Assembly (NCBI GenBank): GCA_973895155.1 | Contig: OZ316892.1 | Coordinates: forward strand, 30,076,932-30,140,931 | Source of the DNA: Marsupella aquatica | Taxonomy: Eukaryota > Plantae > Marchantiophyta | Length of the DNA stretch: 64,000 bases | Direction of reading: 5' to 3' | Part shown: positions 1-64,000 of the stretch, in pieces | Layout: every line of letters starts with the position of its first letter | Position numbering within the stretch: position 1 is the stretch's first letter | Notes under the pieces: model-generated | Database searches by the model: none | The model's input: only the letters and a program-made list of their open reading frames with translations | Told to the model about the DNA's origin: nothing | Translations under genes and position numbers: made by a program

Positions 1-2537
1 AAGAATCTTTATGTGTCGGTAACCCTCCTGAATGTGTATATCAAATGTGGGGCATTGTTGGATGCACGTCGAGTTTTTGATCAACTTGAGAAGAAGAGTG
101 TTATTACTTGGACCACATAATTGCAGGATATGCTAAGGGTGATCATGTTGAATCTGCACTAGAACTTTTCAATCAAATGCGCCAAGAAGGTGTGGAGCCT
201 AATGAGATCACTTATCTGAGCATCCTGAAGGCACTTGCCAACCCATCAGCTCTAAAATGGGGAAAGGAAGTTCATGCAAACATTCGACATGCTGGCTTTG
301 AATCAGATGTGCGTGTAGGGTCAGCCCTCCTACAGATGTATGCAAAATGTGGGTGCATCGCCGACGTAAGGAATGTTTTTGAGCAGTTGACGAATCGAAA
401 TGTCATTACATGGACTGTCATAATTCGAGCATATGCAGAACGTGGTCATGGTGTGGAAGCATATCGACTGTTTCTCCAAATGCGACGGGAAGGCTTCGAA
501 CCAAATGCATTCACTTATGTGAGCATTCTGAATGCCTCTGCAAGTGCGGGGGCTTTGAAGTGGGTGAAGGAGGTTCATGGCCATGCTAGCAAAGCGGGAC
601 TGGAGTCGGATTTGTATGTGGGTAGTGCACTGGTTCACATGTATGCAAAGAGTGACAGTATAGATGACGCCCGACTTGTTTTCGACAGAATGGAGAAACG
701 CAATGTAGTCACTTGGAATGTAATGATCGGTGGACTTGCACAACATCGATGTGGGCATGAAGCATATCGACTGTTCCTCCAAATGAGACGTGAAGGCTTC
801 GAACCAAATGCAGTCACCTATGCGAGTATTCTCAATGCATCTGCAAGTGAGGGGGCTTTGGAATGGGTGCAGGAAGTTCATGGCCATGCTAGCAAAGCGG
901 GACTGGAGTCAGATTTGCGTGTGGGCAATGCACTGGTTCACATGTACGCAGAGAGTGGCAGTATAGATGACGCCCGACTTGTTTTTGACAGAATTGAGAA
1001 CCGCAATGTAGTCACATGGAATGTAATGATCGGTGGACTTGCACAACATGGATGTGGCCATGAAGCATATCGACTGTTTCTCCGAATGAGACGCGAGGGC
1101 TTCGAACCAAATGCAGTCACTTATGTGAGCATCCTGAATGCATCTGCAAGTGAGGGGGCTTTGGAGTGGGTGAAGGAAGTTCATGGCCATGCTAGCAAAG
1201 CGGGGCTGGAGTCAGATTTACTTGTCGGCAATGCACTGGTTCACATGTATGCAAAGAGTGGGAGTGTAGATGACGCCCGACTTGTTTTTGACAGTATGGA
1301 GAAGCGCAATGTACGCACATGGAATGTAATGATTGGTGGACTTGCGCAACATAGATGTGGCCATGATGCATATCGACTGTTTCTCCAAATGAGACGTGAA
1401 GGCTTCGAACCAGATGCATTCACTTATGCTAGTATTCTCAATGCATCTGCGAGTGAGGGGGCTTTGGAATGGGTTAAGGACGTGCATGGCCATGCTAGCA
1501 AAGCGGGCCTGGAGTCAGATTTGCGTGTGGGCACTGCGCTAATACATATGTATGGAGAGAGTGGTAGCATAGATGACGCCCGACTTGTTTTTGACAGAAT
1601 GGAGAAACGCGATGTAGTCACGTGGAATGTAATGATCGGTGGATTTGCACGACATGGATGTGGGCATGAAGCCGTGGAACTCTTTAGGAAAATGACTGCA
1701 GACGGAGAGAAGCCCGATAGATTTTCGTTCGTGGCAGTGTTGTCAGCCTGTTGTCACGGAGGCCTTGTTAATGATGGCCGTAGACTCTTTTCAGCTATGA
1801 AGCAGGATTATGGAATCGAGCCTCACATTGTGCATTATAACTGCCTGGTGGATCTTCTTGGGCGGGCTGGACAGTTGGAGGAAGCAGAGCTCGTCATTAG
1901 TGAGATGCCAATTGCACCAAATGGTGTAACTTGGAAGGCCTTGCTTGGGGCTTGTAAAACTTACGGTAACTTGGAGTTGGGGGAACTTGCTGCTAAAGAG
2001 CTTTTCAAGTTGGAACCCAATAATGCCTCTGCATATGTGCTCCTCTCCAACATCTACGCTGCAGCTGGTAAGTGGGAGGAGAAGTCGTTGGTGCGCACAA
2101 TGATGCAAGACAAAGGTATTCGAAAGGAGCCAGGGCGGAGCTGGATTGAAGTCGATGACAAGATCCATAAATTTGTTGTAGGGGATAGATCGCACCCAGA
2201 ATCGAAGGCGATATATACTGAGCTCAATAAATTGACTGAAAAACTGAAGGCTGAAGGCTACATTCCGGATACCCGACTTGTGTTGCATGAAATCAATGAG
2301 GAGGATAAAGAACTAGCTCTTTGCTCTCATAGTGAGAAGTTGGCTATTGGTTACGGGCTTATGCACATACCTCGGGGAAAAGCAATTCGTGTATGGAAGA
2401 ACCTTCGGGTGTGTTCAGATTGCCATACCGCAACCAAGTTCATCTCTAAGGTGACTGGACGCGAGATTGTAGCCAGGGATGCCAATCGCTTTCACCATTT
2501 TAAAGATGGCAGATGTTCCTGTGGCGATTACTGGTGA
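1..2537 (+). CDS. PLS-class PPR protein with E1/E2/DYW deaminase domain (organellar C-to-U RNA editing factor); 5'-partial, with a 1-bp frameshift near nt 116
   Basis: ORF 108..2537 has five P-L-S triplets (303-nt period), P2-L2-S2, E motifs, PG box (KEPGRSWIEV), HSEK, CSDCH and terminal DYW. Nt 1-117 encode the preceding S motif (KNLYVSVTLLNVYIKCGALLDARRVFDQLEKKSVITWTT*) in a different frame. Confidence 0.9.
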
Positions 2538-2540
2538 CAG

Positions 2541-2737
2541 GTTGGCCACTGGTTACGGAGTATTGCACATACTTCGGGGAAAATCAATTGGTGCATGGAA
2601 AGACCTTCAGGTGTGTTCAGATTGCCATACCGCAACCGTGTTTATCTCTTACGTGACTTGCCGCGAGATTGTAGCCAGGAATGCCAATCGCTTTCACCAT
2701 TTTAAAGATGGCATATGTTCCTGATGGTAATTACTGG
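2541..2737 (+). pseudogene. Tandem duplicate of the C-terminal half of the DYW domain
   Basis: Directly after the stop at 2537, a diverged copy of ~2339-2534 reads [63 protein letters not shown]. It has no HSE motif. Confidence 0.85.
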
Positions 2738-3942
2738 ATGCCCGACTACTGTTTGACGAATTGAAAACTCGAGACCTATCACATGGACTACCACGATAGG
2801 AACATATGCAGAAAGTGGTCGTGGTGTGGAAGCATATCGAGTGTTTTGCCGGGAATGCAGTAAGTTATATGAGCGTCCTAAATGCAAATGCAAGCGCAAG
2901 GGCTTTGGAGTGGGTGAAGGAGGTTCATGGGCATGCTAGCAAAGCGGAACTGGAGTCGGAGTTGCGTGTGGGCAATGCAGTGGTTCACATGTATTGAATA
3001 CTGGCAGTACAGATGATGCGGGACGAGTTTTTGACGTAATGGAGAAACATTTATTCACACGGACTGCAATGATTGGTGGACTTTCACAACATGGATGTGG
3101 GCATGAAGCCCTGGAACTCTTTAAAAAAAATGAACGTGGGCTTGTGAAGCCCGACGGGACTATATTCGTGGAAGTGTTGTCTGCCTGTTGCCGTGGAGGC
3201 CTTCTTTATGACGGCCGTGGAGTCTTTTCAGCTATGACGCAAGATTATGGCATCGAGCCTGATATTGTGCACTATAATTTCGTGGCGAATCTTCTTGGGT
3301 GGGCTGGACACTTGGAGGAAGCAACGCTCTTAATTAGTGACATGCCAATTGAACCAGATGTAGTAACTTGGACATCCTTGCTCGGGGCTTGTAGAACTGA
3401 CGGTAATATGAAGACCAGGCCGCTAACAAGCTTTTCCTCTACATATGTGCTTCGCTCCAGCATCTATCCTGCAGCTGGCAATTGGGAGGAGATTTCATTG
3501 GTGCACACTATCATGCAACAGGGAGCTGTTCAGAAGGAGCTGGATTGAAGTTGAAAGCAAGATCCATAACTTTGTTGTAGGGGATGTATCACACCCAGAA
3601 GCGAAGGCGATCTATACTGAGCTGAAGAAATTTACTGGAAAACTGAAAACTGAAAGCGGAAAGCTACATTCCTGACACCCAGCTTGGGCTGCAGAATGTC
3701 GAGGAGGTGGATAAGGAACTAGCTGTTTGTTGTCATAGTGAGAAGTTGGCTATTACTTACGGACGTCTGCCCATACCTCCGGGGAATCCTATTCGTTTAG
3801 ACAATAACCTTCGGATGTGTTCAGATTGCCATACAGCAACCAAGTTTATCTCAAGGTGACAGGACACGAGATTATAGCGAGGGATGCAAGTCGCTTTCAC
3901 TATTTCACAGGTGGCGTGTGTTCTTGTGGTGATTACTGGTGA
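2738..3942 (+). pseudogene. Degenerate PLS-DYW PPR pseudogene
   Basis: PPR, E and DYW pieces lie in several frames (ORFs 2806..2997, 2994..3548, 3445..3675) with stops and deletions. It ends ...TCTTGTGGTGATTACTGGTGA (CGDYW*), followed by a 3' flank shared with the other paralogs. Confidence 0.9.
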
Positions 3943-5902
3943 CCAGACTGAAAGCTGCGTTGCGCTGGGTGGAAAGTGACTCTAAAGTAGTACTCACTGA
4001 CAGCTTGTTTTAGTGGTTGCCTGATGAAGGGCATGCGTTCCAAAAGCAGTACTGCAGCCTCGACGATGGCAGTTGTGACGGGAGCTTTGACATGACGTAA
4101 TTTGACGTTGCACCTGACCCTTATGGCTGACTTACTATTTCATCCATTGATCTCTTTGGCCAGGAACGGATGCTGAAAAGCAATCCCAATTCTTCAGGTA
4201 CTCTCTCTGACTAATATTGGGAAGGAAATCGTTGGTCACTGTGAGTGTTCGCAGACGTTTTAATTTCTACGCTAACGCGATAATGTCGAACAGGAAATCA
4301 CTGGAGTTGCTACTTGGCATCACAGATGTGCGAAATCAAGCTCTTTGCTTGAGATGAACAAAATTCTTTTCATTTGAGGAATTCCTCCAAATTTCCTGGT
4401 TAGATTAGGAGAAGAAGATTTTTGCAGATGTGCTCCAGTAGCTGTCTTGTCGCGGACAAGGGCTGGAAAGAATGATGATTCTGGACTGAAGCTAGGGGAG
4501 AATTATCCAACATGCAATTCTCTGTTGATGTCTCTAACTCATCATGAATTAAAGTTTTCCTCTTAAAGCAATGGAATAAATTTTAGCTATCTCTTTTGTG
4601 AGATTTATAAAGGGGTTAGATTACAGGTTTTTGTTTATGTTAAAAGTTTTAATCTTCGGGCTGGAACCTTGCCCATTCGAATGATGGCACTGTTCAATCC
4701 GTTAACCAATTTCGGCAGTTGATTCCCAGGGTCTATCTTTGGCTCTTAGACTGAATTTTTCTTTACAGTTTTCGGGGGTAGTTGTGAATTGCGGTAGTAG
4801 TTGTTGTGACGTTCCTCTTCCGCGAGTTGGAAGCATTTAACCTCATTGCTAGAGTAGCTTTGTCTCCTGTCGGCTAAACTGGCGACCGTCTCGAGAGATG
4901 AACAATTTTTATGACTCATTCACTTGCTCATGGCCATGATTTTCGGCGTCGTCTTCCCCCCAAAATCCAAATGACCCAAGTCGTATCTCCCAGCTGCAAC
5001 TGGTCCTCCGCCCCTTAAATCGAAATATCTCCATCGATGTGCACTTTACGGCCTTTGGTGCCCTTTATGGGGCACTTCCGAATTTACAGTAGGCCTCAGC
5101 GGTCGACTCAAAATACGGTCGACAGTTGGAGGTTTCTCGTTGAAAAGAACACTTAACAAAACTTTAGATACTCATGACAAAGTAAAGAAAACATTCCTGT
5201 CTTCAAGCTCTAATTTAAACTGGCAGCCCAGAGGAGAAAATGTGAAAAAGGTGGGAAGGTTTGGAGCTTACCTTTTCCAACGATGTTCGTTCTGTAAAGA
5301 ATTAAAGTAGAACTTCAAACACCGTAAAATTTTGCCTCAAAAAATAGTTTGCAGGTTGGAAGCTTTTTATGAGGAGAAACTGTTGGGAGAGAATAGCGCA
5401 GAGGTTAAAGTACACTGGGCAGATACCAGATGCACTCCACAACCTGGAAGAGACATCGCTGTTTAACTTGACACTCACATACGCGGGTCGACTTGTGGTC
5501 GTCTTTCTTTACGACTCCCTCCGGCCCATAATCCTATACATATGCCAGCTATATTCACTTTCTCTTTTTTCTTTTGGTGTACATTCACGTGAAGTAAGCG
5601 TGGCGGAAACGACGCGACGAAGGGGAACAAGACGAAATGGCTGCAGATGTTGCAGTAGTAAAAGGGCGAGTTGTCATATATCTGAGAAGAGTAGTGGTCG
5701 AGGGTTTAAGGCTCTGATTGAAGAAACGCAGTGGGGTTTAGTCGTTAACGCAATTGAGTGTTGACGAAGGAGAGCGGGAGATGGAGCTTGCCCGCGGGCC
5801 CCGAGATCGGATTGGGTGAAAGGGAAGTGGGCAGCCAGCGTTGGTCTTCCAGCGTGGCAGACGAAGAGGTGGGGAGGAGGCAGGAGTAGAGGGGAGTGAA
5901 CC

Positions 5903-8900
5903 ATGTGGAAAACAGAGAGAGCAGGTCCATTTAGGGGAGTGTGGAGGAGAGCGATTCCTATCAGTGAAGTGATGAAACGAAGCAGAATCATTCTGCCGGA
6001 ATTGGGGCCGCCGGTGCACGTTCTGCCACAGCAGCAGGCCCCGCACCTCTCCTCTGCCTCCACCTCTTGCTCCACCATCCTCTCTTCCCACCTCCAGCCC
6101 TGTGGACGGGATCGCAAGAATTCGTCGCATATCATCGGGTTGCTCTTAAGGTCAACAATTAATTTTTGTTCATTGTTGTTTCGTTTCTGTTCTTCTTGAA
6201 GTGAATACACATTACTTTCTGCTTGTTGGGTTTGTCGTTTGGATTTCATTTCTCATTCCTCTGTGGATATACTCGGATCTATTTAGTCCCTCACTTAACG
6301 TTATTCACCGGGAGATACTCTAAATGGGTTTGACAGCGGCAACTAAGGTTCAATAGCTTAGCTTGGGTCCTGTGAATTCAATGGAGGAGTGCTTCCCTTC
6401 GCTTCCCTTCCCTTCCCTTCCCTTCCCTTCCCTTCCCTTCCCATGCAAAATGGCTCCAATGCCACTTTCCTTAGTCGTTTCTGTTATATCGTGGAGCATT
6501 GCCCACCCGTTCCATCGTTTTAACTTGGAAACTGTAATTTTTCATTTTTTCCAGGCATCAGCGACAGCGGGTGCTTCTCTTGGAAAATTACCTACAATAT
6601 GGAAGTTTTGCTGTAAAGCATTTCGCATCGTCTTTTCTTGGAGATGCCACATTGGAACAGCAGAGCCTGTGGACGAAGGAAAACATTAAGGACGCATTCA
6701 ACTTGAATCCCACCAGGGAACAAAAGAGATGTGCGCATGTACAGTCGTTCAATGGACCGTTTGACGAATCTCATCGACCCACAGAGAATTATCCCTCTCT
6801 AGTCACCCAGCTCTGCACTGCACTTGAGCCTCAATTCCGTTCCGCGAACATGGATCAGAGCAAGATCCGTCACTTGAATGCTCCTGGGAATTTGGACCAA
6901 AGTACTTCATCATCAGCGCTCGAAGTTATCCAGCGGGATTCGAAAGCAAATTCTAATTCAGGACCCATAGTCAGCTGTATGGACATGCATAGAGCGGGGA
7001 CCACGAGTGAAGCAATTGTTTTGTTGCAGAATCGTCTACAACGAGGCAGTACGATAGACTCGTCCACATTTGTTAAAGTTCTGCAAATGTGCTCGAAAAA
7101 GAGAGACCTTTTAGCGGCCAAGCAGGTTCATGTCTTCATCGTCCAGAGTGGAATGGATACAGACCTATACGTGGCTAACACCCTCCTGCATGTGTACATT
7201 AGTTGCGGGGAAATTTTGAATGCACGGCGAGTTTTTGACAAACTTGAGAAGAAGAGTGTTATTACTTGGAACGCGATGATAACAGGATATGCTAGGAGTG
7301 ATGATGCTGAATCCGCACTTGAACTTTTCCAACTAATGCGCCAAGATGGTGCAAGGCCTAATGAGGTCACATATCTGTGCATCCTGAAGGCATGTTCGAG
7401 CCCATTAGCTCTAACATCAGTAAAACAAGTTCACGAGTGTATTCAGCATGCAGGCTTTGAATCAGATGTGCGTGTAGGGACTGCCCTCCTTCAGGCGTAT
7501 GCAAAGTGTGGGTGCATCAGGGAGGCAAGGCGAGTTTTTGAAAGATTGACTAATCGAAATATTGTCACATGGACCCTAATGATTGGAGCATATGCAGAAA
7601 GTGGGCATGGTGGGGAAGCATATCGACTGTTTCTCGCAATGCGACGGGAAGGCTTCAAACCAAATGCAATCACTTACGTGAGCATCCTGAATGCATCTGC
7701 AAGTTCGGGGGCTTTGAAGTGGGTAAAGGAGGTTCACCGCCATGCTAGAAAAGCGGGACTGGAGTTGGATTTGCGTGTCCGCAATGCACTCGTTCACATG
7801 TATGCAAAGAGTGGGAGTATAGATGACGCCCGACTTGTTTTTGACAGAATGGAACAACGCGATGTAACCACATGGACCGTAATGATCGGTGGACTTGCAC
7901 AACATGGATGTGGGCATGAAGCATATCGATTGTTTCTCCAAATGCGACGGGAAGGCTTCGAACCAGATGCATTCACCTATGCTAGTATTCTCAATGCATC
8001 TGCAAGTGCGGGGGCTTTGGAGTGGGGGAAGGAGGTTCATGACCAAGCTAGCGAAGCGGGACTGGAGTCGGATTTGCATGTGGGCACTGCACTGGTTCGC
8101 ATGTATGCACAGAGTGGCAGTATAAATGATGCCCGATTAGTTTTCGAAAGAATGGAGAAACGTAATGTAGTCACATGGACTACCATGATCGGCGGACTTG
8201 CACACCATGGATTTAGGCATGAAGCCCTGGCACTCTTCAGAAAAATGAATACGGACCGTGTGAAGCCCAATGGGACTACATTCGTGGCAGTTCTGTCAGC
8301 TTGTTGTCATGGAGGCCTTCTTGATGACGGTCGTAGACTCTTTTCAGCTATGATGCAAGATTATGGAATCGAGCCTGACATTGTGCATTATACGTGCATG
8401 GTGGATCTTCTTGGGCGGGCGGGACACTTGGAGGAAGCAAAGCGATTCATTAGTGACATGCCAGTTGAACCAGATGTAGTAACTTGGACAGCCTTGCTTG
8501 GTGCTTGTAGGACTTACGGTAATGTGGAGTTGGGCGAACTTGCCGCTAACGAGCTTTTCAGGTTAGAACCCAGTAAGGCCTCTACACACGTGCTTCTCTC
8601 CAACTTATATGCAGCAGCTGGCAAATGGGAGAAGGTTTCCTTGGTGCGCACTATGATGCAAAAGAGAGGTGTTTGGAAGGAGCCAGGGCGTAGCTGGATT
8701 GAAGTCGATAACAAGGTCCATGAATTTGTTGTCGGGGATATGTCCCACCCAGAAGCGAAGGCGATATATGCTGAGCTCAATAAATTGACTGAAAAACTGA
8801 AGGCTGAAGGCTACATTGCGGATACACGGCTTGTGTTGCATGATATTAATGAGGAAAACGCTCTTTGCTCTCATAGTGAGAGGTTGGCAATTGCTTACGG

Positions 8901-9081
8901 ACTGATGCACATACCTCGGGGAGAGCCAATTCGTGTAAGGAAGAACCTTCGGGTGTGTCCAGATTGCCATACAGCAACCAAGTTTATCACTAAGGTGACA
9001 GGACGCGAGATTATAGCGAGGGATACAAATCGCTTTCATCATTTTAAAGACGGCGTATGTTCTTGTGGTGATTACTGGTGA
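5903..9081 (+). CDS. PLS-class PPR-DYW RNA editing factor; predicted exon 1 5903..6138 (or ..6150), exon 2 6555..9081
   Basis: ORF 6571..9081 has L-S, three PLS triplets, P2L2S2, E, PG box, HSER, CPDCH and DYW. The acceptor ttttttccag at 6554 needs a phase-2 donor. The ATG-led R/S-rich ORF at 5903 (transit-peptide-like) offers phase-2 donors at 6138/6139 and 6150/6151. Exon 1 is inferred. Confidence 0.9.
6393..6442. repeat. (CCCTT)n microsatellite in the predicted PPR intron
   Basis: Direct pentanucleotide repeat. Confidence 0.9.
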
Positions 9082-10623
9082 CCGGATTGAAAGCAGTGTT
9101 GCGCGGCTGGAAAAGTTACTGTGCACGTTTAACTAGACAAGAAAATGTGTTATGGCAGAGTGGCAGAGTGGTAGTCCGTAAGGGGAGGCAAGTTCCGCGA
9201 TTAGGAGCTCTGACTGTCGCATGAAGCATCTACGACAACCCCCACCCCTACCCGATTGATAAAGGCTACCTGCTCTTTGCGGGCTCCTTATCGAAAGCGT
9301 ATCATCCCGGTCTTTGCCCACATCATGAACGAGGCATGACAACAGACCTACCAATGGAACCATGGCGTAGAGTGGAGGGCTTCACCCTAAAGTTGAGCCT
9401 CCCAAGTACCACTAGTCGTTGGTCCCGCACTCTTCAAAACCACCAACTTTTGACACAACCATGGAAAGTCGAGAGTGAGGCCTTCTAGCACATAATCATG
9501 CCCTCCATCTGATGAGGGACAGTAACCAAAAGGGTCTGGGGTCCAAAAGTGCTACTCACATGGATTACTCCCTGACTCTCACCCTGGGAACTATCCATCT
9601 AACTGCGGGACAACCGGTCCAACCTTGACTGAACAATCTATGGAATTAGGAACCACTATATTGGATCAGTCCATCAGTACATTGATTGAGAACACAGAAC
9701 GCTCCTCTGTATGTATTTCTTCACTTCCTGTTCCACAAGTTTGGAGAGATACTTCTTTGTCAAACAGTAAAAGACCTATTCCGTGAGCACGGTCTTTCTC
9801 CCTCTAGTTAACGTTTGACACAATCAAGACCAGAATGAAAGGCGAACTGGATCCCTGTAGACCAACTGTGGTGACAAGATGTTGGATCTTAGAATTGGTT
9901 GAGTTTATTTCACAAAATGTACAAAACAGTATATAGCGCTTCACGCATGTTGTACAATGGTACATGAACTGGTTCTATAACTACTTACAAAAAGTTCAGC
10001 TGAATCCCCGAGAAGCCGAAACTGGGAGGAACACACCCAGTCTATTTTCAAGTGGACTGCTCCCATCCCAATTGCTTTGCAATAGGTCCGCTTCCACTAT
10101 CCAGATGTGAGCACTTGCCAATGGGTTTCCGTAAAACGTATGATCGGTTTGCTTCTTTCTATACAACAAAATGTGTAATCTTTATAAAATGATTTGTAAC
10201 TATCATCCACCTTGTTGCGCGCCAAATTGGTAGGCTTCAGGTGGGGAAAATCGAATTTCATTCCTCATGCCACCGAATAAATAGTGACGAAGAAACCTCT
10301 GAAAAACTGGAAATTGACGTTTTAGAGGACCGTTCCGCTCGTGTTCATCTCCCCATAGCAGGCCTTCAAATAACAGAACCCGCAAATGGAAGACCACAAT
10401 GGTGCAAGAGAGAGAATAAGGACCCAACAACTTGGCTTGCGATTCTACATGTGACACTTCCTCGAGTTCTTGGCACCATCTGGGCTCTCAAGAGATCCAA
10501 AATCCAGGAGCAGTTGAAGCTGTGAATCAGGCTACAAAAAAATGCTGGCTGTGAACGTTTCCGCCTGTGTGAGGAACCCAACAGATGTAGAGCAGCTCAA
10601 ACATACATCGCATTTGATTTCTG

Positions 10624-13600
10624 TCATAAAGATGGAGTGTCATAAAGGTGGTGTGTTTTGATGTAGTGTATGACACTGTCTGCTGTCAAGTACTTGATTG
10701 ATAACCCTCTCCCCAAATTTCGTCTGCAGTAGAGTGGAGAAATGAGTGCGCCACGACTAAGATTTGGAAACCATCAACAGACTCGACTACAACCGAACCT
10801 AACAGAGGAACATCGTCACTGACTGTCAAATGAGACATGATTCAAATATTTACACTCAAATTAGTAATTTCCATCTTGGTCCGGGTGATGGCACAGCACA
10901 CACCCACCAGCGATTACTGGAGCCCAAGCCATTAGTCCTGAGCTGGACCAGATGTCACTTGTTGTAATCAGTATGTTTTCCACGACACTTCGTCATATTT
11001 ATGTAATCAAAATACAAATGAATGGATATATTTAGATAATTACTTACGGACAAATGTTGACCACTAGATTTTTAAAGGTGTACTATACTGAGAAGGGACA
11101 CATTAAGAGCCACACGGATAGAGTCACAGCTAAGTGACACTTCGAAACACACCTTCTGATGTGACCCACCTACCCACAAGCAATCTCCTACAGCTAGAAA
11201 AACAGAAATTATTCATTAGTGAAAATTCGCATGATCTTTATTTGGATGGACCAGTTCGGGTTACAGACTGCCGGGCAAGAGAATTGGGTTTACCTTAGCT
11301 TGGTTGAGCTGATCTCATTTGTTATGTGCTCCTCGACAACAACTATATTTTTCTGCGGTGTAACAACAAAAAGTTCAGCAATAGAAGGAGCTGCAAAAAC
11401 GAATATCCAGGGCCACAATTTGACCTACTGTATTTCTTCGGTTCAGCAATTGCACCCTTCTTATAAATGTACAAGGACCTTGACTAGAAGTAGTAACACG
11501 AAGGTCCTCTTTCACAACAGATTATAAAGGAACACATCAACTAACATCAATCGTCTCGACGGAAAGCTTACTCTGTATTCATACAGGACATCATTTTCAA
11601 ATACAAGCTTCCGTAGATCCTTTCCTTCTCTTGGAATGCAAACAACCCCATGATCATGGAATATAGATTGTATCTGCACCAACGACAAAGTGACATGTCA
11701 AGAAACATCCAGAGGCAATAGGCTCCACCGAGTCCTTCAAAGGCAACAGACACTGCACCCCAACAAGCGCCGCACGATTGTTGGACTTGCAACCACTGCT
11801 AGATCACCAAAAGATGAATATACAGATGTCGACCATTGCTTAGCCAACAGCTCCTGCATTGATCTAGTTTTACCACCTTGATAAAATCAATTCACAGAAT
11901 CACATGTTACTAAAATATCAAGCCCGCATCTGATCCAGGGCTTTACTTCAACTCCTTGCTACGCCTAAATATTGAGACACAATTAATTCTTAGAACTATG
12001 GCTGTTCTGTGTAAATCGAGGACCAACGCTATGGAAGGCAAACTATTTCCGGCCCACGTACCTCTCCCCATAAAAGAGCGTAGATAATAGTTTGCATTCA
12101 ACAACTTAAAATCGAGGTTCAGGAATACCAAGAGGTCATAGGAAAGTACCTGCTCAGGAATCCAAACGCCAGGGGCAGTAAATGATTCCAGAAGATCTGC
12201 ACCACATAACAGCATCACTCGAACTTTTTCTGCAATCATTTCAAGCACAGCCCACAAGTGATCAGCAAGACAGTTGTCAACCCTGCGTACTTCAAATTCC
12301 CCCTGATCATAGAACGCTGAGCATGCACGCAAAAATGGGCTCAGAATACTGTCGGAGCTATTGACAACACACTGGCATGAGTGAAGTGGTATTCGATTGA
12401 AGATACAGATTCACTTAAGTATTGATCAAAACTAGAAGGGGGAAGTTCTCACCATCATTTGCAAAGCCATGAGAGTTGACTGCATGATCCACCCGGCCCA
12501 GCACAGTGAGGGTGCGCTGATAAGTAACCTGCTTCGCCTACTTCACCCATCCCATTAACCCAACTCACCTCAGCAATTTTATTTGTCCCTAAAAGTTACT
12601 ATCTTGTTTCCTAGAAATAGAATAGAAGGGCAAATAGAATAGCATTGAGTTTCCCAAAAAAGAGCTCATAGCACACGAAGTGACTGAATTACAACACTTA
12701 TTGCATCATACAATCGCAAACCATATCCAATTTGTCCAGGAAGAATCAGGTTTTTATTTTCACTATATTTTCAATTTCTATATGTACACATATATATTGT
12801 GAGCTGGGGGATAGGGAGGGTCGGCACACGCACCTCCCAAGGATCAACCATGATGAATGATGAATCACTGGTCGCCATCTGGCATAACGTGATCCGGTGC
12901 TCTGCGGGAGCCAAACCCTTGGCCAGAAATCAACACATCAGGAACATTGCCAATAGCGCAACAGCAATTTTCCATGGAAATACCAGAGAAGTTTTTTAGC
13001 TGTGCATCAAGAGTACCATCTTGCCCAGCAAGCCATCCAAAACGTTACTGTTGCCTGTCACTGACAATGAACTGTCTTATCTAGGTCCAAATGTGAACAT
13101 TCTCATTCTACCCGCAAATCTAACCGGCACTTAACTGTTCTATAAAAGGTAAGGAAAGGGCATCAACATCGACCACGTCCAAAAATTGGACAAACGAATG
13201 GAATAATTTTGTCACTAACTGACCGACAGCTCTCTGCAGATACCTAGCTACTGAGAACTATTGAGAACACATAAGCGCTTGAGATCACCTTCTTGCCATA
13301 GGAATCGTTTACAGGAGACATGTACCCTCCAAGTACATCGTATCCTTCGCCAACGAGAGCATCTCGTGCAATTTCTTAAGAGGCAGGTAAACAATAAGCC
13401 ACTGTTCCTTAGTAACACTCATAAGCATCAAACGTGTACTGCGATCTTTTGGTGTGCAAAATGACATCCAAGAGGTGCATTTGACTGTTGAAAATCTGGT
13501 TGAATCACTTAAGATGGATTTCGTGGACGAATTATGACAGTCCAATTGAAGGTAGACATGTGATGCGCAAATTGACATGAATCGAAGCGATATTAATTCG

Positions 13601-14460
13601 TTGTAGATGTTGCAACCAAGGGATTCTCCAGTTCAGCTTCTAACCCACATGAGAAATCTACTACCAGGAGAAGACGGAAACTTGGAGAGTAAACCACTAA
13701 GTGTAATTGTTTGTCTCTTCTGAGTTCCTGAATCGCAGTCTTGTTCATTTCAGCTGATTGTCACCATTAACCAATCTATATGGACCTTACATTTCACTCA
13801 TGACCCGGGCTGTGCAATCAAGCCAACCATTTAGGTTTCATTTGTCACAATGACCATTTCTAATCAGACGCCTCAAGTGGAAGATCACCCAAACATGTCG
13901 TGAACGGAATGATTTCAATCAATTCCACGCGAACGATGAACAAGATATCAAAAGCAAGATAACATACCAAACATGCGTAAATGCATGTAAGTAGGTGGAT
14001 TGAAACTGCCTGTGGCAACCAAGACAACTCGCAAGCGCTTTCTACACCACAGAGTATATAAACATACGTTTAAGTGTCAGAGTCGAGATGCAAAGTGCTC
14101 TATTTAGGCGTGATGAAACGCTTCTTCAATTTCTCAAATTTGGGGTTTCTTCCCACTTATTAGCTTTCTTTGGAAACCCTCGTGTGTACTAACTGTTATT
14201 TACCAAGCAACATGATTTGGAAAAGCTATAAGGCTACAGACAACAGGATTTCGTAGAAATGTACAGTAGCAATTTTTTCATGTGAACACGAGATATATCA
14301 TCAGAAAAATACACAGGGGATGATTACTTATCAAAGACTATCATGGGAACCAGGGGGGGAAACAACTCTTGTTCAATAAAAGTTGAGGACTGAACTTACT
14401 GCTGATGCAAGACATCCACAGAGGCGAGTTTGTCCATTGGCAAGGGGACATCGACAATTC
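10624..14460 (-). CDS. NMNAT: Nicotinamide/nicotinate mononucleotide adenylyltransferase catalytic part (exons 2-10 of the fusion model)
   Basis: Complete plant-type NMNAT with the T/HxxH motif (TYMH) and the ISSTxxR motif; nine exons in phase. Confidence 0.95.
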
Positions 14461-16534
14461 CTGCTAGCCGCGCCAGAACAGAACCACATTGACCATACCA
14501 GAAAGTCAAAAAATGTCGATGAGAGAGGAGAGGTGACTCATTCATGCGAATATTGGATGGAACCAACACGAGCATGACAGTATGTAATCAGGCAGTGAGG
14601 TAATAATTTAACGGACAAAAATAAATAAAATTGCAGAAGAGAGCCTTAGAAGAAACGATCGAAAATAGAACTAGACAAAATACTGTCAACGATTAGGGTA
14701 TTCGAATTCACGAAGATACGCTTGGGCGGTGGTGATGAAACATGTGATCAAAGAAAGTCTAAATAGCAGGCAATTGACTTCAAAAAAAATACTAAGCCTT
14801 AGAGACCTAAGAGAAGGACTCCGTAAGAAAATCTGAGCAGGAGAAGGGATAATCGTATAGAGAGCGGCAGAAAGAAGAATGCTCTAAATGAAGACAATAA
14901 CTTACAAGAAGGGAACTGTCAATCCCTACGAGGAGGGGGCCACCTAGACAAGAGAAAAAATAAAATCTGCGGGACTGCCCAGTTCTGTCAATCGTACCAG
15001 AAGTGACCTCGCTGCCACCAGAACCACCATTGCCAGAACCTACTAGCAAGGGAGGCCGGTCCGTGCCTTCATGCTGAGTCCACCCACGGACTCTCCTCGC
15101 TGCAGTCCTATCGCCCAAGAACTCGGCCATAGCCTCGTACAACTGAACGCGAAAGGTGGCCGGGAGCTCCTTAGCCTTGGTCTTCTCCTTCTTCGAGACC
15201 TCGTCCAAATCCCAGTAGTTGGGCCTGCCCACCTTTTTATTCCAGTCCGCTATCTGCTTGAAGGCAGTGGACAAATTGGACCATTTCCTCTCAATCTCCT
15301 TCGGCTGCCGGTCGACTCCCAGGGGCAACAACAAGTTACGGACTTCCTTCCACTTCTCATTCGCTGACTTGAAGACATGCTTGCCTTTCTTCCCGGCCAC
15401 TGCTAACTTCATGTGGATCTGTCTATAAGCACTGACCAGTGCATCCATCTCTGCATCTTGCCATAACTCAGCTCTCTTCTTCTTGCCGATGGCGTCCTTA
15501 TCTCCCTTGTCTCTGCTATCTCCATCTCGGCCCTCAGCATCACCCTCGTCGCCTAAATCCCCATCCACCCCTGCTGCTCCTCCGCAGCTGCCCCCTCCAC
15601 CATCTCCTATGTCTCCTCCTCCTCCCGCAATGCCCACTGCCTCTACTCCATCTGCTCCCACAACTCCTCTCACCACGCCTACGACCACTCCGCCAACGCC
15701 CACTGTTGAGTCCCCACAACCGTCTATCATCCCTGCAACGGCCGACCCTTCCCCTGCAACATTGAGCCCTCTAGTAGAGACCCCCACACCCCGATAGGTC
15801 CCGAGTCCACTATTCGAACCTACAGCAAACGACCCCACAACCTCCACATCTTTCCTATCTGCTCCCGTCTCCATTTCTTTGATTCCGCTGCTGCTGATGT
15901 TGTTGGTGTTGTTGTGGTCTGTAGAGAGGGACCTCTCCACACCTCCTCCTTCCTCGTCATGCCACCAGCCCCCTCTCTTCGTCTTTTTGCTGCTCCTCTC
16001 ATCAGTGCTGCTGCTCCCTCCCCCGTCCCCACCCTTGGCAAAAGCTCCACCCGCTCCTCCACTCAAGGTAGAACCATCTCCTCCGCCCCCACGACGATGA
16101 AATTCATCAGCAACAGCAACAGGATGGGCATGACCACCGTCAGCCTCAATCTTGGGAGGGAGAGAGTCCCTATCTCTGGAAAAAGTCTCGTCCGAGTAAT
16201 TCACTACTCCCACGCCATCGGCTGAGAAAGGGTCTCTTCCGAAAGAGTCGCTGACATAGTTGCTCTCCTTAGGGTATCCTTCAGAGGAGTAGGATTGCCT
16301 TTCCCTGCTGTTGCTTCTGTTACCCAATGCGGTGCCTCCACCGCCGAAGCCTTCGCGCACGTACGAGGGGTCCGGGTACGGGGCAAGCGAGGGAGAGACG
16401 TGGGGATGATGTGGAGGAGGCTGAGGATGCTCCACTGATTGATTGGTATTGGTATTGGTATTGGAAAGAGCGTTCACATTGTGTGTTGCAAAACCAGGGT
16501 GCTCAATGGGCGAGGGATTCGACGGCTGCTCCAT
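10624..16534 (-). CDS. NMNAT: Predicted trihelix (Myb/SANT-like) DNA-binding domain-NMNAT fusion, 10 exons, 755 aa: 16534-14998, 14460-14400, 14041-13968, 13374-13289, 12917-12834, 12537-12453, 12229-12150, 11673-11572, 11352-11294, 10723-10624
   Basis: All nine introns are GT-AG with consistent phases (1,2,1,0,0,1,0,0,2), total 2268 nt. NMNAT motifs: VDVPLPMDKL, LVATGSFNPPTYMHLRMFE, GGYMSPVND, HRITLC, VDPWE, YQRTLTVL, LLCGADLLESF, GVW, ISSTKLR, LSIKYLT..VIHYIKTHHLY. Confidence 0.85.
15117..15485 (-). other. Trihelix / Myb-SANT-like DNA-binding domain (resembles the SH4/ASR3 clade) within exon 1
   Basis: KKKRAELWQDAEMDALV..KWKEVRNLL..GVDRQPKEIERKWSNLSTAFKQIADW..NYWDL..LPATF..LYEAM shows the three spaced Trp residues plus the YW...LP..F extension, preceded by a basic NLS-like patch. 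Confidence 0.8.
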
Positions 16535-18586
16535 GAGAATCGTCTTGGCTGAGAGGCGGTTTTCCTCTACTCCCTCAGCTTACTCTGCCCTAGCCTGTCT
16601 CCCAATTCTTGCAGCAGCAGCAGCAGCCTACAAGTGCTAGTTGAGTGCAGAATTCACTTGATCGATAAGCGTAAATCGAAAGATTTCCTTAGAGCAGCGA
16701 TTGGCTTAGAAGAAGAGGCAGAGTCAGCAGCAGCATTGGAGCTCGCTGCAAGCTTGGTCACATCCATCGAAGGAGCGAACGTCACTCGGCCCTTATACCA
16801 TTCACCATTCCTTCTTCGTTTCTTCTTCTTCCTCTTCTTCGTCTTCGTCCTCTTTTTCTTCAACACAGCAGTAACAGAATCTTACTACACTTTCTCCAAC
16901 CGCTACGACTACTGAATCTCCTTTTCAACTCGCTCCTCGGCCGCCGCACAACAGCTGTTGAATCCACTTTTCTAAAAATGCGCATTTCCTCCTCACATGC
17001 GGCCATGGTATGCTTCTCCAACGAGACCCTACAGCTGCTGCTCCTGCTGCTGTTTCTATTATGATCGTACCACAAAAATAACACCACCACCTATCCAGAC
17101 CGTCGTCATCGGAGAAACTAATCCTCAACTCTTTCTTCTGCGCGTTGATTGTTATTGCCGGCCTTCCTGATGACGATGATGGTCAATTCAGCAACCTGAT
17201 TACATATTGCCGATGTCCCGATCAGCAACGGGACAAGAGCCTGCTTGCTACTGTTGTAGACCTAGTAACCAAGCATCTGCTGCGTGCTATACGGTACATC
17301 ACAAGCAGGCAGGCAAGACGACTAAAATTCCTCCGTCGTCTTGCAAGCAAACTCCCACTCACCGCAGCGAGCTACAGTCGTGCTGCAATCTTCTTCGTTC
17401 GTCCTCTGGAGGACACTCTTTCCACAAACTTGCTCACCTCGGTCTCTCTCAAACCGCAAGGAGGACTCGAGTGATGGATAATTCATTCTTTGATTCGTTC
17501 GAAAATCGAACATCCTTTCTCACAAAGGCAGCAAGCGACGAGCGGGAACTGCAACCCGTAGAGAGCGATTCAAACCAAAACCCGAACCAGTTTCAACCCA
17601 ACGAAGTGAACGAACGCTCCTTCTGTCCCTTCACAGGAAACTCTGAGGTGGACTGAAAAGATAGTTATACAACTACAGAATGATGCAGCAGAACGACAGA
17701 AATTGTACTGAAGACGGGACGCTATGGCTAAAGAAAGGAGGCAAAGTCCTCTCCAAAACACAGAGAAAGACACGAGTCAACCAGGACGACGAGCGAAAGA
17801 CACCTTTCTTTCCTTACTGGCGTGTTGTATTATTCACCGGGAAAAGAAAATACAGTACAGAAGAAAATCGCATGATTTGTACGTCAGGTAGCAAGAAAGG
17901 AGGAGAGCACAGAGGGGACAGGAACTCTTCTTCCCCTTCGTTCACCCCACATCTTTCCGGAGTCAGACCTTCTCCTTGACTGATCTTTCCTTCCTGCCCC
18001 AGCTGCCACCCTGCCGCTCCACGGACGTTCCTTCCTTCTCCTGTCTTACGTCCTGCGCAATCGATCAGCTTCCGATTACAATCCCCCCGTTGACCTGTGT
18101 GTATCAGATCACGGCCAATTCCTCCAGGCTAAGAAGTTTCGAGCTCCAAAATCGTCCCCGGTAATAACAATACGGCCATTTCCACCAGGGCAAGAACATT
18201 TTGTGCTTCCAGATCGTCCCCGGCGAAGGCACATCAGTATTGCGGATGATGGATGCTGCGCGACGAAATCTTCTGCCTGCTTGTTCTTGCACCACATCAA
18301 AGAGTCTCGACGAGCGGATGAAAGAGGCCGGAAGAATCCCGGTGTTGGAAAGAAACGCCGGCCAAGCAAAAAGCCGGGCGAAAAGATGTGCGCAAACCTT
18401 GGAAAGATACGGAAAGATAGTGAATGCAAGAAAGATGCGGCGGACATTGGGGCCATGGCTTTAGCAGCTTCGATCGTCGGCTCGGCCCCCGGTCCCAGCG
18501 TGGCAATAATTATGTTCGTTGCTCTTTGGGGCCGCACGCATCCATTATTTGATACTTTCCTTGTTACAAATTAAATAGTGTCTCCT

Positions 18587-18755
18587 GCCAAAAAAAAGCT
18601 CTCAATAATTTATTTATTTTGGTATTCTTTGGTCACATCATAGTACTAAAATATTAAGCCCCGCCCCAGGGGTTGCCAAAAATGCTCTCAATAATGATCT
18701 TATTTCTTTGGTATTCTTTGGTCACATCATAATAATACAATATCAAAGCCCCCCA
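18587..18755. repeat. Tandem duplication of ~85 bp
   Basis: gccaaaaa..ctctcaataat..tttggtattctttggtcacatcata..aagcccc occurs twice. Confidence 0.75.
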
Positions 18756-20459
18756 GAAAAGTTTGCTTGTAAGCCCGGATGAATTTCCAACTCCCCAATG
18801 AACTAACAGAGAGCATCAAAATTAGAGTTTTGTCTATAATGTGATCCGGAAATGGGGTCCTGACCATTTATAACAGACTTTCAATTAGTTTCCAAATTGT
18901 CAATACATGTACGAGAGATGTCATTACCTTAAACCCAGTCCTGCCAACCACTAGCAATCCTCCAACAGTTTAGGGGATGTGAGCATACAAAGAATAAATG
19001 CCAAATAGTCCCAACTATTCCAGGGCATCCATATGAAGTGAGTGCACCAGTGAGAGTCCTTCAGCAAGGATGTGCCACACATATACTTTGACCCAAGTTG
19101 AAAGATCACATGAAGACCATAGATGTCTCTAACGTCATTTCAATCAGTCTCAGAGAGTGTCGATCTCATCCAAATCCAGGTTAATCGGGAGTGATCAGTC
19201 TTGTGGGATGAAGCACATGATCATATACTTTGCAATTAGCAACACCAAAATTCTTGATTGCCACATCCCATCAGTCCAGTGCCACTGCCAGGACAAAGAA
19301 TCAAAGTCACTACCTCAAAATGTTGAACTCTGTATCTACACAAAGAGAGTATGACGTAGGTTCATGAGTGGCTCAAGTGTTCCCTTGAGCAACTCAGTAG
19401 AATCTCTACATCAATCCAAGCTCCAGTAACAACAGACCAGATAATTGAACTCGCTTAGCTTCCTCACACCTAACCTCCCTCCATATATAGCATGCTCATC
19501 CTGGAACATGCTTCATTTTTTGTTTTTTAGTGATATACAAGTGTTCTAATTAAAATATAAACAGGACATTGACTAGGAAGTTTTACAGTCAATCTATGAT
19601 ATTGAAACTTGTGCAAATAAAGTACAAAAATAAAAGTACACATGTAAAGAAAAATAATAATGAACAGAAAAGATTAAGTTTATGGTATTGGGATGTGCAC
19701 ACAATGTACATGAGTAGAGATACTTATGTACTTACTTTAGGTAATGACACTCAAAATAATTAAAACCATAAATTTAGTACACAAAATCATAAATTTAGTA
19801 CACAAAACCATGAGTAATACTTAAAGACAAAAAGGTGTGCACATTATTTAGATCATTTCTTCTGTACTCACGAGAATAAGGGCTAGCAATTCAACGAGCT
19901 TTGTTACAGGGTGGATGACCTTAAAATATAGCAAAGATTTAAAAAAAAATAGAGGGGTGCTAGAATAAATTGGAAATCTAAATTATACAAGGGATGCACC
20001 TTGGTAAGACACATTGAAACAAAAATGCATAACAAAAGAAGTTTGAATAAGACAAAATACTGAAAGTTGCATTCACCATATAGCATATAGCAGCTTCAAA
20101 AAAATCTACCAGAATTTGTAAGTCCTTAGCAGAAAAGCATAAAATCCCTCTTGCATCTTAGGAGATTTTCCAATCCCCAACTACCAGGGATAGCAATATG
20201 ATTAGGGCAAGAAAGTCAGGTTTTCCTGCACATTGTCCTAAGCACTCCAAAGATGCCCCGTATATACAAGCCTGTCAAATGATGGTGGAGTGTTTGAGTT
20301 ACATTTTGTCAGTCATAGAGTACCCATGCGGAAGTCTTGTCTTGTGATCTGTACACTTAGTTTGTAAGTCCCAAAATCACAAATTACACCTATGCCCTCT
20401 CCAAGTTAGGATTCTCCAGCACACTTGTAAACTATTTGCTTAGTAGTGGATTTGAGTGA

Positions 20460-20800
20460 CTTCTGAAGTCCTTCAGACCAAATCCCCCTTAGATTTTAGG
20501 CCTGGAAAACCTATCCCATGTGAATTAGAGGGATCCTGGCCCCACCTTGGTCATTGCCCCAAAGAAAGACCAGGTATACTGCAATGATTTTCCTGGTCAA
20601 TATTTCTGAGGATTTCAGGAACATCATATGGTAAATCAGTATTGCTTGCAGCACATGCATGATAAGAAGTACTCCCCCATTGAAAGAGAGAAAACTTGTT
20701 GACCAGGAAGAGACCTTTGCACCAATTCCGTCCAATCAAAAATAATGTTGTTGTGACATAGAAAGACTAAATCCAAGAGGGGCACCCAGGTACTGTTGCA
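20460..20800 (-). mobile_element. Degenerate L1-like LINE fragment (post-RT region)
   Basis: Translation ..SWSTSFLSFNGGVLLIMHVLQAILIYHM..FLWG..IPLIH..GGFG matches the conserved LS..GR..L..VL..IP.Y.M..FLW..GG(L)G segment of plant L1 ORF2. Confidence 0.65.
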
Positions 20801-22539
20801 CCTCTCTTCATTCGCTTAGTTTAGTTTAGTATGCTATGGGATTTTAGTTACTTTTATCGTTATGGAAGACTCGCAAGCTTAGTTGCCTGGTTGGTCTTCT
20901 TTGGGTTGTTCCCTTGTCTCCCCAACACCCTTTCTTGGGTCTCTTGCCTTTGGGATCATGTCTCCCGGTTTGGCGCTTTTATTCCTTGGCAATGTGCTGA
21001 CAATGTGATATATGCTTAACAGATGATCTCAGTGAGAAGGTTACCATTGTTTTGTGCCACGTCTTCTTCCAGATTGGTTGGTGTGAAGTAGGCTACTCCT
21101 TATTCCAAATTGGCTACTTAGATGGAAAGGTTGGAATAGAGCGTACGAGGTATATAAGTCAGGTTTAGGGTTTGTGAGGCTTATCTCAAAATCAAGTCTT
21201 CTAAACACCGCACACTGACATGTGAATTGCTTTTGTGAAAACACAGTCTTTGTAAAGCAAGGTACTCGGTGTTCGTGTTCCTCTTGGCTGGAATGATATA
21301 AAAAATTAAGTGTTGTACTGGAACTTGTTGCTATGGAGTAGGTGTGGGACTAAGAGTATTAAATAATGGATAACAAAGTGTTGCTAGCTGAGGTAGTTAG
21401 AATTCCGGAGTCCTATTGGGCTCGCAGGTGGAATTTATTTGACGGATTAATAGTTGCAGAGTACAAGGGGTTCCTTGGTTGTGAAGACAAGTACGATTTC
21501 TAGAAGGTCCTAGAAGGTGAATTGAATTTTTAATCATTAATAAATGTTTGAGCACTTATTAAGCTATGACTTGAGTCTTTTGAAATTGAGCCCAGTTGGA
21601 CTTCCATGTTTGCCAAAAGGCTTGAGTAGATTTTTGCAACCTGGATAGACTGCGGCAAACCCTCTTTCTGCTAAGACAGTACAGATTACACATATGAGTG
21701 CAACGTGGCAAGACAATGACAGAGACAATCAGCATAGGGTGAGCCATGAAATTCAGCATTTGGAAACTATAGCTCACAAAAAACGCCCAGATATTTGTTG
21801 AGATTGAGAGGCGGGAGGGAAGAGAAGAGATCTGACTGCACGATAATGTCCTGAGTATTCTCAATAGCCATAACTATGTGCATCACTCAAAGAAACATAA
21901 ACTAAGACTGGGCAGATTTCATGTTCTTTAAGGTGACAAACAAAATATTGCAAATCAAAGATGCAACAGTTCATCTTTACCTCCATCCCTCTTTTTTCAA
22001 CCTCACTTCTATTTACGCACCCCCATTAGCGGTCCTTTGCAAAATTCCTGGCTCCACAGCGCGCCACATCATCATGGCACGCTGCAAACAGGAAGAGACT
22101 TGTTTTTGGATAAAATTAACTTCTGCATTCGTGTTTGTGACAAGTTTGTTGTAAAAACTAAGACGCCATGCCGTAAAAAAGAATGTAAAAAAACTGACAT
22201 GGAAATCAAAAGACAAAAAGATTGAGGCAAAATTGCTCCCAATAACTGTTTTATTTACATTTTGATTTTATTCAAAACATAAAATTTTCCCAGTAGCAAT
22301 TTTTGATTTGACATTGCTAAGTCAAATCAGAATGAAAACTCACGTATAATATGGCGTTAGAAAGATCTTGAAGAGACAGTCCTGATGAGCTCAGCATTGT
22401 CATCATTCGATAAGAATTGAGTAAATAATTTGAAAAAGAGATTTTACCTGTGATTTCATAGTCTCTAACGTGAATAGAACTCTTTGTTGTACAACCCCTG
22501 AAATGTTTACCCCTTCCATGAGAATGAACCTAAAATTGA

Positions 22540-23412
22540 CAGATTTTATCGAGTACTAAGGAGATTATGAATTTTAGAATTTCTTTAGCTTTTAATGAAC
22601 TTAACATTGATAGATTTTGTTGAGTTCTAAGTAGACTATAAGTTTCCAATGTTCTTTAGCTTTCCAATGAGTGTAACATTGGGAGGTTTTATCAAGTACT
22701 AAAGTGGTCATGAGTTTCTAACATTCTCTAGCTTTTGATCGATTCCAAATTCCACAATTGGAGATTTGTTTCCATGAAAGTTTTTGTCTTAAATGATTAT
22801 GCAAAGTTATTGATTTGATGACACCGATGACTTCTCTCTCTTCGTCTATCTACGTGTAGGAATTGAAAGTGATTACTTTTGATGCAATTTGAAAGCATCC
22901 AGCATCCCTTCGATATCGTGGAGGAAACCATTGAGCATTGTTTTGCTGAAGTGGGCAATTAAGCTACCCACACATTAAACAATAGTTCACAATGCAACTA
23001 GTTTTGCGATTGATGTTAATTATGGTTGCCTTGGTAAGTTTGGCAATTGTTTCAAGTGTCAAACATTGACTTGTCCATTTTTGAATTTTTTTTCTTTTCA
23101 TTTGGAGGTCCATCTAGGCTTCAGTGTCTAGATAGCTCAAACATTGACTTGTCCATTTTTTATTTTTATTTTTTTGATTTGGAGGTCCATCTAGGCTTCA
23201 GTTTCTAGATAACTGCCTCTAAAATAACATGGAGTCCATGGATTAATTTGTCTTTGTGGAGAGTCACTCTTAATTTTTCTATTTTGTGAGTCACTCTTAG
23301 TTTTGTCCTTATTTAGAGGCAACTAGCCCAACTAGTCACTCTTTGTTTTCTAGTTTGTCTGTATCAAGAGACTCTTAGTTTTGTCCTTATTTAGAGGCAA
23401 CTAGCCCAACTA
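22540..23412. repeat. Cluster of short degenerate tandem duplications (~60-bp x3, ~78-bp x2, ~40-bp x2)
   Basis: Repeats include acattga.agattttat..agtactaag..tttctttagcttt (22535-22740), caaacattgacttgtccatttt..ggaggtccatctaggcttcagt (23060-23210) and actcttagttttgtccttatttagaggcaactagcccaacta (23293-23412). Confidence 0.65.
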
Positions 23413-24369
23413 CCTGTTCCTTGAAGGTTAATAGAGACAAAGACAAAAGAATTTGCAAAAAGACATCCTAAGTATGGTATTTCCTTGGGGTTGATTATCA
23501 AAAGTCTTAGGAAATATGTGCGATCCAAAATAGGTATTTTTGATAGAAATTAACTAAATTTTTAAAAAGCATAGGAGACAACAGAAGGTATTATAAACTC
23601 ATGTTTATAGAATATTCTCTCATATATATCTTTTATAAAGTAAAAGAGGTTATTAATGTTGAAAATAGAGAATATTCTAGATCTATTTATATTAGGCTAG
23701 GATTGCACGTGGTACCCCAAAATATACACTTAGTTAACCTTCCGAGGGTATTTCCTTTTCATCTTTGCCCCATCCAATGTATTTTTAAGGATTTTACTTT
23801 TTCGCCAAAGTGGCGAATGTCCAGTGTGTGAAGGAGAAGATGCTTAAAATAATATGAGCAAGAGTTTACAACAATCTTGTGTGTACCTTGTCATAATGTA
23901 CTACAAGTAGAGCCAAACCCACCCGCTAGCCATGCGGGACTCCAGGTTTATACACATAGCAAAAACCTTGTCCAATGCGTCAACATGCAAACCGGCATTG
24001 CTCCACTCTCACATCATAGCCATACTCACATGACAAGACTCTACTAGTGTTGGAAGGCTCAACTTGGAAGAATGAGGCCCCAATCCTCATTCTCCAAGGT
24101 ATGCCCCCTTCCTTGGCACAACAAGTGGTGACCCAAGTGAATGGGTCATCCCTACCAGGTGACATGCTACTACAAGTCACCCTCCTAAACACACACACAC
24201 ACACACACACAACAAAGCAACTTAGCAAACAATTAGCAAAGTTGCACATAATGTAATATGGGGTGATATGCTGGTACTGGTGTTGGGGCTGGCGCTGGTT
24301 CATGACCATACTCATGCTCAATCTCTCCCTCAATCCTATCAGCATCCAACATTTATGTCATCATCTTCC

Positions 24370-24790
24370 TGTTGGGTATTTACTCTTATGTCTAGGTTAG
24401 GTATGACGTGGTTGGTACAACAACGTGGGTTGGTACAACTACGTGGTTAGGTACAACTACGTGATTAGGTACAACTATGTGGTTAGGTACAACTACGTGA
24501 TTAGGTACAACTATGTGGTTAGGTACAACTAAGTTGCACACTATATCATAAGAGGCATGTGTGCTTGGAGAGGTAGGACCAAGGCTCATTGTTATGGAGC
24601 CACTTGAGAGATAGGGAGAGCTTACACTGTGGAGACTCGGTATAGCCGACGGGCTTAGAGTTCAGTAAAGCTCTCTTGTGTGTTCCCGTGGACGTAGCCT
24701 CAAGGAGGTGAACCACGTATCTCTTGTGTCAACTATTGTGCGTTGGATGGTTCATGGGCTTGTCGTTGCGATCGTCGTCTATGCTCAACA
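24370..24790 (+). repeat. 5' LTR of the copia element (contains an 18-bp tandem array)
   Basis: TGTTGGG...CTCAACA; five substitutions relative to the 3' LTR by eye. Confidence 0.95.
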
Positions 24791-24792
24791 AT

Positions 24793-24804
24793 TGGTATCA
24801 GAGC
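24793..24804 (+). promoter_or_regulatory. Primer-binding site complementary to the tRNA-iMet 3' end
   Basis: TGGTATCAGAGC, 2 nt after the LTR end. Confidence 0.9.
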
Positions 24805-25977
24805 ATGCTTGGGAGGTGACGTGTGTTCGTGACGGGATTTCATGACGGTTTTTCCAGCGTTGAGTGTTGGTGGATTTTCCAGAGTTCCATCGCATGGAAC
24901 TTGGAGTTTATGGGCTCAACGGATAGATCAGGGCAAGAGCTTTCTAACGGTGTGAAGAAATCGTTGAACGGAGCTCGTGGTGCAGAGAGATCTAAGTTTT
25001 CGTCGTTCTGGATTTTGTGAAGAAAGTTGGCAATCGACTCGGAGGGAGAAGCGTCAAGTGTTTTGACTCAACGGAGAGATTGAGGCAAGACGATTGTTTT
25101 TGAGTCCGGGATTGGCTCTTTGATGCAAAGAGGAAGGCTAAGCAAAATCAATTACCTTGTTGGACTTGGTGACGGCACCAAGTGCAATTGATCAACATTC
25201 GTTGTTGACAAGGTACCATTTTTTTCTCTTTGAAAAACTGATTCGAAATTGGCTATGGCAATTGAGAGTAATCTGTCATCTTTACCAATTTTTTTCTCCC
25301 TCGTTCTTTCCTCGTTTTGGGTGCTTCTTATATCGATCTTCATCGCCTCGGAGTCTAGTTTCCAAATCTGAAATCGGATCTTGATTTCGTCAAAACCCGA
25401 GTGAGATATCTTGCGTTTGGTGTCGAGGGGTACATTCTGCCGTGTGTATTTTCTGCGCGCGCGACCAGATTTCGACGACGAAGGGTGGTAGGGGGTTTTG
25501 GGGGTTCGAGGACACATGTCAGCCCCTCGATTGTTCTTCCAAAATTCACACAGGGCCTGTACAAGGGTCATAGAATATTCCAAAAAACCAGAGAGCTATT
25601 TTTTGACCGTCCGACAAAGATTTCATCCGCCGAACGGTAACTTTTTTGGTTATTTTTCGGCGAGGTCGTAGCCATTGAAGTTGGCAATGCAGCGCACCAA
25701 TCACATCGCAATTCCGACAACGGGTTGTACTTGGTATTTCGGTTATTCCCTGAGGTGGTCAAAACGGGGGAGTTTCCCAAGGTTTTACCCACCTCGACCG
25801 AAATTTGAATAACTTTTTTTTTGTCAAATTTCGATTTTGATTTCGGTTTTCAGTATTGGACTCCTAGCTTTGTGGGCTACGCGGCGGTGTTGAGTTTTGA
25901 GTTTTTTGAGAAGTTGTGAAAAACAACATTTTTTGTGATTTTCTCATATGAGTGATTCGGAGGAGTTTTTCGAAGAC

Positions 25978-28900
25978 ATGGAACTTGAAGCACGAGGATC
26001 ACCGCGGAGGTTTCAGGGGCAGAGAGAGGAGCAGGAGGAAGAGCACGTGACACTGATACCATCACCGGTGCGGCGTGTGGTGGAGGAAGTAGTACTACTA
26101 CCGTAGCTCACGGTAGTGCCAAAGAAGAAGATGGGGACTTTCAAGCTTGGGGGACCCAAGTATGAAGTGACAAAGTATGATGGGCGCTCTGACTGCTTGC
26201 TATGGGAGAAGCAGGTGAAGGGAGTGCTTTATGCGTCAGGGATGGGCCAACTGCTGAGCCCTCGTGAAGACGATGTTGATGAGAAACAATGGGACCGCAT
26301 GCAGGAGCAGGGAGTGTGGTGTGTTACACTCTATCTCATGCCTCCCATCATCAAGCAGTTGGGTGCACATAAGGATTGCATGTCCTTGTTTGCGGAATTG
26401 CAGAGCAAGTATCACGGCAAGGAGTTATCGAACCGGCTTTACACTTCCTACAAACTGATGAGTTTCAGGATGAAGGAATCTGGTACGAAGTTGCAAGACC
26501 ATGTGGATGCTTTCAACGACATGGTCGTTGACTTGGAAAACCTTGGGGAGACTTTGAATGATGAGACGAAGGCTCTGCAGCTTCTTAGTTCATTGCCTCC
26601 ATCTTACCAGTCCCTATCACGAGTGTTGTTGCATCGTGATAGGGATACCATTTCATACAATGACGTGGTAAGTTCTCTGCTTAGTGATGATCTTCAGCAG
26701 AAGATGCACATCACGTCACAGCCTTCATCATCTGGTGCTGCCCTCAATGTTAACCGTGGGAGGAGTATGCAGCGACCAACTGGGGACCGTAAAACCCAGT
26801 TTAGATCTAAATCCAGATCTAAATCCAAGGGTAAATCCCCTCAGAGGAGGCAGGTGACATGTTGGAAGTGCAACCAAGTTGGACACTTCAAGTGAGACTG
26901 TAAGGGAAAGGCAGCGGAAACTTCATCGGCAAATGTGGCTAGGGCTGATGGAGAAGCTGATTTACTCAATGATGAGTATGTTTTATGAAGTCGGGGGTAT
27001 GCCCTGTGCACGTCATCTAGGAGAGCAGATGATGTGTGGATTCTTGATTATGCTTGCTCTTTTCATATTTGTTACATTCGTGAGTTTTTCAGTTCTTACT
27101 CTGTTTCAAACGGTTTAGTTCTGATGGGAAATGATCACTCCTGTCAAATTGAGGGAATTGGGTCTGTGAAGATTCAAATGTTTGATGGCGCTGTGCGCAC
27201 AGTGTCCGGAGTCAGGTATGTACCTGGCATGCGTAAGAATCTGATTTCACTCGGTGTGTTAGATTCAAATGGTCATCAATGGAGCGTTATTGATGGTGAA
27301 CTTCAAGTCAGGTCGGGAGAGACAGTGATTTTGAAGGGGAGTAGACAAAAGAATTTGTATGTGTTACAGGGTAATACTGTATGTGGAGAGGCCAATGTAA
27401 CCAAGTCTCACGAGGAGATGACTCAACTGTGGCATTCACGGCTAGGCCACATGAGTGAGAAGGGTTTGGCTATCTTACGGAAGAATGGACTCATTTTTGA
27501 TTTGCAATCTTGTAAATTAGAGTTTTGTGAGCATTGCATTCTTGGAAAGCAGCATCGTCGTGCTTTTGGTGTTGGAACTCATCGTTCCAAAGCGGTTCTT
27601 GAGTACATACATAGTGACGTGTGGGGTCCATCCCCGACTCCCTCACACTCTGGAAAGTTGTACTATGTATCATTTATTGATGATTACTCAAGATTTGTGT
27701 GGATTTATTTCATGACGCATAAGTCTGATGTCTTGTCCATTTTTAAGAAGTGGAAGGCCCAGGTGGAGAATCAGACTGGAAACACGATCAAGTGTTTGGA
27801 TACAAGGGTGAAGAGTCTGAGGTCAGACAACGGCGGGGAGTACACTTCAATAGAATTTGAAGAGTACTGTTCAGAATAGGGGATAACTCGCCATCTCACC
27901 ACAGTTTATATTCTGCAGCAGAATGGTGTCGCTGAGAGGCTCAATCGGACACTGTTGGAGCGGTCACGGAGTATGTTGAGCCAATCAGGTTTACCACAAG
28001 AATTTTGGGCAGAAGCTGTCAATACCGCAGCTTATTTGGTAAATCTTTCTCCTTCTAGTGCTATCAATTTCAAAACGCCGTTTGAGATGCGCTATAAGCG
28101 GCAAACAGACTATCATGGCTTGGTAGTTTTTGGAAGTGATTCATATGCTCTCACACCGAAGCAGAATAGGACCAAGTTGGATCCTACCTCCAGGAAATGT
28201 GTTTTTCTTGGGTACCAGAGTGGTGTGAAAGCCTATAGGCTATGGGATCCTATTGCCTGTAAGCTCGTTGTCAGTAGGGATGTTTCCTTCAATGAATCCA
28301 GATTATTGAAGGAGGGGGAGAATACTCAGGTCTCCCGTACTGACAAAGGAAAATCTCCTATCCCGGATCTCGTTGAGGGGGAGATTGGTTATGAGGTGCA
28401 TGACCGGAGAGAAGGAGTTGCTCCAATTATGGAGCTGGTTCCTGTGCCAGAGGAACCAGAGGAGTTTGTTGATGCTGGTGAGCAGAGTGGATGCTGTTGA
28501 GCTTCAAATTGTACCAGCACACGCAGATCAACCGGAGTCATCGGCTAGAAGAACATCTGGTCGCACTATACGCGCTCCACCAAGGTATGGACAGTGGGTT
28601 GATTCATCTCAACTACAAAAGGATGATTTTACAGCTCATGATGAGGGTGATGCGTTAATTTTGGAAGAAGGGGAACCTTCTTCATTTCATGAGGCAAGTG
28701 CTTCAAAGGAGAAGCAGAAGTGGACTACAGCAATGCAAACGGAGATGCAGTCACTAAAGGACAACAAAACTTGGGAGCTTGTTAAGCTGCCTAAGGGTCA
28801 GCAAGTGGTGGACAGCAAGTGGATTTACAAGCTGAAGGATAATTCCATAGGAGGTGGATCGAAGGTCTACAAGGCTAGGTTGGTAGCAAAGGGATTCACA

Positions 28901-30259
28901 CAAGAGAAAGGTGTGGATTACAATGAGGTCTTCTCACCAGTTGCTAAGTACTCTACAATACGACTATTGTGTGTACTTGTTGTAATGTTTGGTCTGCTGC
29001 TAGATCAGATGGATGTTGTCACAGCTTTCCTCTATGGCACATTGGAAGAGGTGATCTTCATGAGACAACCGCTAGGTTTTGTGAAGAGAGGACAGGAGGA
29101 ATTGGTTTGCAGATTGCTTAAATCCTTGTATGGGTTGAAGCAGTCACCAAGACAGTGAAACAAGCGGTTTGACGATTGGATTCAGTCACAAGGTTTTCAC
29201 AGAAGTGTATTTGACCCTTGTGTGTATTTGAAATCGGTAAAGAATATTGTATTTGGGTTCATTGTTTTAGTACTTTATGTGGATGATATGCTAATTGCAG
29301 CCAAGGATAGGTCTGAGATTGTTAAGCTCAAGGCACTGCTTAGTGCAGAGTTTAAGATGAAGGACTTAGGGCCAGCTAAGAGGATTTTGGGTATGGAGAT
29401 CACTAGGGACTTGGAGGCTGGCAAGCTATGGTTGACGCAGAGCAGTTATGCGAGGAAGGTAATTGCAAGGTTCAACATGGGGAATAGCAAGCCAGTAAGT
29501 ACCCCGTTGGCTCCACACTTCAAGTTATCATCAGCGTTCTGTCCTACGGATGACACAGAGAAGGGGTTGATGTCAAAGGTTCCGTATGACAAGGCAGTGG
29601 GGAGTCTCATGTATTTGATGACTTGCACTAGACCTGATCTTGCCATGGCTATGGGCAAGGTAAGCAGGTACATGTCAAATCCAGGGAAGGTACACTGGGA
29701 AGCAGTGAAGTGGATTATCAGGTACTTGAAGGGTACCGTGGATCATGGTCTTTTATTTGATGCGAATGCAAAGAATGCTAAATCATTGATTGGCTATGTT
29801 GATTCTGACTATGGACAAGATTTGGACCGAAGGAGATCAACAACAGGATACGTGTTCACACTTGGCGGTGGATGCATAAGTTGGAGGTCTACTTTGCAGA
29901 AGTGTATTGCTCAGTCTACTACAGAAGCGGAGTATGTTGCAGCTGCGGAAGCAGCAAAGGAAGCGATTTGGTTGGATAGACTTATCACTGAAATGGGATT
30001 GCCACAGGGAAATGTGAAGCTCCATTGTGATAGTCAAAGTGTGCTCCACCTTGCTATGAACCAGGTGATGGACAGCAGAGTGAAGCACATTGATGTCAGG
30101 TACCATTTTATCAGGCAGGCTGTGTCTGATAATTTGTTTGAGCTAGTCAAGATTGATGGTAAACTCAACCCGGCTGACGCATTTACCAAAGTGATTCCTT
30201 TGGAGAGTTTCTCTAGACACCGTGACGTATTGCAGGTTTTGCAATTGCATCACAAGTAG
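25978..30259 (+). pseudogene. Copia gag-pol polyprotein with in-frame stops and one frameshift
   Basis: Gag with CWKCNQVGHFK*DC knuckle, protease WILDYACSFH, LWHSRLGH/CEHC, integrase HSDVWG, LRSDNGGEY, QQNGVAER, RT YKARLVAKG, SLYGLKQSPRQ*, LYVDDML, RNase H KHIDVRYH/NPADAFTK. Stops at ~26104, 26893, 26986, 27877 and 29156; frameshift near 28490. Confidence 0.93.
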
Positions 30260-30449
30260 AGTTTTCTTAACATTCATTGTAATTACTGATATATGCTCTT
30301 CCTCATTCCTATGTATTAGGCTACGGCTTAGTTCTGGTTTGCTCTAGTTAGAGAGGGAAACCAGTTTGGTTTTTATCCAGAACTTCCCGCTGAGGGATCA
30401 TATACAGTGGCAGTATTATTCTCCCCTAGACCAGAGTCAAGGGGAAGAT

Positions 30450-30870
30450 TGTTGGGTATTTACTCTTATGTCTAGGTTAGGTATGACGTGGTTGGTACAA
30501 CAACGTGGGTTGGTACAACTACGTGGTTAGGTACAACTACGTGATTAGGTACAACTATGTGGTTAGGTACAACTACGTGATTAGGTACAACTATGTGGTT
30601 AGGTACAACTAAGTTGCACACTATATCATAAGAGGCATGTGTGCTTGGAGAGGTAGAACCAAGGCTCATTGTTATGGAGCCACTTGAGAGATAGGGAGAG
30701 CTTACACTGTGGAGACTCGGTATAGCTGACGGGCTTAGAGTTCAGTAAAGCTCTCTTGTGTGTTCCCGTGGACGTAGCCTCAAGGAGGTGAACCACGTAT
30801 CTCTTGTGTCGACTATTGTGCGTTGGATGGTTCATGGGCTTGCCATTGCGATCGTCGTCTATGCTCAACA
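30450..30870 (+). repeat. 3' LTR of the copia element
   Basis: Direct repeat of 24370-24790, preceded by the purine tract AAGGGGAAGAT. Confidence 0.95.
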
Positions 30871-31520
30871 CTTCCCCTCTTTCAATGAGAAAACCTCATC
30901 AAACAATAGATCAATGCTAACAACCAGCTTTGCACCACAAGGTCCCATAGACGATACCCTTTTACTCCCTTTTGATAACCAAGAAACACACACTGCATTG
31001 ATTTTGGATCAAGTTTAGTATGTGATATTGGAGGCAAGAGAGCATATGCCTCACAACCAAACACACGTAGTTTTGTATAATCAATACGTCTGTGCGGGGG
31101 TCTGTGATGCCGCATCTCAAAAGAAGTCTTACAACCAATGCTGCTAACTAGAGACAAAGTTAGCAGATAAATTGTCGTATTGAAAGAAAACTATTGTCAG
31201 AGTCATGTGATAAGAACAAGCAAAATCAATCCAATTAAACCCTAAATCCTAAACCCTAAAAATTCATGCACAATAGAAGAATCGGTGCACAAAGCAAATC
31301 TTTCATCGTCAGACACAGCCAAACTAGCCTAATGGAAAATATACTTTGGTTTGCTTTGCAATGAGTCTTTTTGATATGGTGTGTCTTGCCACAATTCCAA
31401 CACCACACTTTTTGAATCCAAAGTCTTGCATCGAGAGTGTTGAGGGATGGATGTTTTTGGTTTAAACTGACTCTTGGTTACTGATAAAGCATAATCAGCC
31501 TATTCATTAAAAGTGTATTT
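30871..31520 (-). mobile_element. Older copia remnant, interrupted by the full-length element and continuing at ~24270-24369
   Basis: Integrase C-terminus (LRVFGCEAYAL..TKLDPKSMQCVFLGYQKGVKGYRLWD..FDE..LKEGK) and a decayed knuckle (WCWNCGKTHH..) on the minus strand. The left flank continues as IEGEIEHE..PVP, similar to VEGEIGYE..PVP of the inserted element. Confidence 0.75.
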
Positions 31521-31708
31521 TCTTTTGTTCACAAATCAGTATTGAAATGTACACTTTCATGTCCCCAAATGTACACTTTAAGAAGCCCAAATGTACACTT
31601 TATAGGCCAAATCATATTAGTATTATATTATTTATTACTTCACAAAGAATAGTAGGATAGAGATCATACTTATAAAAACATTTCATCACAAAGAAACCCA
31701 AGGACCAT

Positions 31709-32970
31709 TGATAATGTGTGAACAAATTGACATAACTCCAAATAGATTATAAAATAATATATAATTTATCTCTAAATTTATAACTATTAGAACCCCTTGG
31801 TTAGGTCTATTTTAGGGTAAGGTTTAGGATCAAACCTTAAGTAGTTACTACCAGGATAACTGCCTTGATGTATAAAGACTTCCCACATGAATGAGAAGGT
31901 GTGCATTATTGTAGTGGTGTTTCAACACTTATCAGCACTAGACATTTTTTTAAAGGAGATTCATGTACTAGACAAAATTGGATGAGGATTGGCTGCACAC
32001 TTAGGCATCCTCTTTGCATGAAGACATCTCAAGAATTGATGGAGATTGGATGATACAAATTTGTCCAAAGGATCACAGATTCGAAACGGATTGGCAAGAG
32101 TCCCCTCATGTTGATTTACACCACAATTCACTACCAGCGACTCAAAGAAAACCACCTAAAACGGCTATTGGAGCAGCAGTTGCAACATCAAAAATTGACA
32201 TCACAGCAGAATTTGGACAATGAAGCAACATTGATTGAGGAGAAATTCATCACCCACTCAAGGCAGGCTACAATCAAATCAGATAACCCATTGTTTCTCA
32301 CCTTTCTCCAAAATTCAAAAATACAGCATAGATTGCAGTTTTACAATCTTCCATTGATATCTGGATTATAATTGTCCACCATCCCAATTGGGAACCACTA
32401 AGACCCGCATATAGATCATGGCTACCAATACAATTGAAAAGTTACTCTTCCAGGCATTAAATGTTGATGGATCTAATTACCTCTCCTTGTCCGTGAATAA
32501 AGAGGCACATCTGGCATCCAAGGACCTCCAAAATACCACACTAACAGATGCAGGGCCTACATTACAGCAAAAAGCTAAGGCTCTAATACTCATAAGACAT
32601 CACTTGGCGGAACCTCTGAAAAGGCAATACATGAATGAGTATAACCCCCATATATTATGGGATGAACTCCAAGCACGATTTGACCATACACGAAAAATAT
32701 TCCTTCCTGCAGCAAGGCTAGGCACACCTGGGCAAACCTGCGAGTCCAAGATTTCAAAATGATTGCTCAATACAATAGTGAGCTATTCCGCATTACCTCT
32801 CAATTAGCCATCTGTAATCAGCCGGTGGGAGACGAAGAGCAAATAGAAAAACCCTGTCTACATTTCATTCCACAAATCTGATCCTCTCTACACAATATCG
32901 AAACATGAAATTCATGAAGTACTCAAACTCATAGCACATATGCTATTAGCAGAAAAACATCAAATACTTG
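31709..32970 (+). mobile_element. Truncated Bianca-like copia element (probable 5' LTR 31709-31927, PBS-like motif and degenerate gag)
   Basis: TGATAATGTG...TTCAACA is followed by CTTATCAGCAC. ORF 32418.. reads FQALNVDGSNYLS..HL..QQKAKALILIRHHLAEPLK..LWDELQARFDH..LP, and a shifted frame continues LRVQDFK..YNS..EK..STFH..QYRNMKF..YS.LI..LLAEK. Confidence 0.7.
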
Positions 32971-34456
32971 TAAAGTGAGTCTCTGTATTGGGCTGGGGGG
33001 GGGGGGAAGGGTTCCTGGAGGTGTCTCTTTGGTGTTTTGCTAGTTATGGCAAGGTTAGGTTGGACTTATCAACGTCTTAAATAATACCATCACTCTTTCT
33101 TAAGACATGGTGATAGAATCAAAGATTGCTAAACTATACCTCTAAAAGCTCTAAAATTCTATTGTTCAACAAATGTCACTTTGTTCCCATTTTATTAATT
33201 TCTTGTGTTTTATTTAAAATTTTATTTTTCTTTTAGATGTTGAGTACCATCTCTAAATCACTCAAACCAATTAAAACATCTTATCATCCCATTCTTGTTC
33301 TTCCATGGGAATGAACACCGAGTTTTTAGCATATATTTATTGATATTTGCTTTTGTTAGCATACAACAGGGGTCCCCTCTTCTGGCAGCCCTTATGAACT
33401 CCCGGGCTCCTCCTGGCTCCGAGATTCCTTGTGGCGGCCCTAGGGTTGCCTCTTATGGGCTCCCCCTTCCCGATCTTTATAAACAGGGTTTTAACCCTCA
33501 AAAGCCCCTCCTTCACATTAGCCGGGGTTTAAATTGTCGGGTCCCTCCCTTCCAGCAGCCGGGGCCCTCCAACATAATTTGTGGTACTCCTAACTTGTTA
33601 AGAAGCCTAATTCTATTTTCTTGTTGGAATGGCCACCCTCAAGAGAACTAACTAAGGAACCATTAATAATAAAAAAATTGAGTTCCTCCCTGGCTCCAAG
33701 TGCTCCGACCCCCCGGGGCACCATGAACCCATGGAATTATTATCTTGGTTAAAATGAACTCAAAATAAAACTAAAAATTGAAACAACTTATTTACATTGG
33801 CTTATTTACATACGTACCGCCAAAAAATAAATTAACATTGGTTTGCGGGGACCTTAGCCCCATCACACAATCTAACAATATTTTGATGTCGTTCCTGACT
33901 CCAAGCCGATCGAGCAAGAGCGGGGAGCCTTCCAAGTCCCTATGCATGGCCGAGGCCTCCCCCAGGTGCGGGGAGCTTCATGGGGCAATGGGGAGCTTTA
34001 ATGGCCTCCTCCCTTACCTTGCCCCTCCTCGCTCCTCCTCATTTACGGAGACTAGTCCCTGTTTTGTCATTAAATGCACCTCGGTTCTCCCCCACACCCC
34101 ACCGGAAGAGCCTCCTCATTTTTGTGTCACAATTCAGTTTCAGGCCAGCCTTGTTGGGTTCCCTCGTTGCCCCTGCCCATCCCATGCCTGGGCAGCCCTT
34201 AAAATCACACCCTTCCTGCCCAACACCCCACCTGAAGACTCTCCTCATTTTTGTGTCACAAGTCAGTTTCAGGCCAACCTTTTTGGGTTCCCTCGCTGCC
34301 CCTGCCCATCCCATGCCTGGGAAGCCGTTAAAACCCCACCCTTCCTGCTGCTGACTGTTTGTTGAGTAGGGGTGGTGAACAAAGTTGCCATGACACGAAG
34401 GAGTGTTTATGGCAAGCATCTACTCTTTCCCTTATCCCCTTTCTATGTCTTTCCCC

Positions 34457-35160
34457 AATTTCTCCAAAGAATAGTCTTATGTGAACTTTAGTAAGGTGAA
34501 CCAATGGTTTGGGTGAAATCCGGGTGCCTCACCGGTGCTATTTGGGTGCTATTTTTAAAAATTTGTTTTTTGCACTTAAATCAAGTGTCCCTTTAGCAAT
34601 TCTTTGATGCTATTTTGCCAAAAACTTTTGTGGAAATATTTATGTTAGACTTGAGCATTTGGTTGGTGTTATTTTTGTGAAAGTTTTTTTCAGATGTGAG
34701 CACCTAGCTAGAGCATTTCAGGCAATTTACACAATGTCACTTAAATGGTAATTTTTATTGTTTAGCTTAGTACACAATGCACTAATTGAATGCACAAGGC
34801 ATCAATTGAATTCATAAAAATGGGCATTAGGATGCACATAGTAACAAATGTAAAAGCAGTTATATGACCTTAAAGTTTGAGCTCAATGTTGGTGAAACAA
34901 CCACAAAATTAGCTATCAAAGTCATATCACAATTCACGTCTCTATGTTTACTCAAAGTGACACAAAAGAAACTTTCACAAAAAGAACTTGGTGTGTTTAG
35001 GAAATACTCAAGTTGGACTCCTTTTTTTTTGGCAAAATAGCATCAAAGAATTGTTTAAATCACACGTGATTTATTTGCAGAAAATAAATTTTTAAAAATA
35101 GTACCCAAAACCATTGACTCGCCTTACTAAAGTTCAGGTAAGACTATGCTTTGGAGAAAT
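34457..35160. mobile_element. Foldback/MITE-like element (~700 bp) with long imperfect inverted repeats
   Basis: atttctccaaag..actttagtaagg..atttttaaaaatt..aattctttgatgctattttgccaaaaa (34457-34625) is mirrored at 35025-35160. No clear TSD. Confidence 0.6.
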
Positions 35161-35779
35161 AATTTTAGGTGTGAGTACTGCCAACAAAATTGAGATGGAA
35201 TAACTAAAGACAGTAAATATTAGGTACCTTAAAGTAGTACTTACCTTGCACAAGTATTTCAAAACATGAAAAAAATGAATATGGGAGTGACAAGGGCTAA
35301 ATACTTTGTACACATGTTATCTATTTATTTTAAGCAAGTGTACACTTAAAATTGCTTCTAGAGAGTACATTTGGTGCACTGATGTAGATAATTGTAGGAT
35401 TATGTTACAATTAAAAAATGCAGAAAAGAATCACACAGGTCATGAGAAAGGGTTGCAGGGACAAGGGGCCCATCCTAAATCCTAAACTATAATACAAGGT
35501 TGCGCCTTTTTTTTGAAGTGGTCGTCATTCAAATTTGCAGTGTCCAAAAAATATTAATCATGTCAAAGAGAAGGAATAAAGGCTATATTAAATATAGTGT
35601 GCACCAAAAAAGTAATAAGTTTAGGGGAATCAAACAAGAGGGGAATCAAACGGGACACACAAAGGAGGGAGCCAATGGGACACACAAAACAAGGGAGCGA
35701 ATGCACATGCATGAGTATTAAGTAGGTTCCTGATCCATACACAAGAAATACAAAAATACATAATATATGTGATTTCTTC

Positions 35780-36714
35780 ATATGAAGATCTTCTCACCTC
35801 AAGATCTTTGCTCATCTTGACATATTTTTCTCACCTCAAGATCTTTTATCACCTCGACATATGTCTTTTCTTTCCTTGACATGTTTTCTCATCTCGTTAT
35901 CTTTTCTTTCCTTGACATCTTTTTCTCATCTTTTCTCTCCTTGACATCTTTTTCTCAGCTCGAAATGTACTTCTCTTAGCGACATCTTTTATCACCTTGA
36001 CATATTTCTCACCTCAACATGCATCATTTGTGCAATGCACAGGTATCAGACCCAAGATGTACTTAACAACAACTTTTACTAATGACATACTTTATCTATT
36101 GACCATTTTGTACTTAACAACATCTTAATACTTAACGACATCTTTGGCATAACGACATCATTGGCGACATGACATCTATTTACTTGACGACAATTTTTTA
36201 CTTGATGACCTTTTGGGTAACATGACATCTTTGGTAAAAATGACTTCTTTTTCTTAACAACATTGTTTTACTTCATGACATCTTTCACATATTAAGAATA
36301 TCATTCTTGGGAAAACACAACATATTTTCTCTTAACAGCATTTTGGGCGCCACAACACTTTTCTCTTAGCGACATCTTGCGGGACACAACATCTTGGGGG
36401 GCACGACATCTGTTTTCTTAACGATATCTTGGGCGCCACGATATGTTTATTTTAACAAAATTTTGGGCAACATCTTTTTTCTTAACGACATCTTTTGTGC
36501 AATGCACGGGTATTTTCCCTCAACGATGCCTTGGCTGAGACGACATCTTTTCCCTCAACAATGTCTTTGCCAACATGACATCATTTTTCTAAACGACATC
36601 TTGGCCGACAAGACATCTTTTCTCTCAACGACCTCTTGGCATCGACATCTTTTTCTCTCAACGACATCTTCGCTGACACGACTTCTTGTGTGCAACGCAT
36701 AGGTATTGAGCTAG
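35780..36714 (+). mobile_element. Helitron-like 3' region with a degenerate GACATCTT repeat array
   Basis: Array of (C/T)GACATCTT(T) units ending in GTGCAACGCATAGGTATTGAGCTAG|T (hairpin remnant + CTAG). Two similar internal hairpins at ~36029 and ~36496. Confidence 0.55.
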
Positions 36715-39700
36715 TTAAGTATATTTGAAAAGTGAGGGGCTAGTCACGAATATCTTTACCTAGAGGGGACCCAACAAGTATTTTTCTGGCGCTTTTTGTG
36801 ATCGTTTAGTTTTTGCCGTGAAATTCCTTTCTTTATCTTTTCTCAACTCCATTTCTCAACCAAACCAAACTTTTTGACATCCTTTGATCATGCCAGAAAT
36901 TTTTGTCTGTAGGGTTGTAGTTATTTTTTAGTCATTTTTTCAGTTGTTTGGACTCAGGCTTATTTTGGCTCTTTAATCTTACAGAGGTTAGGCTAATGTT
37001 TTCACCCCTTTATTAAGTCACTTGCCTTTGGTATCCTGTTTCCTGGTTTGACATTTTTTGTTCTTTGGAATGTCACATATACATTCTCCTTCAACCAGAT
37101 AGTTCTTTTCTGGAATCTGAGATAATTTTGTTCCTACAAAAGAGACCTCAATGCAACCACACTCAATGCTGAGAGGAATTCCTGCCTGAAAAAAATTATA
37201 TTTGTAGGGAGGGTTTACTTCTTCTTGCAATTGGTGACTACTCTGGCCTCATTTGGCTCTTTAGTCTTGGGTTTTATTTCCATGTTTCAAACTTTCAAAA
37301 TACAGTCAGAAAAATCTGACGAATGACCAGAGAGCGGGCCAGAGAACCCATTATTTAAAATAAAAATATAGAAATGAAAATATAGAAATAAAAATATAGA
37401 AATAAAGGGGTTACCAAAAAGGGTGAGGTTTTAAGGGCTGCCCAAGCATGGGATGGGCAGGGGCAGCCAGGGGACCCAAAAAGGCTGGCCTGAAAAAAAT
37501 GGGACACAAAAACGAGGAGAGTCTTCCGGTGAGGTGTGGGGGAAAACCAAGATGCACATTTAATGACAAAACAGGGACTCGTCTCCCTGAATTCCTCCTC
37601 CCTGCTGCCGGGCCTCCTTCCTTCACTACCTGGCCTCCTTGCTTACCCCTGCCGGGGTCCTTGCTTTAGTTGTCGGGGCTCCTCCCCTGGCTTCCCCGTT
37701 TTGACAAAAGATATGGTGCCCTGACATTGTGGAGGAGGAAAGATGTTGTGGCTATAGGAGGTGGAGAGGTAAGAAGTACAAACCCTATTTAACCCCTCAT
37801 GCATTTTTTTAGGGTAAGAGGCCGGGTAAATATTTAGGGTTCACGGTGCAACTAACCTTTTCATTGCCGTGAATAATCCCACAGGTGGATTTGACCGCTC
37901 CCTCCGGGCACATTGCACTAGCAATATCAGAGGATGAGGAGGAGGGAGGGATGAGGAGTAGGGAGGGCACGGTCGAGGGCAGTGGGGAGAGGAGGCGGGG
38001 TCATCGGGTCATCGGGAGAAATTTTGGCTTGAGGAGTTGAATGTGCAAACTGAGGATATGATCTGATCAAAGCTGGGTATTCAGGAGATGTGTAGCGTAG
38101 ATGAGGAAAGGAGAAGCGCAGTTCACAATGGCGGAACACGAGATTTATTTTACTTGGTGGTTCAAGTGCTTAAGGGCGGTATGATTTGAATGAGCATTGG
38201 ATGAGAGTTTTCCCTTGTTTTGGAAAATCTGTGAGAGAGATTGCAAACGAGAGACTATACGAGGCAGTTCACCAGTGATCCAGAATGTGAAACAATGATT
38301 CTTTTCGTGGAAGTAAAACAAGAGCTTGATGGAGAAGTTGTTACTTTAGACTTCTGCTGCGACAAAGATTGAACAGAAGAGAGAAAGGGAATTGTGCGAG
38401 AAAAGATGAACTCCATCGCTTCTCTCGGGCAGCAGCAAAAAGGAAGCCGAAAACAAAAATGAATGAAAATGAGAGTTCTTACGATATAATAAGACAGAGA
38501 AAACTCCTTCACAAACGACAAACAAACCTGAACTTGTGGGAAATGTGTGAAGCACCATGCTGAGTTCAGTTGTGTGACAGAACTGTGGTTTGAAGATGAG
38601 AAGCCATGAGACAAACGAAACAAACAGAGTGTCGAGAAAAACTTGATTTAGCTTAATGAAAGGATTGGATATACTGTTTCTTTTAAGCTTGAGGTACACA
38701 GAAATGAAATGGAAGGTGTTGATTATGATGAAGCAGTTGACAAAGTGAAGATTTAGAGTTGGAATTCCAGGAAAACCTTAAGCCTAATAACAAAACTGAC
38801 CGTGAATAGAGATGAACTGATCTGCTTGAAGTTGGAAGCTAGAATGGGCTTTAACTTATTTGTCTTGGACCAAGAAGAGGGAGGAACTTTTCATGAAATT
38901 TATTAGGAAGTTCCAGTTGGAAGTATGGATTACTTGTACTTTTTTTCATTTGATGTTATGGAGTTTTGAGGAAGATTACAAGTTGGTTTAAAAGTTACAT
39001 TCTTTTAGCGAGTGGAATCCAGTAATTGGAATGATATTTAAATTAGGAACTATCCGCTGCCATGGGTTTTGAAGTTTCTAGTCAAAGATCTTCTTGTTAT
39101 GGGATTGGAAGATCGAGGAGAGGAGGAAGGAAGGGCAAGAGGAAGAGAATAAGAGGAACGAGGATGTGAAGGAAGCTCGACGGAGATTGAAACTATGTTC
39201 GAAGTGCCTGGGAGAGACTATCAACGACCTTGAGATCGTGACTTGACCTGAGCCGATGACCTGATCTGGAATGAGCATGGAACCCTCGAGCTAGAAAATG
39301 GCCGGCCAATGAAAAACTTTTGTAACCTCAAACCTGAATTTCTATTTAAATAAAATAAGACTTAAGTTGTTTGGGGTACCTTTGTTGTCATTGCAATGGC
39401 CAGGAATGTAAAAGAATGAAAATGGTGCTTGAGTATTTTCTATGACCACTTTGAGTTGTGAGTGAATGAAAATGATGCTTGAATGAATTGGATGACAATG
39501 GATTAATGTAATTCAAAAACTAGATTTGAAATGGAGTGAGGTTTAATTCATTCATTAAACTAAAGACGGAAGTGTGAGGAATACCACAATTGGTGGATTA
39601 TAGCTGGCGAGACGCCGGGGGCCGGAGAGGGAAGAGTGATGCCTCAATCAGCAAAATGAGTTGCGTCGCTAGCGCTAGGCTCGCCACGGCATTGAAGCAA

Positions 39701-42547
39701 TAGAGGCGAGGAATGCAGACAAAGCAGCATGGGAAGCCATGCACAAGAGAGAGTTGGCGCTCTCGCCAGTTGTACAGGAAGTGGAGCCAGAGTTAGTAGA
39801 GTAGGGAACTGGTAATCAGCCCAGTCTTATTTTAAGTTTCTTTGAGTGATGCACATACTTATGGCTATGGAGAATACTCAGGACCTTATCGTGCAGTCAG
39901 ATCTCTTCTCTTCCCTCACCTCAATTGGATTAGCGGCCCAACTGCTTTGAAGAAACTGTTGGCAATCAATCCCCATTCGAATCGCAATTGGGAATAGCAC
40001 AGTTCAGCTCACCTTAGCTGGGCTCAGTTCAGCTGAATTCCAAGTGAAGATCAAGGTCTGTGCGAGTAAATTCGAGTGACAGATCAGGTTTAACAGTGCC
40101 GCTTCTCAGTGCTCCTCCTCCTCGCACCAAGATCTCTACATGAATTGAAGGAGATCTCCGCTGGCTGTCCCGATCCCGGGCTGTCGCAAGCTGAGAATGC
40201 TTGTAGAAATCACAATTCTGATAAGAATTACCCTCGTAGCACATTATTTTACGTCGCTTTAGTTGCTTCTCGGGGAGCCGGTACCGAGCTGTGTGTAGCT
40301 GCATGCTGACGAATCCAGTGATCCCTCTTAAGCTCGCGTACCACTTTCACACGGCCGCTGGCGATATCCGTTGGGCAGAGAATTCCTAGGAAGGCCCTAG
40401 CTATACTCGATGTTCCTCTGTGTTTCAACCCTACATTGCTGGGCAACAATACTTCTCAACTCTTAGTGCCCAAGGAAGCGGGACAGAATCTCTTTTTCAG
40501 CCCGGGATATTTTTTCATCTCCCCATCCTGGTTCAAGTCCTGCTCAGTTCTTGGATGACGTCACCTGCTGCCTGCAATTATGTGCATTTGCCTTTCTTTT
40601 CAGACATGACAAACTTGGAAGGAATATCTTCATTTATGAGCTTCTTTTATTGCCCATCACAGCCTAAATCAATTTGGTTTCCACTTGCTTCAACGTCTTG
40701 TTCTGAAAAATTGTCGAGCCTGCCACTTTGCTTCTTACACGCTCTGCATATCACTTCTTGACAAGTTCTTCTTTGTAGAAATGTCCTCAATTTGTCGTTT
40801 GGTATGCAGGACAATTCGGTTGGAAAGGGTTCTTTATTGGAGGCGATTAACTAGAGCACTTGCGCCAAAGTTTTTCAGAAAGTAATGTGCAGGTATGACG
40901 GTGGTTGCTTTGGGGTTTGAAAGGAAGAGGTTCTCATACTTTTTACTCTCAAAACTTGTAGTTTTGATTGTCAAGTTTGAATGTCAAAGCTGGAATCATT
41001 CTTAAAAGAGTACAGCAATTCATAATTCTTAATGCAGGAGGAAGTGATCCTGGAGAAGATGCTGCTACTGATATGCTTCTAGGGAATCCTCCAACTGTTA
41101 CGTTGAGCTGAGAATCCTCTGCGCGGGCAAGGTTTTCCCAACAAAGCCCTCTCCTACTTGATTTTCTCTCTTCAGTCCAAGGGTAGGAAGTATGAGACTT
41201 GAAGTTTGAGGGCTCTGCAAGATTGCGCTACTTAGACTGATTTGAACGTTTGTCAAACAGTTAAGATCATATTTCTCACAACTGTAGCTTTAAGCTCTCT
41301 ATTTCCGGCACGGGGACGTATCTGCCTCCATGGAAATTTTGGATATGGGCCGCTTTAGGCAACACTCCACAGCCAGGTATGATTAATTTTGTATGCATGT
41401 CATTTTGTTGGATTATGATGTGATCGAACAACCTTGAATGAATTCTTAACAAAGGCGTTTGATTTGCAACGTTTGATTTGCAACGTTTGATTTGCAGGGT
41501 TCATCCTTCATCTTCCGGTTTGATTGGTATTGGCATCAGCCGTTGTTCTTGTACAAGGCCTTCAGGTAATGAGACTCAAGAGCGATTTCAACGTTTTGCG
41601 TACCTACTTTTAAAGAAAACTCTTTTTCCAGCACCACGGTGTGACATTTATAGTTGCGTGAATTTCCTGCTATGAGGCTTATGTGAGGAAGACTTGACTT
41701 GAACTTCCAGTGTGATACTTTTTCCATCTCCAAGGAAGCACAGGGAGCGGGGGCGGGGGCCGCCGTCACATTTATGTCATATGTGTCTCTCGACGGATTC
41801 TATAAGAGACGATATAAAGAATGCTGGATAGGCTTTAGTTCTGAATTGTTGGAGAGGGACGAGTAGCGCTTTCACATTCATGTCATCTTTGTCTAATCAC
41901 AATGGATTCACTAGAGTCAATCTATGGACACTTGCTAGGCTTTATTTCTGAATTATAGTCTCTTTCCAAAAACCTGATTATCGGCTTTGTGTATAGCATA
42001 GAAAGGACAGTCTAGGGAACGTACAAATTAACGCCTGTCAAGGTGCCCTAAGAGTCTACCCTACACACAACCCAAGGATAACATGTGACTGCTGGCTGAA
42101 GTTTTTTAGTGCCAATTCGATAGGCTCTTGACTGTATTCTGTCTACGGTTACAATGAAATACGGGAGTGCGAACGAGCTTATTGATACTTGAGCTACCTG
42201 GATATGCCTTTCACAATTAATTCAGTATTCTTTTCTAAGATCATCGCATTCTTGACAGATAGCGGTTACTCTCAGTTGAGAAGGAGTCATATAACTTTTG
42301 CAAGTTATCTGTACCAAAGATCACAGCAGAGCAAGGGAGACAAGAAAAAAAATCCTTGGACGGAGGTAGGAATGCACCCTAGAACTCCAGAGACTTACCG
42401 GTCTGCTGTGTATTTCTGAGCATTCATTGAAGAAAATTCATTGGGAAACATAGTCCTCAGGAAACAACTACAAAGTCGCTGCACCTCGTGGAATCTCTTG
42501 GATTTTAACCTCGTACCAGATCTGATCGTGGGTTGTGGTGCTGACAG

Positions 42548-45127
42548 AGGAAGCCCAGAGCACTTGAGTTCAATCATAAGTTGACACAGAAAGCAGTTTT
42601 GGTGGATGGATGGTCAACTCTGGCATGGGCCAAGGCAAGAACAAATTTGATTAGTCAATGCAGATTTCAATCCCATGTTAGTAATGGCACGAGAAATCGG
42701 TCTCAAGTCACTGCAAAAGGGAATGGCAGTAGGCCTATGCATGAAACAATCGCTGTTTTGAAAGAGCGTCTGCAGCGAGGCATTACTATAGACTCGTACA
42801 CATATGTTGAAGTTCTGCAAATGTGCTTTCAACTCAAAAACCTTTCAGCAGCCAAGCAAATTCACGATTGTATCATCGAGAGTGGGATTCAGAAAAATCC
42901 ATATGTGGCAATCACGCTCCTGAATGTGTATATCAAATGCGGAGCATTGTTAGATGCACGTCGAGTTTTTGATCAACTTGAGAAGAAGAATGTTATTACT
43001 TGGACCGCGATGATAGCAGGATATGCTAACAGTGATCAAGCTGAATGTGTATCGGAACTTTTGAATCAAATGCGCCAAGAAGGCGTGCAGCCTAATGAGA
43101 TCACATATCTGAGCATCCTGAAAGGATGTGCCAGCCCATTAGCTCTAACACGCGGAAAAGAAATTCATGAGCGTATTCGACATGCCGGCTTTGAATCGGA
43201 CGTTCGTGTAGGGACTGCCCTCCTGCTCATGTACGCAAAATGTGGGTGCATCACCGAAGCAAGGATAGTTTTTGATAAGTTGACCAATCGAAATGTTATT
43301 ACATGGAATGTTATGATTGGAGCATATGCATTACGTGGTGATGTCGTGGAAGCATATCGACTGTTTCTCCAAATGAGACGGGAAGGATTAGAACCAGATG
43401 CATTCACTTACGCGAGCATCCTGAATGCATCTGCAAGTGAGGGGGCTTTGGAATGGGTGAAGGACGTTCATGCCCAGGCTAGCAAAGCCGGACTGGTCTC
43501 GGATTTGCGTGTGGGCAGTGCACTCATTCACATGTATGCAGAGGGTGGTAGTATAGATGACGCCCGACTTGTTTTTGACAGATTGGAGAACCGCAATATA
43601 GTCACATGGAATGTAATGATCGGTGGACTTGCTCAGCATGGACGTGGGCATGAAGCATATCGACTGTTTCTTCAAATGAGACGTGAAGGCTACAAACCAA
43701 ATGCAATCACTTATGTGAGCATCCTGAATGCATCTGCAGGTGCGGATTCTTTGGAGTGGGTGAAGGAGGTTCATAGGCATGCTAGCAAAGCAGGACTGGA
43801 GTTAGATTTGCGTGTAGGCAATGCTCTGGTTCTCATGTATGCAGAGAGTGGCAGTATAGATGACGCCCGACTTGTTTTTGACAGAATGGGGAAACGCGAT
43901 GTAGTCACATGGACTGTAATGATCGGTGGACTTGCTCAGCATGGACGTGGGCATGAAGCATATCGACTGTTTGTCCTAATGAGACGTGAAGGCTTCGAAC
44001 CAAATACAATCACTTACGTGAGCATCCTGAATGCATCTGCAAGTGAGGGGGCTTTGGAGTGGGTAAAGGAAGTTCATGGCCATGCTCGCAAAGCGGGACT
44101 GGAGTCAGATGTGCGTGTGGGCAGTGCACTGGTTCACATGTATGCAGAGAGTGGCAGTATAGCTGACGCCCGGCTTGTTTTTAACAGAATCAAGAAACCC
44201 GATGTAGTCACATGGAACATAATGATTGGTGGACTTGCACAACACGGACATGGGCGTGAAGCCCTGGAACTTTTCAGAAAAATGATTGCAGACCATGTGA
44301 AGCCCATCGAGACGTCATTCATAGCTGTGTTGTCAGCCTGTTCTCATGGAGGTCTTGTTGATGATGGCCGTAGAATCTTTTCAGCTATGACGCAAGATTA
44401 TGGTATCGAGCGTACTGTTGTTCACTTTAACCTCATGGTGGATATTCTTGGGCGGGCGGGACACTTGGAGGAAGCAAAGCAGTTCATCAGTGAGATGCCG
44501 ATCGAACCAAATGATGTAACTTGGACGGCCTTGCTTGGGGCTTGTAGAACTTACGGTAATGTAGAGCTGGGCGAACTGGTCGCTAACGAGCTTTTCAAGT
44601 TGGAACCCGGTAAGGCTTCTACATATGTGCTGCTCTCCAATATCTATGCTGCAGCTGGGAAGTGGGAGAAAGTGTCATCTGTGCGCACTATGATGCAAGA
44701 GAGAGGTGTTCGGAAGGAGGCAGGGCGTAGCTGGATTGAAGTTCATAACAAAATCCATGAATTTGTTGTGGGGGATACATCTCACCCAGAAGCGGAAGCG
44801 ATATATACTGAGCTGAAAAAATTGAGTAAAAAACTGAAGGCTGAAGGCTACATTCCGGATACCCGGCTTGTGTTGCATGATATCAATGAGGAGGATAAAG
44901 AGCTAGCTCTTTGTTGTCATAGTGAGAAGCTGGCTATTGTTTACGGACTTATGCACCTACCGTGGGGAGAACCAATTCGAATAAGTAAGAACCTTCGGGT
45001 GTGTTCAGATTGCCACTCAGCAACCAAGTATATCTCTAAGGTGACCGGACGCGAAATTATTGCGAGGGATGCAAATCGGTTCCACCATTTTAAAGATGGA
45101 ATGTGTTCTTGTGGTGACTACTGGTGA
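42548..45127 (+). CDS. PLS-class PPR-DYW RNA editing factor (terminal coding exon; 5' exons unresolved)
   Basis: ORF 42581..45127 has L-S, four PLS triplets, P2L2S2, E, KEAGRSWIEV, HSEK, CSDCH and DYW. An in-frame stop at 42542 followed by acceptor-like gctgacag (42547) suggests upstream exon(s). Confidence 0.92.
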   Translation, partial: RKPRALEFNHKLTQKAVLVDGWSTLAWAKARTNLISQCRFQSHVSNGTRNRSQVTAKGNGSRPMHETIAVLKERLQRGITIDSYTYVEVLQMCFQLKNLSAAKQIHDCIIESGIQKNPYVAITLLNVYIKCGALLDARRVFDQLEKKNVITWTAMIAGYANSDQAECVSELLNQMRQEGVQPNEITYLSILKGCASPLALTRGKEIHERIRHAGFESDVRVGTALLLMYAKCGCITEARIVFDKLTNRNVITWNVMIGAYALRGDVVEAYRLFLQMRREGLEPDAFTYASILNASASEGALEWVKDVHAQASKAGLVSDLRVGSALIHMYAEGGSIDDARLVFDRLENRNIVTWNVMIGGLAQHGRGHEAYRLFLQMRREGYKPNAITYVSILNASAGADSLEWVKEVHRHASKAGLELDLRVGNALVLMYAESGSIDDARLVFDRMGKRDVVTWTVMIGGLAQHGRGHEAYRLFVLMRREGFEPNTITYVSILNASASEGALEWVKEVHGHARKAGLESDVRVGSALVHMYAESGSIADARLVFNRIKKPDVVTWNIMIGGLAQHGHGREALELFRKMIADHVKPIETSFIAVLSACSHGGLVDDGRRIFSAMTQDYGIERTVVHFNLMVDILGRAGHLEEAKQFISEMPIEPNDVTWTALLGACRTYGNVELGELVANELFKLEPGKASTYVLLSNIYAAAGKWEKVSSVRTMMQERGVRKEAGRSWIEVHNKIHEFVVGDTSHPEAEAIYTELKKLSKKLKAEGYIPDTRLVLHDINEEDKELALCCHSEKLAIVYGLMHLPWGEPIRISKNLRVCSDCHSATKYISKVTGREIIARDANRFHHFKDGMCSCGDYW

Positions 45128-45479
45128 ACCCAGATTGAAAGTTGGGTTTGGCTGGCTGGAAAGTGACTCTAAAGCAGTACTCACTGGCAGCACAGATACC
45201 ATGAGGTTTTCGTTGCTGCAATTCAGAAACATGAATTCTGCAAGTTGGGGTTGTAACTAGCCCTCTTTGGCTGAAAGATTATTTCACGTAAGAGAAATGT
45301 TACCGGAGGATATTGTTAAGAGTCGAAATTAGAGATGCGTGAAATCAAGCGCTTGGCTTGATACGTAGAAAGCTCTTTTGATATCCTCTTCAAATTTGGT
45401 CTTTAGATTAGGAGCAGGGTTTGCATACAGTAGCTGCCTTGCCGTGAACATGGTACAGGAAGGGAACTCACTTTGCCGA

Positions 45480-46240
45480 CAGGAGACGGTAAAATCAAGG
45501 GCATAAAGATAAGATTGGCTAGGCGCTGTTGGAGGCCGACATAGGATTCCAGGGCTGGATGTTGTTCTTGGCCTTGCATATGGATGCTCTGCCTACTGGA
45601 CTCCAGTTTTGCAAAGGACTTCGCTCACACTGTCAAGGCCTTTATGTTTTCAAGTCTTATGGTGTATTTGGTTAGGCAGGAATGAGCAGACCACTGACAC
45701 TGGTAGACATAGAAGCTTTGACCTCAACTTAGTAATATCAGAAGTAGTTGACCATTTGCACTTGGCTTGCGCTTCTTCTCCCCCTAGTAGGAAGCACAAC
45801 AGATTACTCCGCTCCAAGGAGGTGGTTGAGAAGATGACCTTTGACATTTGTAAAAAGAGGAGCTTTGACCTCAACTAAGTATTATTAGAAGAAGGTGGTT
45901 GAGAAGATTAGGATACGTTGGCTACCGAGGGGTGGAACTAGGTTCTCAACCTAGTGGTGCCTCTCGCACTGATGCATGGTTCCGTTGGATAGGATGGGAT
46001 GCCCTGCCGGGTGGATGTAATACACTGGACCTGCAGGGCTCCCTTCTGTGCATAGCATGTGTTCTTTCCTTTCTCTGGTTCCGGGTCATGTCCCCTGGCA
46101 TGTGGTTGGCCTTTGTTGTGCTCTGGGTGTTATGCCCTGCTGCCCCTGTTGGGGTGCTTTTGGTTTGATGGCCTTTCCTGGTCTCCCCCTTCGTGGGGTT
46201 CACGCGGAAAAAACGGAAAAAGAAATGAAGAAGATAAAAC
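45480..46240 (+). mobile_element. 5'-truncated L1-like LINE 3' end
   Basis: LCFQVLWCIWLGRNEQ (W.IW..RN motif), then a T/G-rich UTR ending GTGGGGTTCAC..A-rich, similar to the LINE end at 60989. Confidence 0.6.
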
Positions 46241-47098
46241 GCGCCGATGCAACCTCCACCAGCTTAGAACTTTAAGCAATCAGTTTCAGAGTTCATTGAC
46301 TCGCAGAGGAAGCCTTTCGCTCCCAGACTCCAGATCTCATACAGCTTGATGATACAGGTTGAAGATTAGACATTTCAATTTCTAGTAAGGTAAGGTGGCC
46401 ACGTTCTTCTGCTTCAAGGCCAGTTGACACTGAATTCAACCAAAAACGATATGAAGTTCCATCTGCAAATCAACTGTTCCGAGCTTCCCAGATTCGCAAG
46501 ACAATGTCGTGAAACTAGCTGAAAAGCTTGTTAACTACTCGGGGTTTAGGGAAGGCGTAAGTTCTCAAATTACGCGAGAATGGGAAGAATGTACTGAACA
46601 CTCCTATCCTCGAGGATTATCGGACAAGGCAGGAAAGTGGACTGTATTTTCAGTACAAACTTTGCTACGTTGGTGGCATGATTGGAATCCGTCAGCTGAT
46701 AGATAGTGCATGTGAACGTAGAAGGGAGCATAGTTCTGCAAGGAATAGTGGATTAGCATGTTCTGTTGCTTCTGCTGGGCCCATGCCTACCTCAAGAAAA
46801 TAGATGCATCTCTAGAAGGTCCTGAATTACTGATCACGAAGTTTTAGGTGAAGGGCTGCTACTTATTTTGGCAAATTAGAAGTGTGATAGCTGAATGACT
46901 TTCATAGCATCCTTGGTCAGGATGCTGAAGGGTCAATTGCCGTCCCAGTTTAGTGCCATCAAGGTACACACCGTCCTGAGACTTGCAGATATCCGCAATT
47001 TTGATTATGAGTATCCTAACAACGACAGGATTTTGAGGGGGATCTCAAACCCTTTTCCTGTTTTCGATCCCTTATTACCATTTTTCTTCATGATGCAG

Positions 47099-47930
47099 GT
47101 GTGTGGGTTTGATCTCTTAAGGTCACAAGGTCGATCTTATGTGTGTGATGTGAATGGATGGAGCTTCGTGAAAAATTCGTATAAGGGAGTTGGATACTCA
47201 GCCCTTTATGCATATACTACTGGTGTAACTTGTGCAGAGTCTCCATTCAGTGCCACTAGTCATAAATGTGGATAAATCACCATCCAAGAGTTGGAGTCTG
47301 AATATTGCTCAGGGTATGTACTCATGACAGGGTTGAGAGGACTGCACTCCTTGCGCTTTCCCTCATGTTTTGATCTTTTTTGGATGTTTGTTCTATTTGT
47401 CTCTGTGGGTGGGCAGATACTATGATGACGGGGCCAGTGTTTTAAGGACAATGTTTTTGAAGGCCAAGGCTCCCATCTGTCGTCGAAGCTTCCCCCACGC
47501 CTGCCATGGGGTGGTAAGGACTATAGTTTTGAGGATGGGATCGCGAGTCAAAACAGTGTCATATCTGGAACGTTTGGGCAAGCTGAGGAACTTCGTTGCG
47601 TTTTTGCTTCAGTAAGTTGTCAGAGTTCGTAGTTGACTCCGCCCCAAACTTGTGTGCTTTGAACTTGAGCGATATGAATTGGCTGCAGCAATGAAAGAAG
47701 ATTCTAGCATCTCTGTCAAGTTGTTAGGGCTATTTTTATATGTATGTTTAATGTTAAGGTACAAAAGCTGAAAAATTAGTTTTCCATGTTGTTCATCGAA
47801 GCAACTGACTGTTGAATATTTATTTTCCAGTGTTGACCGCACCCCAAAACAAAAGGTGAAGCTGAAAGTTACACATGATAGGCTGCTGAACCTGATGCTG
47901 AAGTATAACGGGGGTCGGCCCCGAGCTGAG
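47099..47930 (+). pseudogene. VIH: Three-exon fragment of a VIH/VIP1-type diphosphoinositol-pentakisphosphate kinase (PPIP5K)
   Basis: Exons 47099-47184 ([29 protein letters not shown]), 47417-47611 (YYDDGASVLR..AKAP/HLSSKLPPRLPW..GTFGQAEELRCV) and 47831-47930 ([29 protein letters not shown]). Lesions: donor GT>GG, a 1-bp deletion and a broken RHG motif. Confidence 0.88.
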
Positions 47931-49420
47931 GTAGCAATGTTTATGTTTTGTTTCGACATCCTATCAAGCACAAGCCTGTGTATACTGGTTTCCTGCTTGT
48001 CCTAGATTTTGCTGCATTTTTCAATTCTTTTGTGGCTTCGAAAGAGATGACTGTTGTTTTGACCGGATATGTGAATTGGCACGGTATACCGACTTCATGA
48101 TGTACAATGTGAAGGGTTGTCATCGATACCATCGAATTCTGTAAGAAGCATGTTACGTTCGCTCTGTCTCTCGTAGCAACGAATGTAATCTTGGTAAGGT
48201 AACCTGTTACTGGTTTGATCATCACTAACGGCTTACGACTTCCACCATTTCGAGCTTGGACAGACGTGTAGGTGACAATTTGAAAAGGCAAATGAGGTGG
48301 AAATTAGAGCACAGGCTGAACAACCATGGTTAGTTGCGTCAATTTCGTACAGGTGCAGTGGAACTATGTGAGATATCCACAGAGTCCATTTGATTGATTA
48401 CTGCTAGGGCAAAGCTTTTTTGATAGTCAAAAGGGGACTCTGCCTTCACTGGATATTGAAACCTGGCCGTCCACATCAAGTCTTGTTCGCTCTGACTCCG
48501 TAAGGTAGTGATGAAGTAGAGTGGGGAACATCTCAATCAGGGACTTTAGAATTACCAGTAATTCACAGTTTATCCTGATTTTAACTTGGTCGAGAATCGT
48601 TTGTAGCCTAGTATCAGGTAGCCTGTTGTGGTTATAACTCGAGGTAAGGTGTCAGCTGTTTATAGTGCAGAGAGAAGTGCGGACTGTTTGAAGACATTTT
48701 TCACTGTAACAGCTGGCGGCTGGCAGACTTTCGCCGACGAGATTCTTCCTGCTGGATTGTTTATTTAGTAGGTTTTGATATTGATGAAGGCTTGGATGGT
48801 TTGCAGGACGAGCGGCCTCAAAGAATGTGTCGTTTTCACTGTCACCATCCACCCCAGCACAGTCGCAGTGTTCGCTCATCTAACGGTGATGTGAGGAAGA
48901 GAAGCTCAGGCTGAGAAACGCTCTGCCTCACTCTCTTTTTTCTGTCTTCTCTTCCAAAGGCAGGAAAATTAGGGCCTGGGTCTCATGATCACCTCAAGAA
49001 TTTCAGCTACTGGCTTTGCACGGTCGTCCACTTACACGATCAGGCACGCAGGGTCGTCCACTTACACGATCATTCGTTCGTGTAACTTCGCGACTTGCCG
49101 CGGAGCAGGAAAACCCTTCATTAACCATCGCTGCCGGGACTCTCCTCGTGACAACCCTATCGATGCTAATTTGTGTTTCAATTCAAATATATCTCCCGCA
49201 GTGACTGACTAATTGACTTGACTAGTCGACACCTGCTGTTCCTCCACATTCAGCTTTTATATCATTCTATTATACACGGTCGCACGCCCGTTTCATAGTT
49301 GAAAAAGAGGAAAATCATTATGAGTCCGCTGTAGCTGGTTTGCTAGAAAGCTTCCCAACTCCGCAGATACGCGTCCACTAATTTTTCGATCAGCGTCGGA
49401 TGCTCTTGGCTGTCTTGAGT

Positions 49421-51653
49421 TTAACCTCTGATCAAGTTGTAACCCCAGGCACCGAACACGGCACCCACGGTTGGGCCCACGACGTACACCCAGAGGGCCC
49501 TGTATGCGTTGGCGGCCACTGCTGGGCCGATGCTTCTGGCAGGGTTCATGGACGCTCCTGAAATCGACCTGTAATTTTCGTCATAATCACACTCAAATCA
49601 GTCTAAAGAACATCAATTGCCCATCAATTGCCCGTTTATAACAAATATCAATCCACAATTATCTACTACGACAGTAGTTTGCGACTGGGATCACTGGATC
49701 CCAGACGAAGCACTGATTTCATGCTTGATTCTGAGGCTGGCGCTGCTCGGTCTAATAAACCCATTACTCAACTGGAAGCTGCATAATTGTGGTGACACAG
49801 TACGAAATCCACACAGATGCACCCGGGGACCACCAAATTCCAAAGTCCGTCAGTCATCTTGCACTCTTGGTCAACTTACTGCAGCAATTGATCTCCAGTA
49901 TACAATGAGTAAAGAAGGTTCTTACGTTGTTAAGCTGAACTGGGTCCCACGATAACCACTACAATTGAAAGCCGCCTATGCTTGCCAAGACGACCAAGAC
50001 GAGAACGGGGGAAGAGAGGGACGAAGGAACGCAGGTTACCCACTCACCCAGCAAAGAGGGCGTTAAGGGCCACAGCCGAGCCAATTGCAATACCTGCCAA
50101 CTCTCCCACCTGTATGTGTTCATACAAACGAACGTTCAATACGAAGAGCACAGGTGTAGCCGGAGCACATTCAAGAGTGATGGTCTTGATATACGTTGTT
50201 AAGCTCTAGAGATTTAATATCGTTAGAAATGGAATACGTGAAATCTTTCGAGGGGCAAATAAGTAATCTATGAGAAGAAGGCAGATCGTCAAAATGGCAC
50301 CAAAGATAAAAATGAAGCGTGTGGCGGGAAAATTGGGATCCAAATAGATTTGCCATGTTCAATTTCTCCATAGGCAGCTTCTTCGAGCACGGTAAGGAGG
50401 ATCCCCCAGTTTACAAGAGACTTGGTTTGCCAGGCCTTTCGATTCATGAGAGAGGACGCGGGAGGGGAAAGAATTACTCACAGCGCGAGTATCTGTCGCA
50501 ACAGCAGACACCACGAACATAAGGATGAAGCCGGTGATGATCTCCAGAACGAAGGATTGCCCGTCGCTACCAGCGGGTAGAGTGGCCCCGAGATGCCCAT
50601 GATCCCCGAAGATAAACCTGAGACAATACCCTGCACAGATTCCAGCCGCTATTTGACCGCCAATGTAGAACGGACCTGCGGTGTACAACATTGCAATTGA
50701 CCCCTGAGTTTAGTGCAATCCATCGTTGTTGTTGATTCGACTTGATCTCGATCCTCTACGACCCCGTACCCAACTTCCGCTAAAGAATATGCTGGATGGA
50801 AAGATTGCTTATCTAGGCGAGCATTCTGGCAAGCAGGACATTAAAAGCACTCACATCTTTCCAGGGAAAATGCCGCACAGTTGCAAAGGCAATGGTGACC
50901 GAAGGATTCAAGTGTGCGCCTGAAATGTGACCCACGGCATAAATCATGATCATGACCACAATCCCGAAAGAAAACGATATGCCCACATGCGTCACGGCTC
51001 CATTGAGCTTCGCATCCACTACCGCAGACCCACAACCGACGAACACCAGGATGAAAGTAGCAATGATTTCTGCTCCAACCTGCTTCAACACAAGGATTTC
51101 TGCTAGTTAGCTGGTAATATTGGCCGTTGGCATTGTTCTCCTCAAGGGATGTGGCCTTCACTCCTTGCATTGACGCCATTGAGGATGTGTACGTTCAGAC
51201 TCGTTTCGTTCGTCTAAGCTTCAAATGAATGTTATTTAGCTTCCCAGCAGCAATACTAGCTGCGGACAGTATCACAAGCTCCTAAGTATTAATCGGGATT
51301 ACAAGGACTTATGTGAGGACTGGGTAGAGGGGTCCATCATGACATTCATTTGAAACTTTTCAAAAAGTCTGCAGTAGTCCTCACCGAGAAGTTCGGAGCG
51401 AGTGCTTTCAATGCAGTATGCAAGCCAAAAAAGATTAATGTGCGAGGAAGATGTTCCAAGATGTGGTAATTGCCAAAAAGATGAGAGATCTTGAGAAACT
51501 ATGCTACTACAACAAACAAGCTAGCATAGTACAGAGATGAAAACTATCAGTGTGCAACCGGTAGTAGGAACTTACCTTTCGCAGAAGACATGTATATGGC
51601 AATTTCAGGGATCCCAAATATCCACACCCTGGTTGTTCGTCTGCGAGAGGCAT
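49421..51653 (-). pseudogene. NIP: NIP-type aquaporin (nodulin-26-like), 5 exons, NPS/NPA, ar/R F-A-A-R; frame lesions suggest a pseudogene or assembly error
   Basis: Exons ..51576, ~51079-50855, ~50675-50481, 50109-50048 and 49568-49421 follow the canonical NIP intron pattern. Motifs SGAHLNPSVT, AVATDTRA|VGELAG and [10 protein letters not shown]. Exon 3 starts 1 nt short, and the typical KSxRR tail is out of frame. Confidence 0.85.
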
Positions 51654-54600
51654 ATCGACGGTCTGGTCAAGGGGAGAATTCTCAAATCGCTGGCTCAACC
51701 ACGGATGTTTCGCTGCAGCAGGAGGAACGTCAATGGAAGATGGGTATCGTTCCCCAGCACACAATGGTCCGTGGCTTGCAGTTTCGCTCTTCCTGCCATC
51801 TGGTCGTTCGAATGATCTGCCATTTTTCTGGCTGCAAACAGATTGTCGTCTGCTTACGAGTAGTCCTGACACCTGCAGCACGTACGTACCGGCACCTAAC
51901 GATGATCCTCTACCGTTACATACATTGACATGTTGGAATTTAGCATACGTAAATCTCGCTGACCGGGATTAATTAGGACAACCAGGCTCCCTTTGATTAA
52001 GGTGGGCTGCCTGGTTATATTAGGCACGCTGCATGCAGCTCTTGTCCGCTCTGTCTAGTCTCGCTGGAACTCTCCTGTCCAGTCATGCTTTCCTTATCGA
52101 CTCGTATTCTGCAGGACTCTCTCGTCCCAGACCTGTACTTAATGACCCATCGTTAGGGACTAATATACATGAGAATTTTCTTCATGACATCCTTAATTGG
52201 AAGGAGCCAGCCAGTGCAGCAACCCCATTACTGTGAACTCGTTAACCCGTGAAGAAGTAATTCTGGCTTGGGACGTCAGAACAGGACTGCAATACAGGTC
52301 ATGCACGCGCGCGCACAGTTGGAAGAGAGCAGCGATGAAGAAAGCTGAAGCTTCATTGATTGCGGAATCCCACAATTCGATCACCACACAAACCCATTCT
52401 CTAATGAGACAATCAGTCATTCTCAATCCTGATATCTCTCATACTAGCACACTTCGTCCCTTGTAACATTCGATTGTGCTGACAGGTCTAGCTAGGCAGC
52501 AAGAATCACAGTCACCACTTCCACATTTGTGACTCCTAGTCGGTCCCTCCCTCTGTCTGAGACCATAATGTATCCAGCGCGGTGGCTTATGGACGAACGA
52601 AATTTATCTTCCAGGTTTCTATGCCAGACAAAGAATGCAATTCGTTGTCTTGCTATTTTCGAGGTAATACATTCCATTGCCACGAAATCAATTCGATACT
52701 AAACATAGATGCTGCCTAAGTAAGTACAGGCGCCATGTCCTGTAGGTATGCCTAAACCAGCCAACGGAGCACAAATTTTCCTTCGGACTGTAACCCGACC
52801 CAAAAGGCAGTGCATAACGATCACTCACTGACAGTAGTAAATTTCAGGAACCGATTGCTCTCACCGCCGTAGTCACCGCCCATGGTGTGACCATCAAATC
52901 GACCTGGTAGTACTCTACCAGGTCCTCCATCCAATTCGCATCAAAATCCAGCCAGGACGGTCCCTCGACAATGGACAGTGAACTATCCGATTCGTGTCAT
53001 CGAAGAAACAGACCAACACAAAACTAAAGTCGGACCTTGACTAGCTAGAAGATACGTGAAACCGTCAACTCTGATAAGTTAAGACCTACTGGTCGCTTTT
53101 CCATCCGCAGAACTGAAACACACAGGAATTCTCAAAACACACTGCCAGAAGCACGTACTGGACTGACTGACTGATTGTCCGACTGGACTACCTTCATGAT
53201 TGAGTGATCAACTTCAATCAGCTGCTGCTGCTGCGTTCACATCAATGAAGCAAGCAATCAGCTCGACTACCTTCCGTGCTAGCGAGCGGAAACTTTCGGG
53301 TTCGTAACCGCGCTTAGACTGTCCGGTGGGCTCCTACGAAGCGACATGCCGGGGTGGAGGTGGTGGGTCATGCATGGGCGAGAGCCCCTGGGCCCGGTCC
53401 GCTGTGGGCCTCGATTCTTCACTGATCAAACTCGCTACTTTATTTTCATTTTAGTTTTCTAACATGCAAGCTCTACTCCTGAGTCGCAACAGCACTAATC
53501 GAAGAAGTATTGGCATTACAAGTTACTATCCGTTTGCATAGCAAGTCGACTGGGATATGGAAAAATGGGAAGAGAGGCCCTAGAAGAGGAGAGACGACCC
53601 GAAGTACAAACACATATTAGAGAGACAGATAGACACTGACTGTACCGTTGTACTTGAGGAGACCGGCGAGCAGTTCTGACACAGCAGCGTTACTTCCGTA
53701 ATGACGATCTGATCATAAACAACATAGCCCAGAAGAAGAAGAGCAAACGATTTCGCTCTATAGACTCTCGACAACCGCCTCAGGGCTAATTCTCAGACAT
53801 CACATCACCCGGATACAGTTCTGTTGGATCTCTCAGAGACCGACAGCAGCTCTCGCAGGTGACAGAACGGACGACCTCTTCCCTCACCTTAATGCAAGTG
53901 CGATATCGTCTACGTCCTGGAGGCTTGAGCAGTCAGGGAGGCAGGCAAAGCGGGCGAAGAGGTCAAGAGAGCTTCGTTTTGTTCTTCGATCTTCTTTCCT
54001 TCCGAGTCCACCAACGTTTCGAACGCTAAGGATGATTGGATAGTTGTAGCAGCCAGACAATTGATAGCGAGACCCTGTGCATGCACTCTCGTCCTTCCAG
54101 CTGGTCTCTGGTTCTCTCGTCCTTTTATTGCCTGCCTGCACTCTCCATGCTCCATTGCTCCCTCCTTTCCAGCCTCCACTCCACTCGAGTCCACTCCAGC
54201 CAAGCCCAGCCCAGCTCTGCCGTACCCCCTTCCCACACTCATTAATTACTCACACACTTCATCAATCAGCGGTACAGTCCCACCACCGTAAATAAAATCG
54301 CATGAATTCCCGACTTCTTTACAATTATTTTACAGGAAGGGTGCAACTCAGCAAGACCGACAGTTTCCCCCTCCCGACCTCCCCCACACAAAACCATAGA
54401 CTAATTGAATCTCCTCTGCACTCTTCAAGTGGCGGTGCAATTTCCCACGTCTTCTACTCCCAAAACTTAGAGGAAACCTCAACTTCTACGGTACAAATCG
54501 GCAATCCTACAGACTGACTCTCATAAATTAGTAGAGAATCAATCACTCAGCTTAAGCTCTAAAACCCTTCATCGGCAGTCACCCGAGACTGTAGTTCTAG

Positions 54601-56123
54601 CGTGGTCCATAATCTATTCATTTCCCACCAACCATATCAAAGACTGAAGTTTACAGTACAAGTCAGCTCTAAAGCTCCAAATCCTTCTATCAGCAGCAGT
54701 CAGTCAGTCACCGGTTGGTACTGTAGTTCTCGCTCGGTGCGCCCGTAAACGAGAGCTTTGTGAGATCAGCCTTCCATAGTTCTATCCGTCCATCCAACCA
54801 TTTCCCACCCGCCGGATACGCCACGACGTTGGAATCATCATACAAACAATAGCAAGATGCATGACGCAATCTTCTCCCGGTGTGAATCGCTGCTCGCTCG
54901 AGGCAGGCAGAGCGACCACTGACTCCCATGACTCCATGATCTTCTCAAACTCTCGTCATTTTTCTCGTTCAATTGGTGTGAATTAACAAAGTGCTGTGGA
55001 TTATCAATGACCTGACGTTGCATTCCTTGGGAAATCCTCTTCTGTAAAGCTTTTCATATCCCACACGGCAAGCCGAATTTTTACAGCAGGAAGGCTTTGG
55101 ACGAGTGAACGACTGTAGTTACCCTAAATCGACGGTCAGATCTTGTGCTAAGAACTTACTGTATCGACCGTCGATCTCTGAGCCCATCTCATACAGTGGT
55201 CGATGGATTTTGGTTGCGTTGAGGGTGCGAAAGATTTTCACCTCTGTTGTTTACTGCAATTGATTTTACTCTTAAGTATAGCCAGTATAAGGTTCTATTA
55301 AGAGTATATCCAGTATACAACTCTTAATAAATTGATTTAATTAAGAGTATAGCCAGTATTGATTTTACTGCAACTGTGGTGGGAGTGGTCATACTATGGT
55401 GTGTTGTAGTGCATGGTGAAATCACCCAGCATGAAACATTGTTTCAAATGCTCTGGCTAATTGTGTATCTGACCGCATAGCAAGTAGGGCCTTCGTGCAC
55501 CCGTTGATGTGAGGCAATTTTTCCCAAACATGCACCTGTATGCAAACAAATTCTCAGCATCAACTGCCCTTGGAATTTCTGAATCTGCACACTTCAAAAA
55601 GAAACTTCACCCTCTAGTGCCCGGCCTTGAGGTGTGTGTTTGCTTGAATGAGGGAACCTCAAAATGAGTAATACTACTTGATGAGACCCCTAAGGTTTTG
55701 GATAAATTGATTTAAGGTCTATCAAAGGTCTGGATCACTCAGAGTGTCCATCAATTAACACTTTGTTTTCATTTTGAGGGTCCATCAAGCATATGGGTCT
55801 GGCCCTTGCACAACCTACCCTCCATCTGCATTTCAAGATAGCACACCAAAGAAAATCTTCTTGTCATGAGGAAATGGGCTTAGTGCCTTATAATGTTTTA
55901 GCTAATGTGCAAATAAAAAAGCAAGTACCTCATGTGAGGTTTCACAGCGCACTACTTAACTGTACTGCCAGCTATACAATGTTAAAATGCTGCAGTGCAA
56001 AACAATTCAGGGGTCCTCCTCAAACTGCACTGTAACGTCAATTTAAGGCCCCATAACTGACCAATTGAGGGAAAGTGATTGAGAACTTACTGTGGACTTC
56101 CACTTAGCTGTGTTTTCATGCAA

Positions 56124-56420
56124 AAATAGCTCAATACCCATGCGTTGCATATTGTTCCATAAAAGATGTTGTTAAGTAAACATATGTCATGGCGTCAGAG
56201 ATGTCGTTAAGTAAAAATATGTCATTGTGTAAAAGATGTCGCGGTGTCAAAGACGTTGTTAAGTAAAAAGATGTCGTTGTGTAAAAGATGTTGTTAACTA
56301 AAATGCCGTGGCGTAAAGATGTCGTTAAGAATTAAAAAGATGCCATTATGTCAGAGATGTCGTTGCACCAAATATGTGGGTAAGTAATGGGATGTCGTTA
56401 GTAAAAGTTGTTGTCAAGTA
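56124..56420 (-). mobile_element. Second copy of the Helitron-like GACATCTT-array end, reverse orientation
   Basis: The reverse complement reads ..GACATCTTT array..ATGCAACGCATGGGTATTGAGCTAT, matching 36690-36714. Confidence 0.55.
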
Positions 56421-56934
56421 AAATCCCGGCAAAACCCAAAATACTTTTCATAACTTCTTATCCTATTCACCACAAGTATAGGTTACACTAAACTCCACTC
56501 AGGAAGTGCCACATGGACCAATCTCATCATGGCGCGTGGCATGCCATATTATTGGCCCCCTTCAAGCAAATTATTTTGGCTGGCATTTTGGATGCCCTGG
56601 AATAGTTATAAAGGGATCGCCATATAAAATTTGGTCTTGTTGCTTATAATTCGATCATAAAATTAAATCCGGAATTGGATTTAATATACCCTTCCGTCGT
56701 TTGCATGTTCGGTCCATTATTAATAATGTTGGGTGCCAAAGGCCAGGAGGAGTAAGAACATGACAGTCCACAAAACTTGATAAAAAACTGTGAACACGTA
56801 TAGTCGGAGGACTTGATCAAAAAATATATTTTGGGGAGTGGAAACAAATATACTCATCCTTAGTAGGAAAGTTGATCTGCGATCCTCACCCCAAAAGTGA
56901 TTGCAAAAGTCTTTGAGATGCTGGTGGGAAATAA

Positions 56935-57227
56935 TGTTAGGAATTGACTCAAGTTCACGGTTTAGTTAGTTTGGCCTTACTAGGGTTAGTTAACCCTGGA
57001 TTACATTAGGATAAGATCCGCTTAGTTTAGGCCCACACATCTTGGCCCCCTTGGGGGGTATAGGTTGGAGGGAGAACATTATCTCCCTCATTCTTCACAT
57101 GTACTCTCATTTGCTATGGAGCCTTCAGGAGTTTCTCCACTCGGGGTGTCTCGTCGGTGTAGCGCTTGATTGAGTCTCTCTCATGCTTCCGCATTGCTGT
57201 CTAGTCTAGAGCCGACGATTTCTTACA
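56935..57227. mobile_element. Solo LTR with TSD AATAA
   Basis: TGTTAGGAA...TTCTTACA flanked by AATAA on both sides. Confidence 0.85.
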
Positions 57228-57329
57228 AATAAGACCAAGGTGGCCGGACTCCCAGAAGAACCTTCTGGATAAATAGTTTAGATCATTTCCAGGGTTTTCA
57301 ATGAAGAATGGCTTCTTTAGGAACACTTG

Positions 57330-57601
57330 TGTTAGGAATGGACTCGAGTTCCAGACTAGTTAGTTTGGCCTTGGATTACATTAGGATAAGATCCGTTTAG
57401 ATTAGGCCCACAATTCTTGGCCCCCTTGGGGGATATAGGTTGGAGGGAGAGCGCTCTCTCCCTCATTCTACACATGTACTTCTCATGAGCTATGGATCCT
57501 TCAGGAGTTTCTCCATTGTGGTGTCTTGTTGGTGTAGTGTGAGATTGAATGCTCTCATGTTTCGCATTGCTGTCTAGTCCGTGAGCTAACGGTTTCTAAC
57601 A
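57330..57601. mobile_element. Solo LTR of the same family with TSD ACTTG
   Basis: TGTTAGGAA...TTTCTAACA flanked by ACTTG on both sides; clearly homologous to 56935-57227. Confidence 0.85.
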
Positions 57602-58135
57602 ACTTGCACCAATCTGCACATAGGAGAGATTATATTGACTTCTTATGGGTGACCTAGCTTGAATCTCGGGGGTCTCACTATATGGATGCCTCCCCATCCC
57701 TTGCGACGTTTTTAGGCCTCGGACCCCCTAAAATGTAAGAAAATTAGTTATTTTTAAACCACTATAAAGTTAGAATATTCAATTTGGTTAGAAAAACCTT
57801 AATGTTCTTATAAGTCTCTAAATTGAATTTAAAAGACCCTATTGTTTTTCTGCAAAAATTCTCAAGTCTTCCCTTCAAACCATAAAATGATCCTACCCTT
57901 CGTTGCACGTGATGTGCCATTTTTGTGGAAGTGAAACCCCTGAGGCTTGCATTGCAATTTGGCAAGCCCGGAAATCAGTACTGTCTAGGCATACTTAGGT
58001 CGACCTTGCCAAAAGATTAGACCCAAATTGGGATTACAATAGACGGGTACCTCCTCACCCAATTGAAGAAGATCCTTAAGGAGGAGCAACAGATAATTGG
58101 CCAAGGAAGTGTGACTGTCCCAACTTGCTAACCAC

Positions 58136-60589
58136 TTGCAGGACCACTTGCCATTGCTTTGCCGGTATGCACGGAGTCAGACCTTTGCACCGGTACTACC
58201 CTTGCAGACCAGGGTACCTCAAGGGGGATTAAAAGGAGAACCGAGAATGAGGCAGCCAAAGCCGGTCAACAGTCCTACTCTTGATCAACTATTTATGCAT
58301 AGGCCAAAAGCCGTGCCAAGGAAACAGGGAGGAGCAAAGGATCTCTTACAAATTTATGATGCTCCTTCAACCAAAGCCAGCAATAGCTATACAGCCACCG
58401 GTGCAGAGCACCATTCTAGAAGGGGTGACTTACAACATACAGTCAGAGGGACCCCCTCAGAAAACCGACCAGGGAAAACCCATTTGTCGTTTGCCAATAT
58501 CACCTGAAAGAAGAGGCCGATGACAAAACAGGAGCATCGACAATAGAATGAACGCTCCAAGTCATAATTTGAGGACCAAGGCCGCAGCCCGGGTATCCCA
58601 AGCCGAGACGAGGAGAAGGAAAGACAAACATGGATTGGAAGGAGAGGAGACCGAGGCAGGCCCCCATTCGCTCGTTGTAGCAAGAAGCGGCCTTTGCAGA
58701 CACAGAATGATGAGGAAGCAAGAGGAGAACCCAAACTCCAAGCCTGAAGCGTGGGAGTGGAGGACTACAAAGACAAGGGCCTTGTCAATCTACACAGTGG
58801 AGAAGAGTCAAGACCTTGTGCCGGTTCATCCCCCACAGCTTTTCAGGAGTGATCCATGGGGACCCCGAACATTCGCCCCCCATCCCCACCAGAGCTACCA
58901 AAATTTGACCAAATGAAGGAGGCCAAGCAAGAGTTGCAGGAGCAGCTCAAGGATTTGGTGAAGGCAACCCTGGACAAGGAGAAGGACTTACGAGGAGGAG
59001 AGTGGCTGGAAGACATTAGGCACTTAGCGCAAGGTAAGCCAGGCAAGCGGCTAACCAATTTTGATGAAGTCTGTCGTGAAGCATGGGAGGGGAGGCCACA
59101 ATGGCAGATGCCGGTTTCTCCCGGGCGCTCCACTTATGCACGCAATCGCTATGGAATATGGGGAGATGCGCGGGTTGTTAGCTCTGAGCACTTTGGAGCA
59201 GAGTTGGAGATGGGGCCATTTATCCTGACGGAAGTCTCGGATTGAAGCCATTTGGAGGAAGTAGTGGCTTTGGAGCGGAGGAAGAAGGAAGAGCTCATGC
59301 ATTGGGCGGCTTAGGAGGATGGAGGCCAAGAAGGGAGAAGCGCAAGCAACCAAGCAGGCTCAAGACAAGGTGCTAGTTAAGAGGCATGAGCTAATCATCA
59401 TGGGGAAACAGTTGGAAACTGCCAAGGTAGATAACCAGCTTATCAAGGGTAAGCTGGCCCAGACACAGCTACAATTGGCCAATGCCCAGAAGGAGGTAGA
59501 GGACCAAGAGCGACGGCTCCAAGAGCTTACAGCTACTGGTCAAGCACCCAGTCAAGCACAACTAGCTGTCTACAACAAGGCCATGGCAGAAGCAGGGAAG
59601 GCCAAGAAGGCAGTAAGAGCGCAGCTTGACAACCTCCGTCAAGAGTATTAATAGAAGTGTGACGAATACGATACCATGTCCGAGGCAGCCATTGGCCTGC
59701 TGAAGGCCGATATCTTAGCACTGACGACCAACTTCTACACTAAACTGCAAGAGAAGGGCAACATACTTGATTGGCAGTATGAAAAGATGAACAACCTAGA
59801 GTTTGGTGTCTTCCACAAGCTTAATAAGGAGTTGAAAGAAGCCAAGGAGGAGAAAGCGGCTTAGAGAAGGAGTTGGAGGAGGCTCAGGATGAGGTGGAGA
59901 AATACAAGCAAAAGGTGGAGAGCTTGCAGCAACAGGTTTAATCACACAGAGAGCTTGAAGAAACTAGTTGAGGCAAGCAAGTCCCAACAGCAAGAAGCAA
60001 CTCCCCAGCCCAAACAAGCAAGCCACCAGTAGCAGTAAGGAAGTTTCCCGGCGTGATGATGGCCGAGAGACGGGCCGAAGCAAGAATATCCTTGCCAAAT
60101 GTAGTGGGCAAGGAAAAAGCATTGGCTATCCTAGAAGGGAAAGAGAAGGTAAAACGTAAACCTTCCGGCTCAGGAGTGGTCGTGCTTCCACAAGGCAGCA
60201 TAGGTGAGATAGAAAACATGGTACCGGTCTTATGCAAGGTTGTGGCATTGAAAGTGGTTGTGTTAGAGGTTGGCACAGAAGACCAGTTAGGAGCAGCCAT
60301 GACTGGAGCCGACTCAAGGTTGCCGGTCATCAACATCCACCAAACGCAACCCTGGGAAGAAGAGACAACCCGCATCATGGGTCAAGCCTATGAGGAAGGC
60401 AACCCAAAGGAGGGAAGGGTGGATGCCGCAAAGCCGGCCAACATTGCGTCAGGACCCCAAACCAAGGCCGAGGCTTGGGTCAGACTAGACAATGTCAATT
60501 CTAGGTTGACCAAGTCAAGAGCAGGTAAACTGTCAGAGGACATGCCCGCAACATTGGCTGGAGAGGGAGGATTGGGGGCATCCCATTGA
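58136..60589 (+). pseudogene. Decayed long ORF with an extended coiled-coil region, probably TE-derived
   Basis: Consecutive broken ORFs (58856..59245, 59319..59651, 59676..59864, 60053..60589) rich in E/K/Q/A heptads. No introns and no recognisable catalytic motif. Confidence 0.4.
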
Positions 60590-60988
60590 GGCAAGCCACC
60601 GTTGGCATGACGATGGGGGAGGTCCATCCCCTTTAGGGAGGGCAGATGTGGGGGAAGGAGGCATGAGTGGGCGGGGCAAGCAGGCCCTCTAGGACTAGCA
60701 TCAGGGCAAGAGGCAGCCCCTAACACTTAGATTAGTTGCGATTACGGATCCTCTGGTAGTAGCAACACTTGTGCTCTTGCCTCATTGTACTTAGGTAGAT
60801 TACAATTAGGTTAGACTTAGGCTCACCCTTCAATGATGTTGTGGGCACACTGCCAAGATAAATACCTGTGCAGCAAGGAGTTCAGGGTTATTTTTTTAGC
60901 AAACTCTTAGTGCTCCAACAAGGCTGGGACCATCTAATAAATGAAGCTCTCGGTCAGTGATACCCTAAACCTTAAATACCCTAAACCC

Positions 60989-62670
60989 TTTTTTTCATTT
61001 ATTCCGCTCCCGATTCCACTTGAACCCCACAGAGAGGGAAATCAGCAAGGCCCAAAGGCAAAAGCGGCCCCAAGGGCCAGAAAAGAGGAGAAAATAGAGC
61101 TAACCTAAAGCTACAACCTAAGCCAATGAAATTCTTATGTGGAAAGAAAGAAACTGCCTTCAGGTCATCCCAAGTACCTTTAGCAACAGTCTATCCTAGG
61201 AAAAGTATCTCGAAGGTAATTTAATTGACTAAGGCCTCTCTTCTATTCTCTGTCCATTCCGCATTCCATTTCAACTTCCAACAGTCACTACTCTTCTTAC
61301 TTGCTTCCTCACTAGTGCAATACGCTCTGTTTCTATAAGTGTCAAGGCCACAATTAATCACTCCTGTTTCCTACTAGAGAGGGAAGTAGTCACTGAATGC
61401 ACTGCCGTGAGATGATCCATTATCTCCGAAATTACTTGGAGCGGATCAAAAGAATGGCAGGGTGTTAAATCAAACACCTGAGCATTCCTGGCATTCCATA
61501 AGTTCCACAGAACCTGATAAATTATGAATGCCCTCAGTGACTATAAAGGTAAACGTCCCTGGAAATAATGCAGCAAATCTATGATGCTCACAAAGTTCCC
61601 AATGAGTTCTCCTCGCATCCAGCTCTTCACCTCAGTCCAAATATTACAAACATGTTCACAGTGGCAAAACAGATGGGGTATTGTTTCAACCCTTGGAGCA
61701 CACATTGTGCAACAGCCATTAAATTTCCCGATCCGCAGGCCCCTGACACCAGAGAACAACCCCTGGGCAATAATTCGCCAAATAAAAACCTTGTTCTCGT
61801 TGAGATATCAAAAGACCACATCCCCTTCCAGATTGTTCACACGGCTGAACTGTATTTGGAGGTCCATTCATTCTTGTTCAGTGTCACACTCCAAATACGG
61901 TTCAGTCGTTCCAGTCAGAACCCTTAGGTCAAAGCATTTCATACACTCTCAGATTCGTTAGGCCAAAGTGCGTCATTTCAGTCTCAGTGTCATTCCATCA
62001 TTAAAGCCAAGCATCAGCATCCAACTCCCTGCCTCCAACAGTCAAACAACAGATCGTATTGTATAAGGCGATACACTGTACTTGGCAAGCAGAAGTTAAT
62101 CCTCTCATTCTTTGCAATCTCCTTGAGACATCCTTCCAATCTTGGGTCACAGCAGACCATAGATCCTCTACTTTCCTCATCCCCAAAGTACCAAAGGTTC
62201 TAATGATTTCAATTATGCACTCTTCAGGTAATTCATAGAACCCCTGCATACTTAGTACCAAATCCTAAAATCCCCAATGCCCAGGTATTGCTCCCCTACC
62301 AGGGCAGAAGATCAAATGCTCCATGGCCATCTCCCATGCATTCCATAGTTTGCCTGTATAGACCAGTTTCCCAAAGTATCGAAGGGTACTCAGTAGTAAT
62401 TTATCACTCAAAGCATACCTGCTTCTTCTCACCATCTTGTAATTGCGCCATTTGGTTAGCCGAAGGTTCTCAGCATACATTTGTGCCCGCTCAGAGTTCG
62501 GGTCATCCAGTGCTCCGGTGAACCATTTGCATAGCAGAGCATCAGAGTGGCTTCAAAAGTCCTTGAGCCCAAGCTTGCCCTCCAGCTTAGGTCTGGTCAT
62601 CTTCTCCCATGCCACTAAAGGGACCCTTTGTCCCCCTTGCTGATTAGTGCCTCATAGGAAAGTCCTGTTA
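60989..62670 (-). mobile_element. 5'-truncated L1-like LINE (post-RT region, zf-RVT, 3' UTR, short poly(A))
   Basis: RVPLVAWEKMTRPKLEGKLGLKDF, CTMCAPRVETIPHLFCHCEHVCNIW and LWNLWNARN; the end reads AATAAATGAAAAAAA on the minus strand. Confidence 0.8.
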
Positions 62671-63030
62671 AGTTTCGAAGGACAAAACGTTTTAACCTAG
62701 GACATGTGCCAAACCGACCCAAGGAAAAGTCCATCCAAGCTTTGTTGAAGGAACAAATGTTCGCATGGAGTCACCATGACCTTACTGGTGTCTCCCCCGA
62801 ATTGGGAGAGCACACGATCAATCTGAATCTGGGGGCCCATGCTGTGTGACAGCGATGCCGAACCCAAGGTACTCCATCCTGGTCCAGGAGGAGATCAACT
62901 GGCTACTAGATTAAGACACACAAATGGGCATATTGAAACAGAAAGACAAATGGATAGATTAAAACAGAAAGACAAATGGGGATGATTGAGTTCTTCTATC
63001 ATGTACTTTCGACCTCAACTTTCAATCTGG

Positions 63031-64000
63031 TCACCAGTAATCGCAACAAGAACATATCCCATCTTTGAAATGGTGAAAGCGATTGGCATCCCTGGCTATA
63101 ATCTCGCGTCCAGTAACCTTAGACATAAACTTGGTAGCGGTATGGCAATCTGAACACACCCGAAGGTTCTTCCATACCCGAATTGGTTTCCCCTGAGGTA
63201 TGTGCATAAGTCCGTAAATAATAGCCAACTTCTCACTATGAGAGCAAAGAGCAAGTTCTTTATCCTCCTCACTCATATCATGCAACACAAGTCGAGTATC
63301 CGGAATGTAGCCTTCAGCCTTCAGTTTTTCAGTCAATTTAGTGAGCTCAGTATATATTGCCTTCGCTTCTGGGTGAGATCTATCCCCTGCAACAAATTTA
63401 TGGATCTTCTTGTCAACTTCAATCCAGCTACGTCCTGGCACCTTCCAAATACGTCTCTTTTGCATCATGGTGCGGACCAACGACTTCTTCTCCCATTTGC
63501 CAGCTGCAGCATATATATTGGAGAGGAGCACATACGCAGAAGCATCACTGGGACCCCACTTCAGAAGCTCTCTAGCGGCAACTTCACCCAACTCCACATT
63601 ACCGTAAGTCCTACAAGCCCCGAGCAAGGCTTTCCAAGTTACTTCATCTGGTTCCACTGGCATGTCACTAATGAAGAGCTTTGCTTCCTCCAAATGTCCA
63701 GCCCGCCCAAGAAGATCCACCATGCAGTTATAATGCACAACAGCAGGCTCGATGCCATAATCTTGCGTCATAGATACAAAGAGTCTACGGCCCTCATCAA
63801 CAAGGCCTCCGTGACAACAGGCTGACAACACTGCCACGAATGAATAACTGTCGGGCTTCACGCCGTTTGTGGTCATTTTTCTAAACATTTCCACGGCTTC
63901 ATTCCCACATCCATGTTGCGCAAGTCCACCAATCATTACAGTCCATGTAACTACATCGTGTTTCTCCATTCTGTCAAAAACAAGTCGCGCGTCAATTATA
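63031..64000 (-). CDS. PLS-class PPR-DYW RNA editing factor, 3' part (runs off the window)
   Basis: P2L2S2, E1/E2, KVPGRSWIEV, HSEK, CSDCH and CSCCDYW*. Confidence 0.92.
   Translation of the reverse strand, partial: IIDARLVFDRMEKHDVVTWTVMIGGLAQHGCGNEAVEMFRKMTTNGVKPDSYSFVAVLSACCHGGLVDEGRRLFVSMTQDYGIEPAVVHYNCMVDLLGRAGHLEEAKLFISDMPVEPDEVTWKALLGACRTYGNVELGEVAARELLKWGPSDASAYVLLSNIYAAAGKWEKKSLVRTMMQKRRIWKVPGRSWIEVDKKIHKFVAGDRSHPEAKAIYTELTKLTEKLKAEGYIPDTRLVLHDMSEEDKELALCSHSEKLAIIYGLMHIPQGKPIRVWKNLRVCSDCHTATKFMSKVTGREIIARDANRFHHFKDGICSCCDYW

Follow-up and report, generated by a model that had tools for sequence, protein, structure and literature searches.

A trihelix domain spliced in frame to a complete NMNAT in Marsupella aquatica and other non-flowering land plants

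One reading frame from ten exons

On the minus strand of the window (the whole stretch of 64,000 nucleotides of Marsupella aquatica DNA analysed here), a trihelix domain and a complete NMNAT lie in one reading frame; a close relative shows it spliced, and non-flowering land plants have conserved it. Splice reconstruction yields 755 aa and a stop codon from ten exons with no internal stop, as the original prediction had proposed, and all nine introns have GT-AG ends. The 575-aa open reading frame on which that prediction was built is present at 16534..14807. Exon 1 (14998..16534) encodes a Gly-rich acidic N-terminus of ~340 aa, the trihelix and the start of a linker, and ends at a phase-1 donor (14998/14997) beyond which the sequence turns T-rich and intron-like: T makes up 19% of exon 1 and 39% of the open-reading-frame tail. 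Intron 1, the fusion junction (14461..14997; 537 nt, GT-AG, 40% T), closes at an acceptor (14461/14460) that requires phase 1, in frame with the exon 1 donor. Exon 2 (14400..14460), with an internal ATG at 14437, aligns with the N-terminus of stand-alone angiosperm NMNATs and carries the expected Val at the position where these start with Met. The rest of the NMNAT is encoded by exon 3 (13968..14041), with the signature GSFNPPT..H (aa 544-553), exons 4 (13289..13374), 5 (12834..12917) and 6 (12453..12537), exon 7 (12150..12229), with the CGxDL motif (aa 651) and the conserved Trp665, exon 8 (11572..11673), exon 9 (11294..11352), with the SST motif (aa 718-720), and the coding part of exon 10 (10624..10723), which ends in a TGA stop.

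Evidence of splicing comes from X1, a sequencing run of a close relative (share 0.07) whose RNA status is the index's guess and which we take as spliced because its joints coincide with intron ends. One X1 contig (370 nt, depth 139) spans 15232-15000, exon 2 and exon 3, skipping intron 1 and linking the first three exons through joints at 14461^15000 (one letter between) and 14041^14400; the predicted 14998^14460 junction is thus present in this presumed RNA of the relative. Among the matches listed, further joints mark the boundaries of introns 4 (12916^13288), 5 (12536^12833), 6 (12230^12455), 7 (11673^12150) and 9 (10723^11294). Six of the seven listed differences between X1 and the window in exon 1 are synonymous. 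X1 cover of intron 1 is almost nil, which does not count against a promoter within this intron. A 741-nt X1 contig (depth 281) on 10002-10678 suggests a likely 3' UTR of at least 620 nt on the minus strand (10002..10623), although contigs do not show strand. A 2165-nt contig spanning 16089-17605 and further suggests a likely long 5' leader on that strand (16535..17605), which measures at least 1.07 kb and contains 14 upstream ATGs.

A GT-1-like trihelix domain

The trihelix (Myb/SANT-like, GT-1-like) domain occupies aa 350-476 (15107..15487), as delimited by Pfam, alignment with GT-1 and a structure model. Myb_DNA-bind_4 (PF13837) matches aa 358-438 above its cut-off of 27 bits (39 bits, E 1.1e-9), in agreement with the original prediction. 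The domain is net basic (28 K/R versus 18 D/E) and comprises three Trp-bearing helices, which are present in the model, a YW-to-LP segment of 15 residues, compared with 11 in other trihelix domains, and a fourth amphipathic helix. The three Trp and helix 4 are kept in all 20 fused proteins tested. In trihelix factors, the fourth helix is described as (F/Y)(F/Y)xx(L/I/M)xx(L/I/M) (PMC4195496); here it is predicted, and the hydrophobic pattern is retained, position 1 being L/M/V and position 8 mostly F. Across 17 proteins, 52 of the 127 trihelix positions are invariant, including the whole of helix 3 (K424-L433), and in 17 of 17 fused relatives the trihelix is more similar to ours than the NMNAT is (trihelix/NMNAT identities of 97/78% in Marchantia, 81-86/63-68% in Physcomitrium and 78/67% in Cryptomeria).

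Arabidopsis GT-1 (2jmw, 2ebi) is the best Foldseek match and shares the KKRAExW start, the three Trp helices and KWxNL in helix 3; it differs in overall sequence (24-31% identity), in other helix-3 residues and in the enzyme that here takes the usual place of the coiled coil. The KKKR at aa 351-354, originally read as NLS-like, does exist, but it overlaps the KKRAExW start and so belongs, in part at least, to the N-terminal arm of the domain itself. A Pfam TRAF6_Z2 match on a 23-aa test piece was spurious, being below cut-off. Trihelix factors commonly, though not universally, bear a C-terminal coiled-coil oligomerisation region. In the orthologue model no helix is predicted from residue 485 to the NMNAT domain, and we therefore file the protein as a trihelix-domain protein and not as a canonical trihelix factor.

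Fold matches include GT-1 (2jmw), Sap1 and NgTRF1, the best being DNA-binding Myb-type domains and the top three sequence-specific DNA binders; the scores of the lone domain are middling (Foldseek E 0.31, VIA Z 7-8), and SANT domains appear among the weaker matches. SANT-type Myb domains bind proteins. It is conceivable, if rather unlikely, that the trihelix does not read DNA sequence here but serves as a localisation or protein/RNA-binding module, for nuclear import or as a dock for PARP, for a sirtuin or for a chromatin complex, which would make the fusion a nuclear NMNAT without chosen DNA sites, as mammalian NMNAT-1 is. A nearly invariant, family-specific stretch of 15 residues after helix 3, missing from all 79 other trihelix domains scored, may be a surface for such a partner. 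Against this adaptor role stand the top fold matches and the basic character of the domain, which retains helix 4, the three Trp and the basic N-terminal arm of the DNA-binding GT-1.

Other land-plant-conserved trihelix-enzyme fusions offer a comparison, namely RNase J (At5g63420, metallo-beta-lactamase plus GT-1) and a chimera with an amino-acid kinase of the aspartate/glutamate/uridylate kinase type (PMC7154860, PMC4195496, PMC10755193). Both contain a different enzyme and persist in angiosperms, where we did not find the NMNAT fusion, and RNase J is a chloroplast protein with a C-terminal trihelix, whereas ours is N-terminal to the enzyme. Plant RNase J has a conserved GT-1 domain that has been proposed to bind RNA or protein, with no demonstrated role (PMC7154860); a conserved trihelix therefore need not bind nuclear DNA.

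An intact adenylyltransferase domain behind a predicted flexible linker

NMNATs are recognised by the motifs GxFxPx(T/H)xxH, CGxDL, a conserved Trp and SST..R. All are intact here when checked against the 9rpk and 1kqn alignments, as had been claimed. The domain matches the Arabidopsis enzyme 9rpk with a phmmer E of 5e-82, and the C. fissa orthologue, which shares 93% of its residues with ours in this domain, was modelled and superposes on it with a TM score of 0.95 and an rmsd of 1.4 Å; we found no paper on the 9rpk structure among the titles in the literature searched. Because signature motifs and fold all match the Arabidopsis and human enzymes, the fused enzyme is very probably active. Arabidopsis NaMNAT/NMNAT (9rpk, 9rpm) and human NMNAT1/3 (1kqn, 1nup) have an orthologous catalytic domain with the same motifs, but they stand alone, and mammalian NMNAT-1 is described as reaching chromatin by binding PARP-1 and not by way of a DNA-binding domain of its own (PMC5322727). 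The label of NAD+ synthase given in the original prediction calls for caution, since the Arabidopsis enzyme is reported to prefer NaMN, which yields NaAD and not NAD+ (PMC12178909).

The N-terminal ~340 aa are predicted to be disordered (pLDDT below 50 over most of residues 1-367 of the orthologue model) and include, after a basic patch, a WW-[HNQ]-[DE] motif whose Trp-Trp (aa 190-191) is encoded at 15962..15967; the motif recurs in 12 of the 20 fused proteins tested, from bryophytes and gymnosperms. The linker is likewise predicted to be disordered and varies between 64 and 90 aa between fixed motifs, which would suit a tether. Neither the full-length model (pTM 0.49) nor a complex prediction for trihelix and NMNAT, run without alignment (score 0.00), fixes the mutual position of the domains.

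This layout recalls Salmonella NadR, where a DNA-binding-type domain and an NMN adenylyltransferase share one chain and bound NAD+ brings repression of NAD biosynthesis genes (described in PMC8027369). The fused protein might similarly be a sensing transcription factor, its NMNAT binding NAD+, NaAD or ATP and its oligomeric state turning on and off either the binding of DNA or the repression of genes of the NAD pathway or of stress, a reading to which we give a low probability. It would fit the acidic N-terminus with its WW motif, which resembles a cofactor-recruiting region, and the paralogues of Ginkgo (P0031) and Physcomitrium (P0025) that keep the trihelix despite drifted catalytic motifs. 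The long, variable linker is unlike a fixed allosteric path, most fused copies keep all catalytic motifs, and the top 120 of the 435 short matches contain no stand-alone bryophyte or gymnosperm NMNAT, so that the fused protein is probably needed as a working enzyme. The likeness to NadR is convergent: a Myb-type trihelix replaces the bacterial HTH, the nicotinamide riboside kinase is missing, and NAD-dependent repression is known for NadR only. In the orthologues, the sole domains that Pfam reports are Myb_DNA-bind and CTP_transf_like, with no NadR-type HTH or kinase domain.

Distribution and evolution of the fusion

The fusion had been suggested to be specific to one lineage; it is instead common to liverworts, mosses, a lycophyte and gymnosperms, being annotated in Calypogeia, Marchantia, Riccia, Physcomitrium, Sphagnum, Selaginella, Ginkgo, Taxus and Cryptomeria; the alga Spirogloea has part of it. 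PF13837 and PF01467 occur together in 17 of 34 matches of a trihelix search, to which three fused proteins can be added (a Selaginella RefSeq protein, one of M. polymorpha and one of 523 aa). Two clusters that group with gymnosperms hold at least 23 fused proteins of 520-552 aa, encoded on 282 contigs of which the longest measure 2.0-2.7 kb, which is the size of cDNAs. The named proteins recovered include no fern or hornwort, and these groups are not counted as negatives. A 681-aa cluster mate from Spirogloea was rejected as a fusion (an ADH-NMNAT chimeric model, with the trihelix piece absent), as was the Picea record P0019, where hAT-type sequence follows the first NMNAT exons.

Of the close matches in the trihelix search, 16 lack PF01467, and the first open reading frame continues beyond the donor to 14807, as might be expected had gene prediction merged adjacent genes. 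Such an artefact is hardly credible and already largely refuted by the X1 contig spliced over the junction, the independent annotations in nine named genera and the uninterrupted cDNA-size frames; several trihelix-only matches also stop just past the exon-1 donor or belong to a cluster with the full fusion. It is also quite improbable that the two parts merely cohabit, the locus yielding trihelix-only products (by exon-2 skipping or intron read-through) and enzyme-only products (by internal start or cleavage) around a functionless fused form. A second X1 contig (depth 52) links 15000 to 14040 with its middle unresolved, and skipping of exon 2 would end the protein at 558 aa; a second Cryptomeria paralogue has trihelix-only RefSeq models, Diphasiastrum models begin within the linker, and 13 of 20 fused proteins have a Met near the start of exon 2. 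But this contig departs from the 370-nt one at either end and could come from a diverged homoeologue with exon 2 unaligned, the other 7 proteins lack that Met, cDNA-size fused frames are abundant, and our sequence searches found no angiosperm orthologue of the trihelix, as though it were useless once detached.

Nor did these searches find an angiosperm trihelix-NMNAT fusion, and a local trihelix profile matched none of 193 other NMNATs, including those of Klebsormidium, Mesostigma, Mesotaenium and Closterium and angiosperm long forms. Angiosperm NMNATs group with the fused gymnosperm enzymes, which bear Met at the angiosperm start site. From this grouping and this Met, flowering plants likely dropped exon 1, starting at an internal Met that would already have been in place in gymnosperms. 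In an AU test, a fused-only clade was rejected with Spirogloea (p 0.014) and not rejected without it (p 0.074). Judged from these sequences, the fusion looks ancestral for land plants.

A possible chromatin-tethered enzyme and its meaning

Our preferred reading, at about even odds, is that an active NMNAT is anchored on nuclear DNA by the trihelix and would thus make NAD+ or NaAD on chromatin. Contact with DNA would fall to the invariant third helix of the trihelix and to its fourth helix. The NMNAT would stand where ordinary trihelix factors have their C-terminal coiled coil and would supply oligomerisation. By analogy, the product might, speculatively, supply a nuclear PARP or sirtuin at the bound sites, as a hard-wired form of the recruitment of mammalian NMNAT-1 through PARP-1. 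We count against the tether that angiosperms manage without a trihelix on their NMNAT, as well as the middling fold scores and the AU results. NAD+ passes nuclear pores by diffusion, and a fixed tether may therefore add little. The NaMN preference of the Arabidopsis enzyme also weighs against it, since NaAD needs NAD synthetase, which is placed in the cytosol (PMC12178909).

No description of a trihelix-NMNAT fusion was found in the papers searched, subscription journals aside, in line with the original prediction; trihelix family tables (PMC4195496) may list these genes together with their second domain. Databases already assign both Pfam domains to the fused proteins under the name of NMNAT or as uncharacterised.

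Plant NAD biology has been drawn from Arabidopsis, with its single small NMNAT, and a 2025 review finds evidence of NAD+ recycling in the Arabidopsis nucleus still lacking (PMC12178909). The orthologue in liverworts, mosses, Selaginella and gymnosperms comes with a DNA-binding-type domain whose sequence is more conserved than that of the enzyme part, and the angiosperm state is therefore likely derived. Since the gene is present in the easily edited Marchantia (MARPO_0011s0011) and Physcomitrium, local NAD+ synthesis on plant chromatin and the role of enzyme-fused trihelix domains are open to test. More tentatively, and at somewhat worse than even chances, the main eukaryote-type NMNAT of ancestral land plants may itself have been a chromatin factor with sequence specificity, joined as early as their algal sisters to a trihelix that reads one fixed DNA motif, and making or sensing NAD+ or NaAD at chosen loci until flowering plants dropped exon 1. 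If so, it would be to eukaryotes what NadR is to bacteria, and it would hard-wire the promoter NAD+ microdomains of mammals.

Structure and expression of the fusion gene

An ORF scan of the window recovered a 575-aa ORF (16534..14807, minus strand) that carries a Myb_DNA-bind_4 domain (Pfam, aa 358-438, E 1.1e-9). The ten-exon fusion model built on the window encodes 755 aa without a stop, with GT-AG ends in all nine introns, phase 1 at both ends of the fusion junction (donor 14998/14997, acceptor 14461/14460), a T content about twice as high past the donor, and NMNAT motifs at aa 544-553, 651, 665 and 718. The original prediction of a trihelix-bearing ORF, a phase-matched junction followed by T-rich sequence, ten exons joined without a stop and intact catalytic motifs is thus borne out.

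Five sequencing runs matching the window were listed, none of them on record as RNA; one, from a related species, we guess to be RNA. In this run, a 370-nt contig (depth 139) runs from the end of exon 1 through exons 2 and 3, supporting in that species the predicted 14998^14460 junction, and six of the seven listed differences in its exon 1 are synonymous. The joints sit at intron ends, and further ones agree with introns 4-7 and 9. In a second contig (depth 52), 15000 is joined to 14040; its middle is not resolved, and its ends differ from those of the first. It may reflect skipping of exon 2, which would shift the frame and end the protein at 558 aa, or derive from a diverged homoeologue or other second copy. 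Additional fused proteins (23 listed, 520-552 aa) come from two clusters grouping with gymnosperms (15 of 38 and 12 of 12 members listed) and lie on 282 contigs, the longest of 2.0-2.7 kb, which are probably spliced cDNA because the ten-exon gene reads there as one unbroken frame. That the fusion is an annotation artefact appears extremely improbable.

The likely 5' leader (16535-17900, minus strand) exceeds 1 kb and contains 15 ATGs up to 17900, with upstream ORFs including ones of 63, 48 and 37 aa (17513, 17006 and 16767), which may point to translational control. The plus strand holds three PPR-E-DYW frames without introns, plus a PPR fragment (90-2537, 2940-3548, 6850-9081 and 42545-45127), the former being putative organellar RNA-editing factors, as expected in an editing liverwort; frame 6850-9081 converges on the fusion gene, its stop lying less than 1 kb from the likely 3' UTR. 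A Copia-type LTR retrotransposon (26107-30259, plus strand) with gag, integrase and reverse transcriptase is split into several frames.

Distribution and origin of the fusion

The nearest named protein belongs to the leafy liverwort Calypogeia fissa (identity 87% in the N-terminus, 100% in the trihelix, 93% in the enzyme), which makes the source of the window a close relative of that species. A search with the trihelix region retrieved 34 proteins, 17 of which combine PF13837 and PF01467: Calypogeia, Marchantia, Riccia, Physcomitrium (4), Sphagnum (2), Taxus, Cryptomeria, Ginkgo (2) and four further records. PF01467 is absent from the other 17, which include one distant trihelix and several proteins that stop near the exon-1 donor. 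That one locus yields two uncoupled products seems quite improbable to us. Three more full fusions came from cluster look-ups: that of M. polymorpha (MARPO_0011s0011, annotated only as 'nicotinamide mononucleotide adenylyltransferase'), that of Selaginella (489 aa, RefSeq) and a 523-aa record. When 1.84 billion representatives were searched with a profile, 13 matched at E <= 1e-30, the named ones all bryophyte, lycophyte or gymnosperm, followed by a gap from 3e-37 to 5e-24. The architecture, originally ascribed to the Marsupella lineage, therefore also occurs in mosses, Selaginella and gymnosperms, both Pfam domains being found in one protein across several land-plant genera.

Sphagnum and Ginkgo share a second paralogue type (support 94/92; not resolved in the tree with outgroups), a hint that the fused gene was duplicated before mosses diverged from seed plants. 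Its retrieved members in Sphagnum, Ginkgo and Cryptomeria (P0031, P0032, P0156 and P0157) combine a short N-terminus with catalytic motifs that have drifted, the Cryptomeria one being annotated as trihelix-only; a pseudo-enzyme or a secondary split is possible. In a Picea sitchensis record (P0019), the trihelix and first NMNAT exons are followed by sequence of a hAT-transposase dimerisation domain (PF05699), which probably reflects a chimeric cDNA or an exon derived from a transposon.

The profile search also turned up a Spirogloea muscicola model that opens midway through a trihelix, keeping its latter half, and continues into NMNAT (E 1.9e-6). After helix 3, its YW-to-LP spacing is 15 residues, as in all 22 family members checked and in none of 79 other trihelix domains, 73 of which have 11. 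This one partial gene model suggests that the fusion arose in the algal sister group of land plants; no trihelix was found in the NMNAT models of Klebsormidium, Mesostigma and Mesotaenium.

Probable loss of the trihelix in flowering plants

Among the best 120 of 435 short NMNATs, angiosperms account for 97 of 99 named rows, the others being Klebsormidium and Diphasiastrum, and none is a stand-alone NMNAT of a named bryophyte or gymnosperm. The Diphasiastrum models (P0035, P0321-P0324; two loci) begin inside the linker and lack the trihelix, reflecting either incomplete annotation or an independent clubmoss loss. A trihelix is present in 16 of 83 long NMNATs and in none of the six angiosperm rows; the lack of an angiosperm trihelix-only orthologue applies to proteins of at least 281 aa. 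One stand-alone NMNAT (P0075, 397 aa), a candidate organelle-targeted enzyme, has a transit-peptide-like N-terminus and falls among algal rows in the tree.

In enzyme-domain trees, angiosperms (100/100) join the fused gymnosperm enzymes (100/99; 100/100 with outgroups), and this group is nested in a land-plant clade (98/92) whose remaining members are all fused except a Diphasiastrum model. A fused-only clade, a group chosen after inspecting a first tree, was rejected by the AU test with Spirogloea (p 0.014) but not without it (p 0.074). The predicted Val at the angiosperm NMNAT start position is indeed carried by liverworts, and Met stands there in each of the seven main-paralogue proteins of gymnosperm type. 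The simplest reading of these sequences is that angiosperms dropped exon 1 and start at that Met.

Novelty of the architecture

We conclude that the fusion is real, ancient and apparently undescribed. Each domain was known before, and automatic annotations already show the two together. A direct search of the open-access literature for trihelix together with NMNAT found no paper. Word searches of the main texts of a study on trihelix evolution that includes moss and Selaginella, of a Marchantia factor survey and of two NAD/NMNAT reviews turned up no reference to the fusion; within this literature, the original impression that no description existed holds. The portions available describe two plant precedents for trihelix-enzyme chimeras (PMC4195496, PMC7154860, PMC10755193) and a bacterial one for a DNA-binding domain on NMNAT (NadR, PMC8027369).

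Protein anatomy and proposed function

Two parts of the C. fissa orthologue are modelled with confidence, the trihelix and the NMNAT domain (TM 0.95 to Arabidopsis 9rpk); the N-terminus and the linker come out disordered. An N-terminal WW motif is conserved in 12 of 20 fused proteins. Invariant positions across 17 proteins number 52 of 127 in the trihelix and 43 of 222 in the enzyme (57 of 127 and 63 of 217 without three incomplete or diverged models). The trihelix is basic (28 K/R versus 18 D/E) and is modelled as three helices plus two C-terminal helices; it aligns weakly with GT-1 (E 0.06), and its top fold matches have middling scores (Z/rmsd/aligned: Sap1 8.2/4.2/94, NgTRF1 7.2/3.8/83, GT-1 7.1/4.1/79). 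It could conceivably be a protein- or RNA-binding adaptor, by analogy with RNase J (available text of PMC7154860), an option to which we give limited credence. We are similarly doubtful of a ligand-sensing factor comparable to NadR, as outlined in the accessible part of PMC8027369.

We favour, at about even confidence, a tethering of NMNAT to nuclear DNA, which the trihelix would bind while the enzyme acts on a flexible leash. Ordinary trihelix factors commonly oligomerise via a coiled coil, in place of which NMNAT may provide oligomerisation. Counting against the tether, Arabidopsis NMNAT prefers NaMN, according to the available text of PMC12178909, so that the local product may be NaAD. Whereas mammalian NMNAT-1 is brought to chromatin by PARP-1, according to the available text of PMC5322727 and PMC13515651, the fusion protein would get there via its own trihelix, and the tether would thus be a built-in version of that recruitment.
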